Shown: piece by piece, positions 1-64,000 of the stretch | Layout: each line of letters starts with the position of its first letter | How positions within the stretch are numbered: position 1 is the stretch's first letter | Assembly: GCA_018267095.1 (NCBI GenBank) | Contig: JAFDZC010000017.1 | Location: forward strand, 142,431-206,430 | Direction: 5' to 3' | Length of the DNA stretch: 64,000 nt | Origin: Bacteroidota bacterium | GTDB lineage: Bacteria; Bacteroidota; Bacteroidia; Flavobacteriales; Flavobacteriaceae | Notes under the pieces: model-generated | What the model was told of the DNA's origin: nothing | Seen by the model: only the letters and a program-made list of their open reading frames with translations | Databases searched by the model: none | Made by a program: the position numbers and the translations under genes

Positions 1-8
1 TCTATTCT

Positions 9-428
9 TTACGGTATTCTGGTCATGACTTCAATATCTGTAACATCCTCGCTCACAAACTTGACTTTTAGTTTTGTAGCAGTGAGTTCGAGGATTTCTC
101 CACTAAAAGCGGGCTCGCCCGGATAGGTTATAGACACAGTATTGTTGCTTCTGCTGATGGTGCCGGTTTTAAGTGTTTCTGAACAGTCTGTGTCGTATTC
201 ATGACTTTTGATCACATTGGTTGAAAGGATTTCGATGTAATCTTTGGTACAGCCCGCGCTGTGCTCATAGTCCGTTAATACTTCTTCGTTGTCAACAAGC
301 GTACCGGTTTGGCTATACTGCCATTTGCCCGCTAAGGCAGCTGATTGCTTTGATGAACTGTCGCTGCTGCATGAAGTGATGCCGAAAATAAATACAACTA
401 GGATAGAAATGCTTTTTAGTTTGTTCAT
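9..428 (-). CDS. Lipocalin-like domain lipoprotein
   Basis: Lipobox ITSC after a hydrophobic stretch; GKWQY lipocalin-like motif; start placed at the second Met (MNKLK). Confidence 0.6.
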   Translation of the reverse strand: MNKLKSISILVVFIFGITSCSSDSSSKQSAALAGKWQYSQTGTLVDNEEVLTDYEHSAGCTKDYIEILSTNVIKSHEYDTDCSETLKTGTISRSNNTVSITYPGEPAFSGEILELTATKLKVKFVSEDVTDIEVMTRIP

Positions 429-571
429 GATTTTGGTCTTATGGTTTGTACTTTTCAAATTGATTACACGGCCGCAATGATTGTGCGCTTTTCTAAAATT
501 GAATGCAGTGTTCCGTATGTTGGCTAAGATAAGCGGTTTTGTTTAAGGAGTGCTTTTTTATTTTATGCTAG

Positions 572-1123
572 CTATTCAATATCATCAATAAAGTTATAAT
601 CCTGCACAAAATGCCCGTCTTTAAAGTATAGATATCTGTTTTCATTAGATGATTTAGCGCCCAAATCATAGATGAATTTGCCTAGATAATAGCTCGTTAG
701 GTCTGAGTGATAATACTGCGTGTCAATGCCCAAAATAGGGCGGTTGATGCGGTAGTCTACCTCCATTTGCTGGTTGTCGTAATACTCGGCCACAATAAAG
801 AGTTCGATTTTTTTGGCCGTGCATTTTTGTTGCAATAATTCAGGCGGAAAGCAGATTTTACTGTGGCACTTGGGGCTCCAAATATAGACCAGTGCTTTGG
901 GATATAGGCTCAGGCATTTTTTGACCTCGAGCCCGTTGACCACATAAATTTTGGGCTCATTGGTTTTTTGCACCGCACAAACCGAGGGTATTTGACCCGG
1001 CGCTACATAAAGCGATGGCTTTTGTTTTTGCATTTTGTGGTAATAACTGTATAAACCCGCCAGATTGCCTTTGATGGCGCAGGAATTCAACAACAAAATC
1101 AAGAATAAATAATAGCATTTCAT
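572..1123 (-). CDS. Hypothetical lipoprotein, possible thioredoxin-like fold
   Basis: MKCYY...LLNSC lipobox; WSPKCHSKIC motif; co-oriented with neighbours. Confidence 0.5.
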   Translation of the reverse strand: MKCYYLFLILLLNSCAIKGNLAGLYSYYHKMQKQKPSLYVAPGQIPSVCAVQKTNEPKIYVVNGLEVKKCLSLYPKALVYIWSPKCHSKICFPPELLQQKCTAKKIELFIVAEYYDNQQMEVDYRINRPILGIDTQYYHSDLTSYYLGKFIYDLGAKSSNENRYLYFKDGHFVQDYNFIDDIE

Positions 1124-1180
1124 AGGCTGGGAGGAAAGTACAAAAAAAGGTAGCATTTGTACAAATCCTACCTTTTGTTT

Positions 1181-1645
1181 TTATTTAGTGATTTTCATTC
1201 TTAGAATGTAGCCGCCATATCTGCCAACGCTTGGATTAAATTCATACATTCCTTTATACAAAATGGCATTGGGTTTTATAATGTCTGAATCTACTGCAAA
1301 AGGCAATTTCCAATTAATGGCTTCAATTTGCTGATCTTCTGTAGGCTCTAGTTCAATGGTCATGGTTCCTTCACCCGTTTGATCATCATAAAGCACTTTG
1401 CCTTTATGTTTGCTGGGTCTATCGGCTACGTCACAGTTCCAACAGCTATCAAAGTTACACAATCCCCAACCACCGCAATTGGCACTTTTATGTCCCCATT
1501 CTTCCCAGGTTGCATAAAATAGCCACCATTTGTTGGTAGTTGTATTGGTTTTGTTGGTTGGTGTATCAGCGTTTTCTTTTTCACAAGACACCAAACACAG
1601 GCAAACACATAAAGTTGCTGTGACGCTCAAAAATAATTTTTTCAT
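1181..1645 (-). CDS. Cys/Trp-rich hypothetical lipoprotein
   Basis: LVSC lipobox; WEEWGHKSANCGGWGLCNFDSCWNC motif. Confidence 0.6.
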   Translation of the reverse strand: MKKLFLSVTATLCVCLCLVSCEKENADTPTNKTNTTTNKWWLFYATWEEWGHKSANCGGWGLCNFDSCWNCDVADRPSKHKGKVLYDDQTGEGTMTIELEPTEDQQIEAINWKLPFAVDSDIIKPNAILYKGMYEFNPSVGRYGGYILRMKITK

Positions 1646-1882
1646 GGCTTAAAAATACTTCCCCTTTTGTGGCATGGATTCCATAGGACGATAGCTTTAG
1701 GTACTGTTTTTAGGTTCATGTACCGCCCTTGATGTGCACGATTATAATCTTTGTCAAAGTTACGTACCGATTAATTCTTGCAGGGTAGTTTTTCTTCATC
1801 TTGTGTTAAAAGTCAAAGGTTGGTTGCGCAGTTTGAATACTATAAAAGGCCTTTGCGTGAACTCTGTGATCATCAGTTCCCT

Positions 1883-2080
1883 TCACCCCCGCATCCATTT
1901 GCTCGCTTGCTCTACATCAATCCTCAGGTAGTTGCACACCTCTACGACGGTGAGCGGGATGTCTTGGCTTTTGTTGTAATAGGCGTAGATTTTTTTCATC
2001 AACCCGCGGGCATATTTATCGCTTTTTCCGGTGAGCTGACAGATGTCTTTGGTGTAAATAACAATTCGGTGCATAGGCAT
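1883..2080 (-). CDS. Small HTH-like protein, divergent from DUF6266
   Basis: 65 aa; IYTKDICQLTGKSDKYAR resembles an HTH; this divergent pairing with DUF6266 is common in Bacteroidetes. Confidence 0.55.
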   Translation of the reverse strand: MPMHRIVIYTKDICQLTGKSDKYARGLMKKIYAYYNKSQDIPLTVVEVCNYLRIDVEQASKWMRG

Positions 2081-2502
2081 TGGTTTTGGCTGTAAAACAA
2101 TCCGAAGCAGGCTATTGAGGCAGTGGGGCCGATCAAGGGCAAAAGGGTGGTGGAGTTATTTATTTTCAAAGAGCGTGCCAAAAATCATGCTCACTACTTT
2201 AAGGCACAGTCAAGGCAGCATCCTAGCAGCATGCACCGTAAAAATGCGTCTTGGCAGCGGTTTTCTCGAACAACGCTGCTACAATTCTGCCGGATTGTTG
2301 ATAAAAAAGTGGTCAAAAGCGGTCAAAAGCGGAACTTTTCGCCCTTTTATGACCTTTTTAACACCTTTTGCGGTTGTTTTCGGTCATTTTCGGTCGTTTG
2401 CACCCTGGGGGTTGCAAGCCCTAAAAACCCGTTTTACTTTTGGATTGTGATTGAGCTGCAGATCATTCATCAACAGAATGTTAAACTTTAAAACTATGTA
2501 AG

Positions 2503-3144
2503 ATGGCTAGAATTAGCAAAGGAATCCTCGGAGGATTCTCAGGTAAAGTAGGAACCGTAGTAGGTTTCAATTGGAGAGGCATCGACGTGATGCGCAGCGT
2601 TCCGAAAAAAGGGAACAGAATCCCAACCAGTAAACAAGCAGAGGTACAAGCCCAGTTTACGTTGACCGCTCATTTTTTGAACCCGATCAAACCGATTCTT
2701 TCGGATTATTTTGGGCAACCGTCGGCTGAAAAGTCGCGTTACAACTTGGCTTTTGCCTACCACAACCGCGAGGCAATCATCGGTACGTATCCGGATTATG
2801 AAATTGATTATCCCAAAGTAATCATCACCAAAGGCGAGCTTTTGGGCTTACAACAACCGCTGGTAACGGCCGATGCGGGGGCGGTGCTCAATTTTGGTTG
2901 GAATGACAACTCAGGCGAAGGCGAGGCCAAAACCACCGACCAGGTTCTGGTGGTGGTGTTTAACCCGGCGCGTGAACTGTTTGCCTATAGCACCCAAGTG
3001 GCCACGCGTGTTGACAGAACCTATCTGTATGACTTGCCCGACAATTGGGTGGGCGATACGGTACACGTTTGGATCAGTGTGGCAGATGCCGAAGGCAAAA
3101 AATGCGCTAGTAGCCTATATCTGGGCGCTGTAGTGCTGGTGTAG
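2503..3144 (+). CDS. DUF6266 family protein
   Basis: Characteristic N-terminus MARISKGILGGFSGKVGTVVG and C-terminal S.S.YLG. Confidence 0.8.
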   Translation: MARISKGILGGFSGKVGTVVGFNWRGIDVMRSVPKKGNRIPTSKQAEVQAQFTLTAHFLNPIKPILSDYFGQPSAEKSRYNLAFAYHNREAIIGTYPDYEIDYPKVIITKGELLGLQQPLVTADAGAVLNFGWNDNSGEGEAKTTDQVLVVVFNPARELFAYSTQVATRVDRTYLYDLPDNWVGDTVHVWISVADAEGKKCASSLYLGAVVLV

Positions 3145-3320
3145 TACCCTGAATGTTGTTGGTGTCAAACGCTCAAAGGTGGAAGCTTTTGGGCGTTTTT
3201 TTTATGCGTTGTTGAGATGCTGAGTGACTGAGTTGGGAGTCGGTCGTCTGTTATGCGAATGCCTCGATTAAACTTTATAAACTTTTTGCACTTAGTAAAC
3301 TTGTAGTTGGGTTTTAAATA

Positions 3321-3349
3321 AAAAAGCGAAGAGTTAGTCTTCGCTTTTT
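3321..3349. terminator. Bidirectional intrinsic terminator
   Basis: AAAAAGCGAAGA-5 nt-TCTTCGCTTTTT between convergent DUF6266 and UvrD genes. Confidence 0.65.
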
Positions 3350-3408
3350 ATTTTTTATGCGGTTTTTAGCTTTCGTCAGAGACGCTGGCTTCAGGTGACG
3401 AAGTTGTA

Positions 3409-5550
3409 TCAAACTTTCTCGCCGCAATATGGGCATGCAATCCATAGCTTTTCTAATTGTGCGTTGCAGTTTTTACAATTGATTGCATCAGCATCGTTTA
3501 GCTTCATGGATTCGCTGGTTTTTATGGTATAGGTTTCCGGTATTTCTTTTAAAAAACTAGATTCGTTTCCTTTCTCGGTAATTAAATAAAGCTTTTCTTT
3601 TGCTCTGGTTAAGGCCACATAAAATAATCTTCGTTCTTCTTCTAACAGCAAATCGCGATTGGCGGTTTTAATGACTTGAAAGATGCGGTCTTCTAACCAA
3701 ATATCCGGGAAGCCTCCGTGTCCTTCGGTTAATCCTACAATAAAAACGGCCTTGGCTTCTAATCCTTTTGAGGCATGAATGGTTTTGCCTTGTACTTTTA
3801 TGTCCTTTTTTTTGAATTTAGAAAAGTAATTGTAAAACATTTTACTTCGTCGGTATAAAAATAAGATGTCATCGGGATGAAGACCTTCGCTGAACAGTTC
3901 ATTTACTTTTTTAAAACAGAAATCAACATTCTCTTGCTCAGTACTACCGGAATACACTACTATTTTGTGTTCTGATTTTTTGTGTGAGTGAATTGATTTT
4001 TCTATTTTGAACTTGTTGTGTTTGATGACTTCATTACTCGCGCCCACGATGTTTTGTGTACTGCGGTAATTTTGGTCTAACTTGATGATGTTTGAATTCG
4101 GAAAGTGTTTTTCAAAATCAATGATGTAATCAACATTTGAGCCTCTGAATCCATAAATACTTTGCCAATCATCCCCAACACAAAAAAGCTGTGTTTGTTC
4201 GGTGAGCATGAGTTTTATTAAATCAACTTGTAAATTATTGACATCTTGAAACTCGTCTACTAAGATGTATTGGTATTTGGCTTTGTATTTTTTTAAAATA
4301 TCGTCATGGTTTTTATATAATGAAGCGCATGTTGCTATCAGGTCATTAAAATCTAAATAAGATTTATTAACCGTATAACGCATGTACTCATCCACAATGG
4401 GTATAGCCAGTTCATAAAAGTTTCTGATTCTCTCGTGTTGGTCTTTGCGGGCTTTTTCTAAAACATCTTCGGTACTTTGATTCTCTACTTTAATCATGTC
4501 GGTGATGCGCATAATTTGCTGAACAAAGTCTTTGATGTATTCCAGATATCCGTTAAACTCTTCTTGAAAGCTCAACGATACGTTTTTATGATAATTGGCC
4601 GGAAGTCGGTTCTTGATGATTTTATCTAAAGTATGATTGAACAGAGCCGAATCATGCGTCATTGAATCATAGGTCTTGACAAACAGCAATTTTCCTTTTT
4701 CAAATTGTTTTTCTTTGTCAGCCGTCGGAAAGCTCTTATCGCTTACGTGCTCTAGGTATAGATTGGCCTCGGGGATATAAAAATCCGGGCGAAAGTCAAA
4801 GTCTATTGCTTTGAGCAAGGGCTCATATTGGTATTTAATGCTGTGGCGGTATAACCAGTCGGCAATGAATTGTTCTGATTTTGAACGAACGCGTGTACCG
4901 TCTAACGTAGTAAAGAATTTACCGTCTTTGGGTTGTAGTACATCGTTTTTAGGGATGTGAATTTTGTCTACTAAATAATCTAATACATAGCGTTTGAGCG
5001 ACAAAAGATATTGGTTGTCTTCGCATTGCTCGATGATTAGTTTATGGAAAACTTCAAAAACGGTTTCAGGCGCAATGTATTTTGACCATTCATCTTCTTC
5101 CTGTTTTTTTTCGTCTCCGATGATCTTGAACTGATTGTCAAATTGTTTGACTCCATCGGTGCGCAGCACCCCGTAACAGAAACTGTGAAAGGTTCGAATG
5201 GTGAGCGCGTCAATCCATTTGTATTTTTTTTGCTGACGGTAGCGTTCTTGGTCTTTTTCTGGTTTTGAGTAGGATTTGCTGAAAAGTATTTGTTCATAGC
5301 TGCCCGAAGTATCTGCGGCCATAATCAGGCGGTCAATCATTTCGTTGGTGGCATTTTTGGTAAAGGTAATGGCCAAAATGCTCGATGGACTGACGCCTTT
5401 TTCTTCGATTAAGTAGATAATTTTTTGCAATAGGGTTTTGGTTTTGCCCGAACCTGCTCCGGCCAATACCAATACACGGTTATCTTGACAAACTACTGCC
5501 TCTTGTTGTTTGGTGTTCAGTGAACTTAGATCTGTTTTGGGTGTGCTCAA
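3409..5550 (-). CDS. UvrD-family (helicase IV-like) SF1 helicase with inserted PD-(D/E)xK-like domain and C-terminal Zn ribbon
   Basis: AGAGSGKT, ILVDEFQD, EERRLFYVALTRAK; insert RSKSEQFIADWL..YEP..RPDFYI..LEH; CxxC..CxxC tail. Confidence 0.9.
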   Translation of the reverse strand: MSTPKTDLSSLNTKQQEAVVCQDNRVLVLAGAGSGKTKTLLQKIIYLIEEKGVSPSSILAITFTKNATNEMIDRLIMAADTSGSYEQILFSKSYSKPEKDQERYRQQKKYKWIDALTIRTFHSFCYGVLRTDGVKQFDNQFKIIGDEKKQEEDEWSKYIAPETVFEVFHKLIIEQCEDNQYLLSLKRYVLDYLVDKIHIPKNDVLQPKDGKFFTTLDGTRVRSKSEQFIADWLYRHSIKYQYEPLLKAIDFDFRPDFYIPEANLYLEHVSDKSFPTADKEKQFEKGKLLFVKTYDSMTHDSALFNHTLDKIIKNRLPANYHKNVSLSFQEEFNGYLEYIKDFVQQIMRITDMIKVENQSTEDVLEKARKDQHERIRNFYELAIPIVDEYMRYTVNKSYLDFNDLIATCASLYKNHDDILKKYKAKYQYILVDEFQDVNNLQVDLIKLMLTEQTQLFCVGDDWQSIYGFRGSNVDYIIDFEKHFPNSNIIKLDQNYRSTQNIVGASNEVIKHNKFKIEKSIHSHKKSEHKIVVYSGSTEQENVDFCFKKVNELFSEGLHPDDILFLYRRSKMFYNYFSKFKKKDIKVQGKTIHASKGLEAKAVFIVGLTEGHGGFPDIWLEDRIFQVIKTANRDLLLEEERRLFYVALTRAKEKLYLITEKGNESSFLKEIPETYTIKTSESMKLNDADAINCKNCNAQLEKLWIACPYCGEKV

Positions 5551-5569
5551 AATATCTTAATTCTAATCA

Positions 5570-6205
5570 TTACTTTCTTCCGAAATCTGCTGGGTTCTCA
5601 CCCCAGTATTTGGTTTCCCATTTTAATACAGGGTTATCGTATTCATTGTTTTGTAGCCATTTTTCGGCTCTGGCTAGTAGATTAAACAGCTTTATATTTT
5701 TGTCACTTGGCGGATAAATATTCTTAGCCTTAACGTTTTGTACCCAACCCATAGCAATCGTGCTTTCTGAATATATAGGCAGAATTTCATACATTTCTTT
5801 GCAATAAGCCAAAGCATGTACAATAGCTAAGAATTCAACGATGTTGTTTGTGCCATCTTCAAACGGCCCTTGATGAAACAATACTTCACCGGTTTTTAAA
5901 AACAGCCCTTGATATTCTGCTAGACCTGTTGTGTTGTCTCGCGCCCCTTTGACTACGATACTGTTAATCCTTGGCGTACCTAACCTGAATAATTTTTCTT
6001 CAGATAATTGGCTTGCCAGGCTTTCCTTGCCTACATAATATGAACTGTCACTGGCAAAAGCCATTTCAGCCAAGGCTTTGGTTGAAAATGATTTGTACAC
6101 AGGAGCAGGGAAACCGTCTATTAATTCCTTGCACGCTTCCCAAGTATCAAAGATTCCGGTTTCACGGCCATGCCATACTACGTAATATTTGGGTTTGTTG
6201 GACAT
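5570..6205 (-). CDS. RNase H1-like protein (viroplasmin/hybrid-binding N-domain), catalytic Asp residues substituted
   Basis: KYYVVWHGRETGIF N-domain; GPFEDGTNNIVEF and WGENPADFGRK; VKGA in place of VDAA and YSES in place of YSDS. Confidence 0.85.
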   Translation of the reverse strand: MSNKPKYYVVWHGRETGIFDTWEACKELIDGFPAPVYKSFSTKALAEMAFASDSSYYVGKESLASQLSEEKLFRLGTPRINSIVVKGARDNTTGLAEYQGLFLKTGEVLFHQGPFEDGTNNIVEFLAIVHALAYCKEMYEILPIYSESTIAMGWVQNVKAKNIYPPSDKNIKLFNLLARAEKWLQNNEYDNPVLKWETKYWGENPADFGRK

Positions 6206-7995
6206 TACAACGAAAAATAATATTCTTTAATTTTTTGCGCCATTAATTTACGACGCATAACCAAAAAGTCATTGTAGTCGTCAATTGTCATGGTCATTAT
6301 TTCTTCGGGAACACAATTGGCCTTTAGATTATCTAACAATTCTTGATGGGTTGATAATCCACTAACCAATCTGTTATCCTGATTCATTTGTGAAACTATC
6401 AATTCAAAATATTCTTTAGGTGGTTTATTGCCTACCTTGATATTAATTTCTGACTGCATGAACACATAATTGGCAATCTGATTGTATTTTCCTCTTTCTA
6501 ACCCGTTCTTTTTTAGGAAGTCTCTCGGGAATAAGTGGTGTATGTCGCCTCTTAGTGAGATTAAGTCACTCACTAATACATCTTTCGATAAAAATCCTCT
6601 GTCATTTGCTTTTACTTGCGAAGCTAAAAATACATTGAAATATGGACTACTAGCAACTGAAGTATCTAAACTTTGCGGTAATGAGGCATTCCAGAAAGCT
6701 TCTGATAATTCTCCTTCTTCTTTCTCTTTTAAATATTCTTCAAAGGGACGGTTGTGAATTTGTTTAATATCGAAGTCAAACACCGATTCTGGCGAACCTG
6801 AATAACGACCGGTGAGTACTGAGAATACAAACCAGCGTTTCACATGACTTTCAATGGCTACGGAATTAACACCAAGCTCTCGTAATTTGAGATATAGAAT
6901 GTAAGCAAAGTTAAGTGCATTTTGAGAACGAATTAATTTAGGAGAAATAAAACCGGCCGATTTGATAATCATTAAGAAGCGCTTAAAGTTGGTTTCATTC
7001 ATAAAATTCATGACCCCCAACTTTAGTTTATCAAATGATTGTTCGGCTATGGCATCTTCAAAAGTTCGAGTTTCAAAGTTTCGACCTGAGAGCAAGCTAA
7101 CCAAGTCAGATAATCGACCACGGTTAAATTGTGATGTAAAGGCCACACGAATCAAATCAGTATATTCTGGGTCGTACAAATCTTCGTTTTCAGATTTTAA
7201 CCATTGCATTTTGCTGAAGAATTCAGTTGCTGCAAATTCTTGGTCATTGTCTACGATATGTTTGTAAAATTCCGGTGAAATGGCCAAATGGCAAAAGTAA
7301 TCGATGGCTTTGCGCAAGGTATTGCCTTGGTATTCGGTATTAGATGCTATTTTGCTCATCGCAAAATCAGCCTGACTTAGAACCACTCCTTTTGAGTTGA
7401 TACGAATAAAAATTTCGGTGACCGTTTCGATATCTAAATCGTGCGCCAATTCGATTATTCCAATTTGCTTTTTAGGAATGTTGATGAGGTTGGTAAACGC
7501 TTTTTCAACTTGGTCTTCATCTGCCTCAGGATTATAGGTTAAATAATGACGAACCAATTTCAAAATGCTTATTTCTCCACTAATTGCTTCAGAGATATTT
7601 GGAATCCAGCTGTTGTCTTTTAAAATAGCCGGGTTTTGCACTTCAAACTTCTCAGAGATAGGGTTGAAGGCTATTTTTATTTTTACCCTTTGGTAGGTTT
7701 TGTCAATTACATATTCACCCAGTAGGGCAGCGGTTAAGGCTGTTACTCTTTGTTGCCCATCAATCAATATTTTTTTGCCCTCACTCAAACTGCCGTCTTT
7801 CAGTCTGACATTCGGATTGCGCCATGCAATTACATAACCTACAGGAAAGCCTTGATACAAGCTATCCATCAAGTCTCTTACTTTCGAGCTATCCCATACA
7901 AACGGGCGTTGGATTTCTGGTATGGCAATTTCGCCTGACTTTACCCAGGTTAAAAGGGTTTCAATTAAGTGTTGGTTGACGGAGTATTTTTGCAT
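6205..7995 (-). CDS. GmrSD-type (DUF262 + HNH-like C-terminus) modification-dependent restriction endonuclease
   Basis: [25 protein letters not shown]; C-terminal DIHHLFP..NQIAN. Confidence 0.85.
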
Positions 7996-7998
7996 GGT

Positions 7999-8244
7999 TT
8001 ACTTGGTATTGATTTTTATTTTGTCTTCATCTGTTTGTGTAAACAAATAAGAATATTTTCCTTTTGATTTTGTACTTCTCAACATCACTTGCACGGCTAA
8101 GTCAATATTTTCTTTTCGGTTTGGATAAAGATTATTCTTTTCAATGTAAGTGGCTATTTCATCAAAAGAAGCCGTAAACGTTTCTTTATTGATGTTAATC
8201 AATGCTATAACAATTGCCTCGTGTAATGATAATAGATTTTTCAT
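7999..8244 (-). CDS. Small hypothetical, possible winged HTH
   Basis: Start at MKNLLSLHEA; helical pattern; tightly packed in the operon. Confidence 0.5.
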   Translation of the reverse strand: MKNLLSLHEAIVIALININKETFTASFDEIATYIEKNNLYPNRKENIDLAVQVMLRSTKSKGKYSYLFTQTDEDKIKINTK

Positions 8245-8248
8245 GGGG

Positions 8249-8497
8249 TTAATTGTTTTCACTACCCAACCACCCGGCAACTCTTGCTAGTTCCATCAAC
8301 TCATTAATCGAGTTTATGTCTGGAATTCTAGCTTGACCTCTTGCCGCTTGTAAACTTCCATCAGGTCTTCTCCAAATAAAACGATAACCATATTCACTAC
8401 CACCATCATCATAAATATACTCACACCATTGAAAAAATAATTGCCAATCATTTGGTTCGTCAGCGGAAACTTCATTGATAATTCTTACTCTTGCCAT
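8249..8497 (-). CDS. Small hypothetical protein (82 aa)
   Basis: Aromatic-rich QWCEYIY..GYRFIWRRPDGSLQAARGQARIP; in the operon. Confidence 0.6.
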   Translation of the reverse strand: MARVRIINEVSADEPNDWQLFFQWCEYIYDDGGSEYGYRFIWRRPDGSLQAARGQARIPDINSINELMELARVAGWLGSENN

Positions 8498-8512
8498 ATT
8501 TTAAATATTTAT

Positions 8513-9121
8513 TTAATATCTCCCTAATATCGGTTTTAATTCTCTTGCTAAATCCAGTTCAAGTATTGAAATCAAATCTTCCATTTCTCTTTCAAACACC
8601 ATATAGTTCAATTTTAATGGGGGCATTCCTTCTTGTACTTTGTACCAATGGTATAATTGTAATCCTGCTGTTTGTGAGCTTTTGTGATAACCTAAATGGG
8701 TAATTAGCCGTCCCCAGAATCCTGTTTTGACTTTACCAACATACAATGTCCTAGAATTTATATCAAAATCTTTTTTATAGGATGAAATGGCGCGGTTTGT
8801 TTTTTTGACTAAGTATTCTGTATACAATTGCCTCACCGCGTTAGCATTTATCTTGGTCTCGTCAATCTCGAACCAATACAAGACGGGGTTTTTGATTTGT
8901 TTTAACTGGTCAAAAACATCTTTTAGTTGAGCTGATTCTCTAATGTCATTATCAAAATAAAGTTTATTAAAATAAGTACCGTTGATATGTAAAGAGTTTA
9001 CTTCTCTATTAATAGATGAACAGGACTTTAAAATCGCAATTGAATTTTCTATACGCGTATTTAAGAAACTGGTAATCATTTTTTGATTTAAATTGAAATA
9101 TTTATGTAGTCTATAATCCAC
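8513..9121 (-). CDS. GIY-YIG-like nuclease
   Basis: VLYWF...LYVGK...RLITHLG...E..L...LKP.LG pattern. Confidence 0.6.
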   Translation of the reverse strand: MDYRLHKYFNLNQKMITSFLNTRIENSIAILKSCSSINREVNSLHINGTYFNKLYFDNDIRESAQLKDVFDQLKQIKNPVLYWFEIDETKINANAVRQLYTEYLVKKTNRAISSYKKDFDINSRTLYVGKVKTGFWGRLITHLGYHKSSQTAGLQLYHWYKVQEGMPPLKLNYMVFEREMEDLISILELDLARELKPILGRY

Positions 9122-10421
9122 TTTTGATACCTATTAATTCGAATAGAGGGTCATTTTCCCTTCTTCCTTTTTCATATCTAAAGTTTAAGTATTCTTCTAC
9201 AAATACCTTAGAAGGCAAAAATTCATCAATAATCATTTGTTCGTTAATATTATGTATCATTCTAAAATCAGTAAAAAAATAATTTCCTTGTTTGTTTTTC
9301 CTTTTTTCCAAATCTTTTTGCTCCCAATCGTTACCAAAACCCGCGATCCAATTATAGTAAAGTAAAATCTGCTCATGATTAGAAAGCATAGAACGAAGGA
9401 TTCTTAAATAATCCCTTTTTGATTCATACGTAATAGATTTTTCATCCTGTTTTACGACAAACTTTACTGTTTGAAATAAATGTCTGTAATAGTGTGCTAA
9501 TTTTGATTGATGGCCCGAAAAGGGTTTATAATTGAAGCTTAAATTTAAGTTTTTTGATCTGAAATTATTTGCTAAAATACTCCCAGAATTATAGTATTGG
9601 TTATATTGCTTAATGCCTAGATTTGAATGGGCATTTCTCTTATCTTTTATTTCAGTAACAAAATCCTTTAAGACTAATCTTAAAAATCCTGTTTCATCAT
9701 CATTCATGTATCTATCGATATTTTTTTCGTACAAGGAAATTCCGCTAAAAAAAACATAATATGAATGGTCTATGATAAACTGTTCGAGTTGTTGTTCGAC
9801 GTTTTTTTTTGAAGGTGATAAGAATTGATTATACTTAAATTTAAACACTTTAGTTGCGATAATATGCAATGCTTCAAATTCATTTAAAAGGGTTACAAAC
9901 ATTTTTTTTCCGCTGGTAGATTTTTCGACTTTAGAATCTAAGTCAGCGCTCGAACTTTTTCCCATTGGGTATTTGTTAAACTTATAGCCCTCAATTTTCA
10001 TTTCATTGAGATTTTCTCTATGTAAATGAAGCATCTCATAAAACTGACTTTCAAATTGTTGAATTTTAAATTGGTCTTGTATCAGTTTATTCGCTTTATA
10101 TTGTGCGTAGAACGCTAATCCTCCAGCAAGAATTCCAAATAATGCTAAGATAGGATTTAAAACTCCACCTATTAAATCACCCAATGTACCAGAATAGTCT
10201 ACAACTCCGTCTTTTAAAGTAGCATTTTCTATCCGGTTATCAACTACAACTAAACCATAAGTGAGTAAAGAAAACAAAACTAAAAATGAAGCGGTCATTG
10301 ATAGTTTCAAATTAAAGTTTTCCACTTTATCGTGAAGGATATATTTACTAGTTGCTATTATGATCAGATAAAAAAAGGAAAGGATAATTGCTATGGTACA
10401 AAATAGGCTGATATAAAACAT
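9111..10421 (-). CDS. Putative phage abortive infection protein (putAbiC-like) with N-terminal TM helices
   Basis: GTLGDLIGG, QQFESQFYEML, LAHYYRHLFQ..LRSMLSNHEQILLYYN. Confidence 0.75.
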   Translation of the reverse strand: MFYISLFCTIAIILSFFYLIIIATSKYILHDKVENFNLKLSMTASFLVLFSLLTYGLVVVDNRIENATLKDGVVDYSGTLGDLIGGVLNPILALFGILAGGLAFYAQYKANKLIQDQFKIQQFESQFYEMLHLHRENLNEMKIEGYKFNKYPMGKSSSADLDSKVEKSTSGKKMFVTLLNEFEALHIIATKVFKFKYNQFLSPSKKNVEQQLEQFIIDHSYYVFFSGISLYEKNIDRYMNDDETGFLRLVLKDFVTEIKDKRNAHSNLGIKQYNQYYNSGSILANNFRSKNLNLSFNYKPFSGHQSKLAHYYRHLFQTVKFVVKQDEKSITYESKRDYLRILRSMLSNHEQILLYYNWIAGFGNDWEQKDLEKRKNKQGNYFFTDFRMIHNINEQMIIDEFLPSKVFVEEYLNFRYEKGRRENDPLFELIGIKSGL

Positions 10422-10471
10422 ATTTTAATTTATTTTAGTAAATAACTTTACAAAGTTCGCGTTTTACTTTA

Positions 10472-13400
10472 TTACAAACCTTTAATATCACTAATCCTAG
10501 AGTCTATATGTTTCCATTCATCAGGGGTTATGTTCCAATGCTCACACAATTGATTGTCGGTATATTGACCTTTATAAATGCCCAAGTCAGGAATAAAGGC
10601 AAATGCCTTTTTTGTTACGTGTTGAGAAATCACCGATTGGAGTAATAAGAAACGAACAGTCTTAGTTAAAAGATAAGATTTGAATGATATGGCTTCTTCT
10701 TCAGTATTAAATGCTCCAGCAATAATGTACGATTCAGTGCAGCATTCCCCGGGTTTTGCAATTCGAGTATTGCCATCATAATAAAAACCTACCGGTTTTG
10801 TAAAATCCGTTTGTCCTGCTATAGGAGCAGGAGGAACTAATAACTTCCATTTATCAATATAATTACCACTATCAACCACATCTTTTTTATCGGCAAATTG
10901 TAACCCTATTTTTTGAATAAACCAACAAGGAATGCCTTTCTTTTTTGGGCTGTAGTTTGTTGGCAACCCAAAGGGTTTTCTTGAAGAAACTCTTTCAGAT
11001 AATCTCGTCTTATCTTTATTTAAATTATGAACTTTATGAAGAATATCAATTGCTTTATTATCTCTAATTAAAATTTCAAATTCATTAAGTTTTCTTTCTA
11101 CTGAACTTAACTCGCCGTTCATTCGGTTTGTAATAGTACAGTCTCCATCATAATTTTTGTCCCAAAGGAAATAACAAAGACCGCCAGCAATATCAACATT
11201 AGTAAATAGTTCAGTAGCATTCGGAAAGTCATGTAGAGCTGAAAGTCTTTTATCATTTAGCATAGAACCTCTAAATTCGTCCAAACCTTTCCCTCCAGCA
11301 TACCAACGGGCGGGCATAATCATCGAAATATAATCAGGCTTCATCTTTTTGGCAATGTCAACAAAATAATTGTAAACTGGCTTTGCACTAACACTATTTC
11401 CCCCATCCATTTCCTGGTAAGGTGGATTTCCAACTATTGCATTAAATTTCATATTGTCGTCATTATTAGTTTTCCAATAGGTTTTACCTTGTTTTACTTT
11501 TTCTAAAAAGTTTGTTTGTTTGTGTATAATTTGGTTCACCAAATCTTCAAAATATCGTGTGTTTACTTTTGCATTTCGGAATCCAATTAAAGTCCGCTTG
11601 GTAATACTTTTTGCCATGGGTGTTTTGCAAATCACAAAAATATTTTCAGCTACTACTTTGTCCCATATTTCATGCTGTTGCTCTAGTGTAGGAGGCTTGT
11701 TTTTATCAGGATAATTGGTGATAACAATGTTTTTATAAATACCATAAGCCATATACAGCGGATATAAACCCGACTTTGAATTGATTTCTAATATTTTAGA
11801 GTCGGTATGAAATATACTATTAGTAACGTCAGTATGATTTACAAAACGAGGCTCTTGTAATTTCTTTTCATAGTTCTCATCAAAAAAAGCATAACCACCA
11901 AGACAATCCCCCATGTGCATATTTACCACGCGCCAAGGCGTTAAGACCGTTTCTTTGTCAGGATTTCTAAACGTACTAAAGATGGTGGTGATGCTTTCAA
12001 TTCGTTCTTCAATGGTATATTGGTCGGTTGCCCTTGCCATGTTTCGAATTTTTTTCCCGGCTGCTCTAAAAACATCTTGGTCGTAATATTTTTCAAAACT
12101 TTTAAATACTTTTTTACTCACACCCTTGGGCATAAATTCTTCCCAAGATTGGTCATCAATCAATTCCGTAAAATTTTTAATGTTAAGTTCCTTGTCTTCA
12201 TCCTTTACATTAGCTCCATAAATAAGCAAGGGCATACGAATTGAAATACCTCTCAAAATAGAAATAGCACTATCTCTATTTTTGCGTTGTTCTTCTCGCT
12301 CTTTTAAAAGTCTTTTTTCCTCTTCTGTAAGTTCTTGTTTGGTTCTATTTTTCTTTTCGGCTCTTTCTAATGTTTCAAATTCTTCATTAGTAAATCCTTG
12401 TTTATTGATGTCAATATCACCACTTTTTGCCATGGCTTTCGTGCTACCAATAATCCCTTTGAGGGTTTTAAAATCTTTAAGTTCTACATCGTCCAATTTC
12501 ATGAGTTGGTCTTTGTTGTACAGATAACTATCTTCAAACCCATTGCTTACTACTTTTTCGATATATACTTTTTTGAGCTGTTCCAGCATTCCTTCAACTG
12601 CATATGCTTTCATTTTGGAACCATCTACAGCAATAATAGGGCAGAAGTTAAGAAACTCGCCCATAATGACACGGTCAGTGTCCGTTGTTTTTCCTGCTTT
12701 TGCGGATATTTTTGCTGCTTCAGCAATAACTTTCAAAGTTCTGTCGGGAGCAAAATCAAAAACAAAGCACTCTTCTTTAACTCTGCCGTTAATGGTAGCA
12801 GGTGTTTGAACTCTAAAAATAGTTTGCATATATGTAGAGGCTGCGGTATTATATGAGCCTGATAACATAAAGACAGCTGTCCAAGCAGGTACAGAAACAC
12901 CAGTAGTCAATCTTCCACAGGATAGCGTTATTGTATAAGTTTCATGAGGCTTTTTGGTTATAGCATTTTGTACTTTAATAAGTGCTTCATCATTTGTCTC
13001 TTCTTCATCACCATCACCTGCAACATTTACAATCTTAAATTGACCAAAAACAGGATGCGTTTGCAACAAAGCACTCAATGCTTTTGCTTCTTTTACACCA
13101 GGAACCATCCATAAAGAATGCCTAAAATTATCTCTATACTCAGTAGTAGCATAGGGGTAGTTACTTTCCTGATCAGCCTTGCAAATTAAATTTAAAAAGG
13201 ATTTTACATCATTTTCATGTAAGAAATTACCAATTTCATTTACTCTAAAGAATTCTCTAAAATTAAAAGCTAATTCTTCATCGATGAACTTTTTTAGAAG
13301 TTTACCAAGATCATAGGTATAAATGTTTAATCGCGGTAATGATGCATAAGGATTAGGGTCGCCAAAATGAATAGAATCCCATTCTGACTTTGCTCTTTGT

Positions 13401-14410
13401 TCCATTACATAATCCCACGTATATATTTCTTCTTCACTGTAATTATCAAATAAATTAAACGGAGTTCCTGAAAGTTGGAGAACTTTAGTTGTAGACTTTT
13501 TTAATTCCTTTAAAACACTATTACCTAGTTCGGTTTGGGTTCCTTCGTGCGCTTCATCAACAATGATAAAATCCCAAAGAGTATTGAAAATTTCATTGTT
13601 TTTGTCAAAATTCCCACCCACTTGTGCCGAACCTCTTAAATCTTGCATCGAAGCAAAATAGATGTATTTAATTTTACTTTTAGTGTGAAGTTTTTCTAGA
13701 GTTTCAAATGAATCTCCTTTGTTTTTAGAACCATATGTAAAGTTGGGTTTATCGTAGAATATCTTTCCAAAATCCTCAAACCATCCATCATTTACAACTG
13801 GTCTGTGGGTTAAAATAAGTGTCTTGTTAAAATCTAATTCTTTTACAACTTGTAAAGCAGATAAGGTTTTACCAAAACGCATTTTGGCATTCCAAAGCAT
13901 GTCATTACTTTTTTTAAACTGCTTTATTGTTTTATCAATTGCTTCTTTTTGTTCTGGCCTGAATGATACAGGATTTTTTTCAATTGATTTTTCTATTTGT
14001 CTTAGTGAATCTCTTCCGTCTTTAACTGCTTTGATAGCATTTTTTACGGTTTCAAGATCGGTTTCAAACCATTCATTAGCTTTTCGTTTGGTATCAAAAA
14101 TCTTTTTGTTAATTCCCGAACGAGTTAATACTTGATGCACTTCCGAGTCGGAAAAAGATTTTAAACCTTCTTTTGAATTGAAAATTGTTACTTCAGTATA
14201 TAACAAATCATAACTTAAACCAGCAGTTTGTGTATATTGATTTATTCGTCTTTTGGCTGCCTCGTTTAGAATTTTACTGTTGGGTTCTAGCCCCCAGATA
14301 TTTTCATTGTCAGCAGTTGTTTCACCAATTTTTAAACAGCCTTTGTGTACAGCATCATTAATGCGAAACACATAGATCAATTTTAGTTTTAATGTTGATG
14401 TAAACTTCAT
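10472..14410 (-). CDS. Type ISP/IIG-like RM enzyme: T5orf172/GIY-YIG nuclease + SF2 helicase + N6-adenine MTase (Eco57I-like) + TRD
   Basis: LIYVF..LKIGET; AKMRFGKT; IVDEAH; SGTP; AIVGNPPYQ; IMPARW. Confidence 0.85.
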   Translation of the reverse strand: MKFTSTLKLKLIYVFRINDAVHKGCLKIGETTADNENIWGLEPNSKILNEAAKRRINQYTQTAGLSYDLLYTEVTIFNSKEGLKSFSDSEVHQVLTRSGINKKIFDTKRKANEWFETDLETVKNAIKAVKDGRDSLRQIEKSIEKNPVSFRPEQKEAIDKTIKQFKKSNDMLWNAKMRFGKTLSALQVVKELDFNKTLILTHRPVVNDGWFEDFGKIFYDKPNFTYGSKNKGDSFETLEKLHTKSKIKYIYFASMQDLRGSAQVGGNFDKNNEIFNTLWDFIIVDEAHEGTQTELGNSVLKELKKSTTKVLQLSGTPFNLFDNYSEEEIYTWDYVMEQRAKSEWDSIHFGDPNPYASLPRLNIYTYDLGKLLKKFIDEELAFNFREFFRVNEIGNFLHENDVKSFLNLICKADQESNYPYATTEYRDNFRHSLWMVPGVKEAKALSALLQTHPVFGQFKIVNVAGDGDEEETNDEALIKVQNAITKKPHETYTITLSCGRLTTGVSVPAWTAVFMLSGSYNTAASTYMQTIFRVQTPATINGRVKEECFVFDFAPDRTLKVIAEAAKISAKAGKTTDTDRVIMGEFLNFCPIIAVDGSKMKAYAVEGMLEQLKKVYIEKVVSNGFEDSYLYNKDQLMKLDDVELKDFKTLKGIIGSTKAMAKSGDIDINKQGFTNEEFETLERAEKKNRTKQELTEEEKRLLKEREEQRKNRDSAISILRGISIRMPLLIYGANVKDEDKELNIKNFTELIDDQSWEEFMPKGVSKKVFKSFEKYYDQDVFRAAGKKIRNMARATDQYTIEERIESITTIFSTFRNPDKETVLTPWRVVNMHMGDCLGGYAFFDENYEKKLQEPRFVNHTDVTNSIFHTDSKILEINSKSGLYPLYMAYGIYKNIVITNYPDKNKPPTLEQQHEIWDKVVAENIFVICKTPMAKSITKRTLIGFRNAKVNTRYFEDLVNQIIHKQTNFLEKVKQGKTYWKTNNDDNMKFNAIVGNPPYQEMDGGNSVSAKPVYNYFVDIAKKMKPDYISMIMPARWYAGGKGLDEFRGSMLNDKRLSALHDFPNATELFTNVDIAGGLCYFLWDKNYDGDCTITNRMNGELSSVERKLNEFEILIRDNKAIDILHKVHNLNKDKTRLSERVSSRKPFGLPTNYSPKKKGIPCWFIQKIGLQFADKKDVVDSGNYIDKWKLLVPPAPIAGQTDFTKPVGFYYDGNTRIAKPGECCTESYIIAGAFNTEEEAISFKSYLLTKTVRFLLLQSVISQHVTKKAFAFIPDLGIYKGQYTDNQLCEHWNITPDEWKHIDSRISDIKGL

Positions 14411-15423
14411 ATTTTCTTATTTTTCAAAAGATCTACAAAAAATAGTTTTCTCCCCTTTTTTCCTGTTTTTAGATCTTTATTGCTCCAGTCTTTAATTATA
14501 CATTTAATACCACTATGCTTAGTAATATCATTATTTAAACATCCTTCGCAGAAGAATGTTTTGCTCTCAATTTCGCCAAATAAATTTTGATTAATTTTTA
14601 CAGTTGAGCTGCAGCTATTGGGTATAACTCCTTTCAGTCCATCCATTTGCCAAACATTCCATGATATTATATATGATATATATTGTATCGATTTTAGCAA
14701 TGGTTCTTTTCCAAATTTTGCAGTGTAGTTTTCAATAAAACTAAAAAGCATTGCCTCACGTGCCAAAAGTAAACTATCACCTTGCCATTCAAAAGCATAA
14801 GTGCTCTTATATGCGGTTTGTGCTGCTTCTAACCATTCTCCCGTAGTTTCTACATTTTCATTAATTATTCTAAGTTTTCTGTCTAACATACCAATTCTAT
14901 TCTCAATTGAAATGAATTCGCCTGTTGTTGTGTCATATCTGCTTGTTATGTAGGGTGCTTCACCGCAAGAAATTTCAAGACGAGTATCTCTAATGTAATG
15001 CTTCCAGCTTTTTCCTTCAGGGAAAACTATTTTATCAATGGTTGTCTCCCAACTTCTTGAACCGTCAGCATTAATAATCTCAATGTTAAAAATGTTACCT
15101 CTACCAAACCATTCATTATCAATTAGATTGTTCTGTGAATTGCATATCCATGAAGGAGTAAAAACTTCAGCCATGTCTCTCACTCTTGATTGTTGTAAAG
15201 TTTTATCCTTTTTTATACGGGGCATTATAACATGACCGTTCAAACCAGTTATGAGATTCGGCAATATTTCAGAATTAAAATCAAATCCAGCTCCCAAGTC
15301 TTTGTAATTGTTAGTTCCCCAAAAAATATTTTTTTGAGTAGTATGGTCACGTAATAAAATTTCTAATACATCAGGGTATTTTTCTCGTATATCGTTTTCT
15401 AGTATGTCAACTTCAAAGTGCAT
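14407..15423 (-). CDS. RM-associated methyltransferase N-terminal-half protein
   Basis: AEVFTP and LEISCGEAPY (motif I-like), NVWQMDGL; no NPPY motif; 4-nt overlap with the large RM gene. Confidence 0.75.
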   Translation of the reverse strand: MHFEVDILENDIREKYPDVLEILLRDHTTQKNIFWGTNNYKDLGAGFDFNSEILPNLITGLNGHVIMPRIKKDKTLQQSRVRDMAEVFTPSWICNSQNNLIDNEWFGRGNIFNIEIINADGSRSWETTIDKIVFPEGKSWKHYIRDTRLEISCGEAPYITSRYDTTTGEFISIENRIGMLDRKLRIINENVETTGEWLEAAQTAYKSTYAFEWQGDSLLLAREAMLFSFIENYTAKFGKEPLLKSIQYISYIISWNVWQMDGLKGVIPNSCSSTVKINQNLFGEIESKTFFCEGCLNNDITKHSGIKCIIKDWSNKDLKTGKKGRKLFFVDLLKNKKI

Positions 15424-15540
15424 TTATAAATGATATGAATTTGTACTAAAGCTTTTACAAGTTATTTGTATTACTCTAGGAAATTATTTTCCCAAACCTA
15501 CCAAATTTTCCGCATGCACCCAAGCAAAGCGGTATCTATA

Positions 15541-15882
15541 TTAACGGCTCATCGTCAGACTTTCGACCCCCAACTTTTCATATACATAACTGCCCTCAAT
15601 GGCACTCATAAAATACTCGGTAAATAAGTAATGCTCACCAATAAAGGCTTTACAGTAGCCGCAGGTATTGGCCGGGTAGGTGGTTTGTTGGGTGCGCGAA
15701 TATTGGGGTTGTATGGTGGCTCCGTGTTGCTGGGCCAGCTCGGTAAGTTGTGGGTTAAAGCCCTCGGGGCCATAAAAGTGGTGTGGGGCCGCGCCTTTGA
15801 TCATGGCTACTTTAACGGGTTTACGACACTTCCAGCATTGTGCATGCACCAAATACAGATGGGCGCTAGGGTTGTGGCTCAT
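15541..15882 (-). CDS. Small Zn-binding hypothetical protein
   Basis: CWKC...CGYC pairs; YSRT...Y.AN.C motif. Confidence 0.55.
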   Translation of the reverse strand: MSHNPSAHLYLVHAQCWKCRKPVKVAMIKGAAPHHFYGPEGFNPQLTELAQQHGATIQPQYSRTQQTTYPANTCGYCKAFIGEHYLFTEYFMSAIEGSYVYEKLGVESLTMSR

Positions 15883-15910
15883 ATCGGGTTGTGATTGCGT
15901 TGCCCAATAT

Positions 15911-15970
15911 TAGGGGTTTTCCTGCAACTTTTATTAGGGGAAACCCTAGTAAGGTGAGGGGATTTTGCCT
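15911..15970. promoter_or_regulatory. Tandem TAGGG-N4-CCCTA-like operator array
   Basis: TAGGGGTTTTCCTG (15911), TAGGGGAAACCCTA (15935) and a weaker third copy; matches the site at 31011. Confidence 0.45.
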
Positions 15971-16064
15971 AAGCGAACGCTTCGTTTTGAGACCGCTGCG
16001 CTTTAGGACACGGCTTCGCCTTTGGACCGCTGCGCTTTTAGAGGGTTGTCAGGGTCGGTTAGAC

Positions 16065-17026
16065 GGGTGTTTCAAAACAAACATTCTGCAAAAAGAGTCA
16101 TCGCTCATGATATGTTTTAGTCAGTTAGCGTCAGCAACTCAGGTACTCAGTATCTAAGGCACTCAGTAACTCAGTCACATGGAGTTGTTTTGGAGCGCAA
16201 AGTTGCTCAAAGTCAAAACGAAGTTTAATAAGGTTTAAAAAGTTTAAGAAGTTTAAGAAGTTTGGTTGCAACATGCTGTTGCACGGATTATCGCTTATGA
16301 AATGTTTTATTCGGTGTGCGTCAGCCCCCGGCGTCTTAAAAAAAGCGTACATAAAAAGAGGTCTTTGAAACCGTTAAGAACCAGGTGTGTTTGAACGCAG
16401 CGCAGCGGAGCGAAACCTTTAGGTTCACGAATACCTTAGGCAAAAATATTAAGGGATGAGTAATTCGGCTGGTTTAGGTTTGAAGGCCCTTTTTATAGCT
16501 TTTTTTGAGTGGCCGTGTGACTTTTTTGTTACTTTTTTTACCTCACTTAACAATGTTATATAAAGGAGTTCGGTGAATCTCGTTGAGCAAGATTGGTCAA
16601 ACCATTACATTCAGCGCAACTCGATTTGGCTACGGAAAAAAAGTAAAGCGCTAAAATCTATTTCAATGCTTATCGGTTACGAGGGTGTTTCAAAACAAAC
16701 ATTCCTCAAAACGATTCATCACTCATGAAAGTTTTATTCAGTGTGCGTCAAGCTACTCAGGCACTCAGCAACTCAGTCACATGGAGTTGTTTTGGAGCAC
16801 AAAGTAGCTCAAAGTCAGCACGAAGTTGAATAAGGTTTAAAAAGTTTGGGAACGCAAAGTAGCTCAAAGTCAAAACGAAGTTTAATAAGGTTTAAAAAGT
16901 TTAAGAAGTTTGGTTGCAACATGCTGTTGCACGGATCATCGCTCATGGAATGTTTTATTCGGTGCGCGACAGCTGCTCAGGCACTCAGTAACTCAGTAAC
17001 TCAGTAACTCAGGCACTCAGTAACTC
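16065..17026. repeat. Modular intergenic repeat array (two ~260-290 bp units plus ACTCAG 8-mer tandems)
   Basis: Units 16065-16325 and 16683-16973 share GGGTGTTTCAAAACAAACATTC, CACATGGAGTTGTTTTGGAGC, CTCAAAGTCAAAACGAAGTTTAATAAGG and GGTTGCAACATGCTGTTGCACGGA. Confidence 0.9.
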
Positions 17027-17135
17027 TTGAATAGTGCAAACAAAAAAACCTCTAAAACCATTCGTTGTGATTCTAAAGGGTTCGTTGTATTACAACGAGC
17101 TTTTACCCAAGAAAAGCTGGTTTATTTATTCAAGA

Positions 17136-17588
17136 TTAATTTCCGTCATCTTCGCTGTCGTCGTCAATTCCGTCATTGTCGTCATCAGTATCTTCTGAAT
17201 CAGGGGTGCCGTCGTTGTCGTCATCGGTATCTGAAACGTCCGGAGTACCGTCGTTGTCATCATCGGTATCATCATCATCACTAACGCCATCGTTGTCAAA
17301 ATCATCATCGGCATCATCGTCAACATCGTCGCTAATTCCGTCGTTGTCATCATCGGTATCTACCTCGTCTGAGATACCATCGTTATCATCATCTTCATCT
17401 TCGATATCACTGATACCGTCATTGTCGTCATCGGGATCTAGGTTGTTGTTGATTCCGTCGTTGTCAAAATCAACACTTTTGTTGGAGTTGTTGTTGCTCT
17501 TGGATGAGCTGTCGCTAGAGCAGGCATTTAAAAATAATAGACAAATAAATAAGGCTACAAAAAAAGAAGTAAATCTTAGGTTTTTCAT
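17136..17588 (-). CDS. Asp-rich Ca-binding repeat lipoprotein (thrombospondin type-3-like DxDxDG repeats)
   Basis: LNAC lipobox; repeated D.DDDNDG..D units. Confidence 0.8.
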   Translation of the reverse strand: MKNLRFTSFFVALFICLLFLNACSSDSSSKSNNNSNKSVDFDNDGINNNLDPDDDNDGISDIEDEDDDNDGISDEVDTDDDNDGISDDVDDDADDDFDNDGVSDDDDTDDDNDGTPDVSDTDDDNDGTPDSEDTDDDNDGIDDDSEDDGN

Positions 17589-17835
17589 TGTTTTGATTTT
17601 TAGGATTAGTGCCGAAAAATACAAAAATATTTTTTCGACAAAAACTTTTTTCACGGGCATAATAGACCGTTAGAGCTTTAGTGATTTGATGTTTGTATTT
17701 TATAATTCTCTCGTCAAGATTTTAAAATGAAACAGTTTTTAAAAGTTTCTGCGATGCAAAAGACCCTTTTTTGGTGCGTGTATTGACCTGAAAAAAAACT
17801 CAGGTTACGTTTGTAATGATTACCTTGAGCCAACC

Positions 17836-19095
17836 CTAAAACTGCAAATATATCAAGGCCGCAGCCGCAGCGCTCATGACCACCAAAGCTGTAAACCCCA
17901 AGATGTTGGTGGTTTTTGAATTGACATGGGCGCCCATGATTTTGGGGTTGTTTGAAATGTGCAAGATGATGGCAATGAGCACCGGAGCCGTCAGCCCATA
18001 GAGGATGGCCGTGTAGATGAGCGATTCAATAGGCGTAATGCCAACGTAGTTGAGCGACAAACCCAATATAAGCGATAGGGCAATGATCACATAAAACGCT
18101 TTGGCCTCGTGGAATTTTTTATCGAGCCCTTGTTGCCAACCAAAGGTTTCAGTGATGATGTATGAAATAGAACCACTCAGTACCGGAATGGCTATGAGCC
18201 CGGTGCCGATGACCCCGATGGCAAAGAGCAAATAGGCGAGGTTTCCGGCCAAGGGTTTCAAGGCTTGGGCGGCTTGCTCAACGGTGTCAATTTGGTGGAT
18301 GCCTCCTTGAAACAGCACCGTGCCTGTGGTGAGGATGATAAAATACATGACAAATCCTGAGACGGTCATGCCAAAATCAACATCTTGGTTGATGGTGTGG
18401 ATGATTTTTTTGTTGACCATGAGGTGTTTGCGTTTGTCTTTGAATTCTTCGACTTCTATTGATGCTTGCCAAAAAAATAGATAAGGCGATATGGTGGTTC
18501 CGAGGATACCCACCAGAATAGCAATGAAGTTTTTATCCCACTGCAGGGTTGGTAAAAATGTAGCTTTTAAAACTTCGGTAAGATCTTGTTTGTATAAAAA
18601 AGGCACGACAAAATATACCAGCATCACCAAGCAAAGATACTTGAGTACGGCCGCTATTTTTTGGTAGGGCAAATAAATGATAAGCCCCAAGAGTATGATG
18701 GTAAACACCACACTAAAATAATTGGCCTCTATTTTTGGGAACAACAAATTGCCCACAGCCCCCATACCGGCAATGTCAGCGCCGATGTTCATGACGATGG
18801 CCGGAAAACTAAACAGCAGCATGAGGTATAAAATGGGTTTGGGGTAGTGTTTTTTGAGCGTTCCCGTAAGTCCCTGGGCGGTAACCAGGCCAATGCGTGC
18901 ACACATTTGTTGTATAGCGGCCATGAGCGGAAAAGCCACAATAGCCGTCCATAAGGTAGCCAGCCCATAAGCAGCTCCGGCTTGTGAGTAGGTAGCAATG
19001 CCCGAAGGGTCATCATCGCTGGCGCCGGTAACCAGTCCGGGACCTAGTTTTTTCCAGTGTTGTAAGAGGGTAGATTTGCGCGCTGTTTTTTTCAT
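17836..19095 (-). CDS. NRAMP-family divalent metal transporter
   Basis: LGPGLVTGASDDDPSGIATY and GTTISPYLFFWQ motifs; ~11 TM helices. Confidence 0.9.
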   Translation of the reverse strand: MKKTARKSTLLQHWKKLGPGLVTGASDDDPSGIATYSQAGAAYGLATLWTAIVAFPLMAAIQQMCARIGLVTAQGLTGTLKKHYPKPILYLMLLFSFPAIVMNIGADIAGMGAVGNLLFPKIEANYFSVVFTIILLGLIIYLPYQKIAAVLKYLCLVMLVYFVVPFLYKQDLTEVLKATFLPTLQWDKNFIAILVGILGTTISPYLFFWQASIEVEEFKDKRKHLMVNKKIIHTINQDVDFGMTVSGFVMYFIILTTGTVLFQGGIHQIDTVEQAAQALKPLAGNLAYLLFAIGVIGTGLIAIPVLSGSISYIITETFGWQQGLDKKFHEAKAFYVIIALSLILGLSLNYVGITPIESLIYTAILYGLTAPVLIAIILHISNNPKIMGAHVNSKTTNILGFTALVVMSAAAAALIYLQF

Positions 19096-19115
19096 TTTAT
19101 GATGCAGGCGTTTGT

Positions 19116-19625
19116 TTAATTTTTGGTGGTATGCGCTTTTTTATACTCATTAAACTCTTCTTGAGTCATAAAATTGGTTCCTTGCCCGAGTACATAATAC
19201 CATTTGCCGTGGTCTTTGATGTAGGTTTCTGACCGAATGACTTTAAAGTGTAAATCGCCTTCGGGGGTATTGAAAACCACATTGGCTACTTTGGTTTTGA
19301 TGGCGGTTTGCCCGTTAAAGATGCGCACGAGTTCGGTGCCAGGCACAGATTCTACTGATTTAAAGGTCATACCGTTGCGGGCAAACTTCTGAAATTCTTC
19401 TTCAAGCCCATAAGCAATAGAACCGTCAGCACCAATGCTGATCGAATTGTCGTTGAGCGACAGGGCCGGGTCAAAGATGTTCGAGATGCTGTTGATGATT
19501 TTGCGGTCTTCGGGATAATCGGTGGTGTTGTATTTGCCCGGTGGCGGTGCTTGGGCAGTGAGCGATGGGGTGTGTAAAACGGTGTATAATCCTAAAATAA
19601 TGTAGTGAAAGGTTTTGTTTTTCAT
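19116..19625 (-). CDS. Secreted NTF2-like (DUF4440-like) protein
   Basis: Signal peptide; C-terminal IRSETYIKDHGKWY.V..Q.T strand pattern. Confidence 0.55.
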   Translation of the reverse strand: MKNKTFHYIILGLYTVLHTPSLTAQAPPPGKYNTTDYPEDRKIINSISNIFDPALSLNDNSISIGADGSIAYGLEEEFQKFARNGMTFKSVESVPGTELVRIFNGQTAIKTKVANVVFNTPEGDLHFKVIRSETYIKDHGKWYYVLGQGTNFMTQEEFNEYKKAHTTKN

Positions 19626-19983
19626 GGTTTTTTGCGTTTTAAATAAAGTAACGTATCAAACACTTGATTGTAATGTGCTCTTTATAAGCAAACAATTTTA
19701 TGTTGATAGGCTAAGCTAATAAAAAACCAGAAGCCAAGCGATGTAAAAAAGATATTTGTGGGCTAGATTCTTTGCTTCATAAAAAAAACGGCTGTTGATG
19801 AGCCGTTTATTGCGTTTATTTCGGGTTGCGCAAAGCAAGGTGATTTTATCTGACCCATTCGTTTTGGGCAGAGGGGTCAAACTTCTTGATTGAGATATGC
19901 TTCGAGCTTTTTGAGGTATTGCATCCAACCTTTGGAGCAATTGTCATAACATTCAATGCCGGTAACCAGGCCTAGGTAGGTGA

Positions 19984-20187
19984 CTTACACCTCTAGATTA
20001 TTTGCAACGCGTCAAGATTGAAGCAGCCAAGAAGCTATTTGAAACTTCCCGAAAAACGGTCAATGAGATTATGTATGAAGTAGGTTATAACGACGCCAAA
20101 GCTTTTCGAGAGGTGTTTAGCCGTATTACCGGGTTGACGCCTTTTGACTATAAATCAAAATACAATCAAGATCGGGTGTGGGTTTAA
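19984..20187 (+). pseudogene. C-terminal remnant of a GlxA-type AraC regulator
   Basis: LTPLDYLQRVKIEAAKKLFE..VGYND..FR.VF...TGLTP..Y preceded by an in-frame TGA (19981); N-terminal domains absent. Confidence 0.75.
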
Positions 20188-20212
20188 AATAAGGCAACAC
20201 TGGACTAGTAAG

Positions 20213-20287
20213 TCATGACTAATGAAATGTTTTATTTAGTGCTCGTCAGCTACTCAGTATCTCAGTTTCTCAGTAACTCAGGCACTC
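20213..20287. repeat. Fifth copy of the ~38-bp module plus ACTCAG tandem
   Basis: TCATGACTAATGAAATGTTTTATTTAGTGCTCGTCAGC followed by TACTCAGTATCTCAG...; same module as in 16098-16973. Confidence 0.75.
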
Positions 20288-20302
20288 TTTCATAATACAC
20301 AA

Positions 20303-21985
20303 CTAGCCTAATAAACTATTATCACGCAATGATTTTTTAATGGTATTGAGCGCAACACTGCTGAGTTTACCATTGAGTAAGAGTTTGGCACCCGCCCAAA
20401 GCAATCCTTTTTCAAGGGTTGAATATTCGGTGAGGTTAAATAAAATGGCTTCCACTCGTTTTCGGAGTGGTTTGTCAAAGGCATCAATCTCACTTTCAAC
20501 TCGTATTGGCCAATTGAGCCCACAGCTAAAAATTGGCATGGGCATCGAAGCTTGGCGTTTGGTAAAAATAGGAATGATTTGCAGGCTGTTGTCTTCAAGC
20601 GAGCGAAATGGGGTATTGTCTATACCTTGGTAGCCTTGAACAAAAATAGGATTGGCAGTATCAAGCGGAACGGTAAAGTAATCTCGGAGGAATTTTTCGC
20701 AATTGGCTCTTCCTAAAAAATAATCGTGAATGCGAAACTCTTTGTGCAGGAAGCCACCAAACCCTCCGAGGGTACCACAGGCAATAGCTTTTGAAGCGTG
20801 TACCTTTTTGGGAACCCCATGAATCACGATGGTTCGTGTAGGAGAAATCAAGAATTGTCCTGCTTTATCTGAATCTAAGGCGTCGATTAAGGTAGCCGGT
20901 TTTACACGTAGGTGATCTATCATACTCGAGAGCGTATTGCCTATAACATTGCCTATTGCATCGTCTGGATTGAACGGATTGGACTCGCTCGGAAATGGGT
21001 CAATCATCAGCACGGTGCTTTTAAAGGTGTCGTACTTTTGATAGGTTTTGCCTTTTTCACCGCTTGCGTCATTGAGTAGCTCTCTTACTTTTTCAAAAGG
21101 CTCGTTGTTGATCAGGCCTCCGTCAATATTGGTGGTGGTATGCGGATCATTTTGAACCGGAAAAAAATCAGTTACATCTTTTAACCAACTTAAATCGTCA
21201 ATAAAGTTCTTATTTCGGGTAAAAGGTCTTGCTTTGAGTCCCACCGGGAAAGCTCCGGTAGCCATCGCTGCCTGTTTGGCTAAATCAATGTTGAGGTTGC
21301 TGTAAAAATCTAGTGGTATCCAACCATCATCATTGTACTTATTTCCTTCATTGTTCATTACAAAGCAGCCGTAATCATCATGTCGGTTGATTAAATATTT
21401 GTCATTGTCAGGGTTATTTGACTTGAAGGCTACATTGTATTGCAAACCGTTCAGGCTGGTGATGGTTGAAAATACTTTGAGATTTTTTGAGAAGTAACTT
21501 CGTTTTTGTTGCGGGGTTTGTTTGGCCTGTAGTGCTCGGTTGGCGACCTTTTCAATAAACTCGGCATTGAGCGCTGAAACTATTTTACTTGGTTTGGCCT
21601 GATTAATGTCACTGGTGTTTAACAACAACGGAAACATATCATCGGCGATGAGGTCTACCCAGGAATGGTAAAAGATATTTTGTGGTTGCTCTTTTCGGAT
21701 GTTTTTGGGGTCAAGTGTTGTGAGTTGCACCGGAGGAATTTTGTCAGATAGAGCAGCAGCGGTGATGATTCCGGTCATGCCACCGGCAGAGGCACCGCCA
21801 ATCACGGGAATTTCGACGGTATGTTTGGGTATGTTGGGAGCGCCGCTTTTCTTCATGGCTTCCCAATTGTCAAGTGCTTCTAAAAGGTAGTCCATAACGC
21901 CTGCTGTGTAGGCACCGGCCGAAATAGCACCGGCCATGCAGAGGCCTATTTTAAAGGTTTCTTGGGAATTGGTTGTGGTTGGCAT
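20303..21985 (-). CDS. Patatin-like phospholipase
   Basis: AGAISAGAYTAG, GASAGG nucleophile, IDGG; no signal peptide. Confidence 0.9.
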   Translation of the reverse strand: MPTTTNSQETFKIGLCMAGAISAGAYTAGVMDYLLEALDNWEAMKKSGAPNIPKHTVEIPVIGGASAGGMTGIITAAALSDKIPPVQLTTLDPKNIRKEQPQNIFYHSWVDLIADDMFPLLLNTSDINQAKPSKIVSALNAEFIEKVANRALQAKQTPQQKRSYFSKNLKVFSTITSLNGLQYNVAFKSNNPDNDKYLINRHDDYGCFVMNNEGNKYNDDGWIPLDFYSNLNIDLAKQAAMATGAFPVGLKARPFTRNKNFIDDLSWLKDVTDFFPVQNDPHTTTNIDGGLINNEPFEKVRELLNDASGEKGKTYQKYDTFKSTVLMIDPFPSESNPFNPDDAIGNVIGNTLSSMIDHLRVKPATLIDALDSDKAGQFLISPTRTIVIHGVPKKVHASKAIACGTLGGFGGFLHKEFRIHDYFLGRANCEKFLRDYFTVPLDTANPIFVQGYQGIDNTPFRSLEDNSLQIIPIFTKRQASMPMPIFSCGLNWPIRVESEIDAFDKPLRKRVEAILFNLTEYSTLEKGLLWAGAKLLLNGKLSSVALNTIKKSLRDNSLLG

Positions 21986-22223
21986 GTTGTGGTTTTTTAC
22001 TATGAGTCAATATTTTGAAGTTGATTGGTGTTGTTTTTTCGGTTGTGTTTTGATAGCTTTTGACTTTATTACTTAACAGACAAATGGCAAAGATTTATTT
22101 TCTGTTAAAAGTTAATGAATCACTTATTTGCATGAAATACGCTAGCTGAAATTAATTCTTTTGCAGAACTGTTTTAATTCATCCATGTTTATTTTTTGAA
22201 CAAATTATATAAGCAAAATTATA

Positions 22224-23099
22224 TTACACTGTTCTTTTTTTGCGTTGTCCCGCATAATAACCTACAACCGGAAATATAATTTGTGAGAGCAGCCACTCGG
22301 GATGGGCTTGAAAATAAGTCCAAAGTTTTGCTATATAGCCTCGTGGGTCAATAGTAACGGTAGTTTCAGTAACAATAGGGAAATTATTATCTATCCATTT
22401 TTGTTGTTTTTCATCGAATGAATAAATCTTAATTTGCATCTGCATTTTTTTGATTTCTTTCGGCACTACCGTCCAATACCATTTCAGTTCTGTTTGGGCT
22501 CCGAATATTTGCTCTTCGGATACAGGTTTGTCAAGAATTTTAAAATCTTCATCGTTGCTGATAAGGCTTACCTTCATTTTTTCGGCCAACGGAATGGTTT
22601 GTCCTTGCACATCATTTTGGCTGTGTTTGATTTGTGAGGCTTGTATTTTGGCTACCTCATTTTTTACTTTTTCGATTGCTTTTTTTAGTTCAGCTTTGCT
22701 GATGGTGACCGAGATAATATTGGGCGTAGCTTCAATCATCTTCTCTGGGCAGTATACCACAACACTTCCTTCGGGTGAAGTTGTTGGTTCAGATGGTTCA
22801 GAGGCCGGTGATCTATCTGGTTCATTATTGTTTTTTGTATGCTCAGGAACAGTGCCATCTTTTGAGTCTTCGGGATGATGTGCCACCGCTGTTGAATCGC
22901 TGGGCGGAAAGGGTACGGCTGTGGTGTCAGCCGCAATTGCTTGTGTTGAATCAGCCGGGGTAGCTACACCAGTTGTATCTTGCATTACTTGTGGGCTTTC
23001 GGTAGCCTCTTCAAGATGCTCTGCATTTTTGCATGAGAAGAAAAATAAAACAATCAGCGCCAGAAGTGATTGTTTCAGTATTTGTTTTTTGTTTTCCAT
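22224..23099 (-). CDS. Lipoprotein with disordered linker, W.W.V.P domain and C-terminal hydrophobic anchor
   Basis: FFFSC lipobox; C-half similar to 29873-30877. Confidence 0.7.
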   Translation of the reverse strand: MENKKQILKQSLLALIVLFFFSCKNAEHLEEATESPQVMQDTTGVATPADSTQAIAADTTAVPFPPSDSTAVAHHPEDSKDGTVPEHTKNNNEPDRSPASEPSEPTTSPEGSVVVYCPEKMIEATPNIISVTISKAELKKAIEKVKNEVAKIQASQIKHSQNDVQGQTIPLAEKMKVSLISNDEDFKILDKPVSEEQIFGAQTELKWYWTVVPKEIKKMQMQIKIYSFDEKQQKWIDNNFPIVTETTVTIDPRGYIAKLWTYFQAHPEWLLSQIIFPVVGYYAGQRKKRTV

Positions 23100-23139
23100 G
23101 ATTTGTTGTTTTAAAGGTGGATGAAACCTGTATCATTTT

Positions 23140-23706
23140 TCAGCTTGCGGCTTGTGTGGTTGCAAATTGTTCCGTGAGAATTAATTTCATCACTAAATAC
23201 CCGCTGATAAACCCCCAGATAAGGAAATATAAAATAATTGCTGCGCACATGATGGTAACCGAATCGATGATGTTGCTTGAATTCATTTGATGATCAGCAA
23301 GGGGGACTTTCCGGATGCCTTGCCCCATGACTCGGGCAATGTGTAAGATGAATTTCGGAGCTTCTTTTATTTCTACCAATCCGGCGCCAATGATTATTTT
23401 GGTTAACCAATCAGAAATTTCGGTGAGATTTGTGTTTTCTTGTATTTTCTGTACCTTACCTGAAACTTCTGTGCCATTTGGGTTATTTGTACTTGTTGTA
23501 CCAGAGGCCGAGATGATTTTAGGAACGCTAAAAATAAATCCCGATAAGCTGCCCATAACCATGTATGCGAGTGACCAAAGCAATAAAGTATTGGCGTTTA
23601 CATTTTCGTAATAGGCATAAAAAGTAACAATCAAAAGCCCTAATACGATACCCAATGCTACCCATAGAGTGGTCCAAGAGTATCTTTCGTAGTTTGATGT
23701 GTTCAT
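23140..23706 (-). CDS. Multi-TM protein with NTNL.EISDWLTKII.G motif
   Basis: About 4 hydrophobic segments; GFIFSVP..ENTNLTEISDWLTKIIIG. Confidence 0.7.
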   Translation of the reverse strand: MNTSNYERYSWTTLWVALGIVLGLLIVTFYAYYENVNANTLLLWSLAYMVMGSLSGFIFSVPKIISASGTTSTNNPNGTEVSGKVQKIQENTNLTEISDWLTKIIIGAGLVEIKEAPKFILHIARVMGQGIRKVPLADHQMNSSNIIDSVTIMCAAIILYFLIWGFISGYLVMKLILTEQFATTQAAS

Positions 23707-23719
23707 ATCCTTTAATTTT

Positions 23720-24667
23720 TTAGTTGTTAGCATTAATTTTGACCGATGTTGCTAATTGCAAATGGCCATTGCTGTCTTTTTGTCTTGTGGGAATTACGTT
23801 TCTGTTCATATCGCCTTTGATGGTATAAAAAGCATCTTCAAACCAAGTTTCACTATAGAAATACCACGAATGCGAGTGATTTCCGACTTCGACCTCTAGT
23901 TGGTCTTTTTCGCTGTCATAATAGGCACCACAATTAACGTCAACCGCTTTTTCAGGAGCTTGAGCAGGTAAGCCTACACGCCCAACACGGTTTTTGAATC
24001 CGGCTCTTTTGATGTTTGACAAAGCCAAAGCAGAATCGTATGGGTTGTAATAGTTGGTTAATCGGTTGCAATGGCGATAGATAGATAATCCTCGTTCTTC
24101 AGACATAGAATCACTTGACACATCGCCAGAAATTAATAGAATTTGGGATACGGTCCAGTTAACATCGGCCGTTTTACTGGTGGTGTCAGCATCTGCAAAG
24201 GCTTCACTTATTACATAAGCCCCGGTAGAATGTCCTAGCAGATGGATGTTGATGGTGCAATTTTTACTCTGTTGCGCTGCAACCAATTTGATGCATGAGT
24301 TAACGAGTTCCAAGGCTGTTTTTTTGGCATCGTGTCGATCTTCAAGATACATCAATGAATTGTCGCCACTGGGCCACGCAAAAGTGATGAGCTCACCGGT
24401 GTAACCCACTTGTTGGAACCCTTCTTTTAATTTTCGGTGTCGATTGAGCACCACGTCAATGCTATTGTTGTAGCCGTGAATAAAAAAAATGATGTCTTGT
24501 TGTTGGCTGTGAATAATTTCTTTTACAAATGTACTCATAGAAAGACTGTGCTCTCTGATGGATATCTCTGAAGCGTTTTCAGCAACGGCCAAGTAGGTAG
24601 CTCTTCCGGGTTCGTCTCCGAAGCCGTTTCCTTTTTTGTTTCGGACCGATATAATGTAATCACTCAT
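23720..24667 (-). CDS. Alpha/beta hydrolase (DUF900-like)
   Basis: FFIHGYNN, FAWPS, GHSTG, D.AL..S..KR...RVG; no signal peptide. Confidence 0.85.
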   Translation of the reverse strand: MSDYIISVRNKKGNGFGDEPGRATYLAVAENASEISIREHSLSMSTFVKEIIHSQQQDIIFFIHGYNNSIDVVLNRHRKLKEGFQQVGYTGELITFAWPSGDNSLMYLEDRHDAKKTALELVNSCIKLVAAQQSKNCTINIHLLGHSTGAYVISEAFADADTTSKTADVNWTVSQILLISGDVSSDSMSEERGLSIYRHCNRLTNYYNPYDSALALSNIKRAGFKNRVGRVGLPAQAPEKAVDVNCGAYYDSEKDQLEVEVGNHSHSWYFYSETWFEDAFYTIKGDMNRNVIPTRQKDSNGHLQLATSVKINANN

Positions 24668-24764
24668 GGTTTAGATTTTTTAATGAAACAATAGTTTTAT
24701 GATAAATCACTTTATTTGACAGGATTTAATTATGCAAGTTTTGGTGATGATTTAGCCAATGGGT

Positions 24765-25481
24765 TTAGTTGTTAAACAAATCGTCTTTTTCTAGTTTGGC
24801 ATTAGAAATCATGAGGGATTTGATGTGTTTGAAAGCTTTGAGGATTCTGGTTTTTAAGTCGTCTGACATGACTTGGATTTTGCCTTGCTTTGGAAAGTTA
24901 AAAAGGCGAATTTCACCGTCAACTTTAAATTCAATAGCTGTCTTATCTGAGTTGAATTTGATGTCATCACTGCTGTCGATTTTTGTAAAGTCAATAGCTC
25001 GACTATCATTATCGGGCTCATTAAAGCTGATTGAAAATGAATTTTCTTCTTCAAATTCACTGTAGTCTGACATTTTATCAAAGTAACCTTCTAAGATTCC
25101 TTTTTGCTGTAAAAACTGAATGGTTTTTTCAAATGAAATAGAGGCAGACTTGAGTGTTTGATTTGTGTCTTTCAAGAATTTATTTTCCTTGGCGATAGAG
25201 TCATTTTTGTGTTTGAGTTGATTGTTTAAGGTTGAAAGATCTTTTACCACTTGCTTTAGACTATCGCAAGTTTTTAATGCTTTTTTATTTTGTTCTTTCA
25301 AGGTCGAGATTTCAAGATTGAAAAGTGCCTGAGTTTTTTTCTTTGCAGTTTGTTTTTTCAAGTCGACAATTTTATTAGGAACAGCTGTTTGCGCTTTTGT
25401 CTTTGTTGCGGTTTTGGTTTTATTTTGCGCAAAGCAAGCTATTGATAATAATAAGGTTATGAGTATTAATTTTGTTTTCAT
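24765..25481 (-). CDS. Secreted coiled-coil protein
   Basis: Signal peptide ACFAQ; long heptad region. Confidence 0.6.
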   Translation of the reverse strand: MKTKLILITLLLSIACFAQNKTKTATKTKAQTAVPNKIVDLKKQTAKKKTQALFNLEISTLKEQNKKALKTCDSLKQVVKDLSTLNNQLKHKNDSIAKENKFLKDTNQTLKSASISFEKTIQFLQQKGILEGYFDKMSDYSEFEEENSFSISFNEPDNDSRAIDFTKIDSSDDIKFNSDKTAIEFKVDGEIRLFNFPKQGKIQVMSDDLKTRILKAFKHIKSLMISNAKLEKDDLFNN

Positions 25482-25533
25482 ACGGTTCGTTTTTATGAAT
25501 TATTTTTAATGAAGACCTAGACGGGTGCAGTGT

Positions 25534-26427
25534 TTATTTGGTAATCAAATCAGCTATTTTTCCGAAGTCAAGATTAAGCCCTAAATAGACCGAATTGAGT
25601 GGAACTTGCCCGATAATACCCCTGTAATCAACCCCTACTATTATTTGTGCATTGCTTGTTTTTGAAGTATTGTACTGAAAATAGCTGCGCACCAAATAAA
25701 ACCAGTTTTTCTTGTAACCTTCGTAACCAAGACCATTAACTAATGAATTTTTGGTCGGATGCTCTAATGACCAACCAAAGGTTCCCTGCATAAACAGTGA
25801 AAAGTTGTTTTTAAAGTAGCAATCTAACGTTAACCCTAAACCAAAGTTTCCGGCAGCAGTTTGATAATTTTTGCTGTCTTTTTTTACCAACAGCGGAATG
25901 AGATCATCTTTTTTAGGAATTTGATCTACAGAGGTGATTTTGATTTTTTTAGAGGATATAGAATCAATGGTTTTGGAGGTTGAAAAATTTGAAATCAATA
26001 ACTCTGTATGCCCGTGAATACTTAATGATAGAAAGTCATTATATACCAATTTGCGCAAAACCTGAAAATATCCACTGTAGGTTGATATACTGGTTTGTGT
26101 TTTGTATTTGTTGTACTGTTTTAAATAAGTTGAATCAACGGCCAATTGATCGAGTGGATTGATGAGTATTTGATCTTCTTGGTACCGAACGATGCTGTCA
26201 TTATTGAGGTTGTTCAATTTTAATAAGCCCGTATTAAATCCGTAGTTTCTGCTTTTTGAGATTGGAATGTACACATTAAAATGCCCCGTGTACTTGAGTT
26301 TATCAACGTTTTGCATCTGAAAGTCAAAACCATTCATGAGCATGTATCTTGGGTCTGTTCTCTTGTTTTGCGCTATAGTACTCAATGATGAGATGATGGT
26401 GAGTATGAGGATTATTTTTGCTTTCAT
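25534..26427 (-). CDS. Putative outer-membrane beta-barrel-like protein
   Basis: Signal peptide; alternating hydrophobic strands; C-terminal YLGLNLDF. Confidence 0.55.
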   Translation of the reverse strand: MKAKIILILTIISSLSTIAQNKRTDPRYMLMNGFDFQMQNVDKLKYTGHFNVYIPISKSRNYGFNTGLLKLNNLNNDSIVRYQEDQILINPLDQLAVDSTYLKQYNKYKTQTSISTYSGYFQVLRKLVYNDFLSLSIHGHTELLISNFSTSKTIDSISSKKIKITSVDQIPKKDDLIPLLVKKDSKNYQTAAGNFGLGLTLDCYFKNNFSLFMQGTFGWSLEHPTKNSLVNGLGYEGYKKNWFYLVRSYFQYNTSKTSNAQIIVGVDYRGIIGQVPLNSVYLGLNLDFGKIADLITK

Positions 26428-26692
26428 AAGTTTGCTGATTAATAAAAGTTACTTTTTAAATTATGGATCGGATTGATTTTAAGATTTGGTCCCACACAGT
26501 GTTTTGCTTGTTTAATATTTTTGTGTTGACAAAGCCCTGAATTTGGTTAGTAAATCTTGCTCGAGATTGTCTTTTTTGGTCTTGAAATAATCGATTTCAA
26601 ACAATAAGCTGTTTGTAGACTTCATAAGTGTAAAATTCCTTTTTCAATAAGGTAGAGATATGCGTTAGCGAGTTGCTGCTTTGAGGTTTAGA

Positions 26693-27436
26693 TTAATTGC
26701 TTGACACTTGACCTTTTTTGAGCCATGAAGCACCAAAGAACAGTAGAGCAGTGGTTTCAAAAATGTATATCACGGGTAATCGTCTTATAAAATTAATTTG
26801 CTGAACCGCCGGAATATTGAGAAGGATAACCAGACTTATTGAAACGAGTATTCCGATGCCGCAATATTTGTAAAAGTTATGCGAAGGCATTTTGCCAAAG
26901 TATTCTACTTTGTCGGTTCGTCTGAAATTAACCAGCGATATGATGCCTAAGGCAATAAAAAACAAAATAGCCGAAATGTTGTGTATCCAACCAACGGTAT
27001 TACTGCTGATAAATACCCTAAAATTGTCATCGAAACATTGGTCAAATGACATTGGGAATATAGCTACCAACAAGGCACAGATTCCTGCAAAATTGGTCAT
27101 AAAGCTATCTGAAGGCATGGTTTCGCCCTCTTTTTTTTCGTATCCTCTGTAGAGAAATAAAAAGAAGGCAACAGCACAAAGTGTCCCAACAAATAACTCT
27201 CCCATGGGCGTGTAATAATATTCACTGATACTGTTGCGTAAATATTGCATTGAATTATATGGTTTATCTCGGCATAGTTCCATCCAGTATAGGTTACTGT
27301 ATACTTTAGATTGATGAAAAGCCCAATTGCCTAACCATAGTGAAAAAGGAAGGCTCATTCCCAGATAGCCCACCCAACGTCTCATTCGATGGTAAGACAT
27401 TACCAATTGTTTTATGTTTTTTGTTGTTTCAGGCAT
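26693..27436 (-). CDS. DUF998-like membrane protein
   Basis: SISEYYYTPMGELFVGTLCAV; ~6 TM helices. Confidence 0.7.
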   Translation of the reverse strand: MPETTKNIKQLVMSYHRMRRWVGYLGMSLPFSLWLGNWAFHQSKVYSNLYWMELCRDKPYNSMQYLRNSISEYYYTPMGELFVGTLCAVAFFLFLYRGYEKKEGETMPSDSFMTNFAGICALLVAIFPMSFDQCFDDNFRVFISSNTVGWIHNISAILFFIALGIISLVNFRRTDKVEYFGKMPSHNFYKYCGIGILVSISLVILLNIPAVQQINFIRRLPVIYIFETTALLFFGASWLKKGQVSSN

Positions 27437-27487
27437 GATGTTCTTGTTTAAGGGTTTGTATTGGTATTTATGTTCGTATTTGTATTT

Positions 27488-28663
27488 TTAGTCATTTTTT
27501 TGATTTGTGCTCGAACTATATTTGAGCGTACAATACGGAATTACTTTCATCGAACACATTGAATTGAGCAGATTAATCGGTATTTGATTTCCGCTTCCGT
27601 AGTAATCTAATACCGATTGGTGTATATGTTGATTTGTCAGCGGCGCACTGTTGCTGATTCCCTCTTTTTTCATAATCAATTCAAGCAATAATTTTGTGAG
27701 TTCATATTTAAAACCACCGTTGACGATGTTCTGTCCGTTGATGATTCGGTAGTATCTCGGGAGTATTTTATAGAACCCTTTCCATTCTTCGTTTTGTTGG
27801 CCATTTCTGGCTGTTTGAAGTTCTTTTAAATCAAATTTCATCGAAGTCTGAAGCCCAAGGTCTACCGCATTTTTGACCAAATAGCTCAAAGGATTTAAGG
27901 CCAAATCTTCGGGTTTGTATCCACCCCCAATATCACAATGTACTCCTCTGAACCAGCATTGTTCGAGTTTTTGAGTTCCGACGTGTTCTTCTTGTTGCTG
28001 CCAAAGGGTAGGTCTAAAGAACACTCGGTTTTCATTAATCGCAATCGCATGATAAGCGTTTTGCACAATGCCACTGAGTGTTACGTCATGAAATCGTTTT
28101 TTATCTCGGTTAAAATCGAAAAATCTAAATGGAATTCCCAGGGCGCCGACAGTATCCCATACTCCGATATACTTGATGGGGGTTTGATCTAACGGATATG
28201 AAAAATATTGTTGAAATGCTTTACATTCGGCAGAATTTGGATGATACTTGTCATCTCGGCTTCTGTAAATGTAAAAGGCGCGGTCAACTTTGTAGGCATT
28301 GTATTTTTTGAGAATTCCACAATTTCGGATCAGCCCGACCAAGCTTCTGACCGTGTAAGAACCTCTGCTAAAGCCAAACAAAAAGAGCTCTGTGCCAGGG
28401 GTGTAATGTTCAACGATAAAGCGGTATAATATTTTTATATTGTCATCAATGCCCACGCCCAGAGTGCCGCCTTTGATTCGGTCTTTTTTATCGCCGGTAC
28501 CTACGCCTTCATGATAATACGCTATCTGCTCATCGCCGTTGGCGCATACGTCGGGAATGGTATTGATAAAAGACTGAAATACATTGGTGGGCGCAATGTT
28601 TTTGCCGTCTTTGTTGGCCGGTGTGTTCCAAGTGCCGTCTGCAAAAATGATGATTCGTCTCAT
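27488..28663 (-). CDS. DUF2235 (Tle1-like) alpha/beta hydrolase
   Basis: FADGTWN, FGFSRG, GVWDTVGALG, WFRGVHCDIGGG; no signal peptide. Confidence 0.9.
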   Translation of the reverse strand: MRRIIIFADGTWNTPANKDGKNIAPTNVFQSFINTIPDVCANGDEQIAYYHEGVGTGDKKDRIKGGTLGVGIDDNIKILYRFIVEHYTPGTELFLFGFSRGSYTVRSLVGLIRNCGILKKYNAYKVDRAFYIYRSRDDKYHPNSAECKAFQQYFSYPLDQTPIKYIGVWDTVGALGIPFRFFDFNRDKKRFHDVTLSGIVQNAYHAIAINENRVFFRPTLWQQQEEHVGTQKLEQCWFRGVHCDIGGGYKPEDLALNPLSYLVKNAVDLGLQTSMKFDLKELQTARNGQQNEEWKGFYKILPRYYRIINGQNIVNGGFKYELTKLLLELIMKKEGISNSAPLTNQHIHQSVLDYYGSGNQIPINLLNSMCSMKVIPYCTLKYSSSTNQKND

Positions 28664-28704
28664 AAAAGCGTATTTTGGGTTAGTATGGCTACTATGGTTG
28701 GGAC

Positions 28705-29361
28705 TTATTTGATTCTTCTGAAGTAGCCCATGAAGTTTGATTTGTTATTCTGGTCGTGTTCAATTGTGAATTCATCAGGATGGTCAGCGCATACCTTTTC
28801 GACCAAGGCTGAAGTAATCCTGGCATCATATTTAAAAAATGAATCCGCTTTAAAAATAGAATTAACCTTATATTCTCCTCTGATTTTCATGTAGGTTAAG
28901 GTTTCTAATTTTCTTCTAATGGGATTAACTATCGTTGTGTCGTTAATAGCCAATAGTTTAGCTGAAGATTCTGAGTTTTGTGAATAGGTAAAATCATTCG
29001 GGAAAAGCTTGACTATTTCGTCGATTCTGGCTTCGGACAAATGATCGACATTGTTTTTAATTGTATTGACCAGAATTGTTTCATATTCACTTCCGTAGAG
29101 CTTGAAATATTGCTTGATTCTCAATGCATCTTTTCTTACATCTTCGTCATAGTTTCTTTTTTGTATTAGAATCACTAGTGATAATGACCATAAAAGGGTA
29201 AAGACAATTGTGTTGGTTCGGGTGATTTGTATGTTTGATTTTGAAAAAAGACCTGACAGAAGAAGAACAAATCCAATCAATGAAAGCATACAAAAAGGAA
29301 GCGTGTAATAATTTTGTTCGGTTAACAGCTTATAAAGCGTAATAAATTCATCTACTTTCAT
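28705..29361 (-). CDS. 2-TM protein with tandem helical repeats
   Basis: Two N-terminal TM helices; IDEIVKLFPNDF / VEKVCADHPDEF repeats. Confidence 0.6.
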   Translation of the reverse strand: MKVDEFITLYKLLTEQNYYTLPFCMLSLIGFVLLLSGLFSKSNIQITRTNTIVFTLLWSLSLVILIQKRNYDEDVRKDALRIKQYFKLYGSEYETILVNTIKNNVDHLSEARIDEIVKLFPNDFTYSQNSESSAKLLAINDTTIVNPIRRKLETLTYMKIRGEYKVNSIFKADSFFKYDARITSALVEKVCADHPDEFTIEHDQNNKSNFMGYFRRIK

Positions 29362-29412
29362 GGTTTTAGATTTTTAGAGTATATTTTTCCAGTTGATTCT
29401 TAGCCGGAATTG

Positions 29413-29841
29413 TCAATGAATCACCAAAGTAAAGTTTTGATACTTCATAACTTGTTCAAAGGCTGCTATGGTTGCCACCGAATGGGTTACATCAAGAATG
29501 CCGTCGCCATTGATATCGGCATTTGCGTCACCTAAGGCAATACAACCCAACAAGTCTGAAAAGAAATTAGATGCATGAATTCTGATGCCGGCTCTATTGG
29601 GTACGTTCAGGATTTCATAAGTGTATACTGGGTGACCTTTTTTGGTGGTCATGCGCGTTGATTGTGAATATTGACATTCATAGCTTCCCGGCGGAATACA
29701 CGAAATATTGTTTGCATTTGCTTTCCAGGCCAGTTCGAGTGTTTTACAGACAAATAATTGCCCGTTTTCTTTAATCACACTCAAAATCCCCAGAACTTCT
29801 TTGTTTGAATGAATCATTCGTTTGAGTTCTACTGTTTTCAT
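29413..29841 (-). CDS. DUF5675 family protein
   Basis: CKTLEL.W..N..NISCIP.G.Y, NVPNRAGIRIHASN...LLGCI.LG. Confidence 0.85.
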   Translation of the reverse strand: MKTVELKRMIHSNKEVLGILSVIKENGQLFVCKTLELAWKANANNISCIPPGSYECQYSQSTRMTTKKGHPVYTYEILNVPNRAGIRIHASNFFSDLLGCIALGDANADINGDGILDVTHSVATIAAFEQVMKYQNFTLVIH

Positions 29842-29872
29842 GCGTTATTATTTTGAATTATTACTAGTCAGT

Positions 29873-30877
29873 TTATGCCGGCCCACTCGATTTCTTAAGA
29901 TACCTACCCGCCAAAAAAGTGACTATAGGTGCTATAATGCTCCCCACAGCCCATTGTGGATTGCGGTTCATTTCATCCCACACCCGAGCCCAAAAAGCTT
30001 GCTTTAACTTGACATTGATGGCGTATGCTTTTCTGATTTGTTTTTTGTTGGGCTGATGATTTTTGTCTAGTGGGGTCACCATCAAAAGAAGTTGTGCCTG
30101 TCCATGAGCATGGGCTTTAGGAGTAACGCTCCAATTCCATTCAAAAGTTTCTCGACTGTAGTCATTGGTGATGTCATCAAATATTTTCTTTTCGATGCTG
30201 TCGTTTTCTCGAGAATTGTTGAGAATTTGAAACTTTTTGCCCGGATCGAGTAATTCAACTTTTAAGTAATAACCCAAATTGACCTTTTTGCTAATTAAAT
30301 CCGAAAGCTGCAAGGGTTTTTGATTGTTTTCAGCTCTGGATTCGTTGATGCTTTTGAGCAGTTCGTTTTTGATTTCTTGATCGTTAAACAGCGGACTGAG
30401 CATGGCGCGCACCTCAGAGGTAGTCTCTTCGCGCATTTCACGGTCACAAAAAAAGGCGATGTTGCCTATAATGTTTTTGGGATAATTAATTTGAGATTGA
30501 TTTTCAACAACGGTTTTGGTAACGGTTTTGGTTTTGTAAATCACCTTGGGTGAATCAAGATCAGAAGAATAATCCGGCGAGACTCCGCTGGCAGGTTCAA
30601 TTTGGTTGAGAACTTCTTGATATTTTACTTCCCAATTTGCTTTTTCAGCATCTAAACGTTCGTAGCGATCATGTTCTGCGTTTATAGCCTGAACAAACGC
30701 ATCATTGCATTGTTGTACTGAGGCCAAAGCTTGGTCTCGTTGGGTTTGTAAATCTTGGTTTTCTTTGATTAAATCAGCTTTTGACTTATGATTCGCGACG
30801 TTCTTTTTTTTCGAACCGCAACCAATGCTGAGTATCAAAATAAAAATTCCGATAATGATTTTGATTGTTTTGTGCAT
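29873..30877 (-). CDS. Lipoprotein with coiled coil, W.W.V.P domain and C-terminal hydrophobic anchor
   Basis: LSIGC lipobox; heptads; FEWNWSVTP; WAVGSIIAPIVTFLAG. Confidence 0.7.
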   Translation of the reverse strand: MHKTIKIIIGIFILILSIGCGSKKKNVANHKSKADLIKENQDLQTQRDQALASVQQCNDAFVQAINAEHDRYERLDAEKANWEVKYQEVLNQIEPASGVSPDYSSDLDSPKVIYKTKTVTKTVVENQSQINYPKNIIGNIAFFCDREMREETTSEVRAMLSPLFNDQEIKNELLKSINESRAENNQKPLQLSDLISKKVNLGYYLKVELLDPGKKFQILNNSRENDSIEKKIFDDITNDYSRETFEWNWSVTPKAHAHGQAQLLLMVTPLDKNHQPNKKQIRKAYAINVKLKQAFWARVWDEMNRNPQWAVGSIIAPIVTFLAGRYLKKSSGPA

Positions 30878-31010
30878 GGCCGTTTGTTTAGAAGTAGGCA
30901 AACAAATCACCATAACTAAGAAAGAAGCTCAAGTGTTTTGCTTTTTTAATTAATTCAAAATGAACACTTTGAGGCTTATCAATATTACTCAATACCGCAC
31001 AATAACCGAT

Positions 31011-31047
31011 TAGGGTTTTCCCTAATAAGCTTAAGGATTTTTCCCTC
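31011..31047. promoter_or_regulatory. TAGGG-N4-CCCTA-like operator pair upstream of the 11-gene locus
   Basis: TAGGGTTTTCCCTA at 31011 and a weaker copy 21 bp later. Confidence 0.45.
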
Positions 31048-31152
31048 AGAATAAACTGATGTTTTTTTGTTGTTAGGATTAAGGCAAAGCATGAAGCCTT
31101 GAGAGCAATTGATTTTTTGCCCTATTTATTGACCGCTGTCACTTATTGAGTG

Positions 31153-31512
31153 CTAAGAATCTTCTCCGAAGGTGAGTAAATTCATATCGTCGTCTAGAAC
31201 TGAAAACTCCTTCATGCCCCAAGGTTTTACAGATAATGCACCATTGGGATGAATAGCCACATTTCGCGAAGTCCAATAACTGTATAGCGCTTCAATATCT
31301 TGCACCCGAATATATACTTGACCATCGTTTTGCTCGGTAATTAATTCAGGATGAGCAAAAAAGTGCAGTTCTATATGGTCTTTTTTGAGCATCAGATAAT
31401 CAGCATAATCAGCTGAACCAACCACGGTAAAGCCTAAATTTTGGGTATAAAAAGCTATGGTTTTGGCCTTGTTACGCATGGGTAACTTCGGGTGGATATG
31501 GGTAAGTTGCAT
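31153..31512 (-). CDS. VOC/glyoxalase (bleomycin-resistance-like) protein
   Basis: FYTQNLGF, ELHF, KPWGMKEFSVLDDDMNLLTFG; start at MQLTHIHPK. Confidence 0.85.
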   Translation of the reverse strand: MQLTHIHPKLPMRNKAKTIAFYTQNLGFTVVGSADYADYLMLKKDHIELHFFAHPELITEQNDGQVYIRVQDIEALYSYWTSRNVAIHPNGALSVKPWGMKEFSVLDDDMNLLTFGEDS

Positions 31513-31522
31513 AGTTGTTGAA

Positions 31523-32911
31523 TTATTTTCCGATACAAAAATTGGCAAAGATGTTCCCCAATAACTCGTCATTGGTGACTTGTCCGGTGATGAGTCCAAA
31601 GTGATACAAGGCCTCGCGAATGTCAATGGCCATGAGGTCTGAGGACAGATTTGTCTGCAAGCCAAACTTGACTTTTTGGATTTCTTCTAAAGCTTTGATC
31701 AGTGCATCGTAATGCCGCGCATTGGTGACGATGGTTTCATTGTTGCGCAAAGCTCCGGTGTTGACCAAGGCGAGAAGTTGTTGTTTTAAAGCTTCGAGAT
31801 TATCGCCGTTTTTGGCCGAAATAATCAGTGCTTTTTCGATCTGTAATTCAATGGCTTGAATTACCTCAATAGGCATCAAATCACGTTTGTTAAACAGCGG
31901 AATCAGCAATTTTTGCGGGTATTGATTTTTGATTTTTTCGAGTTCTGTTTGCACATTTTTGAGCTGTGCGATTTCAGTAATTTGCGGGCTTAGATACAAA
32001 ACTACTTGGGCTTGCTCGATTTTTTCAAAAGTCTTTTTGATACCGATGCTCTCAACTACATCTTGGGTTTGACGAATTCCGGCGGTATCAATAAATCGAA
32101 AGGCAATACCGTCAATGACCAATTGATCTTCAATGGTGTCACGCGTAGTGCCGGCGATGTCCGATACAATTGCCCGTTCTTCGTTGAGCAAGGCATTGAG
32201 CAAGGTTGATTTGCCTACGTTGGGTTCGCCTACAATAGCTACCGGAATACCATTTTTAATCACATTGCCCACCGCAAACGAGTCAATCAGGCGTTTGAGC
32301 ACCTGTTCAATGCGCTCGATGAGTTGCGTAAAAGCGGTTCGGTCAGCAAATTCGACATCTTCTTCGGCAAAGTCAAGTTCGAGTTCTATGAGCGAGGCAA
32401 AGTTGAGCAGTTCGGTGCGCAATTGGGCAATTTCATTCGAGAAACCGCCACGCATTTGTTGCATGGCAATTTGATGGGCCGCTTCGTTGTCAGAGGCAAT
32501 TAAATCGGCTACGGCTTCGGCCTGAGATAAATCGAGCTTTCCGTTTAAAAATGCGCGAAGGGTAAACTCACCGGCTTCGGCCATACGACAACCTTGGCGC
32601 AGTAACAATTGTATGATTTGTTGTTGGATATACGTTGAGCCGTGGCAAGAAATTTCAATGGTGTCTTCGCCGGTGTATGAATTGGGGCCTTTAAAAACTG
32701 ATACCAAGGCTTGGTCAATGGTTTTTGCACCGTCAGCTATATGGCCTAAATGTAGGGTATGCGACTTTTGTTTTCGGAGGTCTTTGCCTTTTACCGAATT
32801 AAAAACCGGAGCGCAAATATCGATGGCGGCCGCCCCTGAAACCCGAATAACGGCAATAGCGCCTGAACCCGGTGGAGTAGCCAAAGCAACAATAGTATCT
32901 TGATGAATCAT
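31523..32911 (-). CDS. mnmE: tRNA modification GTPase MnmE
   Basis: DTIVALATP, GEPNVGKS, DTAG, IFANFCIGK. Confidence 0.98.
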   Translation of the reverse strand: MIHQDTIVALATPPGSGAIAVIRVSGAAAIDICAPVFNSVKGKDLRKQKSHTLHLGHIADGAKTIDQALVSVFKGPNSYTGEDTIEISCHGSTYIQQQIIQLLLRQGCRMAEAGEFTLRAFLNGKLDLSQAEAVADLIASDNEAAHQIAMQQMRGGFSNEIAQLRTELLNFASLIELELDFAEEDVEFADRTAFTQLIERIEQVLKRLIDSFAVGNVIKNGIPVAIVGEPNVGKSTLLNALLNEERAIVSDIAGTTRDTIEDQLVIDGIAFRFIDTAGIRQTQDVVESIGIKKTFEKIEQAQVVLYLSPQITEIAQLKNVQTELEKIKNQYPQKLLIPLFNKRDLMPIEVIQAIELQIEKALIISAKNGDNLEALKQQLLALVNTGALRNNETIVTNARHYDALIKALEEIQKVKFGLQTNLSSDLMAIDIREALYHFGLITGQVTNDELLGNIFANFCIGK

Positions 32912-33064
32912 ACAGTAATTGTTTGTGGCAAAAATAGTTAAAAAATATGCTTGCAGGCAGACGACTCCCGGTGGCTGTTAAATTTATGTAAAGTGATAAA
33001 AGTCATGATTTTATGCTCGAATTATGGACTAACTTTGAGTATACAACTAAAAAAACAACACTTT

Positions 33065-33895
33065 ATGAAACGCATTTTATTTCCTACCGATTTTTCGCAG
33101 ACATCGCTCAATGCTTTTGTCTACGCACTTAAACTCGCGCACAGTCTCAAAGCCGAGTTGGTCACTTTGCACACCTATGATTATCCGCAACCCGATTATA
33201 TGGGAGCTCCGATTTTTTTGCCCGATGTGTATGAAGTAACCGATTTGGCCGAGTTTGAAAACTACAAAGGGCACGTACCTATGTTGCGCGATATTGCCCA
33301 GCAAAACCGACTTGACGAGGTTCCGGTGAGTCATGTTTTGCAATACGGTGAATTAGTTCCGACCATTGCTGAGATGCATCAAAAAGAGCCTTTTGACTAC
33401 ATTGTGATGGGCACCAAAGGAGCTACGGGTTGGGCCGAGACTTTTTTGGGTTCGGTAACGCGTCGAGTGATTAATGATGCTCCAGTGCCGGTTTTTGCTA
33501 TTCCGGAACAAGCGCATTTTGCTCCGTTGAGAAAATTTTTATTCATAACCGGTTATGAATCTGAGGAAGTTCCGGTCTTTAAAAAAGTTTTGGCTTTGGC
33601 GAATATTTATCACGCTCAGGTGGATTGCTTGTATGTAAAACCCGATCAATCTTCGGCCGATAATATGAAACTACATGAATGGAAAGTAATGTTTGACGAG
33701 CCTTTTGTGCGTTTTCACCGTCTACACAGCCGCGATATTGAAGGCAGCGTTCTTGATTTTATTGAATTGCATCAAATCGATATGTTGGCTATGACCACGC
33801 ACCACCGAAATTTCTTTGAACGTTTGTTTCAGACCAGTTTGTCTGAGAAGTTTGTTTTTCACGCTCAGTTGCCCATGTTTACGGTAACGGTATAA
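33065..33895 (+). CDS. Universal stress protein (tandem USP)
   Basis: ILFPTDFS, IVMGTKGA...FLGSV. Confidence 0.9.
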   Translation: MKRILFPTDFSQTSLNAFVYALKLAHSLKAELVTLHTYDYPQPDYMGAPIFLPDVYEVTDLAEFENYKGHVPMLRDIAQQNRLDEVPVSHVLQYGELVPTIAEMHQKEPFDYIVMGTKGATGWAETFLGSVTRRVINDAPVPVFAIPEQAHFAPLRKFLFITGYESEEVPVFKKVLALANIYHAQVDCLYVKPDQSSADNMKLHEWKVMFDEPFVRFHRLHSRDIEGSVLDFIELHQIDMLAMTTHHRNFFERLFQTSLSEKFVFHAQLPMFTVTV

Positions 33896-33897
33896 TC

Positions 33898-33933
33898 AAA
33901 AAAGCGCCCGATTCTCTGGAGTCGGGCGCTTTT
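33898..33933. terminator. Bidirectional intrinsic terminator
   Basis: AAAAGCGCCCGA...TCGGGCGCTTTT between convergent genes. Confidence 0.75.
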
Positions 33934-33979
33934 GTCTTGAGTAAATAACTCAGACATGAATACCTATTTAGTAGGATAC

Positions 33980-34669
33980 TTATTGTTTTTTAATATCTGC
34001 AGGGTTTACGGCCACTTGTACGCCCGGAAGTTTTACCGGAGCACCCAATTGCGCCAAGAAACTTCCTTGAACTTCACCGGTTTTGTAGGTAGTGAATCCA
34101 ATTCTGTACAAGCCCATAACCAATGATTTAGCAGGGTTTGAAGTATCGCTGGTGATTCTCATCAAAGAGTTGTATTTGCTTCCGGATGGTTGTGCCGGCA
34201 TTTCGCTAGAATCGTCATTGCTTTCGATTTTGGTCCAAGAAGCAGTTTTGGCTTTGGCAGCTACGTCTTCAATTTTCATAATGCCTTCAGCTCTTTCTAG
34301 AGTAATCCAAGTATCAAAGAAGTTTTTAGTATCTGCTGCATTCGCTGCATAATCTTTTGATTGATAATCTTTATCGCCCGGTTTAACGCTGTCAGGTACC
34401 GGAGATATCATACGCACACCAATTTCTGGAGCAGCTACTGGAACCCATACGTAGATGTAATACATTTTTTTTCCGCCTTTGATTTCATCAGGTTGCGCAC
34501 CCGGTTTGATATAGCCAAAATAACTAGTCAAATCAGTATAAGGAACTCTTACTTCTTTGCCCATCAGGGATTTTTTACCTAAATCAGCACCGAACTTGTC
34601 TAATTTTTGAGCAGTCGCGCTCATTCCAAAAGCTAGGCATAACAACCCAGCAAGTACATTTTTTTTCAT
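33980..34669 (-). CDS. LipL32-like protein
   Basis: PYTD..SYFGYIKPG..PD....GKK.YYIYVWVP...EIGVRMISP matches the Leptospira LipL32 pattern. Confidence 0.8.
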   Translation of the reverse strand: MKKNVLAGLLCLAFGMSATAQKLDKFGADLGKKSLMGKEVRVPYTDLTSYFGYIKPGAQPDEIKGGKKMYYIYVWVPVAAPEIGVRMISPVPDSVKPGDKDYQSKDYAANAADTKNFFDTWITLERAEGIMKIEDVAAKAKTASWTKIESNDDSSEMPAQPSGSKYNSLMRITSDTSNPAKSLVMGLYRIGFTTYKTGEVQGSFLAQLGAPVKLPGVQVAVNPADIKKQ

Positions 34670-34822
34670 ATTAATTCGTTTTATTTGTAAAGCTTGAAAT
34701 GTAGTAAAAAAAAGTAAATGTTCTGATTTAAAATGATAAATGCTCCCTTTTGCTGAGTGAATTATATAAAAAAACCGTAACTTAAAAGGGTCACGGTTTT
34801 TATGATAGAATTTTTATAAGTT

Positions 34823-35941
34823 TTAGCTATTGAGCATTACTGGCATTACTAGCATAGTTACGGTTTCGCCTTCATCTAAACCATCTACCGGAGTGAGAAT
34901 TCCGGCTCTGTTAGGTAAAGACATTTCTAGCATAATCATATCTGATTGCAAGTTGGTGAGCATCTCGGTCAAGAATCTTGAGTTGAAACCGATTTGAATA
35001 TCGTCGCCTTGGTAATCACAAGTTAAACGCTCTTCGGCTTTGTTTGAGTAGTCAATATCTTCGGCTGAAATATTGAGTTCAGCTCCGGCAATTTTGAGTC
35101 TGATTTGGTGCGTGGTTTTGTTAGAGAAAATCGCCACACGACGCACTGAACTCAAGAATTGTCCGCGATCAATCAGCAATTTATTCGGGTTTTCTTTCGG
35201 AATCACCGCTTCGTAGTTTGGATATTTTCCATCGATCAAACGACACATCAAAACGTAGTTGTCAAACGAGAAAGTTGCATTTGAATCGTTGTATTCAATT
35301 TTGATTTCGGCATCGGAACTTCCTAAAATACTTTTGAGAATGTTCAATGGTTTTTTAGGCATGATAAAATCGGCTACTTCAGATGATTTTACATCAGTTC
35401 TGGAATATTTTACCAATTTGTGTGCATCCGTGGCCACAAAAATGAGCCCTTCCGGCGAAAACTGAAAGAACACACCCGACATCACCGGACGCAAATCGTC
35501 GTTACCGGCGGCAAAAATAGTTTTGCTGATGGCCGTTGCCAATACATCGGCCGGAACCAAAGTAGTCGAAGGGTTGTCTAAGCTGACTGATTTCGGAAAC
35601 TCTTCGCCCGGCGCATAAGCCAAAGCGTATTTACCCGAGTTAGAACTGATTTCAATGGTACTGTTTTCTTCAACGGTAAAAGTCAATGGTTGCTCCGGGA
35701 AAGTTTTGAGAATTTCCAAAAGCAATTTGGCCGGAACAGCTACACTGCCTTGACTGGTTGAGTCAATTTCGAGTGTGGCTGACATGGTGGTTTCAAGGTC
35801 TGAAGCCGAAACCGTGAGTGTTTTTCCGTCTAGCTCAAATAAGAAGTTATCTAAAATAGGAAGCGTGTTGCTGCTATTGATAACACTACCTAAGACTTGT
35901 AGTTGTTTTAATAAGTACGAACTCGATACAATAAATTTCAT
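34823..35941 (-). CDS. dnaN: DNA polymerase III beta clamp
   Basis: LPILDNFL, VATDAHKL, GKYPNYEAVIP, LVMPV. Confidence 0.98.
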   Translation of the reverse strand: MKFIVSSSYLLKQLQVLGSVINSSNTLPILDNFLFELDGKTLTVSASDLETTMSATLEIDSTSQGSVAVPAKLLLEILKTFPEQPLTFTVEENSTIEISSNSGKYALAYAPGEEFPKSVSLDNPSTTLVPADVLATAISKTIFAAGNDDLRPVMSGVFFQFSPEGLIFVATDAHKLVKYSRTDVKSSEVADFIMPKKPLNILKSILGSSDAEIKIEYNDSNATFSFDNYVLMCRLIDGKYPNYEAVIPKENPNKLLIDRGQFLSSVRRVAIFSNKTTHQIRLKIAGAELNISAEDIDYSNKAEERLTCDYQGDDIQIGFNSRFLTEMLTNLQSDMIMLEMSLPNRAGILTPVDGLDEGETVTMLVMPVMLNS

Positions 35942-36032
35942 TTCCTCTTAAATTTTTTAATGGATGCCTATAAATCATCCGGTGTACAAATATATCTTAA
36001 ACTGCCAAATATCCAAAGGTTTTTTATCAACA

Positions 36033-37712
36033 CTAACGCGCATATTTTCTGCGGCGTAAACGCGTAAATATCAAGGCAAAAACCAACAAAACCAGCAAAG
36101 GCAATCCAACGGTTGTCCATTGAGTCAAGCTGTATTGGGCATAAACTTTTTCAGGATCAAGCAGCGGAAGGTGAACTTCTTTGCTGCGGATGTTGATAAG
36201 TCCGTTGTCGTCGAGCAAATAATTGACGCAGTTCATCAAAAACTCTTTGTTGCCGTAGAGTTTGTTGGTCCATTTGTCATAACCCAATTCCAACGGCTGA
36301 TAATCTTTGTCGAGTTGGTTGCGGATGACATCGCCGTCTGAGATGACAATCATTTTATTTTGAACGCCTTGCGCTTGGAATGTTTTTTCGTCAAAAGGCA
36401 AAACGCGATTTTGATAAACAGAATGAAACGAACCTTCTAAAAGGACAGCTAGCGGAATGTTGCTGGTGCCTTTGAACTCAGCTTGATTTGGACGTTCGGT
36501 AACCATATCGAGTTTAACTTCTACCGGAGTGCCCACCAATTTTGAGTAAGGAGATGATTGCAGTAAAACTGTTTTTTTGAGGTCATTTTTTAAAAGTTCA
36601 ATGCCGTTGGCAAACTCAAATTTAATTCCGTCTAAGTTGCTTACAATCGGGTTTTTAGAAGATGGAAATACCAAAGGCGAATAAAACCAAGGATATTGGG
36701 TATATTGGGTAGCGCTGCCTTTTTCGCCGGTAGCCAATGCAATCGGAGTAGCCATCACATCTTTAACCAGCGTTGGATTGATGCGCACGCCGTATTTAAA
36801 GAATAAATCGTTCAAATTCAAGTCGCGCGGAAAGGCTAGGGTTGAGCCAGCATCATTGTACAAGCTGTCCATTTCCATGTTGACTTGATCGACCAGCCAA
36901 AGTGTTTTACCGCCGTTCATGACAAATTGATCGAGGACTAATTTTTCTTCATCGGTAAATTTTTCAGTTGGTTTGGCAATGACCGCTAAGTCATATTTTT
37001 TAAGGTAAGCCAAACTCTCGTTGGGTTTTTTGGCCACTGAATCTAAAGTAAATGTTCCGATAAAATAGTTCTCACGAACTTGTTTGATAAAATCGGCCAT
37101 GAGCAAATCGTGCAGTTCACCATTTCCTTTGATGACGGCCACTTTTTTACTTTTGACTGTAAGAACTGTATTAAAGGCATTCGCAAAAGCGTATTCTAAA
37201 TGTTGTACCGAACTGACCACTTTTTCGGCAGTGCTGGCGCCCATGATGTTTTTGAGCAGCGGAACTTTGGTGCTTTTGCCTTTGTAGGTAGCAATCGCCC
37301 ACGGAAACACCATTTCTTGCGATTGTTTTCCGCGATCATTGACCGTAACATTCACCGGAGTAAGTCCGCGCTGCAAAAACGATTGGATTAAAGTATCTTT
37401 TTGGGTTTCGTCTTCAAGCGGATTGATGAACTGAAAGGTAATATTGCTGTTGCGCGCTTTGAATTCTTCGAGGATTTGCTGGGTTTCGGTTTGCAGTTTT
37501 TTGAATTCGCCCGGAAACTGACCTTTGAGAAATACATCAATAATGAGTGGTTCTTTGGCTTGTGCAACAATGTTGAGCGAGGTTTCGGACAAGGTGTAGC
37601 GATGATCGCGAGTGAGATCAAATCTGTAAAATAATTTGGAGCCAACCAGGTTAATCGCCATCAAAACGACCAACAAGAACAATATTTTTTTGAGGTTGTT
37701 TTTCTTTTGCAT
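36033..37712 (-). CDS. gldG: Gliding motility ABC transporter component GldG
   Basis: RFDLTRDHRYTLS, LEYAFANA, GGKTLWLVD; follows gldF. Confidence 0.95.
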   Translation of the reverse strand: MQKKNNLKKILFLLVVLMAINLVGSKLFYRFDLTRDHRYTLSETSLNIVAQAKEPLIIDVFLKGQFPGEFKKLQTETQQILEEFKARNSNITFQFINPLEDETQKDTLIQSFLQRGLTPVNVTVNDRGKQSQEMVFPWAIATYKGKSTKVPLLKNIMGASTAEKVVSSVQHLEYAFANAFNTVLTVKSKKVAVIKGNGELHDLLMADFIKQVRENYFIGTFTLDSVAKKPNESLAYLKKYDLAVIAKPTEKFTDEEKLVLDQFVMNGGKTLWLVDQVNMEMDSLYNDAGSTLAFPRDLNLNDLFFKYGVRINPTLVKDVMATPIALATGEKGSATQYTQYPWFYSPLVFPSSKNPIVSNLDGIKFEFANGIELLKNDLKKTVLLQSSPYSKLVGTPVEVKLDMVTERPNQAEFKGTSNIPLAVLLEGSFHSVYQNRVLPFDEKTFQAQGVQNKMIVISDGDVIRNQLDKDYQPLELGYDKWTNKLYGNKEFLMNCVNYLLDDNGLINIRSKEVHLPLLDPEKVYAQYSLTQWTTVGLPLLVLLVFALIFTRLRRRKYAR

Positions 37713-37715
37713 GGC

Positions 37716-38441
37716 TTAGTTTTTAATCGATTTGAGTTGATAAACGGTAAACGATAAAAAAGCAATGCTTAAACTCACGAAGTATAATACATCGCGCGTA
37801 TCAATAACACCGCGTCCCATACTTCTGAAATGATTGTTCATGCCAAGGGCAGAAACGATTCCTTCGGCTGAAGGCAGAAAGGTGGACAATCCGTCAAATG
37901 CGTAATAAAATACAAAACACAAAAACACTGAACTGATAAAAGCGACGATCTGATTTTCGGTCATAGACGAAGTAAAGAGGCCAATAGCAGTATAACCGCC
38001 CATGAGAAATAGCAGTCCGAAGTAAGAACCCAATGTGCTGCCTAAGTCAATATTTCCCTCCGGCATGCCTAATGATGAAATAGTGTATACATAAGTTAAA
38101 GTGGGAAGCATGGCTATGACAATCAAAAGCAGTGAGCCGAAAAATTTTCCGGTTACTATTTGCCACAATGACAAAGGTTTGGTTAACAACAACTCAAGCG
38201 TTCCTTGCTTTTTCTCGTCTGAAAAACTGCGCATGGTAACGGCCGGAATCAAGAAGATCAAAATCCAAGGGGTGATGGTAAAAAATGGCGTCATGTCGGC
38301 AAATCCGCTGTTGAGTATGTTGTACTCGCCCTCGAACACCCATAGAAACAATCCGTTGAGTAGCAAAAAAATGGCAACTACCAAGTATCCTACCGGTGAA
38401 CCAAAAAATGATTTAATTTCTCTGAACAGTATGGCTTTCAT
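37716..38441 (-). CDS. gldF: Gliding motility ABC permease GldF
   Basis: REIKSFFGSP, MRSFSDEKKQGTLELLLTKP. Confidence 0.95.
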   Translation of the reverse strand: MKAILFREIKSFFGSPVGYLVVAIFLLLNGLFLWVFEGEYNILNSGFADMTPFFTITPWILIFLIPAVTMRSFSDEKKQGTLELLLTKPLSLWQIVTGKFFGSLLLIVIAMLPTLTYVYTISSLGMPEGNIDLGSTLGSYFGLLFLMGGYTAIGLFTSSMTENQIVAFISSVFLCFVFYYAFDGLSTFLPSAEGIVSALGMNNHFRSMGRGVIDTRDVLYFVSLSIAFLSFTVYQLKSIKN

Positions 38442-38499
38442 ATTTTTTTGTTGTGGAATTATCCACTAAACTTCTTAATATCTCTACTTTTTTAAACTT

Positions 38500-38796
38500 C
38501 TACTGCAAACTTACTAATTTGTCAACACTCCATGCCTCGGGAGCTGCATTGAACAGTTTTTTGGTAAAACTCCAAACTTCATAAAAAAGTTCCGATTGAC
38601 GATAATTTTCTAAATCTTGTTCAGTTTCCCAATAGCTGTAGGTAAAGAAAACTCCCGGATTATTCTTGTCTTGATAAAGTTCGAGCAAACGGTTGCCCGG
38701 CGAATTCCGGATGTGCTCTTTCATGAGCTCAAAATTCTCCAGAAATGCGGGGATATTTTCAGAGTGAAAACTGAGTTTTACAATGCGTACAAACAT
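38500..38796 (-). CDS. Antibiotic-biosynthesis-monooxygenase-family protein
   Basis: FFTYSYWE...LENYRQSELF. Confidence 0.8.
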   Translation of the reverse strand: MFVRIVKLSFHSENIPAFLENFELMKEHIRNSPGNRLLELYQDKNNPGVFFTYSYWETEQDLENYRQSELFYEVWSFTKKLFNAAPEAWSVDKLVSLQ

Positions 38797-38804
38797 AATT
38801 AATT

Positions 38805-39653
38805 TTATAAAAATTCGATGCTGACGGTATCACGGTAGCCCAATCCCAGTAGGGTAGAAGCGCTGCCAACGGTCATCGGATTGCTTTTGTAAATGGCGAT
38901 TTCAAGATATCCGGCTTCGTTAAAAATGGCCAGTTTTTCGCCTTCGTAATCTTTGCTGGCAAAATTTCCGCTGCTCAAAATGTCTGAATATTTGGCCCAA
39001 ATGTTTTTGATTGGGCTCGAGCGGCGCTGACTTTTTCCGGATTTGAGCGGAATCTCATAAGCTCTGCCTTTGGCAACTTCTAAGAACAACTTTTGGCTGA
39101 TGTTGGTGACTACATTTCCGAAATGATCGATGTAAATGACCGAGCCCCGGATGGTTTTTTTGTCTTCTGAAACAATCGGTTGTAGTTCAGTGATATCTTT
39201 TATTTGATCGATTTCTTTACCAATCACGCTGAGTTGACCACCTTTGGCCAAATGACAAGCTACCGTTACCAATACGTCTAAATCAGTGGCCTGCGAGGGC
39301 AATCGATCGTGAATTGTAATTTCGACAATTTGTTCCGGTTTGATGTGTTGGGTAAGCATGGTGAGTATGCCATTATCAGCAGCGATAAAATAATAATCAT
39401 TCCATTTCAATGCCAAATGCCGCGTCTCTTCATTGCGTTCGGCATCAACACCTACCAAGTGCACGGTGCCTTTCGGAAAAGCCGAATAGCCTGCGTTTAA
39501 GATATAACTAGCTTGCGAAATATTAAACGGTTCAACTCCGTGTGAGAGGTCAACAATTACAGCCTCAGGAAATTGAGAAAGAATTTTTCCCTTGAGCGCT
39601 CCGACAAAATGATCCTTCAAGCCGTAATCGGTTGTGAGGGTAATTATTGACAT
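38805..39653 (-). CDS. SAM hydrolase/SAM-dependent halogenase family protein
   Basis: ITLTTDYG, GTVHLVGVD, ADNG, YIDHFGN. Confidence 0.9.
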   Translation of the reverse strand: MSIITLTTDYGLKDHFVGALKGKILSQFPEAVIVDLSHGVEPFNISQASYILNAGYSAFPKGTVHLVGVDAERNEETRHLALKWNDYYFIAADNGILTMLTQHIKPEQIVEITIHDRLPSQATDLDVLVTVACHLAKGGQLSVIGKEIDQIKDITELQPIVSEDKKTIRGSVIYIDHFGNVVTNISQKLFLEVAKGRAYEIPLKSGKSQRRSSPIKNIWAKYSDILSSGNFASKDYEGEKLAIFNEAGYLEIAIYKSNPMTVGSASTLLGLGYRDTVSIEFL

Positions 39654-39758
39654 AAAAATGTTTATAAATAAAACAGAAACCGAACCTAAAACTGATTAAA
39701 TTTGAATGCAAAGCTAACAATATCTAGCTACAAATTTCTAATTTAATACGACTTCCTT

Positions 39759-40709
39759 TTGAACGAAAGAATCATCGAACTCAACGATATTGCTCCGAAA
39801 GATTTTTGGGGCGCGCAGGATGCTCATCTTGAAACTATTAAGAAATACTATCCGAAATTAAAAATCGTCGCACGCGGTACCACGCTCAAGGCTTTTGGCG
39901 AAAAAGAAGTGCTCGATGAGTTTGAAACGCGCTTCAAAAGATTGATGTTGCACTTTACCCGCTACAACCGAATTGACGATAATGTGATTGAACGCGTTAT
40001 TCAAAGCAATTCGCAAGACGAAGAGCGCATGCCGGATCACGATAAAATTTTGGTACACGGCATTGGAGGAAAAATCATCAAAGCGATGACGCCCAATCAG
40101 CAATTGCTGGTGGATATGCTGCATAAGAACGATATGGTTTTTGCTGTAGGGCCGGCCGGTACGGGTAAAACCTATACCGGTGTTGCTATGGCAGTTAAAG
40201 CCTTAAAAGAAAAGCAAGTGCGGCGCATCATTTTAACGCGTCCGGCGGTTGAAGCCGGAGAGAATTTAGGTTTTTTGCCGGGCGATATGAAAGAGAAGCT
40301 CGATCCGTACATGCAGCCGTTGTACGATGCCTTGCGCGATATGATTCCGCCGCAATCTTTAGAAGATTATATTCAAAAAGGCATCATTCAAATTGCGCCA
40401 CTAGCGTTTATGCGCGGACGTACCTTAGACAATGCCTTTGTGATTTTAGACGAGGCTCAGAACACGACTCATTCGCAGATGAAAATGTTCTTGACACGTA
40501 TGGGTAAAAACGCAAAGTTTATGATTACCGGCGATCCGGGTCAGGTAGACTTGCCGCGAAGAACCTTGTCGGGACTCAAAGAAGCTATATTGGTTTTGAA
40601 AGACATTGAAGGTATTGGCATTATTTACTTAGATGACAAAGACATTGTCCGCCATCGTTTGGTGAAAAAAGTAATTGAAGCGTATAAGAAAATTGAAAAT
40701 CAGGATTAA
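39759..40709 (+). CDS. phoH: PhoH family protein
   Basis: GPAGTGKT, RPAVEAGENLGFLPG, MRGRT, DEAQN. Confidence 0.95.
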   Translation: MNERIIELNDIAPKDFWGAQDAHLETIKKYYPKLKIVARGTTLKAFGEKEVLDEFETRFKRLMLHFTRYNRIDDNVIERVIQSNSQDEERMPDHDKILVHGIGGKIIKAMTPNQQLLVDMLHKNDMVFAVGPAGTGKTYTGVAMAVKALKEKQVRRIILTRPAVEAGENLGFLPGDMKEKLDPYMQPLYDALRDMIPPQSLEDYIQKGIIQIAPLAFMRGRTLDNAFVILDEAQNTTHSQMKMFLTRMGKNAKFMITGDPGQVDLPRRTLSGLKEAILVLKDIEGIGIIYLDDKDIVRHRLVKKVIEAYKKIENQD

Positions 40710-40751
40710 TTAAACACTAAACAACGTTGGCAGCACAGGCCAACACTCACT

Positions 40752-41708
40752 ATGACAACTACACTCACAACAACACACTTTCATTTTCCGGGCCAAGTTT
40801 CAGTATACAGAGGCAAGGTTCGCGAGGTCTACAACATCAACAATGAACTTTTGGTCATGATTGCCACCGATAGGTTATCGGCTTTTGATGTGGTATTACC
40901 TAAAGGGATTCCGTACAAAGGGCAAATGCTCAACCAAATTGCCACACATTTTATGAAAGCTACCGAGGATATTGTTCCGAACTGGCTCATTGCCTCGCCC
41001 GATCCGAATGTTGCTGTGGGGTATTTGTGCGAACCATTCAAAGTTGAAATGGTTATCAGAGGATATTTATCGGGTCATGCGGCCCGAGAATATGCAGCTG
41101 GTAAACATTCGGTTTGCGGCGTTTCATTGCCGGATGGCTTGCAAGAAAACGATCGATTGCCTGAACCCATAATCACCCCAACAACCAAAGCTGATCAGGG
41201 TGAGCACGATATGGATATTTCAAGAGCGGATATTTTGAAACGCGGTATTGTGAGCGAAACGGATTATTTAATGCTTGAAAAATATACACGCGCTTTATAT
41301 CAAAGAGGGACTGAAATGGCGGCGCAAAAAGGCTTGATTTTGGTAGATACCAAATATGAGTTCGGTAAAAAAGCCAACGGTGAGATTGTTTTGATTGATG
41401 AAATACATACGCCCGATTCATCGCGTTATTTTTATTTGGACGGTTACCAAGAACGTCAGCAAAATGGTGAGCCGCAAAAGCAATTATCTAAAGAGTTTGT
41501 GCGTCAGTGGCTGATTGAAAACGGTTTTCAGGGCAAAGAAGGGCAGAGGATACCTGAAATGACGGATGATTATGTGGCTTCGGTTTCTGAAAGATATATG
41601 GAATTGTATGAGCATATTACCGGTGAGCCTTTTCAAAAAGCCGATGTCAGTGATATCAATCATCGCATTGAACAAAACGTTTTGAGCTTTCTAAGCGATT
41701 ATAATTAA
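40752..41708 (+). CDS. purC: SAICAR synthetase
   Basis: [36 protein letters not shown]. Confidence 0.95.
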
Positions 41709-41731
41709 GGGATACTTTTTTAATAAAATTG

Positions 41732-41757
41732 AAAAGCCGTCTTTACCGACGGTTTTT
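41732..41757 (+). terminator. Intrinsic terminator after purC
   Basis: AAAAGCCGTC-loop-GACGGTTTTT. Confidence 0.7.
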
Positions 41758-41854
41758 TTGTGGATTGATTTAAAAAAAATGTTAAGTCTTTTAGAGTTTG
41801 TAACAAGTTCCGGGTTCATTCGACTTAGTGAGCAAATCATCAAATCAAATCATT

Positions 41855-42271
41855 ATGAAAAAATCAATCATTTATTTAAGTATGGCTTTTGTAGCCTTGA
41901 GCAGTTCAGTTGTGACGGCTTCAAATTTGACAACTACTAATTCAGAAAGACATTTCAAAACCGGAACTCCGCTTTGTGTAGCTATTCAAAAAGGAGAATT
42001 TGACTTTGTGAAAAAGCTCGTTGAATACGGTGCCGATGTCAATGAACGATCAAACGGAATGACACCACTCATGGTAGCGGCTCGCTACAACAAAGTTGAT
42101 ATTATTAAATATTTGCTTGCGCACGGAGCCAATCCAGACATCAAAGACGACAAAGGTTTTAACGCTGCCAAGTATGCAGAGCTTTCGTTGGCCCATGATG
42201 CCTATGAGCTTTTGCGTATAATCGCGAAAACGAAATTTCCACAAAATAAAAACGAAATTTCCATTTTTTAA
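41855..42271 (+). CDS. Secreted ankyrin-repeat protein; C-terminus probably replaced by prophage-end sequence
   Basis: TPLCVA, TPLMVAARYN; last ~18 codons run through the transposase-site-like repeats. Confidence 0.8.
   Translation: MKKSIIYLSMAFVALSSSVVTASNLTTTNSERHFKTGTPLCVAIQKGEFDFVKKLVEYGADVNERSNGMTPLMVAARYNKVDIIKYLLAHGANPDIKDDKGFNAAKYAELSLAHDAYELLRIIAKTKFPQNKNEISIF
42227..42263 (+). repeat. Direct repeats, putative transposase binding sites
   Basis: AAAACGAAATTTCCA at 42227 and 42249 (22-bp period), 14 bp after TG at 42213. Confidence 0.75.
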
Positions 42272-42346
42272 GCATCAACAAGTATAATATTCAATATTAT
42301 TTAAACGCGTCTTAAATGAAATTTAAATGCGTAAAAATAAATGAAA

Positions 42347-42382
42347 AAAAAGCCTGAGAAAGTGTGTTTTTTCAGGCTTTTT
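42347..42382. terminator. Terminator after the formyltransferase-like gene
   Basis: AAAAAGCCTGA...TCAGGCTTTTT. Confidence 0.65.
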
Positions 42383-42423
42383 GTTTGGTTGTTACATAGC
42401 TTTTTTACATCTTTACTATGTAA

Positions 42424-43092
42424 TCAAGTTGATGGAGAGCCGTGTTGCTCAATCATCAGCAAGTCTGGTTTGTATACATCTTTGACATCTGTATTTGGTT
42501 CAAAAGTGCTAAACTCTTTTTTTTGGGGTCGTTTAATAATTACGCCATTGCTTATATCAATAAGCGCGCGCCTCAATAGGTTTAGACCCATATCTTGCAA
42601 AGTATTTTCCCATAGTTTTTTGGCTGCTTTTTTTGGTTCAATTGAATACATGGCGGGATCAATAAAGCAAAAATCTTGATATGCAACATCTCCTCGATCT
42701 ATTCCATCATTCAACCAAAAAACAGTTCCCCCAGTAATTGGATCACGCATACGTATAGCCCACTCAATAGATGAACGACCACGGTGTCTAGGCAACAAGC
42801 TTGGATGATAACCTATCCAACCAAGCCTGCACTTATATCGAGATTTTTTACCTATGTAGTCAAATGAATGTGCAGTTATGCCTAAGTCAACATTGTCCGG
42901 TATTTTATCAGCCGAAAGCGTTCCAGAAGGTATTACTGGAATATTGAATGTGTGTGCTATTTGCGTCAAATATTTATCATCCAAAGGAGCACAAACCCCA
43001 ACAATTTCAACAAATTCAAGCTCATTGCACAGCCTAAACACTTGTTGGCCAAAATACTTTTGGCTAGATATAAAAACTTTTAATTTATTCAT
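42424..43092 (-). CDS. Formyl-THF-dependent formyltransferase/hydrolase-fold protein
   Basis: GYHPSLLPRHRG.SSIEW, GGTVFWLNDGIDRGD. Confidence 0.9.
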   Translation of the reverse strand: MNKLKVFISSQKYFGQQVFRLCNELEFVEIVGVCAPLDDKYLTQIAHTFNIPVIPSGTLSADKIPDNVDLGITAHSFDYIGKKSRYKCRLGWIGYHPSLLPRHRGRSSIEWAIRMRDPITGGTVFWLNDGIDRGDVAYQDFCFIDPAMYSIEPKKAAKKLWENTLQDMGLNLLRRALIDISNGVIIKRPQKKEFSTFEPNTDVKDVYKPDLLMIEQHGSPST

Positions 43093-44205
43093 TGCCTAAA
43101 TATTTAAAACTTTGAACCGCACGTAAATGGCCACCATAACCGCAACCGGTTATACTACCCTTTTTACCGGTCTTTTCAATACTTTGCTTACTTCTGACCT
43201 TATTAGAACCGTAAAGCATGGCCCCTGTTTGTGCCCACTTTTTCGAGTTTCTTAAATAGCCACAAAGTTGTGGGTGTGATGTATGAAAAAAAGTGTGATA
43301 CTTTCTTTGGCACCGACCGTTCCCTTCTAGGTGATATTGCATTACTTCATTTAAAAATGCAGTTCCTACACCTGCGCCTTGCCACTCTGGCATAACAACT
43401 AATCTTGTCGCCCTATATGCAGTGGCCGTAAAGAGTGGGCAAACTGCTAAATGAGCTACAAGTTCACCGTTTACAGTTGCAACAAAATATTCAGCGGCAG
43501 GTGGGTGAGGTAAATCTAAATAGTAATGCTCTTTAAAATACCTCCAATAACTTCCGTTTGTCTTCCAAATGTCGAGTTTAATAGACGGTCTTTTTTGGAC
43601 TTTTTTTTTACTTCACCGGTCCGAGTATCATATACCCAATCCGGTTGCAGCCATTCAACGACATCATAGTGGCAAGAAAGCAAAACTATTTTCTTGCCTT
43701 TTGTTCGCCTCCAAGATTTTGAAAAAGCAGCTGCGCCAATTTGAGCAATTTGCCTGTCTACTACACTGGTAAATTCATCAATCACAACTCGATCAGGTGC
43801 ATTACAAATCAGCCTAGCCAAGCCCGCCCTGTATTGTTCGCCATTCGAAAGCGACTTAAAAGGCCGTAGCCATGCGGGTACATTACCAAGCCCAACGGCA
43901 GAAAGTGAGGCGGTAACTTCATTTAAGCTCATTTGCGGGGCGATATTGTCCACGATAGGTAAAGTGTTGTCCCAATTACTATAAAGGTCGTGTATAGGCA
44001 AATCTTGCCAAATTTGAGCGCCAATTGATGTTTTGCCGGAACCAGATGGGCCAACAATCAGACCGATTTGCCAATTTTCATCTTCAATTGGTAAATCAGC
44101 TTCATGTGTCCATGTGTGACCATTATCGGCGTTAAACAATGATTTTACTTTTTGAGCTCTGAAGGTCTCAAAATTTTTGGTTGTGTGATTGACAACAATT
44201 TTCAT
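43085..44205 (-). CDS. ABC-ATPase + GNAT acyltransferase, fused by a predicted -1 shift at 43606-43600 (~373 aa)
   Basis: GPSGSGKT, LSNGE, VVIDEF, CH; the -1 frame is open from 43600 to 43085 and contains RLVVMPEWQGAGVG. Confidence 0.8.
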
Positions 44206-44333
44206 ACTGATACTACTTTTAAATCCTTAAATCCCATTTCTGATAACTTTTCAAAAACTTTTTTTTGCTCATCCTCGCTACTACACTTCACGATTACAGC
44301 ATGTTGCTCTTTGTAGGTAAAATTTTTACTCAT
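44202..44333 (-). CDS. 43-aa protein not in the ORF track (MSKNFTYKEQHAVIVKCSSEDEQKKVFEKLSEMGFKDLKVVSV)
   Basis: ATG at 44333; ATGA overlap with the ATPase start. Confidence 0.7.
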   Translation of the reverse strand: MSKNFTYKEQHAVIVKCSSEDEQKKVFEKLSEMGFKDLKVVSV

Positions 44334-44339
44334 TCGTTT

Positions 44340-44370
44340 TTTGATTGATGATTATTGATGATTAACTTTG
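44340..44370 (+). promoter_or_regulatory. Bacteroidetes housekeeping promoter, antisense to the late operon
   Basis: TTTG (44340) - 19 nt - TAACTTTG (44363). Confidence 0.6.
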
Positions 44371-44373
44371 CAC

Positions 44374-44516
44374 TTCCTACGATAATTTAAGACACAAAAA
44401 AGCCACCGAATAGAAGACTTATGTCCTCCAACTCGGTGGCTTCGTGCTATAATAAATTACCGTAGGAAAGTATTTATTTTGTTGGAGGACTTTTTTTATA
44501 CTGCCTCCACAGTATT
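44374..44516. ncRNA. Structured leader / antisense RNA candidate
   Basis: Stems 44374-89/44453-68, 44400-09/44433-42, 44423-32/44481-90, and a small hairpin at ~44499-44516. Confidence 0.5.
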
Positions 44517-46152
44517 AGAAAATTTTTCTATAAGCTAAATAATCCGCGTACATATTCAAAGATGTCGTTCCCGCAATTTTGTTAAACAAGTTGTACCAAT
44601 GCATCGCAGTGGATGTTGAAGGAATATTTGTTGTGTGGGTGGCCACTAAAGTATCGTTGATATAAAAGCCAACACTAGTCCCCGCTGAGTTTATTTCAAT
44701 TCGAAGCCGAACCCAACCACTTGCCGAAATTGCCACAGCTGAATTTGTCGTCGTACGAACAGATGTATTTATAGTTACACAACGCCAGTTTGGTGATGCG
44801 CCTAAAACTCCGCCGCCCCAAACGCCACCTTCGTCGTAAATAAAGAATATGCCATTTGTAGTTGAGTTAACATTACCTGCTGTATAAGCTCCAAATATTG
44901 CTGTAAAGCGATCTGTTGAATTTGATAAGCTTTCAATGTTAATATAAACCTCATAGCTGATAGCACCATTGCCAATATAGTATTGAGGTGCGTTGTTCGA
45001 GCCTAATCTAAACACGCCGTTACCCGTTGAAGTTGTACCCGTTGATAATAAAAGAACACCCTCCTGAATAGTTCTGTTAGGAAAAGTACCCGTTGTTCTT
45101 CCGACAGAACCTGTGCCTGATGTTACAACGACCACTCCTAGTGTAGTACCAATCCCAGAGTTATCATTTGTGCCTAAAAAATGTTCAATAAAAAAAACAC
45201 CTTTTCTACGCCATGCCCACATATCCTCTTGGGGTGTAAATCCAATCAAATTTTGTTTTAAATCTAGCGCGGCCTGTTGTAGCGTTGATACTGGCTTTTG
45301 CGTGTCAGAAGTATTATCTACATTACCCAATCCAACCTTTGCTTTTGAAAGGCTACCAATCCAAGAAGGATTATCGTATACTTCTGAAAGTCTCACATAA
45401 AAAGATTGATAGTCCGACTCTACAGCAACTATGTTTCCGATTCTCCCAAAAACAGAGGTCACAGAATCTGAGTTATCCACTTTTGACCAACCGCTCACGG
45501 CTCCTAGTGATAAAATCCAATCACCGGTAGAATAATCGATACCATCTTTTGTAAATCCTGAAGTAACAATAAAATAAACCCCAGCATTTGATACCGTTGG
45601 ATTTGGCAAAGGCAAACCATTGAAAGATACGTATGCCGAACTAACAATCGTTCCGTTGTATGTGCCTCTGAACCTAACGTTTCCGAGTATTTCATCCGGA
45701 AAGTAGGCAGTTGGTATTTTCTGGTCCGCACCTAATGGCGTAACTCCGAGAGCCGCACCAACCAAATCAGCATTAAGCTTCAAATCAAAAGCGGCCATTA
45801 AGTCAGCTTGGTTTTGTAAGTCACCTTCGATTTCTCCCCAATTCTTTGCGCCGCTAATATATTCATCGTAGTCCTGAGAGGTCATGCCGGGATGATCATC
45901 CAACCAAACTTGCCTTGCGTCGCGGCCATCAATACCCCTAAAATACTCATAATACTCTTGAATAGTTCCACCCGGGTTATCAACCTGCCAAAGATCGAAA
46001 GCATTTAACCCATCATTACCGTCTATGCCGTCTCTAAAAGCTGAAACTACAACCGGAGCTACTGGGTTTGTCAAAATGCTTACGCTGTCCGATATCGGGC
46101 AACTAACAGTTACAGTAAATGGCAACGCCGATGTAGTAATTGTTACCTGCAT
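44515..46152 (-). CDS. Tail fibre / receptor-binding protein
   Basis: GIDG repeats at the N-terminus; beta-rich Thr/Gly C-terminal domain; last gene of the tail operon. Confidence 0.7.
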   Translation of the reverse strand: MQVTITTSALPFTVTVSCPISDSVSILTNPVAPVVVSAFRDGIDGNDGLNAFDLWQVDNPGGTIQEYYEYFRGIDGRDARQVWLDDHPGMTSQDYDEYISGAKNWGEIEGDLQNQADLMAAFDLKLNADLVGAALGVTPLGADQKIPTAYFPDEILGNVRFRGTYNGTIVSSAYVSFNGLPLPNPTVSNAGVYFIVTSGFTKDGIDYSTGDWILSLGAVSGWSKVDNSDSVTSVFGRIGNIVAVESDYQSFYVRLSEVYDNPSWIGSLSKAKVGLGNVDNTSDTQKPVSTLQQAALDLKQNLIGFTPQEDMWAWRRKGVFFIEHFLGTNDNSGIGTTLGVVVVTSGTGSVGRTTGTFPNRTIQEGVLLLSTGTTSTGNGVFRLGSNNAPQYYIGNGAISYEVYINIESLSNSTDRFTAIFGAYTAGNVNSTTNGIFFIYDEGGVWGGGVLGASPNWRCVTINTSVRTTTNSAVAISASGWVRLRIEINSAGTSVGFYINDTLVATHTTNIPSTSTAMHWYNLFNKIAGTTSLNMYADYLAYRKIF

Positions 46153-46460
46153 ACTTCAAACTCAGCTTTAAAAATGATCGATTTAATATCTTCTAATTTT
46201 ATCTCAGCATAATAAGTTCCTGAATCCAATCCCTGACCTGATGGGTCTATCCACCATGTCATTACTTCATTTGAAATGCTTAAATCAGTACTAGGAATTT
46301 CGAACCTTGTATTTTTTGCGGGAGAATTCCACACGTCCAATTGATATGTACCACTCCAAGGCTCAGAAGCCGTAAAAACAATAGGTCTTCGCTCAGACTT
46401 CCCAACCGCCTTAATTTTTAAAAGCGTCGCAATTGATGGGTCAATAATAACTGTATTCAT
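46143..46460 (-). CDS. Phage tail-associated hypothetical protein
   Basis: Overlapping neighbours in the tail operon. Confidence 0.55.
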   Translation of the reverse strand: MNTVIIDPSIATLLKIKAVGKSERRPIVFTASEPWSGTYQLDVWNSPAKNTRFEIPSTDLSISNEVMTWWIDPSGQGLDSGTYYAEIKLEDIKSIIFKAEFEVCR

Positions 46461-46987
46461 CGTGATCCTATTTGATAAGTGGCTAACCATTTTACGCTTG
46501 GGGCAGTCGTTAACTTTCGAATAACTGCTACATCTTTGTAATCTGAATAATGAAAAGGTAGGCCATCAATAGTTCCGCCTGCAACCTGATAATTAATTCC
46601 GAAAGGGTAACCATTATCGAGCAAATAAACCATAAATGTAGAATTTGCAGGGAACTCGCCGTTAATGGTAAATATCTGTGTTGTTCCAGCGACAATATCG
46701 TTTTCAATAACGATAAATTTATTTTCATCGCCAGGCTGTGCTATATAAACACCTGTAGAAACAATTGAAGATAAAAGTATTCTCTTTTCTACTCGTGCGT
46801 TTGAACTTTCAATATCGTCACGCAGTTTGTTTACAAAATCACGCAAAACTTCAAACTCAGTAGCCGTTAAAAAATACTTCGGGTCTTTGCCCACCATATA
46901 GGCCAACTTTTCGAGCGAATCTTCTTTAGAAAGTATTTGTAAATACTTTGGATCTAGACCGGGTATTGATGGTGTCGTAATTGCCAT
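46457..46987 (-). CDS. Phage tail-associated hypothetical protein
   Basis: Position in the tail operon. Confidence 0.55.
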   Translation of the reverse strand: MAITTPSIPGLDPKYLQILSKEDSLEKLAYMVGKDPKYFLTATEFEVLRDFVNKLRDDIESSNARVEKRILLSSIVSTGVYIAQPGDENKFIVIENDIVAGTTQIFTINGEFPANSTFMVYLLDNGYPFGINYQVAGGTIDGLPFHYSDYKDVAVIRKLTTAPSVKWLATYQIGSR

Positions 46988-46989
46988 GA

Positions 46990-47484
46990 TTATAAAATAG
47001 TAGGTGAAGTTAATTCCTGAATTTTTTTATAAAACTCATATAAAAACAAGGTTTTATTTGAGTTTGTTACAGTTACAATAGTTCCGTCTGTTGCTAGAAA
47101 ATCAACATCTCCAGTCGAACCAGTATATAGTCCAATGGCAAAATACCTAAGTCTAGCCGCCTCATGCATTGGGAACTGTTTTGAGGCATAAACAAATGTG
47201 GCAGAATTAATGTCATTGATTTTATTCTGTTCAACAATCTGAGTTTGTTCGGCCAAATACTCCGCCTCAAATTCAGCCATCTCACCGGTTGACCTTTCCA
47301 CAAGCACACCGCCAACAATTTTTAAAGGACAAACCCCGAATTGATATTCTGGCACTAAATTTTCAGCCAAAATAAGAGGGTTATCTTCTTCACCGAGTGC
47401 TTGAAGCTCTTGAAGACTTTTAGCCCAACCGTGCCACTGTATAAATGGCTTTTCTGAAATTTCTACAGCTTTTAAATATCTCAT
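46990..47484 (-). CDS. Putative tail-fibre assembly protein
   Basis: Follows the first fibre-like gene. Confidence 0.5.
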   Translation of the reverse strand: MRYLKAVEISEKPFIQWHGWAKSLQELQALGEEDNPLILAENLVPEYQFGVCPLKIVGGVLVERSTGEMAEFEAEYLAEQTQIVEQNKINDINSATFVYASKQFPMHEAARLRYFAIGLYTGSTGDVDFLATDGTIVTVTNSNKTLFLYEFYKKIQELTSPTIL

Positions 47485-48296
47485 GGTTTTGCAATAATTA
47501 AATAATGTAACTCAGTATTTTTAGTAGTTGTGTCAAACTCTTTCGCAATAATTTTAAAAGAGGTGGGCGTAAAATCACTTGTAACTACCGGAACACAGTC
47601 TTGTCCGGCTGCTCCTAGAGTTGAGCGAGACTTTAATGTTGCAAAAACTATATATTGGTCTGTGCCGACACTTGGAAAAGTTACAGTTGTTGTGGCTGTT
47701 GTGCCGCTAGATGGATTTGGAAAGTTACCAAGCCCAATTGAGTCATGTTTCAAAACAGGCAAAAGCAAAGGCTTGTTTTTAATGAAAGAATCACTCAATG
47801 GATTTATGTCTGCCCAATCCGCCTGAACATTTACCTCTGCATTAGACTCAATCCCGTTTAACTTTGTAAGAAGCAATGAAGTAAAATTATTGTCCGTATG
47901 AACATAGTTTTGGTCATAAACAGGATAAAGCCTAGTAAAAGTAGACAACAAAGCTCCAGATGCATTTACTTGCGCAACTGCTTGAGTATATACCGCCAAA
48001 TTACTGCCGCTTTCAAATGGCGCTGTGGTGGTTACAATCGCCTTGATGATTTTAGGGTCTACAGTTCCGGTAACTCCTGGAAAATAACATAAGTCACCTG
48101 ACATGTACAAGTAACCCGCCGTAATGTTTCCGGAAGAAACTTGGCAGCCCGATATGACATAATTTGAGGTATCGTCTAAGCCTATGTACTTGACAAAAGC
48201 CCGCAAAATTTCAGAGTACCCCTGTTGGAGCTTATCCAAAACATGCTGCTCAAGTGGGAAACCTCCTGGTTGTGTAAAATCTATTTTTATCATCAC
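47481..48296 (-). CDS. Baseplate-proximal tail fibre protein
   Basis: GGFPLEQ..L..LQ, VISGC, VQADW....S..FIKNKP motifs. Confidence 0.65.
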   Translation of the reverse strand: MMIKIDFTQPGGFPLEQHVLDKLQQGYSEILRAFVKYIGLDDTSNYVISGCQVSSGNITAGYLYMSGDLCYFPGVTGTVDPKIIKAIVTTTAPFESGSNLAVYTQAVAQVNASGALLSTFTRLYPVYDQNYVHTDNNFTSLLLTKLNGIESNAEVNVQADWADINPLSDSFIKNKPLLLPVLKHDSIGLGNFPNPSSGTTATTTVTFPSVGTDQYIVFATLKSRSTLGAAGQDCVPVVTSDFTPTSFKIIAKEFDTTTKNTELHYLIIAKP

Positions 48297-48751
48297 TAAT
48301 AAATTTCAATTGAGTATTGTTTTCCGGCAAGTTTATAGAAGTCAACAACTGCTCTGAGTCTTGCCTCATCAAAGCTTATGTCAGATGGTATTTTTATTAC
48401 GAACTGGTATGTGTTGCCAGTATCTCTGTCTAAATATTTTGTTCCCAGATAAACCGGTTTGTTTTCTGAGGTTTGATATATATACAATGGTCCGTTAAAA
48501 GTTCCATCTTCAATTATTACCCTGCGAGTAGCCAAATGATTTATTGGGTTGTAGTCTTCTACCTCAAGATATTCGTTTAAAACCTTTTCCAAATAAATAA
48601 CACGGCTGTCATGCTGCATTTGGTATAAAGTAGTATTTGAAAGCGTGGTCAATGGTTTCACCAATGAGCGCAGCAACTTCAACTGAATAGTCTTGCGAAA
48701 AAAAGACACATCAGAGACCAACTTATTAAAATCAACTTGATGCCAAATCAT
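48296..48751 (-). CDS. Baseplate wedge (gpI-like) protein
   Basis: YLEKVLN, VDFYKLAGKQY; follows the gpJ-like gene. Confidence 0.6.
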   Translation of the reverse strand: MIWHQVDFNKLVSDVSFFRKTIQLKLLRSLVKPLTTLSNTTLYQMQHDSRVIYLEKVLNEYLEVEDYNPINHLATRRVIIEDGTFNGPLYIYQTSENKPVYLGTKYLDRDTGNTYQFVIKIPSDISFDEARLRAVVDFYKLAGKQYSIEIY

Positions 48752-49589
48752 AAGCCAAATAAGTTATATTCAAATCCGATGGATCAATTTTAAAATACCC
48801 GCTTTCCGGTACCTTCCACTCATCAAAATCAGCAAACGCAAAGGAGGCAAACTTCCATTGGCAGGCCTCAATAATTGGTAGCTTAACACCGGTAGCCGTT
48901 TGCAATTGATTTTTTAAAAACTCCTTAACAAATGCACCGTTGAATTCTAAATTCGCCAAGTACTCATTAATTGCATTTTCAACTGGTTTATTAGTTTCAG
49001 TAGTGGTGAGCAATTGGCCGGTACTCAAATCAATAATTGAGGGATCTACATATACCTTCAAAGACAAAAGCAAATTATCGGGTGATTGATTTACAATTCT
49101 TATTCTATTGCCCGCATCCTTAATTAAATTCATATAGGTTGTAAACCTTGCAAGTTGCGCATTGGACAATGGGCCAAGCACACCCGAATTTGTGGTGGCC
49201 ACCTTAACAACAAGTTGCCCATCGTTTGATTCAAGCACAGCAGCTCTATCAATTATTTGCCGTTGCTCTGCATCAGTTACTCCGGTTAGGTCATAGCCAA
49301 ATTGGCCATTAATCCACACCAAGGGTAAGCCATCCAAAAAATTAAACACCTGTTCGCGATACCATCTGATTGTGTGTGGTCTTGAGTTCTCGGCATTTTT
49401 GGCAACTATTTGCTCGTGCAAAAAAATTGCAAATGACAATACATTGAAAAGTATATTTTCGAACGACACCAAGCTAAATTCTTGCTCAAATGTATTGCCC
49501 GGAGTCAGGCCATAAATACTTTGTATTTGTGGATCTGCAATCCAATTAGCCGTCATTTCATCTTTGATGGTTTTTCTGTCTCTGGCCAT
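48732..49589 (-). CDS. Baseplate J-like protein
   Basis: RPHTIRWYREQ, VKVA, IKDAG.RI; start at MARDRK. Confidence 0.7.
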   Translation of the reverse strand: MARDRKTIKDEMTANWIADPQIQSIYGLTPGNTFEQEFSLVSFENILFNVLSFAIFLHEQIVAKNAENSRPHTIRWYREQVFNFLDGLPLVWINGQFGYDLTGVTDAEQRQIIDRAAVLESNDGQLVVKVATTNSGVLGPLSNAQLARFTTYMNLIKDAGNRIRIVNQSPDNLLLSLKVYVDPSIIDLSTGQLLTTTETNKPVENAINEYLANLEFNGAFVKEFLKNQLQTATGVKLPIIEACQWKFASFAFADFDEWKVPESGYFKIDPSDLNITYLAYDLASS

Positions 49590-49590
49590 T

Positions 49591-49869
49591 TTAAAATGAT
49601 AATGGGAACCCGTCCGGAAGTTCATACATCAACGGACTTGGCTCGATTAATTTTGTAGCGGGTCTATTGGCTTCGCCAAAATAACTTGCCACCGATTTAT
49701 TTGTAATTTCAGTTGTTGTCAATGATTGCCCAACGGTCAGCTCATCAGTAACTGACACACCGTTTGCCAAAGCCATTTTAAAGGCATTGTCAATGTCCCC
49801 AGTGCATTCAATCACTTTATCGATGAAGCTTTGACCGCTGTAAACAATATCTTTACTCATAATTTGCAT
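49591..49869 (-). CDS. LysM-like baseplate protein
   Basis: GQSFIDKVIECTG..DNAFKMA.AN.VS.TD.L..GQ.L. Confidence 0.6.
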   Translation of the reverse strand: MQIMSKDIVYSGQSFIDKVIECTGDIDNAFKMALANGVSVTDELTVGQSLTTTEITNKSVASYFGEANRPATKLIEPSPLMYELPDGFPLSF

Positions 49870-50191
49870 CTAGCATAAGGCCGTTTTCGGCGTTGAATTC
49901 AACACTTTTAACTTTGAATCCATCTTTTGACAAGTGTTCTCTGATTCTTACCTGAAATCTCAAATAATCATCATCAAGAATGATGTCTTTTATTGCAACA
50001 CCAATGGTGGGGTTGAAATGAAATTCACCTGGCGATGCCATAATGATAAGAGCCTGATTTTGCCTAACTACATTGCCCACAACAAAACCACTTGTTATTA
50101 ACCCATCAGTTCCGCGAACAGCTTTAATTTTTAAATCAAGCAGCTCACCAGAATCTGTATTGTCATACAGCAAAAGCCCGAAAGATTTCAT
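49853..50191 (-). CDS. gp25/gpW-like baseplate protein
   Basis: GEF..NP.IGVAI...I; position in the baseplate cluster. Confidence 0.6.
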   Translation of the reverse strand: MKSFGLLLYDNTDSGELLDLKIKAVRGTDGLITSGFVVGNVVRQNQALIIMASPGEFHFNPTIGVAIKDIILDDDYLRFQVRIREHLSKDGFKVKSVEFNAENGLMLDANYE

Positions 50192-50704
50192 TTACGTTGC
50201 ATTTAATATTTGATTAAACTGCGTTTTAATATTATTTAAAGCCGCTATTGAAGCAGGATTTAATGTTCCAGTTGTTGTATCTGAATTTATTATTTGAGCC
50301 GCAGAAACAGCATCAATTAAAGTGTTGATCAACTGGCCAAGATTTACAGATTCGTTTTTCAACGTTACCTTTTTAGTAACAGAATCAACCAAAAACTCGA
50401 GACCATTTTGTTTAAAAACAATTTGGCTATAATTATCCGCCTTTAGTAAAACCAAATCTGTAAGCTTTCCACTTGTGGATATCATCAGCGCATCAGTTCC
50501 AATCTTGGGCAATAGTTTTAGGCCGTCTCCAGGTGTGTCAAAAATGGTGGCCGAAAGCTTTACATCAGATATAACCAAATCCTCGGTTATTTTCACCGTG
50601 CAGCTGTCTTGTTCGATACTTATCACTGTGCCCATCACGAAGTTGATACCCCGCTCATTCGCCACTTCTTTAAGTAGTCTTTTGAATTCTGCTACCTTAT
50701 CCAT
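50192..50704 (-). CDS. Baseplate spike (gpV/gp45-like)
   Basis: OB-fold-like GTVISIE..CTV, LLPKIGT. Confidence 0.65.
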   Translation of the reverse strand: MDKVAEFKRLLKEVANERGINFVMGTVISIEQDSCTVKITEDLVISDVKLSATIFDTPGDGLKLLPKIGTDALMISTSGKLTDLVLLKADNYSQIVFKQNGLEFLVDSVTKKVTLKNESVNLGQLINTLIDAVSAAQIINSDTTTGTLNPASIAALNNIKTQFNQILNAT

Positions 50705-51671
50705 TGCCCAATTTTACACCTGGTTTAATTGTTCTTTTGATGCCCGAGGCGCTCATGTTGGTTGTAACACTCACAACATAGTATACGCCGGTTTTATCGG
50801 GGTAATCATCATCGATTATTTTTGCCGAAAAAGTTGGCTTTACCGTCGGTATAAGCCATCCGTCAAAGGTGCCCTCATACATATCAGCGCTTCTGCGAAT
50901 GAGCTCTGCATCTGCAATTTTTTTAAGGTCGATTTTTGAAACACAACCAAGCTTTAGGGTAACTTTATCACCTCCGGTTGTTCCGGTGGTATAGCTTTCA
51001 ATTTTGCCCTTTAGGTTGGTACTTTCAACTGTAACCTCTACTTTCCTGTCTTCCGCTTTTTTATATTCAAGGGATGAGTTTTCAATGTTTACCTGCATTG
51101 AGTAAACCACCTCTCCACCTTTTTCAATATAGGGCGGGTGAATGTGGAGCTCCTTACGCTCAGTATTAAAATAGATATTTGCTTTAGTTTCTTCAGCTAT
51201 TTTTTTTAAGACATCAAAGCCCGTAGCCTGATGAATAATGAATTTTTCATAATTGATATCGTAATCACATTTTACGACAAAGGTTGGGTCAATCTGAGAA
51301 ACAAGCAGCTGTGCTATTTTTTTTACTGATGTAGGTTTGAGTTGAACATTTTTAACAGTTTTACGAAAAAGAAAAAGTGCATCCTCGCAGTTTATTTTCA
51401 AAGAACTATCGTTTGTGGTTATATCCTTGACATAGCCAACAAATTCTGTTTTTAATTCACCATCATAGCCCAATTGGATTAGTACTTCAGATCCGCGTTT
51501 AACTTTGCCCTGCAAGTCCAAAACTTGATTCATAACGGCATCTGGCAAAGTGATCACAGCGATGTCGGCAAGATTGTCAACACTGGCCTCAATGTTGACT
51601 TCTTCAACGGTTTGGAGCAGGTAAGCAACTCCATCTGTTTTGAATTTTATTTTCCAATTGATATCAAACAT
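50697..51671 (-). CDS. Baseplate hub / late control D-like protein
   Basis: IQLGYDG.L..EF.GYV, YEGTFDGWL.P, G.YYV..V. Confidence 0.75.
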   Translation of the reverse strand: MFDINWKIKFKTDGVAYLLQTVEEVNIEASVDNLADIAVITLPDAVMNQVLDLQGKVKRGSEVLIQLGYDGELKTEFVGYVKDITTNDSSLKINCEDALFLFRKTVKNVQLKPTSVKKIAQLLVSQIDPTFVVKCDYDINYEKFIIHQATGFDVLKKIAEETKANIYFNTERKELHIHPPYIEKGGEVVYSMQVNIENSSLEYKKAEDRKVEVTVESTNLKGKIESYTTGTTGGDKVTLKLGCVSKIDLKKIADAELIRRSADMYEGTFDGWLIPTVKPTFSAKIIDDDYPDKTGVYYVVSVTTNMSASGIKRTIKPGVKLGNG

Positions 51672-51755
51672 GATTTAAAAAAAAGGCCGCCGCCGTGAAT
51701 GTCATCATCCCGATGACAAACATTAAGAGCATTTTAAATAAACGCATAATCTTAA

Positions 51756-52415
51756 TTATAACTCATTCACCAAAAGCGAATAAGATGTATCACTAATTAA
51801 CTTTAAATCATAGGCCTGAACATTCTCACCCTTGGTAAAAGGAAATGAATAATCCTCAACAACAACTTTTGTAACTCCAAGGGCCTCGAGCGGATAAGAA
51901 TAGATGAATATTTCTTTGCTATATTTCAGATAATCATAAAGCTCGGTCATCATTGTTTTTGGAAAGGCCTGTTGGGGTTTTCCGGTAAGCCTTTTACTCA
52001 TTAATATGCCGGTAAGTTGTATGTCCACATCCTTGCGGCTCCATCGCTCTTTAACTGTCCCCCAAAGTTTGTCACCTTGCTTGGCAACATTTCTTCTTAC
52101 AATGTTATTACCTGATGAAATGTTCATCAATGGCTCGTACGGAAACAACCATTTTACACCACCCTCGGTGAATGAAAAAGACACCGGAAAGAATTGCTCA
52201 TCTTCTGATGGTGGATTGTCAATGAAGTCCATTTTTTGCAAATCATTGTAATCTTTTCGGCCAACTCTTGAGGGCCATCTGATCGGCAAAAAAGGGATTG
52301 AATATGGCACATGTTTGAGAGCTTCGTTTTCAACCAAAGTAAGTCGCTCAGTAGCTTTTACTGCTTCGCTTCCCATCAAGCTTGCAAAAATCAAATCATT
52401 GTCCTGTAGTCCCAT
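51756..52415 (-). CDS. Tail protein (DUF6046-like)
   Basis: EPLMNIS..NNIVRRNVAK..GTVKERWS..D; follows the tape measure gene. Confidence 0.7.
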   Translation of the reverse strand: MGLQDNDLIFASLMGSEAVKATERLTLVENEALKHVPYSIPFLPIRWPSRVGRKDYNDLQKMDFIDNPPSEDEQFFPVSFSFTEGGVKWLFPYEPLMNISSGNNIVRRNVAKQGDKLWGTVKERWSRKDVDIQLTGILMSKRLTGKPQQAFPKTMMTELYDYLKYSKEIFIYSYPLEALGVTKVVVEDYSFPFTKGENVQAYDLKLISDTSYSLLVNEL

Positions 52416-54391
52416 TAGGATGTCGCTGTTGTGGCTGATGCCAATAATCTTAAAATTTCGTCTAAAACTTCACCGCCCGCTTTGTTGGCTGCCTCTTTTC
52501 CGGCTTGAACTACACCGGCTTTAATACCGTTGAGCTCTTTAATTGAAATGGTGATGTAATTGTGCTTTGTTCCACCAGTTGCAATATTTTCAGATGATTT
52601 CTTTACTTTTTCAGGTGCAATTCTATTTGGCTGTAAGTCCGTATTTACTCCTGGTATTTTTGGCGCTTCAATTCCAGAAGATGTGGCGGCCTTTTGCTCG
52701 TCTTTTTTCCAACTTACAGAGTTGAATGCCTTTTTGAATTCATTGGCGGAAGCCATAGTCATTTCATAGGTTTTTTTGTAGCCCGCTTTGATAGATTCCT
52801 TTCGAGCTTCAACATCTGCATTGAGTTTGGCTATCTCGGCATTGTTGGCATTTTTATCACCTAAACCGGCCAAGTTTTTAAACTTATACCAACCGATCAT
52901 GATTTTATCAATGCCAATCATGATCCCGCTCACCATCAAATTGAAATTTGATTTTACATATTGAACGTAGGCTCCAAACAAAAGCTTTGCGCCATTGACT
53001 GTGTGCGTCCAAAGCTTGCCCCAGCCTTCTGTTTTTTGGGCAACATAAACAATCGCCGAGATAAGCGCGACTACACCGGCGACAATTAAAACGATTGGGT
53101 TGGCCGCCATAACTGCATTAAAAATCATTTGTACGCCCGTCCAAAGTTGTGTCGCCGTGCTTACAGCGCCCGACCAAAGAGCTTGCATTTTTGTTGCGCT
53201 TGTAAGCGTTGATAAAACAGCGCTGCCCGCTTGAAACAAAGGCAACATATTGCTAAAATCGCGCGTTGTATTACCTATTACAGTTGCATATCCCAATAAA
53301 CCATTGGTTCCGTTAAACAAGCTGATTTTAAAGTCGTCAATTTGCGCCTGAAGCCTTTTGTTTTTCTCTGCCGGGCTTTCCATAACAACTGCAGCTTGTT
53401 CATAAGCCGTATTGGTTCCTTGAATAGCCTTAGTTAGCCGCTCCATTTCATTAGTTCCGGAAATGAGCGAAATAGCAGCTGCCGTGTTTTCTTTACCGAA
53501 CAATTTGGTCAACAAAGCTTGGTCACCCATGATTTTTTTGAGTGGATCTAAACGCTCTTTTAAAGATTTAGATCTATCACCCAAAGCATCTACGCTAATA
53601 CGCGCATCGGACAACTCCTTTTTTACTTCTTTTGGTAAAAATCTACCCTCTGAAAGTGTTGCCAATACATTACGCAAGGCAACACCACCCTCGGCACCTT
53701 TTTTACCAGACTTGTCTAAAACTTGAATGGCGGCATTTGTTTCAGCGAAAGAAACATTCGCAGTTTTGGCAGCCAAACCAGATTGCTCGAGTGCATTTTT
53801 AATTTGCGGGAGTTCAGCTGATCCCTCTTTTGCTCCTGCGGCCATGATGTTCATCATGTCGGCCATAGTTTGTGAGGCCCTGATTGGATCATCAAGCGAA
53901 ACCTGGTACTGGTTCATAGCCGTTGTCAAAACCTCAGTGGCCTTAACGGTGTCACCATCCATTGTTTTAGATAGTGTACTGACTGATTTACCCATAGCCT
54001 CTAGTGCCTTGGGCTGTTTTGCTATTTCGGGTGTAAGCTGAGATAAAATTAACTTGTAGGCCTCAACGCCATCAGCGGCGGAACCACCAAAAGTTTTGGC
54101 GTTTTGACGTGCATATCCCTCAATCTCTTTAAGTTTATCACCGGTTTGACCAGTGATAGCCGATAAATCTGCCAAAGAACTTGAAAGTTTTAAACCAGGA
54201 TCATTTACAGACATAATACCGTTAGCAACTGAATCAATGTTACTAATGATAGACTGTACTTTTATTTGGCTTAAAGACTTATTTATGTTGTCAATACCTC
54301 CCTTGAAGTTTTTTTCAAAAGCACTAAACTGAGCATTGGCCTTGTCAAAATTGCTATTGATTTTAATAATGTATTCAAGAGTATTGCTCAT
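52415..54391 (-). CDS. Tape measure protein
   Basis: LADLSAITG, MAAGAK.GS, LEQSG..AK; Ala-rich helical. Confidence 0.9.
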   Translation of the reverse strand: MSNTLEYIIKINSNFDKANAQFSAFEKNFKGGIDNINKSLSQIKVQSIISNIDSVANGIMSVNDPGLKLSSSLADLSAITGQTGDKLKEIEGYARQNAKTFGGSAADGVEAYKLILSQLTPEIAKQPKALEAMGKSVSTLSKTMDGDTVKATEVLTTAMNQYQVSLDDPIRASQTMADMMNIMAAGAKEGSAELPQIKNALEQSGLAAKTANVSFAETNAAIQVLDKSGKKGAEGGVALRNVLATLSEGRFLPKEVKKELSDARISVDALGDRSKSLKERLDPLKKIMGDQALLTKLFGKENTAAAISLISGTNEMERLTKAIQGTNTAYEQAAVVMESPAEKNKRLQAQIDDFKISLFNGTNGLLGYATVIGNTTRDFSNMLPLFQAGSAVLSTLTSATKMQALWSGAVSTATQLWTGVQMIFNAVMAANPIVLIVAGVVALISAIVYVAQKTEGWGKLWTHTVNGAKLLFGAYVQYVKSNFNLMVSGIMIGIDKIMIGWYKFKNLAGLGDKNANNAEIAKLNADVEARKESIKAGYKKTYEMTMASANEFKKAFNSVSWKKDEQKAATSSGIEAPKIPGVNTDLQPNRIAPEKVKKSSENIATGGTKHNYITISIKELNGIKAGVVQAGKEAANKAGGEVLDEILRLLASATTATS

Positions 54392-54557
54392 TGTTTCGTT
54401 TTGCTTCTAAGGTTCTGACAAATTCAAGTTCAGCATAGAGTGCCGCCCACTTTTCATCTGACAACTCATCCGGGTCGGGTATATTAAAGTAATACCTTAA
54501 TTGGGCGTTGATGACTCTGATTGTATCGGCTTCATCAACCACGAATGAGTTTAGAAC
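54375..54557 (-). CDS. Frameshift extension (GT-type) of the tail assembly chaperone
   Basis: -1 frame open for 61 codons (VLNSF..NAQLRYYFNIPDPDELSDEKWA..LEFVR) between chaperone and tape measure. Confidence 0.65.
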   Translation of the reverse strand, partial: VLNSFVVDEADTIRVINAQLRYYFNIPDPDELSDEKWAALYAELEFVRTLEAKRNNEQYS

Positions 54558-54880
54558 TTTTCCAGTTGTGAAACTTTAATCTTTGAAATTTCTTCTATAT
54601 GAAGACATGCCGACAAAAAGTATTTATCATCGGTTTTGAAAATTTCATCTCCACCGATAAAACATTGCTGAATGATTGTCTCATTATATTTCATTGGGTC
54701 TTTTTGACCCGCCAATCCGGCATAACTCAAAATTTTTCTGTCCGGTTTTTTGAAGTATGCAATTTTATCATCGCATGTAACTGCAAAAAATTCATCATGC
54801 TCTTTTTTCCAAGCCTCAATTTGCTCTTGTGATGCCTGTGATGGATAATTTGATTTTTGTTGTTGTTCTGATGTGTTCAT
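54551..54880 (-). CDS. Tail assembly chaperone
   Basis: Between tube and tape measure; IEAWKKEH..F, YFKKPDRK. Confidence 0.75.
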   Translation of the reverse strand: MNTSEQQQKSNYPSQASQEQIEAWKKEHDEFFAVTCDDKIAYFKKPDRKILSYAGLAGQKDPMKYNETIIQQCFIGGDEIFKTDDKYFLSACLHIEEISKIKVSQLEKF

Positions 54881-54932
54881 CTTTTAAAAGGAGTTTAAAG
54901 CAAATCCCGAATAATCGGGATTTGCTGATTTA

Positions 54933-55346
54933 TTATACTATTCTTTGAATGCCCAACGCGATAAAAGGCAATGTGCGCGGCATGAATTTATCACCTTGTT
55001 TGGCGGCTCGCTCAGTTTCAGTGAATTTCACGCCTCGGATCAAATCAGTTCTGATTGCATCACCATTGGCCGGATTACCGTACGCCACTAAGATGCCGAT
55101 GTTTGAACGTGTGATATCTCCACCTGCGGCAAGCTCCAAGGCATCATAGTCTGATTGCAATAGCTCAAGCTCACCCTCATAAGATGAATTACCCGTTTGA
55201 ATGCTATGTGGCTCACGACCTTTTGCGTAAATCGGCTCAGATTCAACTTTCTTTTTGTACTTGACTTGGCGGATTCCTTTTGAGTCAATACCGCCGATGA
55301 CGACGGTTACATCCGCCCACTCGTATTCTCTTGTATCAAATGCCAT
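54933..55346 (-). CDS. Tail tube protein
   Basis: FDTREYEWAD, KGREPHSIQ.GN.SYEG; follows the sheath. Confidence 0.8.
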   Translation of the reverse strand: MAFDTREYEWADVTVVIGGIDSKGIRQVKYKKKVESEPIYAKGREPHSIQTGNSSYEGELELLQSDYDALELAAGGDITRSNIGILVAYGNPANGDAIRTDLIRGVKFTETERAAKQGDKFMPRTLPFIALGIQRIV

Positions 55347-55351
55347 GATTC

Positions 55352-56548
55352 TTATGAGTTTATAGTGTAACCAATTGTGAACTCAATAAATCTTGCGTAC
55401 CCTTTTGGTCTTACCTTGATTTTACCTTTAATTTTTGATGTTGTAGCAACAACCTCATTTAGATCAATTTCACATTGAACACCTTTATCGTTCGGGTTAT
55501 TTGCATCAGCAGACAACTCACCGTTGGCCGTCATTTCTTGAGCAATTACTCGCTCAACTTCACTTTGAATGTGGTTTGCTACAATTGGAGATATTTTACC
55601 ATCAGCAGTCACATCTAAATCATCCAACACATAATTGGTCAATGTACCATTGGCCAAAACAAAAGCCTTGTCAATCGTTCTTCGACGCGCCAAATAATGA
55701 TAGTCATCTTCAACAGTACACGCCATTGGATCATCTGTGAAATAGTAGCCAGACTTTCCGACGTGGGTTCTAAGAGTAACAAAGCCCTTGTCATGCAACG
55801 CTGTTACGTTGTAGCGCTCAACCGGTGTGTCAACAATGTAAAACTCAAGTGGCTTCAAAGCCCCATCTTTTACACGGCCAACATTTACATGCACCTGATT
55901 TTTGGCAAACCTTCCACCCAGTACACCAATAGCGGCACCTTTTGAAGCGGTGGTTCCGGTGCGTGTTTCGGTATCACCAATCATTACCATTACACGATTA
56001 TTTGTCAATGCCGTAAATCCGACAAGGTCCTGAGCTACTCCTGTAAAATTGTAGCCCTCAATCATGTACACAACTGGGTGAATATTGTCAGTTGTATATT
56101 GGTCTGCAATACCCTGAGCCGCGGCAATTGTCGCCGGAAATCCGGTTCGAATACCTGAGGCAACAGCGGTGTCGGCGGCAGACGGTGAATACTTCACCAT
56201 TACGGCTCTGATTTTTCTATCAGAGTTAATCAACAACTGCTCTGATGCCGTGATGATTTGGTCAAGTGTAAGCGTGCGCGCAACACCATAAATCCAAAGC
56301 TCTGTTCCATTGCCACACTCTGCATAAAACTCTTTGATAGTTTTATAAAGCGCGTGGTTTGCTACGCTGTTGGTAATGCCTAAATTTTCGGCATCCTTCA
56401 AGCTGTAGATTACATAGTGCTTGTTCAACTCAAAAGTGGTTGAAACAGCCTCGGCACTTGATATGAGGCCACAGAGTCCGTCAGGACTAGTGGCCACCAC
56501 ACCAAGGTTACCGTTTTCAAATGTGATACTTGCTCCTGGTAATCCCAT
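55352..56548 (-). CDS. Tail sheath protein (DUF2586-like)
   Basis: GLPGA.I.F.NG.LG, GYYFTDD, RTIDKA, PKGYAR.I. Confidence 0.85.
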   Translation of the reverse strand: MGLPGASITFENGNLGVVATSPDGLCGLISSAEAVSTTFELNKHYVIYSLKDAENLGITNSVANHALYKTIKEFYAECGNGTELWIYGVARTLTLDQIITASEQLLINSDRKIRAVMVKYSPSAADTAVASGIRTGFPATIAAAQGIADQYTTDNIHPVVYMIEGYNFTGVAQDLVGFTALTNNRVMVMIGDTETRTGTTASKGAAIGVLGGRFAKNQVHVNVGRVKDGALKPLEFYIVDTPVERYNVTALHDKGFVTLRTHVGKSGYYFTDDPMACTVEDDYHYLARRRTIDKAFVLANGTLTNYVLDDLDVTADGKISPIVANHIQSEVERVIAQEMTANGELSADANNPNDKGVQCEIDLNEVVATTSKIKGKIKVRPKGYARFIEFTIGYTINS

Positions 56549-57081
56549 TATTTTTTAGCTTTTAAAGCATCTAAAACCTCATTGATTAATGTGGGTTTAT
56601 TTGCGGTTTTGTTTTTCACTTCAATTGATTTTGTCTTGGCCCAAGCAATGATTTCTGCCTTGGTTTTTTGGTCAAGCTCGTCAAACAACTGTTGACGCTC
56701 CAGATCTGTTGTTACAGGAGCAGGTTCTGTTGTTACAGGGGCAGCTTCTGTTGTTACAGGAGCAGGTTCTGTTGTTACGGGTGCAGCATCTGTTGTTACG
56801 GGTGCAGCATCTGTTGTTACCGGCGCAGCATCTGTTGTTACCGGACCTTGTGTTGTAGCTTGTTCAGCTAAAAACTCGGCCATTTCATTTGCATCATCAC
56901 CAACCACCTCTGCGTCTTCAACCTTGATATGGTCAGGATTCAATACACATTCAACATTTGTGTCTTGAAGCGTTTTTGCGTGGTTTTTTGCGTCGTTTTC
57001 GTTGTAAAATGCTTGCCCATCAGAGGTAAAATGCGCCTCTTTTAAATGCGGATTTTCTTTAAATACTTCTTCTTTTTTCAT
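56548..57081 (-). CDS. Hypothetical virion protein with 7 x PVTT repeats and a HeH/Rho-N-like C-terminus
   Basis: 7-aa repeats; KTKAEIIAWAK..IEV...ANKPTLI. Confidence 0.65.
   Translation of the reverse strand: MKKEEVFKENPHLKEAHFTSDGQAFYNENDAKNHAKTLQDTNVECVLNPDHIKVEDAEVVGDDANEMAEFLAEQATTQGPVTTDAAPVTTDAAPVTTDAAPVTTEPAPVTTEAAPVTTEPAPVTTDLERQQLFDELDQKTKAEIIAWAKTKSIEVKNKTANKPTLINEVLDALKAKK
56706..56844. repeat. Coding 21-bp tandem repeat, 7 copies
   Basis: CTGTTGTTAC recurs every 21 bp from 56706 to 56832. Confidence 0.95.
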
Positions 57082-57548
57082 CAGTGAAATCGTTTTTGTT
57101 TAATAATTAGCCAAATGCAGAGGCAGATCAACAACAAACAAAGCAATGCTCTAAACCCATAAATCTGGGTCTTTTGCCACCAAGTCAACACATTCACGGG
57201 AATGTATTTAATTCGATCTTTTACTGTTGACTTCCATTTTGCAAAAAGCTCTTGAGCCCTTGCCTCACAATCAACTTGAAGTGTATTGTTCACAAGCCGA
57301 ACCGTTGGGCTTTTTAAATTGCGCCCTGGTTCGGCATGAACAACCTCCTTAATTATTGCTTTGCCGTTAACACAGTCCAAGTAAGCCTTGTAACTACTGC
57401 TGTCTTTTTCTGTTTTAAAAATTGTATCGTGAACGGTCTCAACGATTGTAGTTGTTTCACTATTCACGGTTGGCTTCGTGCTTTTGCATGAAACCAATAC
57501 CGCGAACAGCGTCAGTAAACAACAGATGAACAACTCTGTCTTTCTCAT
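57081..57548 (-). CDS. Putative unimolecular spanin
   Basis: LVSC lipobox plus C-terminal TM helix; directly after the endolysin. Confidence 0.65.
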   Translation of the reverse strand: MRKTELFICCLLTLFAVLVSCKSTKPTVNSETTTIVETVHDTIFKTEKDSSSYKAYLDCVNGKAIIKEVVHAEPGRNLKSPTVRLVNNTLQVDCEARAQELFAKWKSTVKDRIKYIPVNVLTWWQKTQIYGFRALLCLLLICLCIWLIIKQKRFH

Positions 57549-58051
57549 TATTTCAGTAGGTTTTTGTACTCAGGAATTGCGTCGAATGATGGACACTCTT
57601 TGATTCTTTCAAAAGAATCAATCACTCCGTTTCCGTTTTTATCAGGTGACACATCGCGGTGACCCATGATTTTAAGGTTAGCTTTTGATCCACCGGTTTT
57701 AACTACCCAATTAATTGCCTTTTCAATAGCTTTTAAAAGACCTTCTTTTTGCTCGGGCGTTCTACTGTCAAGTGCCTTAGTTACATTTTTGGGATCTACA
57801 CCACCGATGTAGGCAATGTTGATTGAATTTGTATTGTGGCCTTTGACACCGTTTGAATAATTAGCGAACGGTGTAACCTCAATAATTTCGCCTTCAAGGT
57901 CAACCAATAGGTGGTAACCAGGTGAATTCCAACCGAGGGACTTCCAATGTTTTTTTAATCCATCCAGTCCGCTATATCCAGCGGTACAGTGAATGAAAAT
58001 AGTGTTGATGTTCTTTCCGGTTCTACTCATTGTTGGTGTCTTTTTTGCCAA
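57548..58051 (-). CDS. N-acetylmuramoyl-L-alanine amidase endolysin
   Basis: IFIHCTA, GYH, NGVKGHN..SI.I.YIGG, GHRD, KECPSFD. Confidence 0.93.
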   Translation of the reverse strand: MAKKTPTMSRTGKNINTIFIHCTAGYSGLDGLKKHWKSLGWNSPGYHLLVDLEGEIIEVTPFANYSNGVKGHNTNSINIAYIGGVDPKNVTKALDSRTPEQKEGLLKAIEKAINWVVKTGGSKANLKIMGHRDVSPDKNGNGVIDSFERIKECPSFDAIPEYKNLLK

Positions 58052-58361
58052 TAAACTTGGCCCTTAAATAATCAGAAGTCATTTTTATCACTTGTTCTAC
58101 CTCGTCTAAAATGATCTTGCTGAAAGTGCCGGAAACCCCACAAGCGACGAAAATCAAATTTTCATTTTCTACCTTTAAGTAGTCTTTGAAAATGATGCCG
58201 ACCCAAATGCTTATAAAAATTGAGGTAACAACGGATTTGAAAAAAGTAAACAGATTCATCTCTGTTCGTAATCGGTGAATGACCGCGCCAACGGCTCCAC
58301 CCATAGCGTATGGACTAAATTTTTTCATTAGATCCATTAGTAAGTCCAATATACTATCCAC
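58023..58361 (-). CDS. Putative holin
   Basis: Small multi-TM protein with a charged C-tail, overlapping the endolysin. Confidence 0.6.
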   Translation of the reverse strand: MDSILDLLMDLMKKFSPYAMGGAVGAVIHRLRTEMNLFTFFKSVVTSIFISIWVGIIFKDYLKVENENLIFVACGVSGTFSKIILDEVEQVIKMTSDYLRAKFIGKKDTNNE

Positions 58362-58408
58362 GTGATTTAATTTAAAAGCCGCCGCAACTTGTACGGCGGC
58401 CTTGTCTA

Positions 58409-59317
58409 TTAATAAATTGCTCCGATAGCTCTTGAGTCAAAAGGCATTGCAATAAAGTAATGTCTGTAATTCAAAAGATTTGTTTGCGCTTCAGGATCAT
58501 TTGCAGCATTTTTAAAATACTGCTTAGTCATTCCTGTTTTCTTTGCAATTTGGCCTGTCCAAAATGCAAAAGACCCTTGGCGATCTCCGGCAGCCTTTAC
58601 AGCTCCAAAGGCTTTTTTCACGCCGGCTGAAGTGTAGAGTGGGTTTCCATTGTACTGAAACAACTCAAAACCGGCAACGACCGGAGCAGGTTGCCCAGTA
58701 TTATAGTTAACCAACTTGTCTCCGAAGTTCTTGCGGTCAACAAGTAAGTCGTTCCAGTGAGCTGTAGAAAGAACAAGTCTTCTGCCCTCAGTTGGTACCT
58801 CGGCAGTATCTAAGGCATCTTTCAAATTAACCAAATCCTCATAGGTCAGAGAGTTTGGTCCCCCTGAAATTCTAGGTGTACCAGTTGCGGCAATAACCGG
58901 AGTCAATGTCGCATTTGAAGCAGGAGCAATTGCATGCGCAGCTTTGTTGTACTTTTTGTTTCCAATTGCAACGGTGTGTGACTTGGTTGCAGGATCAATG
59001 ACATCGTACGAAGCGCCAATAATCTTATCATCAGAGATAGATGTTGGCTTAGTTTGATACTTGTCAAGAGAAACAACTGTTTCATCATCCGTATAAGCCT
59101 GAATTGCTAAAGGATATGCCGTGTTATTGACTAACACGTCAGGATTGAAGCTTGTACGAGGAAGATGAATTACATTCATTTCTGAAGCATCTCCTGAGCC
59201 CATCTCAACAACTTGCGTGTCAAGTTCCGGAATTCCGTCCAACCAGGGCGCGACATTTTGGTTGGTTAAGATTTGGCGAACTCTATTCAACCAAACTTCT
59301 GCAAAATTTGCTGGCAT
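58409..59317 (-). CDS. Major capsid protein
   Basis: 302 aa after the protease; VP..GRRLVL, AGFELF, NYRHYFI. Confidence 0.75.
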   Translation of the reverse strand: MPANFAEVWLNRVRQILTNQNVAPWLDGIPELDTQVVEMGSGDASEMNVIHLPRTSFNPDVLVNNTAYPLAIQAYTDDETVVSLDKYQTKPTSISDDKIIGASYDVIDPATKSHTVAIGNKKYNKAAHAIAPASNATLTPVIAATGTPRISGGPNSLTYEDLVNLKDALDTAEVPTEGRRLVLSTAHWNDLLVDRKNFGDKLVNYNTGQPAPVVAGFELFQYNGNPLYTSAGVKKAFGAVKAAGDRQGSFAFWTGQIAKKTGMTKQYFKNAANDPEAQTNLLNYRHYFIAMPFDSRAIGAIY

Positions 59318-59328
59318 CTTTTTTAATT

Positions 59329-60309
59329 TTAGTTAGGGAATAATTTTTTGTATTGCTCTGGGTTGTTTTCTTTGAAAGTCAACTGATCTGCAAGAGAAAG
59401 GGCAACAAAGTCATCTTGTGTTTTGACTTCGATTGAACCAGGATTTGAAGTATCAATCCCCAAAGTGAAATTTTGCTTTGCCGGAATTGCGCCAATAGTC
59501 ATGTCAAGAGCAGACTCTGAGCTTAAACCTAATTGAATCATTTGTTCTTTTTGGTCCGCCTTGAATTTGCCTTGGCTGATAGCTAAATCAACTTTTGAGG
59601 TAACTCGTGTTTTAGCCTCCTCTGCGCGTTGATTTTTTTCTTGTTCAGCGGCTAATTTGAGTTGCTCATTTTCTTGAGTGACAGTAGTTAATTGAGCTTT
59701 AAGACTTAAAATCTTTTGCTCTAAAACCCCTGAATCAAGGCCGTCTTGTGGTTGGTCTTCTAAGCCTAAGGCCATAAGCGCCGGAATGCTTAAAATGATT
59801 TTTTTCATGTCTTTAGTTTTAAAATTGATTTTTTCTAAATGAGTTTTTTCGGCACTTAATGTTAGCTCCTTAACTTGTGTGTCGGATAAAATGACACCGT
59901 CAGCGCTGTAGATAGCAATTGAACCTTTGTTTGATGGAACTGGAATAATGGTAACTTCTGCAAGTTCTGATTCCATTAAAACTAGTTTATCACCAAGCCT
60001 TTGTAGAGAATCCCAATTTGGAATGATGCCCATGCTGCACCCCTTTAAAAAGCCCCTTGATACTTTACCAGATACATCTTTGCCTAATTGGCTTTCTTCA
60101 TCAAACTTTGGCTTACCTTTTAAAAGGCCATTTTCTTTAACAACATCATACCAACTGCCGATAAGATTTTCAGTTGAGTTAATATGATTATTGAGCATAA
60201 CCGGATTTTCATTAAATCTCTCGAGTTTTATACCAGAGGTATTAATGTAAAAACCGTAGGAGTTAATTACATTCTCGTCGTTAAAAACAAAATGTTTTGG
60301 TTCTGACAT
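59329..60309 (-). CDS. Prohead protease/scaffold
   Basis: NSYGF, NPVML.NH, GFLKGCSMG, L.EVTI..VPSN; coiled-coil C-terminus. Confidence 0.85.
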   Translation of the reverse strand: MSEPKHFVFNDENVINSYGFYINTSGIKLERFNENPVMLNNHINSTENLIGSWYDVVKENGLLKGKPKFDEESQLGKDVSGKVSRGFLKGCSMGIIPNWDSLQRLGDKLVLMESELAEVTIIPVPSNKGSIAIYSADGVILSDTQVKELTLSAEKTHLEKINFKTKDMKKIILSIPALMALGLEDQPQDGLDSGVLEQKILSLKAQLTTVTQENEQLKLAAEQEKNQRAEEAKTRVTSKVDLAISQGKFKADQKEQMIQLGLSSESALDMTIGAIPAKQNFTLGIDTSNPGSIEVKTQDDFVALSLADQLTFKENNPEQYKKLFPN

Positions 60310-60498
60310 TTTAAGTTAAATTACATTGGCACTAAGCCCTTTTGAGATGACAAAGTTTAGTATTTGCATTTCAAGTAAAAAACAAACATTCGACAGTCAA
60401 ACAATTGTGTTTGTTTTTATTACATAGTTGTAAAGCCGCTAAACGCTTAATTTTTTTTAAGGTTGATTTAATTCAACTTTGAAGTCAAAATTTAAGCT

Positions 60499-61050
60499 AT
60501 GGGCATCCGAAAACAAGTTGAGCATGACTTTGCAAAGCAGCTGTACGTAAATGAGTATTTGACACAAAAAGAAGTGTCAGAGCGCGTAGGTGTGCCCGAA
60601 AAAACCATATCAAAATGGCGCGATAAAGGAAACTGGGACACTCTGCGCACATCAATGTTTGTGACAAAGGATGTTCAGTTAAAAAAACTCTATGCTCAGC
60701 TTGACTCTATTCAAAAGGATATTGAAACTCGGCCAATAGTTAGAGACATCCCAACATTTTTACTCAAGCCCATCAAGGTTAAAGATTCAGACGGAAACGA
60801 GTCGCTTGATTATCCAGAATACAAAGCAGAGGATTACCCAATTAAAATTGGAAACTTTCCAAACTCAGCCGATACCGATGCAATTTCAAAAGTAGTTGCC
60901 GCCATCAAGAAGTTGGAAACTGAAACCAATGTGGGCGAGGTGATTCAGGTTTGCAAAGGCTTGATCCAATTCATTCAAGCAATTGACCAGCAAATGGCCA
61001 AAACGCTTACAAGCTATTGTGATGCCTTTATTAAAGAAAAGTTGAAGTAA
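60499..61050 (+). CDS. Small terminase-like (Mu gp27/DUF1804-like) HTH protein
   Basis: AKQLYV...TQKEVSERVGV.EKTISKW...GNWD. Confidence 0.75.
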   Translation: MGIRKQVEHDFAKQLYVNEYLTQKEVSERVGVPEKTISKWRDKGNWDTLRTSMFVTKDVQLKKLYAQLDSIQKDIETRPIVRDIPTFLLKPIKVKDSDGNESLDYPEYKAEDYPIKIGNFPNSADTDAISKVVAAIKKLETETNVGEVIQVCKGLIQFIQAIDQQMAKTLTSYCDAFIKEKLK

Positions 61051-62573
61051 TGGCCGCAAAAAAGTCAAATAAACAGCTTTTAGTTGATTGGGATGAATTC
61101 AAAATAAATGTGTTCAAGGCAACTCCTGTAGACTTAAACGAGTCGCCCACAGATAAAATCAAAAGAATTACCAAGCTTGAGGCAAATCCAGAGCAATGGT
61201 TTAAGTATTACTTTCCAAACTTTTACACATCAGAACCGGCACCATTTCATATAAGGTCAACCAAAAAAATACTTTCAAATCTTGAATATTTTTTGGTGCG
61301 GTCCTGGTCGCGTGAGCTATCCAAGTCCGGTCGTACAATGATGGAGGATTTATACTTGGCCATGACCGGAAAGAAAAAGAACTTTTTGGAGGTATCTAGC
61401 AGCTATGACAACGCAGTACGATTGCTGCAGCCTTATAAAATCATACTCGAATCTAACAATCGTTTGATTAATGATTATGGCGAGCAGCAAAGCATTAACA
61501 ACTGGGAGGCCGGAGAGTTTGTTACTAAGTCAGGCGTATCTTTTAGGGCCATTGGTGCGGGTCAAAGTCCACGTGGTACTCGTAGAGATGAAAAAAGGCC
61601 GGATAAAATCAATATTGATGATATTGATACCGATGAGGAGTGCAGAAATCCCGAGAGAATAAAAGCAAAACTTAAATGGATCATGGAGGCGCTCATCCCT
61701 ACACGTTCAATTTCAGAGCCTTTGCAAATCGTTGTCAACGGTAACATCATTGCAAAATATTGTTGTGTAACTGAGCTTGCAAAGTTGGCCGACTCACATG
61801 AAATTGTAAACATTCGCGACAAAGACGGAAAAAGTACTTGGCCGCAAAAAAATAGTGAGGAAAACATTGACCGAGTTTTAAAAACAATTTCGTACAACTC
61901 GGCACAAAAAGAGTACTTCAACAATCCTGTTGTTGAAGGAACTGTAATCAAAGATGTGCACTACGGAAAATGTCCACCGTTGAAATTTTGCGAGGATGTT
62001 TTGATTTATGCCGACCCGTCTACTTCAAACAAAGATCGTGGCAGCGGGTCAACTAAATCTGTGGTTGTTTTAGGCCGATACAAACACCAATACTTTGTCT
62101 ATAAAGTTTGGGTTGACCAAATGAGCAATGCGCGCTTTGTGGAGTGTTTGTATGAGGCTTACCGGTTATTGGTGTCAAACAATGTGGATATCAAAAGAGT
62201 TTTTGTAGAAAATAACTCATTGCAAGACCCGCATTATGAACAAGTGCTCATGCCGTTGATTCTTGAAGTTGGGAAGCGTTCCGGATTCATTATCCCAATT
62301 ACACCTGACAGCAGAAAAAAGCCCGATAAGTTTCATCGAATAGAGGGAACACTGGAGCCGCTTAATAGGCTTGGAAACTTGATTTTTAAAGTGTCTGAAA
62401 AAGATGATCCAAACATGAAGCGTTGCCACGACCAAATGCTTGGAATTTCTGAAAAGTCTAAAATGATGGATGCTCCGGATTCAATCGAAGGAGGCATTTG
62501 GATAATGCAACAAAGAGTTTTACTGCGCGATAACAACTATGTAGCCGGGCTTAGAAGTAACCGAAAATATTAA
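61050..62573 (+). CDS. Terminase large subunit (Mu gp28-like)
   Basis: WSRELSKS, AIGAGQSPRG, RPD.I.IDDID, YADPS, DAPDSIEG. Confidence 0.9.
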   Translation: MAAKKSNKQLLVDWDEFKINVFKATPVDLNESPTDKIKRITKLEANPEQWFKYYFPNFYTSEPAPFHIRSTKKILSNLEYFLVRSWSRELSKSGRTMMEDLYLAMTGKKKNFLEVSSSYDNAVRLLQPYKIILESNNRLINDYGEQQSINNWEAGEFVTKSGVSFRAIGAGQSPRGTRRDEKRPDKINIDDIDTDEECRNPERIKAKLKWIMEALIPTRSISEPLQIVVNGNIIAKYCCVTELAKLADSHEIVNIRDKDGKSTWPQKNSEENIDRVLKTISYNSAQKEYFNNPVVEGTVIKDVHYGKCPPLKFCEDVLIYADPSTSNKDRGSGSTKSVVVLGRYKHQYFVYKVWVDQMSNARFVECLYEAYRLLVSNNVDIKRVFVENNSLQDPHYEQVLMPLILEVGKRSGFIIPITPDSRKKPDKFHRIEGTLEPLNRLGNLIFKVSEKDDPNMKRCHDQMLGISEKSKMMDAPDSIEGGIWIMQQRVLLRDNNYVAGLRSNRKY

Positions 62574-62577
62574 GATT

Positions 62578-63033
62578 ATGTTTATTGAAAAAGATGACTT
62601 AGGATCTGTTATTTATTCCTACCAAATTGAGGATATCACCGAGGGTGATGACAACTTGGTCGCTCAAGCATGCGCGGCAGCCATTGAGGAAGCAAAGAGT
62701 TATTTAACGCCCAATATAAAAACAAAGCAGTCGTTTGATGGCCGCTTACTTTATGATGTGGAGGCCATTTTTTCAGCTGAAGGAACCGACAGAAACAGTT
62801 TGATTTTGCAACACTGCGCAACCTTGGCAAAATGGCACTTGGTTACCCTATGTAATGCCGATGTAATTTATGAGCAGGCAAAAGACAGATACGATCGAGC
62901 CATCGACTGGTTTACTAAAATTGCCAAGGGAACAATCAATTTAACCGGATTGCCACAGCTAACTATTTCACCTGATACAGAAACCGCAGAGGCTTTTTAT
63001 AGCGGATCTAGAACAAAATTTATTCACGAGTAA
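62578..63033 (+). CDS. Mu gp36-like (DUF1320) head-tail protein
   Basis: AIEEAKSYL, YDVEAIF, RYDRAIDWF..IAKG. Confidence 0.85.
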   Translation: MFIEKDDLGSVIYSYQIEDITEGDDNLVAQACAAAIEEAKSYLTPNIKTKQSFDGRLLYDVEAIFSAEGTDRNSLILQHCATLAKWHLVTLCNADVIYEQAKDRYDRAIDWFTKIAKGTINLTGLPQLTISPDTETAEAFYSGSRTKFIHE

Positions 63034-63034
63034 A

Positions 63035-64000
63035 ATGGATTTAAAAAAATACATACCATCTGCTTTTGGCGGGACATTTACCCTAGCGGCCAAAGAGAAA
63101 ACGATGACCAAACAAGGTACTTCATATATAAATACCTTGGTTGAAAAAACCGTATTTCAGACCCGAAAAGACATCAAGCAGTGGAAAGACGCACTTGATT
63201 TGGCCGCGAATGTTGAAACCCCAAAAAGGTACGCCATTTATAACATCTACAAGGATATAATGCTTGACATGCATTTGCAAAGTCAAGTAAATAACCGCAT
63301 GCTCAAAAGTTTATCACAATCATTTATTTTCAAAGATGCAAGTGGTAAGATAAACCAAGAGCTCACCGACTTGTTTCAAAATAAACGGGTTGTCTATATG
63401 ATCAACAAGGCCATATTAGAAAGTGTTTTTTATGGTCATAGTTTGGGTGAGCTTGACTACAAAAACAATGAGCTTGTTTTCAACGTAGTTCCTCGTACAA
63501 ACGTTGACCCGAAAAAAGGTTTGATTTATTATGACTATACAGATGATGGAAAAAAAGTTGAGTACCGAAATGTCAATGAGTATGGATCTTGGCTTATCGA
63601 GTTTGGAGAAAATGATTCTCTTGGGCTTCTTAATGGTGTGGTCCCTCATGTACTTTTCAAAAAATTTGCTCAGTCGTGTTGGTCGGAACTTTGCGAAATA
63701 TACGGCATTCCGCCACGTGTTTTAAAAACAAATACCCAAGACCGAACACTGGTTAGCAGAGGTCAAAAAATGATGCAGGACATGGGCTCAGCGGCTTGGT
63801 TCATTATTGATTCAACTGAATCATTTGAATGGGCCAAAGGCGTTAATACAAACGGTGACGTTTACCAAAACTTACTTCACTTTTGCAACAATGAAATATC
63901 AATGGGCATATCCGGAGCCAATGTGGGGCAAGACACCAAAAACGGTTCTAATTCTAAAGAGCAAACCTCTATCAGCATTTTGCAAGATTTAATTGACAGT
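63035..64000 (+). CDS. Portal protein (Mu gp29/DUF935-like), truncated by the window end
   Basis: ATG at 63035, frame open to the end; RKDIKQWK, DMHLQSQ..R, W.E.CEIYGIPPRV.KT, NEIS. Confidence 0.85.
   Translation, partial: MDLKKYIPSAFGGTFTLAAKEKTMTKQGTSYINTLVEKTVFQTRKDIKQWKDALDLAANVETPKRYAIYNIYKDIMLDMHLQSQVNNRMLKSLSQSFIFKDASGKINQELTDLFQNKRVVYMINKAILESVFYGHSLGELDYKNNELVFNVVPRTNVDPKKGLIYYDYTDDGKKVEYRNVNEYGSWLIEFGENDSLGLLNGVVPHVLFKKFAQSCWSELCEIYGIPPRVLKTNTQDRTLVSRGQKMMQDMGSAAWFIIDSTESFEWAKGVNTNGDVYQNLLHFCNNEISMGISGANVGQDTKNGSNSKEQTSISILQDLIDS

Follow-up and report, generated by a model that had tools for sequence, protein, structure and literature searches.

A putative pseudo-nuclease of the RNase H1 family paired with a UvrD-family helicase in restriction and defence islands of Bacteroidota

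The window, i.e. the whole 64-kb stretch of DNA that was analysed, derives from sludge metagenomes and carries on its minus strand three consecutive genes for a GmrSD-type restriction enzyme homologue, an RNase H1 homologue and a UvrD-family helicase, here called UvrD714 (Table 1). The junctions are as the initial annotation had described them, with TAATG at the GmrSD stop and the RNase H ATG and with the UvrD ORF 19 bp beyond the RNase H stop. The N-terminal domain of the restriction enzyme homologue matched GmrSD_N (DUF262) in Pfam with an E value of 1.6e-30; the His-Me-like (DUF1524) motif DIHHLFP...N at its C-terminus was read from the sequence, and Pfam gave no match there. No terminator-like site was found on the minus strand within the three genes, and the operon probably ends at the site in 3321..3349. 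The defence setting proposed for the RNase H gene was supported, since besides GmrSD the island encodes an AbiC-like protein and a type IIG restriction-modification enzyme. A tRNA or ncRNA integration site close to the island was not found in positions 1..20000, and a separate RNase H gene was not found within the 64-kb window.

Table 1. Features of the RNase H-UvrD714 locus and of the adjoining island
Positions	Strand	Feature	Remarks
3321..3349	-	A-run/hairpin/T-run, bidirectional terminator-like	Lies ~60 nt past the stop of UvrD714
3397..8013	-	Three-gene block GmrSD-RNase H-UvrD	~93-100% nucleotide identity to freshwater-metagenome contig L081, save the RNase H gene body
3409..5550	-	UvrD714, UvrD-family SF1 helicase	713 aa; starts 19 bp past the RNase H stop
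5570..6205	-	K-form RNase H1 homologue	211 aa; hybrid-binding domain (HBD) at residues 6-47, linker, Bh-type RNase H domain at residues ~81-211
5591..6158	-	Exchanged RNase H gene-body segment	Codons ~16-205; ~36% nucleotide difference from the L081 allele
6205..7995	-	GmrSD-type type IV restriction enzyme homologue	596 aa; its stop shares one base with the RNase H ATG
8513..15423	-	Further island genes, upstream of GmrSD	202-aa ORF; 436-aa membrane protein with AbiC/AbiP-like domain; 1312-aa ResIII helicase + Eco57I-type methylase (type IIG-like); 338-aa type II methyltransferase

The homology of the middle gene product to RNase H1 is clear. Its N-terminal Cauli_VI/RNase H1 domain (PF01693) was recognized by Pfam at residues 6-47 (E 1.4e-18), and the PDB search matched the yeast and human HBD structures 1qhk and 3bsu. 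In the same search, Bacillus halodurans (Bh) RNase H aligned to residues 87-211 with an E value of 3e-33. The Pfam match to RNase_H was under the cut-off, and the NCBIfam model NF046109 was matched with an E value of 2e-63, but with 214 bits versus an equivalog cut-off of 320 bits.

The catalytic columns were compared in an alignment of the 120 homologues listed and Bh RNase H. In this alignment, Bh D71, E109, D132 and D192 correspond to K86, E124, E147 and D207 of the window protein. The four columns contain D in 119 and K in 2 sequences, E in all 121, D in 119 and E in 2, and D in 120 and N in 1, respectively, which is far from a chance distribution. The full D-E-D-D tetrad is present in 118 of 118 other homologues listed and is absent from the window protein, in which D, W and D are replaced by K86, R89 and E147, respectively, and E124, E203 and D207 are retained. 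The lysine is encoded by AAA, two nucleotide changes away from GAY. In BhRNase H1, D71 ligates both metal A and metal B, and substitutions in the DEDD motif abolish the activity of type 1 RNases H, while D132N keeps hybrid binding (PMC12992507). Because Lys86 occupies the position of this metal-bridging Asp, a two-metal centre would be impossible in the K form, as we call the RNase H1 homologues with this lysine. The motif readings behind the first proposal of a catalytically dead RNase H1 were exact (NSIVVKGARDN at 81-91, NNIVEF at 120-125, PIYSES at 143-148 and NPADFG at 204-209), apart from the family motif, which had been given as SI.VDAA.SGN and is SIAVDGAW[ND]. The proposal itself is upheld at the level of sequence: the metal-bridging residue is Lys, and the clade-defining changes cluster round the predicted active site. 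Clear homology combined with the loss of essential catalytic residues supports the assignment of 5570..6205 as a putative pseudo-nuclease. Four acidic residues persist at the site (E124, E147, E203 and D207). D90 is close to K86, but D is common at that position (46 of 120 relatives) and thus not clade-specific.

Only four K-form proteins, all metagenomic, emerged from a search space of ~5.8 billion clustered proteins, and together they make up one small monophyletic clade. Two of the four were contributed by a cluster look-up, and a scan of metagenome contigs for further members returned relatives at 45-57% only. The ORFs are intact in all four, free of frameshifts and stops. The dN/dS ratio was 0.07-0.10 in the six within-clade pairs, at dS values of 0.78-1.04 that are near saturation, and 0.10 for the catalytic domain by itself. 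Strain-specific decay with dN/dS near 1, the outcome that the initial annotation had set against its own reading, is excluded by these ratios across the four members. The stem of the clade measures 0.19 substitutions per site, against a mean of 0.027 for the 121 internal branches, of which only one is longer; because this branch is long, the sister group placed next to the clade by the NJ tree was distrusted. A long stem followed by strong purifying selection argues that the K form is not a product of decay, and its history, as read from these sequences, is a burst of change and then constraint.

The conserved-column alignment contains two K-form members, P0001 and P0002, and only 4 of its 95 family-conserved columns are altered in both of them (D to K86, W to R89, V to A/S96 and D to E147); the other 91 positions are retained, and so is the hybrid-binding domain. 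Among the changes that are fixed in all four members and rare elsewhere, acidic residues are lost (N81, T77 and N175) and basic residues gained (K86 and R89). An additional D192N in Bh numbering (D207N) was found in P0002, and P0277 retains D at 147 (Bh D132), so that the carboxylates appear to drift while K86 and R89 stay fixed.

The helicase that follows the K form has features of its own. Relative to PcrA, UvrD714 is missing the 2B domain; it has a conserved insert of ~240 aa in 1B (residues ~134-372) and a C-terminal CxxC...CxxC zinc ribbon, and its identity between orders is 73-76%. Apart from noise, the insert gave no Pfam match at E<=10, nor any match in the PDB sequence search, and when the insert by itself was used to search for homologues, nothing but fragments of this helicase family came back; it could not be placed in any nuclease family. 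The AlphaFold models were poor (pLDDT 38 for the insert alone; 56 for the full protein, with the insert below 50). The initial annotation had named the gene a UvrD-nuclease; the one positive sign of a nuclease is that the invariant residues E226, D256 and E267/H268, in a helix-strand-strand-strand-helix-strand pattern, would be compatible with, though no proof of, a PD-(D/E)xK fold in the insert. The best PADLOC matches of UvrD714 were GajB and a DRT-associated helicase, and its PDB match to GajB was limited to residues 16-75. In the phage and plasmid collections searched, no close relatives were found; a distant homologue on an Acinetobacter plasmid has no RNase H neighbour.

UvrD714 lies directly downstream of all four K-form genes at a gap of 12-19 bp, and at least 10 further loci combine the same helicase with intact RNase H relatives. 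The partner is absent from more distant RNase H1 homologues (45-52% identity). When 62 evaluable UvrD714 loci of GTDB species representatives were inspected, an RNase H gene was located upstream in 17; the other 45 have none, indicating that UvrD714 works without this partner. In three other lineages (loci L028, L046 and L077), the RNase H partner (322-370 aa) has an N-terminal E. coli-type RNase HI domain replacing the HBD, and all five catalytic residues of this domain are gone.

The distribution of the pair among Bacteroidota is sporadic, and RNase H proteins 94-98% identical to each other occur in MAGs placed in different genera. The pair lies behind GmrSD, McrBC or type II restriction-modification genes, or between hsdS and hsdR of a type I system; PLD-SNF2, DUF4391 and MmeI-like methylase genes and integrases are other neighbours. 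The coupling to GmrSD put forward for this gene holds at the window locus but not in general, as two of the four K-form loci lack an upstream GmrSD. The idea that the D-to-K clade tracks with defence islands did not hold in that form, because intact alleles sit in the same islands and once in the same operon. The neighbours of Chitinophagaceae-type loci are often ordinary (nucleoside symporter, YicC) rather than defensive; at two loci (L084 and L085) the neighbour is a PLD-DEAD-DUF3427 restriction-like enzyme. Local synteny round the pair is common to F. enshiense and F. polysaccharolyticum. A Pfam census of 98 neighbour ORFs was weakly informative, since the defence families came mostly from Flavobacterium-type loci. 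Phage and viral collections contained no close relative of the RNase H1 homologue, which is, on this comparison, apparently not a phage gene. PADLOC has no model that matches the window RNase H protein, and no description of the RNase H-UvrD714 pair was found in the literature.

The intact allele in the same operon was found on contig L081, from a sister strain, whose shared block with the window has sharp ends at both 3397 and 8013. The two sequences have zero mismatches in the flanks on either side of 5591..6158, a segment that, judging from this pattern, is a recombination or replacement cassette. The RNase H of L081 has intact catalytic residues and is only 63% identical to the K form; its UvrD714 protein is identical to the window copy (dN 0, dS 0.057), and its GmrSD is 94-98% identical. 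An assembly chimera behind the mosaic is excluded, as a 25,241-bp contig was obtained from each of two runs of different studies; the two copies do not differ at any position, and their depth is flat. Given the intact allele beside an identical UvrD714 in L081 and the dead RNase HI domains in L028, L046 and L077, catalysis looks dispensable for the RNase H-UvrD714 partnership.

Since the metal centre is lost and the gene is nevertheless preserved by selection beside the same helicase, these data suggest that the K form now recognizes hybrids rather than cuts them. RNA:DNA hybrids are unavoidable intermediates in the replication and transcription of phages and plasmids. From the gene order and the retained binding domain, we infer that the K form binds hybrids and is coupled, physically or functionally, to the helicase; it may also act against phages or plasmids. 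On this basis, the pseudo-nuclease may be the hybrid-recognition subunit of an undescribed, horizontally mobile RNase H-UvrD module in restriction and defence islands of Bacteroidota, a reading that we regard as an even call. On invading DNA, the RNase H-like subunit would recognize RNA:DNA hybrids, for example R-loops, transcription-coupled hybrids or replication primers, and would bring or license UvrD714, plus whatever activity its insert has, onto that DNA. In the K form, recognition would be uncoupled from cleavage; with Lys86 and Arg89 in place and about four acidic residues gone, the protein may be able to hold a hybrid without metal ions. We put forward more tentatively, as one possibility, that the RNase H1-like protein and UvrD714 form an undescribed, horizontally mobile two-gene immune system of Bacteroidota against phages or plasmids. 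In such a system, RNA:DNA hybrids would be the cue for the invader, the RNase H-like subunit would be an exchangeable recognition module whose own cleavage is optional, and 'dead RNase H' readers would have arisen at least twice, as the K86 clade and as the dead RNase HI domain that replaces the HBD.

R-loops are substrates of both UvrD/PcrA helicases and RNase HI, and the pair could serve genome maintenance, clearing R-loops or resolving transcription-replication conflicts for the host or the island, with no immune role and with the K form as a regulatory or hybrid-stabilizing variant. The non-defence neighbours of several Chitinophagaceae-type loci, the synteny in F. enshiense and F. polysaccharolyticum and the conservation of UvrD714 across orders are in line with such a function. 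It is nonetheless unlikely, considering the sporadic distribution, the near-identical proteins in different genera, the integrases close by and the position of the pair inside a type I restriction-modification operon or directly after McrBC or GmrSD; even L084 and L085 adjoin a restriction-like enzyme. A selected enzyme without a cutting centre would also be hard to account for. We consider it improbable that the K form is still a nuclease with a remodelled centre (E124, E147, E203, D207 and perhaps D90, with Lys86 standing in for a metal or serving as a general base), possibly for a new substrate. Because four carboxylates remain and D90 is near K86, some altered or weak activity is conceivable; moreover, the D-to-E change at 147 is conservative, and the catalytic domain is under strong purifying selection. 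However, the Asp that was replaced is a ligand of both metals, and type 1 RNases H lose their activity when DEDD residues are substituted (PMC12992507). The D207N of P0002 and the D at 147 of P0277 form the pattern expected of unconstrained carboxylates, and D90 is shared with too many relatives to mark the clade.

The exchange of the whole gene body between near-identical operons, a turnover such as phage-facing components show, and the defence-island setting would also fit a decoy or guard, i.e. a dead RNase H that mimics cellular RNase H1, trapping a phage inhibitor or detecting interference, or that shields hybrids from host RNase H. This remains a slim prospect, since no candidate phage inhibitor is known and the intact alleles in the same position explain the presence of the gene without a decoy role. 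A tolerated loss, in which one lineage happened to lose the catalytic residues and the gene hitchhikes with useful neighbours, would agree with the rarity of the clade and with the intact allele in the sister strain. It is already disfavoured and, in our judgement, very improbable: the low dN/dS holds over dS of ~1 in six comparisons, the four members have no frameshifts or stops and keep 91 of 95 conserved positions, and K86 required two nucleotide changes and was fixed jointly with R89.

If the hybrid-recognition reading is true, a selected dead RNase H1 tied to a helicase would mean that recognition of the hybrid, not removal of the RNA, is what is valuable here, and the K form would be a compact natural R-loop binder. 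The intact allele in an otherwise identical operon provides a ready comparison, so that the question is directly testable. The helicase family to which UvrD714 belongs is widespread in defence islands of Bacteroidota and is apparently unresolved in current defence catalogues. To our knowledge, no characterized bacterial defence system is based on a dedicated RNase H1-type hybrid reader, and none was found in the literature or PADLOC.

The K form was compared with known systems. It resembles BhRNase H1 (PDB 1ZBI/1ZBF family; NF046109) in having an N-terminal HBD and a type 1 RNase H domain (125 residues aligned, E 3e-33), equivalents of E109, E188 and D192, and the TNN phosphate-pocket motif. 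It differs by Lys for D71, Glu for D132, Arg for S74 (Trp in the Bacteroidota family) and Asn for S147, and by the pairing of its gene, as the first of two, with a UvrD-family helicase gene in defence islands. The human RNase H1 variant D210N is used as an R-loop probe. In this protein and in Bh D132N an active-site carboxylate is replaced, as in the K form, and the engineered forms bind hybrids; in contrast, the K form is natural and maintained by selection, with a charge-reversing Lys at the metal-bridging position and surface changes. Bh D132N still forms Michaelis-like complexes (PMC12992507).

Gabija is distinguished by GajA (OLD/TOPRIM ATPase) where this pair has an RNase H1-like protein, and UvrD714 has the 1B insert and the zinc ribbon; membership was rejected, there being no GajA among the matches listed in PADLOC for nine island proteins (for the helicase, the best 25 of 54 families). 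In short pAgo and DdmDE systems, the protein that binds the nucleic-acid duplex has a dead RNase H fold and passes the target to an adjacent effector, DdmD being a helicase-nuclease. The K form shares with them the working logic only: Pfam found Cauli_VI and RNase_H and no PIWI, MID or PAZ, nothing points to guides, the partner is of the SF1 UvrD type, and membership was rejected for want of a PIWI-MID Argonaute. DarH of DarHTG is without a 2B domain (PMC13069673), like UvrD714. For the N-terminal viroplasmin and RNase H-fold module of RnlA/LsoA, the proposed role is to guide the effector to the RNA of DNA-RNA duplexes, e.g. viral priming intermediates (PMC3710099). RnlA/LsoA (RNase LS) is thus a phage-defence precedent for the HBD-RNase H-type module of the K form, but in RnlA/LsoA that module is fused to a HEPN RNase within a toxin-antitoxin system, whereas the K form is a separate protein, without HEPN and with a helicase neighbour. 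In retroviral RT, the connection domain, a degenerate RNase H, precedes an active RNase H that was acquired. The same tandem of a dead and a live RNase H is seen in the partners at L028, L046 and L077, rather than in the K-form window protein, although the lineage and context of RT are unrelated to theirs.

The 211-aa window protein, P0001, carries an N-terminal hybrid-binding domain (Pfam Cauli_VI, residues 6-47, E 1.4e-18), and its Pfam RNase_H match was sub-threshold. Among NCBIfam models, the Halalkalibacterium (Bacillus) halodurans-type RNase H came closest, scoring 214 bits where the equivalog cut-off is 320. In a search against solved structures, residues 87-211 matched B. halodurans RNase H (E 3e-33) and the N-terminus matched the yeast and human hybrid-binding domains. 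The motifs quoted for this ORF in the initial annotation were all found as written. The ATG of the RNase H gene overlaps the stop codon of the GmrSD-type gene by one base (TAATG), and 19 bp separate the RNase H stop from the start of the UvrD-family gene. Besides GmrSD, the defence island in which these genes reside holds an AbiC/AbiP-like membrane protein and a type IIG-like enzyme with a methylase.

RNase H genes of the window and related loci, with their partner genes and contexts
Feature	Location	Strand	Context or basis
RNase H1 homologue, 211 aa	window 5570..6205	-	ORF translation
GmrSD-type gene, 596 aa	window 6205..7995	-	upstream of RNase H gene
UvrD-family gene, 713 aa	window 3409..5550	-	downstream of RNase H gene
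Protein with two RNase H domains, 322-370 aa	L028:5972-6940; L046:5984-6952; L077:5849-6961		upstream of helicase
Intact RNase H + UvrD714 pair	Flavobacterium sp. RSB2_4_14		after McrBC
Intact RNase H + UvrD714 pair	Flavobacterium MAG		after GmrSD
Intact RNase H + UvrD714 pair	Flavobacterium sp. WC2416		between hsdS and hsdR of a type I system; McrBC and integrase near
Intact RNase H + UvrD714 pair	Ferruginibacter		after type II restriction-modification system
Intact RNase H + UvrD714 pair	F. enshiense, F. polysaccharolyticum		beside NUDIX gene and PLD-DEAD-DUF3427 enzyme

The catalytic residues were located in an alignment of the 120 best homologues with the B. halodurans (Bh) enzyme. The metal-binding tetrad DEDD, formed by Bh D71, E109, D132 and D192, corresponds to K86, E124, E147 and D207 of the window protein (and Bh E188 to E203), whereas D, E, D and D are present in all 118 other homologues aligned. 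SIVVKGARDNTTGLAEYQG aligns with the family's SIAVDGAW(N/D)xxTGLVEYQG in an unambiguous local register. In the Bh enzyme, D71 coordinates both metals A and B, substitutions in the DEDD motif render the enzyme inactive, and the D132N variant is inactive with hybrid binding kept (PMC12992507). Since D71 bridges the two metals, a lysine at that position is incompatible with the canonical two-metal centre. Judged by its sequence, the protein is an RNase H1 homologue in which the defining DEDD tetrad is broken. The family reads SIAVDGAW(N/D) rather than VDAA.SGN, the consensus on which the initial annotation had relied, but the annotation's conclusion of an apparently catalytically dead RNase H1 stands. 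Homologues with Lys86 instead of the metal-bridging Asp form a clade of four proteins, hereafter the K-form.

An intact allele accompanies the same helicase in a sister strain, represented by a 41-kb freshwater-metagenome contig (L081) from the same chromosomal hotspot, with flanks 92-96% identical in nucleotides. L081 has the GmrSD-RNase H-UvrD block arranged as in the window, down to the one-base overlap and the 19-bp gap. The two UvrD proteins do not differ (dN 0, dS 0.057) and GmrSD shows ~94-98% nucleotide identity, whereas the L081 RNase H (P0031) has an intact DEDD and 63% protein identity to that of the window. The divergence extends from 6158 to 5591 (codons ~16-205, 204 mismatches), and the 100 and 90 bp bordering it are free of mismatches. 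The window allele was recovered by two independent studies, on 25-kb contigs without a difference between them, and is therefore not an assembly artefact. The converse mosaic was found in L109, where GmrSD is 98% (in protein), the K-form RNase H 88% and the helicase 90% identical to the window. This mosaic, and the divergent gene body between near-identical flanks, indicate that the RNase H body was exchanged by recombination between operons; the same helicase can be served by a dead or a live RNase H allele. Across four loci (the window, L081, L109 and L004) the GmrSD protein is 94-98% identical, whereas the downstream RNase H-UvrD pairs range from 66 to 100%, indicating that the two have separate histories and yet recur together. 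In L003, McrBC occupies the upstream position of GmrSD.

A gene for a UvrD-family helicase of ~714 aa (UvrD714) lies 12-19 bp downstream of all four K-form genes. A scan with one genome for each species turned up 72 UvrD714 loci across Bacteroidota; upstream sequence sufficed in 62 of them, and 17 of these had an RNase H gene directly upstream (ten intact, three of a tandem type and four degraded, one via IS3 insertion). In Bacteroidetes bacterium UKL13-3 (L043:4790-6959), an IS3-family element (HTH orfA and rve orfB) splits the RNase H hybrid-binding domain, and in L017 and L023 only short RNase H remnants lie upstream of the helicase. The more remote RNase H1 homologues, at 45-52% identity, lack a UvrD714-type neighbour. 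Given that RNase H proteins 94-98% identical were found in MAGs assigned to different genera, with flanking genes varying by locus, the pair moves horizontally. The plasmid matches of the helicase were below 30% identity, and phage and viral collections held no close relative; neither a paper nor a PADLOC model on the pair was found within the literature and PADLOC searched.

The tandem proteins occur at three helicase loci, in Puia, a Chitinophagaceae MAG and a Flavobacteriales MAG. Each carries an intact Bh-type RNase H at its C-terminus and, at its N-terminus, an E. coli-type RNase HI domain (PF00075, E of at most 1e-20) that has lost all catalytic residues (D10Y/F, E48D, D70T/S, H124V/I, D134E/Q), and a hybrid-binding domain is absent. 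The presence of a dead RNase H fold in the usual place of the hybrid-binding domain argues that the helicase partner needs hybrid binding.

Compared with PcrA, the helicase is without the 2B domain and has ~240 additional residues within domain 1B; its C-terminus is a CxxC...CxxC zinc ribbon. The insert is strongly conserved, with E226, D256 and E267/H268 invariant. Pfam and PDB sequence searches with the insert gave zero matches, a homologue search yielded no informative remote homologues, and the two AlphaFold models covering it were of low confidence. Its predicted secondary-structure order is compatible with a PD-(D/E)xK core. That the helicase is also a nuclease is a guess. The helicase's best PADLOC matches were GajB and a DRT-associated helicase, but GajA was not among the matches listed for the nine proteins of the island, and the 211-aa RNase H1 homologue is a member of neither the Gabija nor the Argonaute family.

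Neutral loss of the catalytic residues, for which a dN/dS near 1 had been proposed as the mark, is contradicted by the six K-form pairs, which gave 0.07-0.10 (four members, dS 0.78-1.04, near saturation); the catalytic domain alone gave 0.10, compared with 0.055 for an intact pair and 0.05 for the partner helicase. The K-form sequences, all metagenome-derived, are monophyletic in a neighbour-joining tree, and of the 121 internal branches (mean 0.027) only one is longer than their stem (0.19 substitutions per site). Among 95 columns at least 95% conserved in intact relatives, only four are altered in both K-form members that this alignment took in, P0001 and P0002: D to K86, W to R89, V to A/S96 and D to E147. 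N81, T77 and N175, where acidic residues were replaced, and N162, at the position of Bh S147, are fixed in all four members and rare in other relatives, and the net result is an active-site face that is less acidic and more basic. The K86 codon (AAA) requires two nucleotide changes from GAY. Such an active-site-focused burst of change followed by constraint is the signature of changed function, not of gene loss. Some residual or altered catalysis is conceivable, but the drift of the other carboxylates disfavours it. P0002, 84% identical to the window protein and the only other match with K and E among the matches listed, additionally carries D192N (Bh numbering), and of two further variants in the window protein's 90% cluster, P0276 has K86, R89 and E147 and differs in its C-terminal tail, while P0277 has K86 and R89 but retains Asp at 147. 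With K86 and R89 constant and positions 147 and D192 varying, K86 and R89 define the clade and the remaining carboxylates drift. In L107:10001-10642, P0276 ends ...WGENPADWAENNS as opposed to ...WGENPADFGRK, so that the otherwise invariant C-terminal FGRK is lost.

It is plausible that the K-form protein is a sensor recruiting a helicase-nuclease: it would bind RNA:DNA hybrids without cutting them, and would direct or license the helicase on the hybrid-bearing DNA of invaders. The logic has a precedent in inactive Argonautes, which pass targets to effectors in short pAgo systems and, as DdmE, to the helicase-nuclease DdmD, and another in dead RNase H1, which serves as a laboratory R-loop probe. 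The main alternative, a housekeeping pair for R-loops or conflict resolution, is favoured by some Chitinophagaceae loci with non-defence neighbours. For the window, the initial annotation's pseudo-nuclease in a defence island is upheld by the lost bridging Asp, the low dN/dS and the GmrSD, AbiC/AbiP-like and type IIG-like neighbours. Instead of sensing hybrids, the K-form could conceivably act as a decoy. The most interesting new facts are, in our view, the RNase H allele swap against an identical helicase, the constant UvrD714 partner and, as an independent case in the same system, the dead RNase HI domain.

The island shared by the window and L081 is a variable defence hotspot. Its borders are common to window 7999-15972 and L081:561-6281 (92-96% nucleotide identity), and the cargo upstream of GmrSD differs, with a type IIG-like enzyme, a methylase, an AbiC-like protein and small ORFs in the window and a type I-like methylase/S subunit and a HEPN_RES_NTD1-RES protein in L081. 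In a 1312-aa fusion (window 10472-14410, minus strand), an N-terminus with weak resemblance to T5orf172/GIY-YIG is joined to a ResIII/DEAD helicase and to an Eco57I-type methylase whose C-terminus is type IIG-like; ahead of it, and overlapping it by 4 bases, a 338-aa type II methyltransferase has a gene of its own (window 14407-15423). At window 8513-10421 (minus strand), a 202-aa ORF lacking a known family shares 11 bases with the gene for a multi-pass membrane protein (436 aa, AbiC/AbiP-like domain), and the two are possibly a two-gene abortive-infection unit. Window 1700-2500 is without a convincing ORF or any tRNA or Rfam family found, yet is 92-96% conserved with L081. A 174-aa predicted lipoprotein (window 17136-17660, minus strand) consists nearly entirely of Asp-rich repeats (DDDNDGISD...), like calcium-binding repeats, and the long ORF opposite its gene is probably a repeat artefact.

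Follow-up and report, generated by a model that had tools for sequence, protein, structure and literature searches.

A phage cassette with an ABC ATPase–GNAT protein, a predicted −1 recoding site and a folate-type partner enzyme: a candidate nucleic-acid modification system

Gene content and the prophage end

The window, meaning the whole 64,000-nucleotide stretch of DNA that was analysed, contains a cassette of three minus-strand genes at 42424-44333, read from the window sequence, in which neighbouring genes overlap by 4 nt (the 43-aa ORF and the ATPase) and by 8 nt (the GNAT and the formyltransferase-like gene). The cassette is flanked upstream by a tail fibre gene (44515-46152) and downstream by host genes. 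The features of the region, all on the minus strand, are these:

44396..44440, minus: hairpin and T-run (GCCACCGA...TCGGTGGC TTTTTT), separating the tail fibre gene from the cassette, read directly
44202..44333, minus: 43-aa ORF matching phrog_28816 (E 1.3e-7), its stop overlapping the ATPase start (ATGA)
43516..44205, minus: ABC-type ATPase, zero-frame ORF of 229 aa, its stop inside a stretch coding HYYLD in the −1 frame
43600..43609, minus: predicted recoding site, an A9 run (43601-43609) then G, zero-frame GTA AAA AAA AAG, containing an A_AAA_AAG heptamer
43085..43602, minus: GNAT acyl-CoA transferase domain in the −1 frame (PF13508, PF00583, WQGAGVG) with a conserved basic C-terminal tail (GCGYGGHLRAVQSFKY)
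44205..43600 then 43600..43085, minus: full predicted transframe product of 373 aa, a −1 shift joining the ATPase to the GNAT
42424..43092, minus: formyltransferase-fold protein of 222 aa, its start overlapping the GNAT stop by 8 nt
42344..42382, minus: hairpin GCCTGA...TCAGGC then T8, from sequence and scan, with a counterpart hairpin at the same place in relatives
42321-42332 and 42299-42310, minus: direct repeats ACGC[A/G]TTTAAAT, two copies at the right end
42283..42332, minus: right end of a transposable prophage, a layout common to about 12 relatives
ending at 42283, minus: terminal sequence ...GAATATTATA, with host flank beyond and the stop of an ankyrin-repeat gene at 42271

A first-pass annotation of this DNA had described three overlapping genes lying between the tail fibre and the prophage end, and had picked out the motifs (W)QGAGVG, GYHPSLLP and DGIDRGD; the genes, their placing and the motifs are all present. 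What it overlooked are the −1 recoding site, the ParB origin of the 43-aa ORF and the ASCH partner found in Firmicutes phages.

The cassette is a self-contained unit bounded by two hairpin/T-run elements. Judged from its sequence, the upstream element at 44396..44440 is likely a terminator and would give the cassette its own transcription unit; it went unflagged by a simple terminator scan because its loop is longer than 8 nt. The downstream hairpin with T8 at 42344..42382 is the likely terminator of the cassette itself. A sigma-70 promoter scan was also run, using a model that is uninformative for a Bacteroidota host.

Beyond the downstream hairpin the cassette lies 141 bp from the right end of the transposable phage. 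In about 12 relatives the same succession is found, with a terminator, two repeats and a terminal ...GATTATA followed by unrelated flanks, and the two ACGC[A/G]TTTAAAT repeats are putative transposase-binding sites. The Porphyromonas relatives encode transposase, MuB-like and Gam genes. The locus is an accessory module at the right end of a transposable, Mu-like prophage whose host is of Flavobacteriia type. The first-pass annotation noted that phage Mu carries mom at the equivalent end, and on checking the position matches. The parallel does not extend to homology: alignment by hhalign of Mu Mom against a 52-sequence alignment of homologues detected no relationship (probability 0.3%), and no Mom chain appears among the PDB profile matches to this GNAT. 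As the GNAT has no detectable relation to Mom, the analogy is therefore one of position only.

The ATPase, the GNAT and the A-run between them

The 229-codon ORF carries the motifs of an ABC ATPase, namely a Walker A (GPSGSGKT), a signature (LSNGEQ), a Walker B (VVIDEF) and the H-loop His. These four, with the Q-G-x-G of the GNAT, show no variation among 52 homologues and occur in the window too, and gene calling on an independent Logan contig gives the identical 229-aa product. Profile matches of the ABC-GNAT to PF00005, PF13508 and PF00583 are far beyond chance. The transframe protein aligns with phrog_11143 over its whole length (residues 1-372 of 373, E 7e-145) and is 84% identical to an in-frame F. 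oreochromis protein; phrog_9240 is a further profile match of the cassette (E 3e-43). When the ATPase domain is modelled, its top 50 fold matches are mostly transporter nucleotide-binding domains. A DNA-type ABC ATPase (Rad50, SMC or UvrA) was considered as the closest fold and was not found, transporter and ABC-F domains being nearer. For the GNAT, a PDB profile search aimed at subfamily assignment returned weak generic matches only.

No membrane permease was found among the genes adjoining the cassette or among the annotated genes of related phage loci, where the neighbours are ParB_N, GNAT, Fmt-like or ASCH, terminase and tail genes. This bears out the earlier description of a soluble ABC ATPase without a permease. 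The same description had the ATPase joined to a GNAT, and here both domains are indeed present, but they do not form one ORF and are joined only via a −1 shift. The ATPase ORF stops at 43516 after 229 codons and the GNAT is in the −1 frame, where the first start codon is an internal ATG at 43393. Separate translation of the GNAT was considered and rejected: the −1 frame offers no ATG, GTG or TTG before this internal ATG, and starting there would cut the N-terminal part of the domain. Since the GNAT is reachable only as a transframe fusion, the locus would therefore yield both the 229-aa ATPase and a 373-aa ATPase-GNAT, the two domains probably being joined by a −1 ribosomal slip or by one A inserted during transcription. 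The predicted transframe protein is a 42-kDa one, with the junction peptide ...EVKKKVQKRPSIK....

The need for this shift is widely shared. It is exactly the same in 38 of 41 close relatives, which include F. sasangense DSM 21067, Capnocytophaga leadbetteri DSM 22902 and Bizionia algoritergicola, while three are in frame and none would need a +1 shift. A similar picture emerges from further viral contigs, of which 76 of 77 need the −1 shift, and a run of A6 to A11 is present in every one of 69 unique overlap zones. Variation within the overlap zone falls at third positions of the −1 frame (entropy of 0.34/0.26/0.60 over the three codon positions), and by this pattern the −1 frame upstream of the zero-frame stop is under purifying selection. 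In Firmicutes phages the ABC ORF stops inside a RYHYL-coding motif, the GNAT is open in the −1 frame and a conserved peptide lies upstream; they too need a −1 shift, at other sequences without a long homopolymer. The Bacteroidales, Proteobacteria and Actinobacteria versions are plain ABC-GNAT fusions. On this comparative evidence the recoding appears to be programmed, and to be conserved across nearly all Flavobacteriia-type relatives.

Well-studied −1 recoding in dnaX and in IS elements (PMC3711429, PMC5009743) uses the same slippery A_AAA_AAG, A_AAA_AAA and A9-A10 runs, and likewise gives two proteins with a common N-terminus, one short and one extended. The present case differs in belonging to another gene family, in having an ATPase as the short form and a long form that adds a catalytic transferase, and in the absence of a stimulatory hairpin or pseudoknot. 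RNAalifold detected no such structure downstream of the slip site (−0.24 kcal/mol, mean z-score 0.1), and an Rfam scan gave no match above threshold. A stimulatory RNA structure is not needed for transcriptional slippage. A search for signs of slippage in RNA-seq data found the sequence in DNA runs only and in no RNA run, and a literature search found no report of recoding in the ABC-GNAT family. The site would be a cleanly conserved −1 event outside dnaX, IS elements and tail chaperones, and one that turns an ATPase into an ATPase-enzyme fusion.

The A-run might instead be a phase-variation switch acting at the DNA level, where slipped-strand mispairing would leave the GNAT OFF in most lysogens and no programmed recoding would be involved. 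Homopolymer tracts of 9-11 nt are mutable, three in-frame variants are known, the slip site comes without a stimulatory RNA structure, and two near-identical contigs (L019 and L008) differ only in having A10 (shifted) and A11 (in frame). However, such a switch should leave OFF states in either direction and at more than one tract length, whereas 38 of 41 and 76 of 77 loci are displaced by exactly −1 and none by +1. The GNAT frame is moreover intact and under purifying selection in all loci, and the Firmicutes phages need the −1 shift without a long homopolymer, so that we regard a switch as improbable. A plainer account would make the break between ABC and GNAT a sequencing error or the mark of a decaying pseudogene, the cassette being inactive here; the ORF is broken at a homopolymer, as an error would predict, and one relative has wholly lost the ATPase part. 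Yet the A9 run is reproduced in two metagenome contigs at ~30x and in a diverged, 98%-identical variant without an indel, and the same arrangement recurs in dozens of isolates and metagenomes with a GNAT frame that is stop-free over ~170 codons. Conservation effectively refutes this account, to which we give almost no weight.

Partner genes and distribution of the cassette

In about 40 loci the small ORF is conserved ahead of the ABC-GNAT. An HMM built from its copies matches the last ~30 residues of ParB_N proteins (PF02195) with E-values down to 2e-12, and the matched ParB_N proteins themselves directly precede the ABC-GNAT in distant loci. By this homology the 43-aa ORF is a free-standing C-terminal beta-alpha-beta domain of the ParB_N partner protein. 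A Com-like role was considered and set aside, the ORF having a single Cys, homology to the ParB_N C-terminus and no Com zinc finger. A phage DNA base-modifying enzyme that depends on ParB already has a precedent, as described in PMC13229309. In Porphyromonas phages the small ORF is annotated as ‘acr candidate’.

The formyltransferase-like (Fmt-like) protein matches PF00551 with 60.7 bits against a cut-off of 26.1 (E 2e-16). Its best PDB match by sequence is the hydrolase domain of ALDH1L1 (PDB ID: 1S3I; E 7.5e-15, with YHPSLLPRHRG identical), and the top Foldseek matches are 2CFI (TMq 0.73), 1S3I and 2BW0. The likeness to the 10-formyl-THF hydrolase domain of ALDH1L1 that had been noticed earlier is thus upheld by sequence and by fold. 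His96, Ser98 and Asp132 are invariant among the partners and form a His-Ser-Asp triad as described in PMC6802093. The Asn of NxH is replaced by Gly94 (Ile in short forms) in all partners, across four phyla; the absence of this Asn had also been claimed from the window sequence, correctly. The Asn-x-His...Asp set of amine N-formyltransferases of the PurN/Fmt/ArnA type is accordingly lacking its Asn here, the score on the Fmt equivalog TIGR00460 is below cut-off (52.7 bits against 201.5; E 3e-14), and there is no C-terminal OB/tRNA-binding domain, the protein ending at 222 aa with helices only. The third gene is closest to a formyl-tetrahydrofolate enzyme of the ALDH1L1/HypX type, and would be one by these matches.

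The N-terminal domains of ALDH1L1 and HypX are the best matches of the third gene, with His-Ser-Asp kept and the Asn gone, but the phage protein differs from both in standing alone at 222 aa, without an OB subdomain, a carrier or a CoA-processing domain. The FDH hydrolase domain transfers formyl to the thiol of 4'-phosphopantetheine, and formyl-CoA is the proposed product of the HypX N-domain (PMC8748788, PMC6802093). By analogy, a thiol (pantetheine or CoA) may be the formyl acceptor of the Fmt-like protein.

A gene-neighbourhood search for co-occurrence of the three genes, suggested with the first-pass annotation, returned a conserved cassette at the mom position of a transposable phage. An ABC-GNAT lies directly upstream in 77 of the 77 Fmt-like viral loci with enough upstream sequence. 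Porphyromonas, Burkholderia phiE255 and Gordonia phages share the order of small ORF, ABC-GNAT and Fmt-like gene, in Pseudomonas Komp_PAO1_1 the Fmt-like gene is directly downstream of the ABC-GNAT, and one database protein of 540 aa joins ABC, GNAT and Fmt-like parts. Between phages of Bacteroidota, Proteobacteria and Actinobacteria the ABC-GNAT keeps 45-65% identity, and it is also carried by virulent phages, inside their replication modules. In Streptococcus and Oenococcus phages an ASCH domain gene directly after it replaces the Fmt-like gene; proteins of the ASCH type are N4-acylcytosine amidohydrolases (PMC6972931). Some relatives keep GNAT and Fmt-like genes but have no ATPase, which is therefore dispensable in some cases. 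A PADLOC search matched no known defence or anti-defence family.

Proposed function, related systems and alternatives

Fusions of an ‘ABC ATPase + GNAT’ were predicted to be DNA base acylators by Iyer, Zhang, Burroughs & Aravind (2013, NAR 41:7635), as reported in section 3.4.7 of PMC7824862, and the first-pass annotation was correct in mentioning such a proposal. The suggestion made there of an operon of a novel kind falls, since thousands of members of the family exist and its function has already been predicted in print. The window cassette belongs to this same family: a Tenacibaculum phage pT24 protein named in PMC7824862 is homologous to the window transframe protein (38% identity, E 3e-47), and the architecture, without a permease, is the same. 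As that section presents it, the 2013 system is a computational prediction without chemistry; the window differs from it in its fusion by a −1 shift, its ParB partner cut to 43 aa and its obligate ALDH1L1/HypX-type neighbour.

Mu Mom/Com offers another comparison, both systems having a GNAT-fold protein at the extreme right end, after the tail fibre genes and with a small overlapping ORF before it. Mom demonstrates that dsDNA can be modified by a GNAT, and uses Gly-tRNA as donor (PMC13219725). It acts alone and has an HTH-like insertion. The window GNAT, in contrast, has a canonical CoA-type Q-x-x-G-x-G, a fused ATPase and a folate-enzyme partner, and the small ORF is a ParB-derived domain where Com is a zinc finger. 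TmcA/NAT10 is a P-loop ATPase plus GNAT that writes N4-acetylcytidine in tRNA and rRNA. The logic is the same, an ATPase and a GNAT using acyl-CoA and ATP on a base amine, and in Firmicutes phages there are the ASCH neighbours. Unlike TmcA/NAT10, the window protein has an ATPase of ABC rather than helicase-like type, a GNAT profile match of only E 0.04-0.1, no tRNA-binding domain and a ParB-type partner.

Our preferred reading, to which we assign a probability of roughly one half, is that the cassette, with programmed recoding, serves the N-acyl/formyl modification of nucleic acid, probably of DNA. After replication the system would acylate an exocyclic amine on a base, phage DNA being the likeliest target, with an ATPase dimer giving ATP-dependent engagement of the polymer and the ParB-derived 43-aa piece serving as adaptor. 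The acyl group in the Flavobacteriia-type clade would be formyl, and the Fmt-like enzyme might either supply formyl-CoA to the CoA-binding GNAT or add the formyl directly. The outcome would be protection from host nucleases, a Mom-like function evolved independently. It is gene context that suggests DNA as the target and an acyl- or formyl-derived base as the product.

Context bearing on the target comprises ParB_N, ASCH, replication and packaging neighbours and the mom slot. Speaking against the preferred reading, the ATPase resembles transporter and ABC-F domains and not Rad50, SMC or UvrA, the GNAT fits no characterised subfamily, and the ATPase is missing from some relatives. Simple N6-acyl groups on adenine are reported in PMC13219725 to be unstable, and ASCH proteins are so far known to act on nucleosides and tRNA, not DNA. 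A literature search found no experiment or modified-base data for any ABC-GNAT member or for the cassette.

A far more specific version of the preferred reading is speculative, and we would not bet on it: a second, Mom-independent route of phage DNA acylation, in which labile formyl-CoA would be made on the spot by the folate enzyme, a DNA-positioned ATPase-GNAT with its ParB-derived adaptor would formylate a base amine (e.g. to N4-formyl-cytosine), and recoding at the poly-A run would set the ratio of ATPase-only to ATPase-GNAT in the dimer.

The strongest competitor, though we think it rather unlikely, has RNA or aminoacyl-tRNA as the target. The ATPase-GNAT would work like TmcA/NAT10, or like the GNAT toxins that acylate the amino group of aminoacyl-tRNA, with the Fmt-like protein working on that same amino group in the manner of Fmt; the purpose would be host takeover or evasion of a tRNA-directed defence. 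The ASCH family found as partner in Firmicutes phages deacylates N4-acetylcytidine and is reported to contain tRNA ac4C erasers (PMC6972931, bioRxiv 2026.02.27.708502), and Fmt structures are near in fold to the Fmt-like protein, which does score on TIGR00460, if far below its cut-off (E 3e-14). That protein nevertheless lacks both the C-terminal tRNA-binding domain of Fmt and the Asn of the amine-acting transferases. Ribosome-binding ABC-F proteins are among the best ABC sequence matches and NAT10 (E 0.04) is among the weak GNAT profile matches, but neither is significant. The constant partner, moreover, is a ParB_N-type protein or its remnant, and the genes are found either alongside genes for DNA replication and packaging or in the mom slot.

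Somewhat less probable again is acylation of a protein or small molecule (host RNA polymerase, a defence protein, a signalling nucleotide, an antibiotic or an amino sugar), the module being a moron for takeover, anti-defence or lysogenic conversion. Amino sugars and small amines are common substrates of both GNATs and PF00551 formyltransferases, the fold neighbours of the Fmt-like protein include sugar N-formyltransferases, and an independently terminated unit at a prophage end is typical of morons; the ‘acr candidate’ label in Porphyromonas phages and a lysogen-advantage role suggested by the phiE255 authors (PMC2920897) point the same way. On the other hand, an ABC-GNAT that keeps 45-65% identity across phages of three phyla favours a universal target over host-specific surface sugars or proteins. 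Its presence inside the replication modules of virulent phages, its linkage to ParB_N and ASCH, and the lack of any PADLOC defence or anti-defence family also argue against such a target. A further idea, that the Fmt-like protein is a DpdN-type formyltransferase acting on preQ1 in 7-deazaguanine-modified DNA, takes up DpdN, a PF00551 protein of a Flavobacterium phage for which synthesis of formyl-dPreQ1 has been predicted (PMC10516641). That study also describes PF00551 groups with no tie to the preQ pathway, and the Fmt-like search of 50,697 phage records gave no Flavobacterium phage. This link was rejected, there being no DpdA or preQ pathway genes annotated in the complete Porphyromonas phage genomes with the cassette, a result from relatives since the window excludes the early region of its own prophage; we hold it to be extremely unlikely.

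Should DNA prove to be its substrate, the module would add another enzymatic path to hypermodified DNA in phages, one separate from Mom and of consequence for restriction evasion, phage engineering and sequencing artefacts. The combination of a CoA-type GNAT with an ALDH1L1/HypX-like enzyme suggests a formyl-CoA relay to a formylated base, which is testable chemistry; enzymatically formylated DNA bases and formyl-CoA as a GNAT donor would, if true, be new biochemistry. Thousands of phages and prophages carry the system, including those of Porphyromonas gingivalis, Burkholderia, Pseudomonas and Streptococcus pyogenes and Lactococcus phages. Several of the phages are cultured and easily handled, and the proposal is therefore directly testable. 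Annotation pipelines systematically split or truncate the ABC-GNAT at the recoding site, and the GNAT of Streptococcus, Oenococcus and Lactococcus phages is entered as a fragment of 87-129 aa or as ‘hypothetical’.

Cassette at the end of a Mu-like prophage

The elements of the cassette and of the adjoining prophage end, in the order in which they are read on the minus strand, are as follows.

44440-44396, minus strand: hairpin and T-run 3' of the tail fibre gene, read from the sequence
44333-44202, minus strand: 43-aa ORF (PHROG 28816)
44205-43516, minus strand: ABC-type ATPase ORF of 229 aa, its start overlapping the small-ORF stop in ATGA
GNAT-coding stretch ending at 43085, minus strand: PF13508/PF00583
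43092-42424, minus strand: formyltransferase-fold (Fmt-like) ORF of 222 aa, overlapping the GNAT stop by 8 nt
42382-42344, minus strand: second hairpin with T8, 3' of the Fmt-like gene
Between the second hairpin and the prophage terminus, minus strand: two direct repeats, ACGC[A/G]TTTAAAT
Last base at 42283, minus strand: prophage terminal sequence GAATATTATA, eleven bases short of the stop of the host ankyrin-repeat gene

Domain searches match the ATPase-GNAT to PF00005 and PF13508/PF00583 far beyond chance and the third gene to PF00551 (E 2e-16), and the PHROG matches are 28816 for the small ORF, 11143 (E 7e-145) for the ATPase-GNAT and 9240 (E 3e-43) for the Fmt-like gene. Every motif quoted in the first-pass annotation was found in the cassette, and its observation was largely right; its interpretation, a phage DNA-modification operon, is reasonable but unproven.

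The closest matches to the large terminase in the window come from Porphyromonas, Bacteroides p00, Pseudomonas, Ralstonia and Burkholderia phages. Of these, the Porphyromonas and Burkholderia (Bcepmuvirus) phages are shown here to be Mu-like, as the Bacteroides p00, Pseudomonas and Ralstonia phages presumably are. The visible part of the prophage comprises sheath, baseplate hub, tape measure, capsid, protease, TerS/TerL and a portal running off the window end. About a dozen relatives have the same succession after the Fmt-like gene, a terminator, then two direct repeats, then a terminal ...TTCGATTATA, past which they diverge into unrelated flanks; a shared end followed by unrelated flanks is the signature of transposition to random sites. 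Equivalent end elements occur in the window, with the terminus at 42283. Mu's com/mom end 115 bp from its right end, and since the cassette also occupies the right end of its phage, the proposed analogy to Mom holds for position. It does not extend to an evolutionary relation, as Mom has no detectable sequence relation to the GNAT, and the Mom donor is Gly-tRNA and not an acyl-CoA (PMC13219725).

TerS, TerL, an adaptor-like gene and the portal (60499-64000, plus strand) are divergent from the protease, capsid and tail block (44515-60309, minus strand), a layout also seen in Porphyromonas transposable phages; the portal ORF overruns the window end, and the early region (transposase, repressor) lies beyond it. 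The ankyrin-repeat gene (41828-42271, plus strand), with an N-terminal signal-like segment and a stop 11 nt from the predicted terminus, is outside the phage by the end-sequence criterion; such genes are uncommon among bacteria.

The same gene order with overlapping junctions is found in Porphyromonas gingivalis phages, where the cassette forms the last 2 kb of 34.5-kb genomes with repressor, transposase, MuB-like and Gam genes, and in Burkholderia phage phiE255 as gp28-gp30, described in 2010 as a hypothetical protein, an 'ABC transporter' and a formyl transferase with role unknown (PMC2920897). ABC-GNAT also occurs together with the Fmt-like gene in human-gut phage contigs, immediately 5' of it in Pseudomonas phage Komp_PAO1_1, and as gene 2 of Gordonia phages, between a ParB-like gene 1 and an Fmt-like gene 3 that is followed by the terminase; a single 540-aa database protein unites all three domains. 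In Streptococcus and Oenococcus phages an ASCH domain gene follows the GNAT, replacing the Fmt-like gene, and in other phages the system adjoins the terminase or sits within replication modules. The ABC-GNAT family has more than 7,700 cluster representatives at E <= 1e-10 among the matches listed.

Two Flavobacterium-type relatives (L006:9552-10684 and L092:200-1326) have the Fmt-like gene with a GNAT-only gene of 150 aa, starting just ahead of the HYYLD motif, and unrelated genes upstream in place of the ATPase, so either the GNAT-Fmt pair may function with no ATPase or these are remnant copies. In three further loci (L022, L023 and L091) the phage end does not come next after the Fmt-like gene: a conserved ORF (starting MSE/K..LSYRWALSDAIFTKDKGKVFSC) stands there, with over 1 kb of additional sequence, and the cassette is thus not always terminal.

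Predicted recoding between the ATPase and the GNAT

The first-pass annotation described an ABC ATPase joined to a GNAT. Both domains are present, but it overlooked that they lie in two different frames. In the zero frame the sequence is ...GEVKKKSKKDRLL..., with the stop at 43516, whereas the -1 frame from the same place reads ...KKKVQKRPSIKLDIWK... and carries the GNAT domain, with no ATG, GTG or TTG until an internal ATG at 43393, a start at which would cost the first part of that domain. The junction is GTA AAA AAA AAG TCC, an A9 run (43601-43609) within which the zero frame contains the classic A_AAA_AAG heptamer. The predicted transframe product of 373 aa, with the junction-spanning stretch ...GEVKKKVQKRPSIK..., covers the phrog_11143 match over residues 1 to 372 and shares 84% identity with a Flavobacterium oreochromis protein that has no interruption, where the run is A7. 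The exact 229-aa product is also called on an independent Logan contig, the identical sequence is present in two metagenome assemblies at ~30x each, and a variant of 98% identity, from a third run, spans the A-run without an indel.

Among 41 close loci drawn from IMG/VR and GTDB genomes (35 unique junctions, 60-85% protein identity), an exact -1 shift at an A9-A11 run is needed in 38, while the other three are in frame; no locus requires +1. Isolates among them include F. sasangense DSM 21067, F. urocaniciphilum DSM 27078, F. palustre, Bizionia algoritergicola and Capnocytophaga leadbetteri DSM 22902. Approaching from the Fmt-like gene, the best 80 viral contigs yielded 77 loci with enough upstream sequence; ABC-GNAT lies directly upstream in all 77, and the -1 shift is needed in 76. 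An A6-A11 run, in most cases A9 or A10, occurs in every one of the 69 unique overlap zones. Between the A-run and the zero-frame stop, which always falls within the sequence coding the conserved HYYLD of the GNAT, entropy at the three codon positions of the -1 frame is 0.34/0.26/0.60; variation thus sits on third positions, where a zero-frame reading would place it on position 2, and this zone is therefore translated in the -1 frame.

In the Porphyromonas, Burkholderia and Gordonia versions, and in most of the other distant loci, the two domains are simply fused in frame. A similar break is found in six of six Firmicutes phages (Streptococcus 315.4 and MismyG, Oenococcus Vinitor-27, Enterococcus 9184, Thomasclavelia TR-TP2 and Lactococcus P335), where the ABC ORF stops inside the RYHYL-coding motif and the GNAT goes on in the -1 frame. 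That frame is open for another 25-45 codons upstream without a start codon, and the peptide coded there is homologous to in-frame sequence of fused relatives. Candidate slip sites, inferred from the junctions, are A_AAA_AAG in Enterococcus 9184, A_AAG_GGC in the Oenococcus phage, and C5 or G5 runs or GAAAAAG in the others. In the records of these phages the GNAT is annotated as a fragment of 87-129 aa or as 'hypothetical'. The pair in Enterococcus phage 9184 (L112:2462-3903), with its textbook A_AAA_AAG heptamer, lies directly 3' of the DNA polymerase gene, and its GNAT-frame ORF, annotated 'DNA polymerase', has a ~190-aa C-terminal extension.

As in Thermus dnaX, nine or ten A's in a row suffice for transcriptional realignment, and A_AAA_AAG and A_AAA_AAA are ribosomal -1 sites too (PMC3711429), so that either mechanism could account for the recoding. 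No conserved RNA structure was found downstream of the slip site (RNAalifold -0.24 kcal/mol, mean z 0.1), and no Rfam family matched the recoding region. By either route one locus would yield ATPase-only protein with a lesser amount of ATPase-GNAT and, since ABC ATPases act as dimers, recoding may set the number of transferase domains per complex. A weak alternative is that the A-run is a DNA-level phase-variation switch, the sole hint being one pair of IMG/VR contigs with near-identical flanks, A10 (needing -1) in L019 and A11 (in frame) in L008, which may be natural tract-length variation or an assembly difference; an on/off switch would not leave the near-exclusive state of one A short.

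Partner genes and possible formyl chemistry

In 24 of 36 distant loci a ParB_N protein of ~180 aa (PF02195) is encoded directly upstream of ABC-GNAT, usually overlapping it. Searching with an HMM of the small ORFs gave matches to the C-terminal ~30 residues of these proteins (E down to 2e-12) as well as to some stand-alone ORFs of 60-75 aa. The 43-aa protein is thus the ParB partner's C-terminal beta-alpha-beta domain in detached form, and the simplest reading of its role is an adaptor docking on the ATPase; it is no analogue of Com.

The resemblance of the Fmt-like protein to ALDH1L1, proposed from its motifs, was borne out: ALDH1L1 hydrolase domains are its nearest solved relatives by sequence and fold, with Fmt and ArnA further off. 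His96, Ser98 and Asp132 are invariant across partners from four phyla, all of which have Gly or Ile where transferases carry the Asn of NxH; the protein has no OB/tRNA-binding domain. In ALDH1L1 this domain's formyl acceptor is a carrier-domain pantetheine thiol, and for the homologous HypX domain formyl-CoA synthesis has been proposed (PMC8748788, PMC6802093). As an enzyme of this type neighbours a GNAT with the canonical CoA-type Q-x-x-G-x-G motif, a relay from 10-formyl-THF through formyl-CoA and the GNAT to the target would be coherent and open to test, though we rate it as rather unlikely. The protein may instead formylate an amine directly, or carry out hydrolytic editing by analogy with ASCH. 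Characterised ASCH proteins hydrolyse N4-acylcytosine compounds and are reported tRNA ac4C erasers (PMC6972931; bioRxiv 2026.02.27.708502), and TmcA/NAT10, in which an ATPase and a GNAT write N4-acetylcytidine, is a precedent for the ATPase and GNAT of the phage system. Together these suggest that a base amine, perhaps cytosine N4, is the site of acyl chemistry, which is compatible with both DNA and RNA.

The likely target

Gene context supports a nucleic-acid target and leans towards DNA, and we put the probability that the system modifies DNA at about one half. The lean rests on the ParB_N partner, a ParB-dependent phage DNA dioxygenase being a precedent (PMC13229309), and on where the genes lie, either in the mom slot or in the midst of replication and packaging genes. 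ABC-GNAT is moreover 45-65% identical across phages of unrelated hosts, which favours a universal substrate and so counts for DNA. A DNA target is made less certain by the ATPase, which resembles a transporter or ABC-F nucleotide-binding domain, not Rad50/SMC, and is absent from some relatives, and by the GNAT, for which comparison with characterised subfamilies found no placement. The ASCH and Fmt relatives known on RNA substrates also weigh against certainty here. An RNA or tRNA target seems unlikely, and a protein or small-molecule one somewhat less likely still.

Iyer et al. 2013, as quoted in PMC7824862, predicted an uncharacterised acyl modification of a DNA base; as the locus belongs to a large family with this prior computational prediction, its kind is not new. 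The literature searched gave no experiment on the ABC-GNAT system or the cassette, nor a conserved -1 recoding that builds the enzyme, a ParB-domain origin of the small ORF, or an obligate ALDH1L1/HypX-type partner, which would imply formyl-thioester chemistry. The system is present in cultured phages, and direct tests should thus be easy.

Public records annotate the system inconsistently (L108:1805-2452, which is gene 3 of Gordonia phage Axumite and its relatives, and the related loci L109, L110, L111 and L114). For instance, the Fmt-like gene is labelled 'tRNA-methyltransferase' (Gordonia gene 3) or 'cyanobacterial phosphoribosylglycinamide formyltransferase', the ATPase 'ABC iron siderophore transporter', the ParB_N gene of the Oenococcus phage 'adenine-specific methyltransferase', and the small ORF of the Porphyromonas phages 'acr candidate'.

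Follow-up and report, generated by a model that had tools for sequence, protein, structure and literature searches.

A prophage gene for a predicted ABC-ATPase–GNAT enzyme, probably kept out of frame and recoded at a conserved poly-A tract

The 64,000-nucleotide stretch of Bacteroidota DNA analysed here (the window) carries on its minus strand a small adaptor-like ORF, an ABC-type ATPase ORF, a GNAT acyltransferase reading frame and a formyltransferase-like gene. The features at this locus, in the direction of transcription, are as follows.

44202–44333, minus strand: 43-aa ORF for a small adaptor-like protein (phrog_28816, E = 1e-7); its stop overlaps the ATPase start (ATGA)
43516–44205, minus strand: zero-frame ORF of 229 aa, comprising an ABC-type ATPase domain (~202 aa) and a 27-aa out-of-frame tail, with the stop TAG at 43518–43516; predicted short product
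43613–43615, minus strand: TGA stop closing the −1 frame just 5′ of the A run
43600–43609, minus strand: candidate slippery tract of A9 plus G (GTA AAA AAA AAG; A9 at 43609–43601, G at 43600), proposed site of −1 recoding
43085–43600, minus strand: −1-frame part of 171 codons plus TAA, a complete GNAT acyltransferase domain; C-terminal half of the predicted 373-aa long product
43085–43393, minus strand: 102-aa ATG-initiated ORF as reported by gene callers, a truncated call that begins inside GNAT motif A after strand 4
42424–43092, minus strand: formyltransferase-like gene of 222 aa (Pfam Formyl_trans_N, E = 2e-16; phrog_9240, E = 3e-43)

The A9 run is placed at the end of the ABC-ATPase domain, in the minus-strand context ...ACC GGT GAA GTA AAA AAA AAG TCC AAA AAA GAC.... 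It ends in the heptamer A_AAA_AAG (43606–43600), which is in phase with the ATPase ORF (44205–43516), as an earlier note on this DNA had stated. After the TGA at 43615–43613, the −1 frame reads SKKKVQKRPSIKLDIWKTNGSYWRYFKEHYYL...RLVVMPEWQGAG... to the TAA at 43087–43085, a total of 175 sense codons. Between them, this TGA and the zero-frame stop limit any shift to 97 nt (43612 to 43516). The note had also described the −1 frame as open to 43085, adding 69 codons of GNAT N terminus to the 102-aa call. We find these codons at 43600–43394, and they encode strands 1–4 of the domain. The conceptual fusion measures 202 + 171 = 373 aa, with the predicted junction ...GEVKKK/VQKRPSIK... and the junction peptide VKKKVQKRPSIKLD. 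An exact look-up of this fusion in a protein collection did not find it; only the two separate pieces, including the 102-aa product, are present.

Read across the break, the 373-aa fusion matches a single protein family, phrog_11143 (PHROG 11143), over residues 1–372 of 373 (E = 7e-145). The ATPase half matches Pfam ABC_tran. Its Walker A (GPSGSGKT), signature (LSNGE), Walker B (VVIDEF) and H-loop (CHYD) motifs coincide with positions that do not vary in the family alignment, where G48, G52, S54, G57, K58, L119, S120, G122, D143, E144 and H178 are invariant, and an AlphaFold model of an in-frame homologue (L040) adopts the ABC nucleotide-binding fold. The GNAT half matches Pfam Acetyltransf_1 and Acetyltransf_7 across fusion residues 223–300, a span that begins ~50 residues ahead of ATG 43393. 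The acyl-CoA motif (R/Q-x-x-G-x-G/A) is present in the window protein as WQGAGVG, and the PHROG family alignment has invariant R, V, P and G columns in this domain. An AlphaFold2 model of the GNAT half (pLDDT 84.8) shows a full GNAT fold in which strands 1–4 occupy residues 10–69, and the ATG of the 102-aa call corresponds to residue 70. Judged by this model, the 69 codons ahead of ATG 43393 are structurally required, as they encode GNAT strands 1–4. Foldseek searches with the GNAT-only model returned generic GNATs such as SpeG, RimI and Naa60 (TM about 0.6), and these neighbours gave no clue to the substrate. Matches to the full-length model were dominated by ABC transporters, and a PDB sequence search with the family profiles for substrate clues gave only generic ABC and GNAT matches.

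Gene callers report two ORFs here, and some phage records annotate an overlapping second gene, as would be expected if the GNAT were translated alone from a non-canonical start or by re-initiation. Inspection of the ORFs and sequence of the window, however, found no ATG, GTG or TTG in the −1 frame 5′ of ATG 43393, that is, before domain residue 70, and no start codon is conserved in the −1 frame of the relatives. The ATG-initiated ORF lacks strands 1–4, and homologues are single polypeptides. We consider two separately translated genes very improbable.

The neighbouring genes recur with the family. The ATG of the formyltransferase gene and the GNAT stop share an 8-nt overlap, and translation of this gene is therefore likely coupled to the recoded frame. 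Porphyromonas phages and phiE255 likewise have an overlapping formyltransferase gene 3′ of the enzyme gene, and 5′ of it a counterpart of the 43-aa gene (‘acr candidate’ in the former, gp28 in the latter). The 43-aa protein aligns with the C-terminal ~40 aa of ParB-like proteins at a low identity of 19–26%, and ParB-like proteins are encoded 5′ of the enzyme gene in Streptococcus and Lactococcus phages. Across phages, the context of the ABC-ATPase–GNAT gene is a module with formyltransferase and ParB or small-adaptor neighbours. A megablast of window positions 42000–47000 against phage records gave no match, and no homologue was found in host relatives among 60 genomes of the genus and order. 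DNA-base acylation was predicted for this phage family by Aravind’s group (Iyer, Zhang, Burroughs and Aravind 2013, cited in Iyer et al. 2021, PMC7824862). The accessible part of Iyer et al. makes no mention of recoding in the family; it names Tenacibaculum phage pT24 as a member, and pT24 is a match of the window protein. By these sequence comparisons, the ATPase and GNAT ORFs appear to be one gene of PHROG 11143, in a myovirus-type prophage, for a predicted DNA-modifying enzyme.

Some sequencing platforms make errors in homopolymers, and a true A10 tract would place the gene simply in frame. Against such an assembly or sequencing error, a Logan contig of run SRR24111718, which is a separate assembly, has 100% identity over 3,690 bp, A9 included. 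Moreover, ~40 independent assemblies are in the −1 state with two different tract types, and the analogous break is carried by Sanger-era Streptococcus prophage genomes. The chance that the break is artefactual is negligible. The A9 run alone is unremarkable here: the genome has 109 A/T runs of at least 9, about half of them (~50) inside long ORFs. That so many are tolerated in long ORFs suggests that A9 slippage is either inefficient or cheap in the host. What exceeds chance is the coincidence of the run with a frame break between two domains of one known family, together with conservation of that break in relatives.

The full-length close relatives surveyed came from 16 loci in Bacteroidota genomes and from about 25 viral contigs. 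The break is found at the same place in 41 related loci, from Flavobacterium, Bizionia, Capnocytophaga, Chitinophagaceae and viral contigs, with the ATPase in frame 0, the change of frame at query residues ~199–204, and the GNAT read in −1. Many of the IMG/VR contigs and genome loci are close kin, and the 41 loci are therefore not independent; they comprise 35 distinct junction sequences. A census of 44 tracts gave A10 in 26, A9 in 14 (window included) and A11 in one (by substitution), with two in frame and one in +1. The −1 state accordingly holds for 41 of the 44, and every −1 relative carries A9, A10 or A11. The exceptions are L039 and L040, in frame through one extra A, and L061, in +1; one tract is A6. 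Alignment of homologues had been proposed in the earlier note as a check for a slippery motif at the junction, and close homologues prove to be out of frame with A9G, A10 or A11 at the same linker. The −1 frame opens only 3–18 nt 5′ of the run in most relatives, and in L104 a TAA abuts it.

The tract itself is under constraint. AAG is absent from its first two Lys codons but makes up ~40% at nine other conserved Lys columns, none of which is without AAG. The codon 5′ of the tract is always GTA or TTA in relatives, the three As beyond the heptamer are conserved, and tract length is nearly invariant within each clade. These patterns indicate that tract length is conserved beyond coding need. Distant in-frame homologues have an Arg-rich linker with no homopolymer and no lysines at the tract position, and most phage homologues of the fusion are single in-frame ORFs.

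In the −1 part, dN/dS came to 0.02–0.09 wherever an estimate of dS was possible, with dS above 1.5, at or near saturation; purifying selection acts on both halves. The 171 −1-frame codons contain no further stop, and the same holds for relatives. The simple pseudogene that the earlier note had raised as an alternative was rejected on these grounds, as the close homologues are not in frame and the −1 part is under purifying selection.

Homopolymers of 9–11 are hypermutable, and the tract might be a contingency tract in which replication slippage turns the fusion ON (A10/A11) or OFF (A9/A10). Such DNA-level phase variation would suit the two relatives that are in frame by one extra A, the A6 tract and L039, which is nested among A10, −1 sisters and has little else to distinguish it from them. 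Contingency loci, however, show mixed lengths in close kin, whereas length here is nearly invariant within a clade, and the −1 state of 41 of the 44 tracts extends across lineages with saturated synonymous sites. We judge phase variation improbable.

A fixed, merely tolerated frameshift mutation is just as improbable. Background slippage would then give a trickle of enzyme (a non-adaptive ‘rescue’), or the GNAT half would be unused. Poly-A tracts do rescue indels in other bacteria through polymerase infidelity, and the in-frame homologues imply that the short product is not universally needed. However, purifying selection on the −1 frame of the GNAT half is strong. Gain of one A restores the frame and, by the sequence of L039, has occurred, yet the out-of-frame state dominates and has not been replaced in two deep sub-clades. 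In addition, the same break recurs in a second clade of the family, where Streptococcus and Lactococcus phages have it at a different signal, which points to selection for the arrangement. The persistence of the out-of-frame state, though a one-base gain could repair it, argues for a function of the ATPase-only product or of a lower dose of the long one. The idea in the earlier note that a set ratio limits a toxic enzyme finds no support: in many phages the protein is encoded by one in-frame ORF, and its expression at full level is therefore tolerated there.

The reading that we prefer, and hold to be probable from the comparison of related loci, is that one gene is kept out of frame at its inter-domain linker and that programmed −1 recoding at A9G gives a long and a short protein. 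Standard decoding would yield the 229-aa ATPase-only protein, and a −1 event in the A9G tract (43609–43600) would yield the 373-aa ATPase–GNAT enzyme; translation of the formyltransferase would probably depend on the recoded frame too. The main route would be slippage of RNA polymerase that lengthens the transcribed tract by one A (A9 to A10); −1 ribosomal frameshifting at the in-phase A_AAA_AAG would contribute in second place. A fusion of ATPase and GNAT by −1 recoding at the A run, ribosomal or by A9 slippage, with products of 229 and 373 aa, had been predicted in the earlier note, and it gains support from the break shared by 41 loci and from the dN/dS values. We infer slippage itself, its useful rate, the dominant process and any role of the short product.

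Searches for stimulatory elements bear on the choice between the two routes. RNAalifold on 34 junctions found no conserved downstream RNA structure (−0.2 kcal/mol), the downstream 40–78 nt of the window gave a z-score of about 0 against shuffled controls, and no upstream SD-like element is conserved among relatives. Stimulatory elements are common but not obligatory in −1 frameshift cassettes. With neither a conserved structure nor an SD-like element, a purely ribosomal shift would probably be inefficient. Transcriptional slippage is favoured because the tract length of 9–10 is conserved and a stimulatory RNA structure was not detected. A length of 9–10 nt matches that of the RNA-polymerase hybrid, and runs of 9 A/T slip efficiently (Atkins 2016, PMC5009743). 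That most relatives have A10 without the G points the same way.

Within recoding, purely ribosomal programmed −1 frameshifting on A_AAA_AAG, of the dnaX/IS3 type and from faithful A9 transcripts, is possible but rather unlikely. The heptamer and the ATPase ORF share their phase, and tRNA-Lys(UUU) is the only tRNA-Lys among 36 tRNAs detected in the genome, which makes frameshifting at this site feasible; in E. coli, A_AAA_AAG is shifty because tRNA-Lys(UUU) is alone (PMC5009743). Relatives in other phage lineages, described below, have just A6G or a slippery site with a stem-loop. On the other hand, the larger sister clade, with A10, has T or G after the run and therefore the heptamer A_AAA_AAA rather than an in-phase AAG, and A_AAA_AAA is reported to be much less shifty (PMC5009743). 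The conserved As past the heptamer and the lack of conserved stimulators also argue against it. Given recoding, we lean modestly towards a transcription-dominated process; a ribosome-dominated one is possible, and comparable contributions of the two are less likely.

A −1 break at the same ATPase/GNAT boundary is present in Streptococcus, Lactococcus and Oenococcus phages. In the Streptococcus and Lactococcus phages, the break carries a U-rich site, GGUUUUUC, followed by a stem-loop whose 9-bp stem has the arms UUCCCCCAC/GUGGGGGAA. At this junction, Enterococcus phage 9184 carries the in-phase heptamer A_AAA_AAG, with just A6G. We offer, tentatively, the wider proposal that obligatory −1 recoding arose several times in the family, each time exactly at the ATPase/GNAT linker but through different signals: A9–A10 in Bacteroidota phages, a bare A_AAA_AAG in the Enterococcus phage, and, in Streptococcus and Lactococcus phages, a stem-loop behind a U-rich site. 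The enzyme might then work best as an asymmetric ABC dimer of one ATPase-only and one ATPase–GNAT subunit, with recoding setting both this stoichiometry and, by translational coupling, the dose of the downstream formyltransferase.

The split has practical consequences. In this genome and in well-known phages, the gene is annotated as an “ABC transporter ATP-binding protein” plus a truncated “hypothetical” or GNAT ORF. The split entries include S. pyogenes 315.4, phiNIH1.1 and Lactococcus P335, and annotating the recoding would fix dozens to hundreds of them. Expression of family genes from these lineages would yield protein lacking the catalytic domain if the slippery site were neither respected nor bypassed. 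This predicted DNA-base acylation system is widespread; to our knowledge, the predicted activity has never been tested, and recoding in Bacteroidota has been little studied. One domain boundary with three signals (long poly-A, bare heptamer, and heptamer-like site plus stem-loop) also offers a natural series for comparing transcriptional with ribosomal slippage.

Among known systems, the predicted arrangement resembles dnaX tau/gamma, in which a poly-A slippery site lets a single gene encode both a short and a long protein. E. coli dnaX uses −1 ribosomal frameshifting at A_AAA_AAG and Thermus thermophilus dnaX transcriptional slippage at A9 (PMC5009743), and Chlorobi dnaX has an A10 run at which slippage is needed for the long product (PMC3711429). 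The window gene is like E. coli dnaX in its heptamer and like Thermus and Chlorobi dnaX in tract length, and as in Chlorobi its long product would need a shift. Unlike E. coli dnaX, it has no SD or stem-loop stimulator; the protein family differs from dnaX, and the zero-frame stop lies 27 codons past the site, not directly after it. The ABC-ATPase–GNAT family is not mentioned in the recoding reviews of Atkins et al. 2016 (PMC5009743) and Antonov et al. 2013 (PMC3711429).

In slippage of the Shigella spa13/mxiE type, an A-rich run in an ORF leads to a C-terminal extension that overlaps the start of the next gene, and downstream expression is affected (PMC5009743). Here the predicted extension likewise ends in an overlap, between the GNAT stop and the formyltransferase start. 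In contrast to that type III secretion context, what would be added is an entire catalytic domain, by slippage predicted from sequence. The phage tail assembly chaperones G/GT are likewise made through a −1 frameshift as two products with a common N terminus, in a fixed ratio, and are conserved by position, not sequence. The window gene shares with them a conserved phage −1 break whose position is kept rather than its sequence; unlike these structural chaperones, which usually have a classical 7-nt heptamer, it would add a catalytic domain, at a tract of 9–10 nt.

Mom of phage Mu modifies adenine with a GNAT fold and has the small overlapping com gene. Similarly, the GNAT-fold enzyme gene here stands at the tail-fibre end of a prophage with a small overlapping ORF 5′ of it, and in phiE255 (Bcepmuvirus) the module is placed after the tail-fibre genes. 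It differs from Mom in having no detectable sequence relation to it and in the presence of an ATPase domain and a formyltransferase partner. The locus agrees with the predicted DNA-base acylation system (PMC7824862; PHROG 11143) in its architecture, with the GNAT C-terminal to the ABC ATPase, and in the module around it, which includes a formyltransferase and a neighbour of the ParB or small-adaptor kind; it differs in that its two domains lie in different frames.

Taking all routes together, we consider programmed recoding at the ATPase-GNAT junction of this prophage gene highly probable from its comparative pattern. In the window, the two reading frames meet on the minus strand at ...GGT GAA GTA AAA AAA AAG TCC AAA AAA GAC..., where the relevant features are:

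43609-43601, minus strand: A9 run, with G next at 43600
43606-43600, minus strand: A_AAA_AAG heptamer, correctly phased (GTA AAA AAA AAG read in the frame of the ATPase ORF)
ATG 44205 to TAG 43518-43516, minus strand: zero-frame ATPase ORF of 229 aa, with its stop 27 codons past the heptamer
TGA 43615-43613 to TAA 43087-43085, minus strand: -1 frame, closed by the TGA and open for 175 codons to the TAA

The open -1 frame translates as SKKKVQKRPSIKLDIWKTNGSYWRYFKEHYYLDLPHPPAAEYF...RLVVMPEWQGAGVG..., and its earliest ATG, GTG or TTG is the ATG at 43393, which yields the 102-aa ORF of the gene caller. Because the stops and first start codon of both frames read in this way, the 69 extra -1 codons that an earlier note had counted upstream of the 102-aa call are correct, as are its product sizes of 229 aa and 373 aa.

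Residues 1-372 of the conceptual -1 fusion match positions 1-351 of 357 in the profile of PHROG 11143, a phage ABC-ATPase-GNAT family (E 7e-145). Pfam places ABC_tran in the first half of the fusion and GNAT families at residues 223-300, beginning ~50 residues ahead of the ATG of the 102-aa ORF. The AlphaFold2 model of the -1-frame segment (171 aa, pLDDT 84.8) has a complete GNAT fold with GNAT neighbours in Foldseek (TM ~0.6), and GNAT strands 1-4 (model residues 10-69) are exactly the portion missing from the ATG ORF. A model of L040, an in-frame relative (70% identical; pLDDT 85.1), comprises an ABC nucleotide-binding domain and a GNAT, and the short linker between them coincides with the slip site.

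The majority of phage homologues form one in-frame ORF (among them Porphyromonas, Burkholderia, Pseudomonas, Gordonia, Leptospira and Aeromonas phages, and Planctomycetota prophages), with an Arg-rich junction linker free of homopolymers. Close relatives, at 58-89% amino-acid identity to the window, comprise 16 loci in Bacteroidota genomes (Flavobacterium spp., Bizionia, Capnocytophaga leadbetteri and a Chitinophagaceae MAG) and ~25 IMG/VR contigs. Apart from the rare exceptions L039, L040 and L061, every full-length close relative reads its ATPase in frame 0 and its GNAT in the -1 frame, with the break at query residues ~199-204. A poly-A run is present at the break in all -1 members, reading GTAAAAAAAAAGTCC (A9G) in the sub-clade of the window and TTAAAAAAAAAATTG or ...GCG (A10) in the larger sister clade; 35 of the 41 extracted junctions are distinct.

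Tract length and GNAT frame at the junction in close relatives
A10, -1: 26 loci
A9, -1: 14 loci, window included
A11, -1: 1 locus, originated by substitution
A11 or A10, in frame: 2 loci, L039 (A11, 2097-2107) and L040 (A10, 2095-2104)
A6, +1: 1 locus, L061

The earlier note had proposed aligning homologues for a conserved slippery motif at the junction, and the alignment bears this out, with the poly-A run and -1 break common to 41 loci. The -1 frame of the relatives mostly opens just 3-18 nt ahead of the run, and no conserved start codon was found in it. The more distant viral contig L104 (IMGVR_UViG_3300037067_011628; 40%/32% identity) reads GAT AAA AAA AAA GAA at 2053-2061, and its -1-frame TAA directly abuts the A9G run; the shift there must therefore happen within the A9 tract. 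Three distant homologues from a deltaproteobacterial MAG, a Pirellulales MAG and a viral contig (L034, L035 and L106) have +1-type breaks at varied positions, with no homopolymer of at least 6 nt at the breaks; these are probably errors or pseudogenes.

Assembly error is ruled out by ~40 independent assemblies in which the break recurs; run SRR24111718, assembled separately, matches the window without a difference across 3690 bp, A9 included. A pseudogene is likewise ruled out, by the dN/dS of both parts and by nucleotide-level constraint on the tract. The GNAT part in the -1 frame has a dN/dS of 0.02-0.09, with dS from 1.5 to saturation, and the ATPase part behaves similarly. Across 32 distinct genes, AAG accounts for ~40% of codons at nine other conserved lysine columns, none of them AAG-free, and never occurs at lysine codons 1 and 2 of the tract, while the preceding codon is GTA or TTA in every case. 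The tract is constrained at the nucleotide level.

In the family tree, poly-A/-1 loci fall in a clade with 100% support, together with two in-frame members, the Porphyromonas phage and phiE255. The in-frame locus L039 lies inside a group of A10/-1 sisters with branch lengths of ~0.02, so that a frame-restoring gain of one A does occur; L039 itself represents either such a DNA-level gain or a metagenome consensus artefact. That the out-of-frame state has not been displaced over long divergence, although a one-A gain could restore the frame, makes the strongest case for selection of the -1 arrangement.

Within recoding, RNA-polymerase slippage on the poly-A tract would be the favoured route to the fusion, and we lean modestly towards a transcription-dominated process. 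The conserved tract length of 9-10 exceeds what a heptamer requires and equals the length of the RNAP hybrid, and nine A/T suffice for efficient slippage (Atkins et al. 2016, PMC5009743). The majority clade carries A10 without an in-phase AAG, so its heptamer is A_AAA_AAA, at which far less shifting is reported than at A_AAA_AAG (PMC5009743). No conserved structure was found downstream of the tract (RNAalifold -0.2 kcal/mol; z ~0), nor a conserved SD-like element upstream of it in relatives. Tract length, the majority heptamer and the lack of these two elements thus support polymerase slippage. Ribosomal -1 frameshifting may contribute a share: the sub-clade of the window carries an in-phase A_AAA_AAG, and tRNA-Lys(UUU), with two genes, is the only tRNA-Lys among 36 tRNAs detected (Aragorn, 19 contigs), a condition that makes this heptamer shifty in E. 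coli (PMC5009743). A ribosome-dominated process is accordingly a less probable but real contender, and a mixed one rather unlikely. Caution against efficient transcriptional slippage comes from the genome of the window, which holds 109 A/T runs of at least 9 nt (longest 15), about half within stop-free frames of >100 codons; were the polymerase to slip efficiently at A9 here, frameshifted transcripts would be expected from many ordinary genes of the host.

All Streptococcus, Lactococcus and Oenococcus phage members also have a -1 break at the ATPase/GNAT boundary: Streptococcus 315.4 (L110), phiNIH1.1, the Javan series (Javan141, L003, 3040-3140) and MismyG (L107), Lactococcus P335 (L108) and Oenococcus Vinitor-27 (L004). 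In the Streptococcus and Lactococcus phages, the pattern of synonymous changes maps the shift to CAG GUU UUU CAA, and a 9-bp stem, UUCCCCCAC/GUGGGGGAA, begins ~4 nt downstream. The stem has z-scores of -3.3 to -4.1 for three of these four phages and -1.4 for 315.4, and MismyG shows one compensatory change (C-G to U-A). Site and stem together resemble a ribosomal-frameshift cassette, annotated as two genes in database records. No stable structure was found at the Oenococcus junction (z +1.3). Enterococcus phage 9184 (L109, MT939242.1; locus ~930-990) has an in-phase GCA AAA AAG with a run of only 6 A, giving A_AAA_AAG at the same domain junction, and its GNAT lies in the -1 frame; the annotation of its downstream ORF as 'DNA polymerase' looks wrong. 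L104 groups with the Lactobacillales phages (97% support). Together with the poly-A breaks, these breaks indicate that two or more distant clades recode the same linker, with differing signals.

The gene is located at the end of a myovirus-type prophage, past tail sheath, tape measure, baseplate and tail-fibre genes, with terminase and portal genes at 60.5-64 kb of the window. It is preceded by:

44202-44333, minus strand: 43-aa ORF (phrog_28816), with its stop overlapping the ATPase start

Porphyromonas phage records label phrog_28816 'acr candidate'. The C-terminal ~40 aa of ParB-like proteins encoded ahead of the ABC-GNAT gene in phages of Streptococcus and Lactococcus align with the 43-aa ORF at low identity, which points to a detachable adaptor domain and away from an anti-CRISPR. 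A formyltransferase-like gene follows, its start overlapping the GNAT stop by 8 nt, and the three-gene order is identical in Porphyromonas phages and Burkholderia phage phiE255 (gp28-gp30). Beside the formyltransferase-like gene, adjoining the prophage end, is an ankyrin-repeat ORF (41828-42271, plus strand) that matches phage families (phrog_9262, phrog_9049); it is perhaps carried by the phage as cargo and not a host gene.

A passage of Iyer et al. (PMC7824862) gives the prediction that this ABC-ATPase-GNAT family acylates a DNA base and names Tenacibaculum phage pT24 as a member; the pT24 protein matches that of the window. ParB-like proteins are upstream neighbours in many members, and recent work shows that such proteins activate a different class of phage enzymes for DNA-base modification (PMC13229309). 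Given that prediction and these neighbours, our best guess for the function is late-acting DNA-base acylation. Limiting a toxic enzyme, the role suggested earlier for the frameshift, finds no support here, and the in-frame homologues argue that it would not be a general necessity. Translation of the formyltransferase may depend on recoding because its start overlaps the GNAT stop; the likeness is to Shigella spa13/spa32, where translation of the downstream gene is tied to recoding (PMC5009743), a tie deduced here from the overlap. The recoding reviews of Atkins et al. 2016 and Antonov et al. 2013 and full-text literature searches yielded no description of recoding in the ABC-ATPase-GNAT family. 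Poly-A slippage that yields a short and a long product is already known; its apparent occurrence in this family has good comparative support.

Follow-up and report, generated by a model that had tools for sequence, protein, structure and literature searches.

The intergenic spacer at positions 44334–44514 of the window (the whole 64-kb stretch of DNA analysed), which the list of open reading frames places between two minus-strand genes, is on comparative sequence evidence one copy of a strongly conserved folded RNA family that was formerly undescribed. In Mu-like Flavobacterium prophages the element probably gates the expression of swappable DNA-modification genes. The reading we favour, at a probability of about one half, is that the spacer acts as a sense-strand, cis-acting regulatory RNA module joining the late (tail) operon to the terminal DNA-modification cassette. 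By its conservation the element appears to be a new, well-defined cis-regulatory RNA family, and we infer that it would work as an attenuator or terminator gating read-through, together with antisense control.

The prophage junction and the distribution of the element

Upstream of the element on the minus strand is a 545-aa tail-fibre-like gene (44515–46152 in the ORF list) carrying a PF22237 C-terminal domain and matching tail-fibre PHROGs, and its TAA stop codon (44517–44515) directly adjoins the first hairpin of the element, HP1. Downstream lies a minus-strand cassette of four ORFs (42424–44333): a 43-aa ORF (44202–44333), a 229-aa ABC-type ATPase-like protein (43516–44205; ABC_tran match), a 102-aa ORF (43085–43393) and a 222-aa formyltransferase-like protein (42424–43092; Formyl_trans_N match). 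A single PHROG, phrog_11143 (357 residues), matches both the 229-aa ATPase-like ORF (residues 1–197) and the 102-aa ORF (266–351), which may be one split or frameshifted gene. The G+C content of the genome is 40.9%, that of element copies 30–40% and that of the window copy 35%.

The spacer sequence is single-copy in its own 3.13-Mb genome, with no second site in the prophage. A host repeat or MITE was thereby ruled out; the single further match is to the low-complexity AATCATCAATCAAAAA leader, also found before ordinary host genes. Leaders of the form AATCATCAATCAAAAA(A)CGA..ATG (window 44334–44362; loci L009, L012, L013 and L016) recur almost letter-for-letter before such genes in several genomes of the genus, and this appears to be a common A-rich translation-initiation leader of a group that does without Shine-Dalgarno sequences.

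The host prophage spans ~42.2 to 78.4 kb in window coordinates, extending past the 64-kb window, and the element sits ~2 kb from its end. It encodes a Mu-type portal (PF06074), a 320-aa MuB-like ATPase of the AAA_22/TniB-like kind and an S24 repressor, and because these match the published description of the fF4-type Mu-like phages of Bacteroidetes, in which the last ORFs are DNA-modification genes (PMC7761591), the prophage was assigned to that group. Beyond the window, the same contig (C8) carries the S24 repressor (77641–78345, plus strand), a transposase-sized 695-aa ORF with no Pfam match (75292–77379, minus strand) beside the TniB/AAA ATPase (74326–75288, minus strand), and a second DNA methylase, of the cytosine-5 type (68820–70463, minus strand). 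By gene content this is an fF4-like, Mu-like transposable prophage bounded by the repressor and, at the opposite end, by a DNA-modification gene, and the 695-aa ORF is the candidate transposase.

The family was first met through viral-contig relatives of the ATPase gene that carried the same spacer. Pattern scans and a covariance model (R1) recovered 77 distinct copies from viral contigs and genomes, and metagenome contigs supplied a further 36, bringing the family to more than 110 distinct copies; the window copy matches the model from the A-run to the promoter box (44361–44497, minus strand; 132.7 bits, E = 1.9e-18). Viral contigs with the element are mostly 30–36 kb, and the named relatives belong to Flavobacteriaceae and Chitinophagaceae. 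In samples of one genome per species, 16 of 150 other genomes from the genus had the element, as did 1 of 150 drawn from other genera of the family; a class-wide sample gave none among 147 genomes from outside the genus. A search of Rfam 15 (E <= 10) returned only four chance-level matches, to three miRNA precursor families and the Listeria sRNA rli28, at 17–27 bits against gathering scores of 45–85, so that no family threshold was reached. Searches of the region for tRNA and tmRNA were negative, deposited phage genomes gave no match to the element, and full-text literature searches found no description of the RNA family.

The position of the element is constant: it follows the stop codon of the last late gene and precedes a variable cassette. 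Both flanks are mosaic, and the element is conserved more than either neighbouring gene set. Clustering split the upstream genes into more than 20 unrelated groups, among them tail-fibre-like proteins and numerous small hydrophobic ones, with the stop codon mostly 24–37 nt before segment 2 (defined below), which is 0–12 nt before HP1. The gene ending at HP1 in many copies (e.g. L155, L236, L152 and L219) encodes a 60–120-aa hydrophobic protein and no tail fibre. At 69 loci the first downstream gene could be classified as a Dam/D12 or DPPY-motif methylase (28 loci), a ThyA-like 212-aa protein (20), the 43-aa ORF (15), a Mom-family protein (3), a cytosine-5 methylase-like protein (1) or a gene with no assigned function (2). 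Wherever the sequence could be read far enough, the ATPase gene came next after the 43-aa ORF. One Mom-family gene was recognized by Pfam (L109; PF25680, E = 3.8e-61), and that of L213 and one other by BLAST clustering. At two loci the downstream methylase seems broken: L106 has a 48-aa ORF starting like the 275-aa family, and L226 a 68-aa ORF starting MGQKR.

The initial annotation had placed the spacer in front of a mom-like operon. This was right as to the slot, since homologous loci carry a Mom-family gene, methylases or a ThyA-like enzyme in what is the mom position; it did not hold for the cassette of the window itself, in which Pfam and PHROG searches found no Mom-family match, the Pfam matches being ABC_tran and Formyl_trans_N. 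Its proposal that control is exerted without a Com-like protein agrees with the gene content, as there is no Com-like zinc-finger ORF at the locus; the 43-aa ORF encodes just one Cys and was seen with no cassette other than that of the ATPase.

Pairing and covariation in the sense RNA

Three complementarities, a hairpin loop and a promoter motif had been described in the spacer beforehand, and all five are present at the positions given. TTCCTACGATAATTTA (44374–44389) is complementary to TAAATTACCGTAGGAA (44453–44468) at 15 of 16 positions, the exception reading A·C on the plus and G·U on the minus strand. AAGCCACCGA (44400–44409) is complementary to TCGGTGGCTT (44434–44443), after which the minus strand has UUUUUU (44401–44396), and GTCCTCCAAC (44424–44433) is a perfect 10-nt complement of GTTGGAGGAC (44481–44490). 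The predicted fold of the minus-strand RNA has an energy of −62.8 kcal/mol, against −29.9 ± 3.7 kcal/mol in 200 shuffles (z = −8.9), and that of the plus-strand RNA −50.5 kcal/mol (z = −4.9 against shuffles); the complementarities are therefore more than chance.

In the sense (minus-strand) direction, the upstream stop codon is followed by HP1 (segment 1; 44498–44515), a hairpin UACUG-UGGAGG-CAGUA with GGAGG in its loop, which appears on the plus strand as TACTG-CCTCCA-CAGTA at 44499–44514. There follow an A7 run (44491–44497; U7 on the plus strand), segment 2 ('a', GUCCUCCAAC, 44481–44490), which has complements in the HP1 loop and in segment 3, an A-rich linker, and then a long interrupted hairpin, the rod (44372–44470), delimited by minimum free energy (MFE) folding and covariation. 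In the rod the 5′ arms of P1, P2 and P3 lead to segment 3, and the loop AUAA is followed by segment 4, the 3′ arms of P3 and P2, a U-rich tract and the 3′ arm of P1. P1 pairs 44470–44453 with 44389–44372 and P3 pairs 44443–44434 with 44409–44400; P4 forms the tip, with segment 3 (a′, GUUGGAGGAC, 44433–44424), the loop (44423–44420) and segment 4 (a″, GUCUUCU, 44419–44413). The U-tract after the inner P3–P4 hairpin (44396–44401) is a candidate intrinsic terminator of the tail operon, and the sole reason that a simple terminator scan missed the hairpin was that its loop limit was 8 nt. Beyond the P1 3′ arm lie a CAAAnnTA box and the A-rich, unstructured leader AAUCAUCAAUAAUCAUCAAUCAAAAAACGA with the AUG (44333–44331) of the first cassette gene (together 44331–44362). 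The AUG region is unpaired in the minus-strand MFE structure, and the hairpin ends ~38 nt before the AUG.

Covariation was assessed on a 77-row alignment fitted to the model that had been built from the family itself. An RNAalifold consensus on a MAFFT alignment gave only P3–P4, and P1 was defined from column-pair compatibility. In the long hairpin 93.7% of cells were paired, compared with 85.7% when partners were shuffled and 42–52% when they were slid. Double-change cells numbered 142, against 37 ± 5 in shuffles, none of 500 of which reached the observed value, although these shuffle counts overstate significance because related copies are not independent. Compensatory change was seen in 14 of the 28 hairpin pairs, spread over P1 and P3.

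The pairing of segment 2 with segment 3 was present in 96.5% of cells in the first set and 91.9% in the metagenome set, and the helix occurs in at least nine different 9–11-bp versions, such as CGUCCUCCA/UGGAGGACG and UGUCCUCCG/CGGAGGACA. One of its pairs, a8:a′3, is A-U in 20 rows and G-C in 11, with 13 double-change cells against 4.8 (reached in 0 of 500 shuffles, a count subject to the same overstatement), and in one copy each side of the helix lacks 1 nt, the two deletions matching. Changes in segment 2 are also answered in HP1. The three distinct GUCCCCC copies of the first set have GGGG(A) and not GGAGG in segment 1, with segment 3 remaining GGAGG, and by eye most GUCCCCC copies of the metagenome set also have a GGGG-type segment 1. 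Similarly, a GGAGGG partner was found in 4 of 8 GCCCUCC copies versus 1 of 40 GUCCUCC copies. Of 72 copies, 64 have a GGAG or GAGG motif no more than 30 nt upstream of segment 2, and in 55 it falls in the loop of a predicted hairpin; the HP1 stem is free to vary in sequence and in length (4–7 bp). An A-rich run of ~5–9 nt, sometimes broken by another base, precedes segment 2 in the family copies.

Segment 2 cannot pair with the HP1 loop and with segment 3 at once, and 2:3 is mutually exclusive with 1:2 and with 3:4; segment 3 pairs weakly with segment 4 through G·U, whereas its pairing with segment 2 is perfect Watson-Crick. Since compensatory changes occur both with the HP1 loop and with segment 3, both partners of segment 2 appear to be under selection, as expected of a switch. 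The initial annotation's description of a multi-state RNA thus gains support, because covariation backs the hairpin and the two competing CCUCC pairings. Covariation across relatives had been set beforehand as a test of that description, and it was found in the hairpin, in 2:3 and in 1:2.

The selected structure is that of the minus-strand RNA, in the same sense as the genes. This follows from an excess of G·U pairs and from the fold energies. In fixed alignment columns there were 315 sense G·U against 30 A·C (an A·C being a G·U on the other strand), the variable helices alone gave 90 G·U against 28 A·C, and two tip pairs in P4 are G·U in 72–76 of 77 rows. In 53 of 54 copies the sense RNA folded more stably than the antisense RNA, the mean energies being −52.6 and −39.5 kcal/mol, respectively. 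Topology agrees and supports the sense strand: the HP1 loop and segment 2 would make an H-type pseudoknot, its first loop short and its third A-rich, that is feasible in the sense orientation alone. The antisense RNA proposed earlier is therefore not supported as the main structured actor.

The same observations bear on whether the site acts as DNA, double- or single-stranded, in recombination, transposase binding or packaging. The long inverted repeat ~2 kb from the prophage end and the exchange of cassettes around it would suit such a site; however, the strand-asymmetric G·U bias and stems that are free in sequence yet kept in pairing point to RNA, and a single-copy element with no second site in the prophage makes this explanation highly improbable.

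Other candidate functions were considered and set aside. A small ORF inside the element was ruled out on either strand, as indels do not come in threes and the AUG in the plus-strand loop is not conserved. A riboswitch is unlikely, since the element lacks both a multi-helix junction and a conserved pocket and shows free variation in the HP1 stem and loop flanks. A read-through or frameshift pseudoknot serving the upstream gene is also unlikely, given unrelated upstream genes and the lack of any coding frame conserved downstream across the copies.

The opposing promoter motif

A Bacteroidetes sigma-A-type promoter motif, TTTG-N19-TAACTTTG, lies on the plus strand at 44340–44370 and points into the rod, with a predicted start at ~44372–44377, at the base of P1. 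TAnnTTTG, the −7 consensus of Bacteroidetes sigma-A, holds in Flavobacterium, for which no −33 element could be identified (PMC7366714), and the conserved box of the family is the exact reverse complement of TAnnTTTG. This −7 box (CAAAnnTA in the sense orientation) is intact in 69 of the 77 copies, and three of the eight exceptions are truncated elements. Its positions are conserved as C in 75, A in 77, A in 76, A in 75, T in 74 and A in 77 of the 77 copies, and the two n positions between are the most variable columns (T52/A14/G8/C3 and A55/G16/T6). The plus-strand promoter of the initial annotation is accordingly retained as a putative promoter. The −33 spacing is right in only about half of the copies, with TTG at a spacer of 18–20 in 36 of 68 and a modest peak at 19. 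Of 416 occurrences of the full motif in this genome, 120 lie no more than 150 nt ahead of an ORF on the same strand, compared with 16 of 281 for a composition-matched control.

The predicted plus-strand transcript is ~100–125 nt long, with a U-rich tract right after the hairpin (5–6 U in 8 nt) and then U5–9. It would cover 44372 onward and miss the ribosome-binding region and AUG of the downstream gene; the promoter motif itself overlies the leader of the first cassette gene.

That this plus-strand small RNA is the main product, acting in cis or trans, for instance by way of an exposed CCUCC loop, with the sense structure as its mirror image, is very doubtful. In its favour, the conserved −7 box keeps a constant distance to the base of the hairpin, 5–6 U follow the plus-strand hairpin within 8 nt and a U5–9 run follows GUUGGAGGAC, and A·C mismatches that open the tip on the plus strand would expose GUCCUCCAAC. 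Against these stand the G·U counts (315 in the sense RNA, 30 in a plus-strand RNA), a plus-strand fold that is weaker by ~13 kcal/mol in 53 of 54 copies, and the helix beside U7, which cannot form once the hairpin has folded (+17.6 kcal/mol). At that same cost, and with the hairpin forming first, a plus-strand terminator made of GUCCUCCAAC/GUUGGAGGAC and U7 was ruled out both as an equilibrium and as a co-transcriptional fold.

No TAnnTTTG was found on the sense strand between the U-tract and the AUG, where GGCUUUG covaries as a stem. A sense-strand promoter was likewise rejected on the near-match TGGCTTTG, which varies as a stem (e.g. GGCGTTG with AACGCC) and whose spacing to any TTG shifts with stem length. 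A sigma-54 −24/−12 element, judged by eye against the consensus, does not fit in its spacing.

Proposed read-through control and comparison with known systems

The inner hairpin has the makeup of an intrinsic terminator, P3–P4 being followed by UUUUUU directly after the last tail gene; across the family, 4–6 of the 8 nt that follow the 3′ arm of P2/P3 are U. In the truncated copies (L104/L239, L245 and L247) the part from HP1 to the U-tract is retained and the element breaks off just past that tract; the P1 3′ arm, the box and the cassette are missing, and segments 2 and 3 contain mismatches. Because these copies lose the cassette and decay in segments 2 and 3 but retain the remainder, they suggest that the terminator part is autonomous and that the segment 2 and 3 motifs serve the cassette. 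Two of them, L245 and L247, lie ~2 kb apart on the same strand of one genome (G015:C6:268004–270258), each preceded by a 64-aa ORF, with no P1 3′ arm or promoter box and with degenerate segments 2 and 3, and look like a duplicated, decaying junction.

A plain, strong and possibly bidirectional terminator or insulator that ends the tail operon and is conserved as a boundary for homologous cassette exchange, with no switching, would account for a hairpin flanked by A-rich and U-rich sequence with U-rich tracts following on both strands, for an element better conserved than the mosaic gene sets on either side, and for the hairpin and U-tract retained in truncated copies. It leaves unexplained segments 1 and 2, which lie outside the hairpin, their compensatory changes with two partners, the invariant weak G·U tip pairs and the selective conservation of the TAnnTTTG profile, and we regard it as unlikely.

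Under the favoured reading of a sense-strand regulatory module, the inner hairpin and U-tract would end most tail-operon transcripts, and the modification genes, for which no sense-strand promoter of their own was seen, would depend on read-through. The amount of read-through would be set by a choice made during transcription between 1:2 plus 3:4, which gives the full hairpin, and 2:3. Segment 3 would emerge before segment 4 and be captured by segment 2 unless segment 1 held segment 2; a ribosome terminating next to segment 1, which would free segment 2, is the likeliest input to this choice. The opposing promoter would either produce a ~100–125-nt hairpin antisense RNA or cause collisions with incoming polymerases, and the duplex of antisense and sense RNA could serve as a nuclease target. 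By suppressing leaky expression when late transcription is weak, it would confine modification to late lytic growth.

Several observations constrain this model. Forcing 2:3 costs +28.5 kcal/mol relative to the full hairpin, and 2:3 could therefore exist only as a co-transcriptional intermediate. It removes only the tip P4 and leaves P2/P3, beside the U-tract, free to pair; because it does not overlap P2/P3, so that P3 could form as a pseudoknot, it is not a textbook antiterminator. The U-tract is interrupted in most copies (GGCUUUGCUAUUUU), which counts against the switch reading, and the stop codon close to HP1 could be a mere reflection of a compact phage genome.

A role in RNase III-type processing or stability, in which the ~45-bp hairpin or a sense/antisense duplex would be cleaved to separate the tail and cassette mRNAs and set their half-lives, is consistent with the conserved, near-continuous duplex with its small internal loops, and an antisense partner would fit as well. 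Such processing does not explain the 1:2 and 2:3 alternatives and, although quite unlikely as the explanation of the element, is compatible with the switch and not exclusive of it.

The regulatory module could also take a specific form, which we consider unlikely: a three-state RNA switch that senses translation termination in bacteria that do not use Shine-Dalgarno sequences, with a self-terminating antisense hairpin RNA setting its threshold. A terminating ribosome would mask or base-pair with the GGAGG loop, CCUCC would then capture the hairpin tip, and the captured tip would let polymerase enter potentially harmful DNA-modification genes.

The family combines more than 110 copies, three covarying sets of pairings and no Rfam match, and it is tied to one slot, the anti-restriction DNA-modification cassette of Mu-like Flavobacterium phages. 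It may offer a tractable model of how Bacteroidetes phages time potentially toxic modification enzymes without Mu's protein regulators, and of RNA-based attenuation and antisense control in a phylum whose post-transcriptional regulation is poorly known. Because the conserved junction marks the point of cassette exchange, it should also be useful for finding new DNA-modification genes beside the element.

Among known systems, the P1 C4 and P4 CI RNAs are likewise phage RNAs in which short exposed motifs pair with repeated targets. They differ in being processed immunity RNAs that act on early operons, whereas the GGAGG/CCUCC repeats here all lie within one ~165-nt cis element before a late accessory cassette, and an Rfam search found no sequence or family similarity between them and the element. 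Like IS10 RNA-OUT (pIN-pOUT), P22 sar and hok/sok, the element has a putative opposing promoter by the 5′ end of the regulated gene and a short RNA predicted to be one long imperfect hairpin; unlike in those systems, the predicted antisense RNA misses the start codon and leader of the regulated gene. In the antisense-driven attenuation of pT181 and pIP501, a sense terminator and alternative pairings are combined with a countertranscript complementary to the leader, as is predicted here, but the setting of the element is a phage late operon junction rather than a replication-gene leader, and its link between antisense RNA and fold is hypothetical.

Closer in layout are the four-segment attenuators of trp and pyrBI, with which the element shares ordered segments, a choice between 1:2 plus 3:4 and 2:3 backed by complementarity and covariation, a 3:4 pairing in the hairpin before a U-tract, and a translated ORF that ends beside segment 1. 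Here, however, there is no short leader peptide and the ORF that would be sensed is a full-length late gene; 3:4 is only the terminator tip, and 2:3 does not directly unzip the stem beside the U-tract. The com-mom operon of Mu resembles the element in its setting: the regulated genes come last in the genome of a Mu-like transposable phage, after the tail-fibre genes; their function is DNA modification, with a true Mom-family gene at three homologous loci; and an RNA hairpin lies upstream of the gene. It differs from the present locus, where no Com-like zinc-finger ORF or separate sense promoter was seen, the start codon is not sequestered by a hairpin, the leader is unstructured and the window cassette is without a Mom-family match. 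If the three-state switch were true, it would be an RNA-only functional counterpart of the Com/C/Dam control that Mu exerts over mom.
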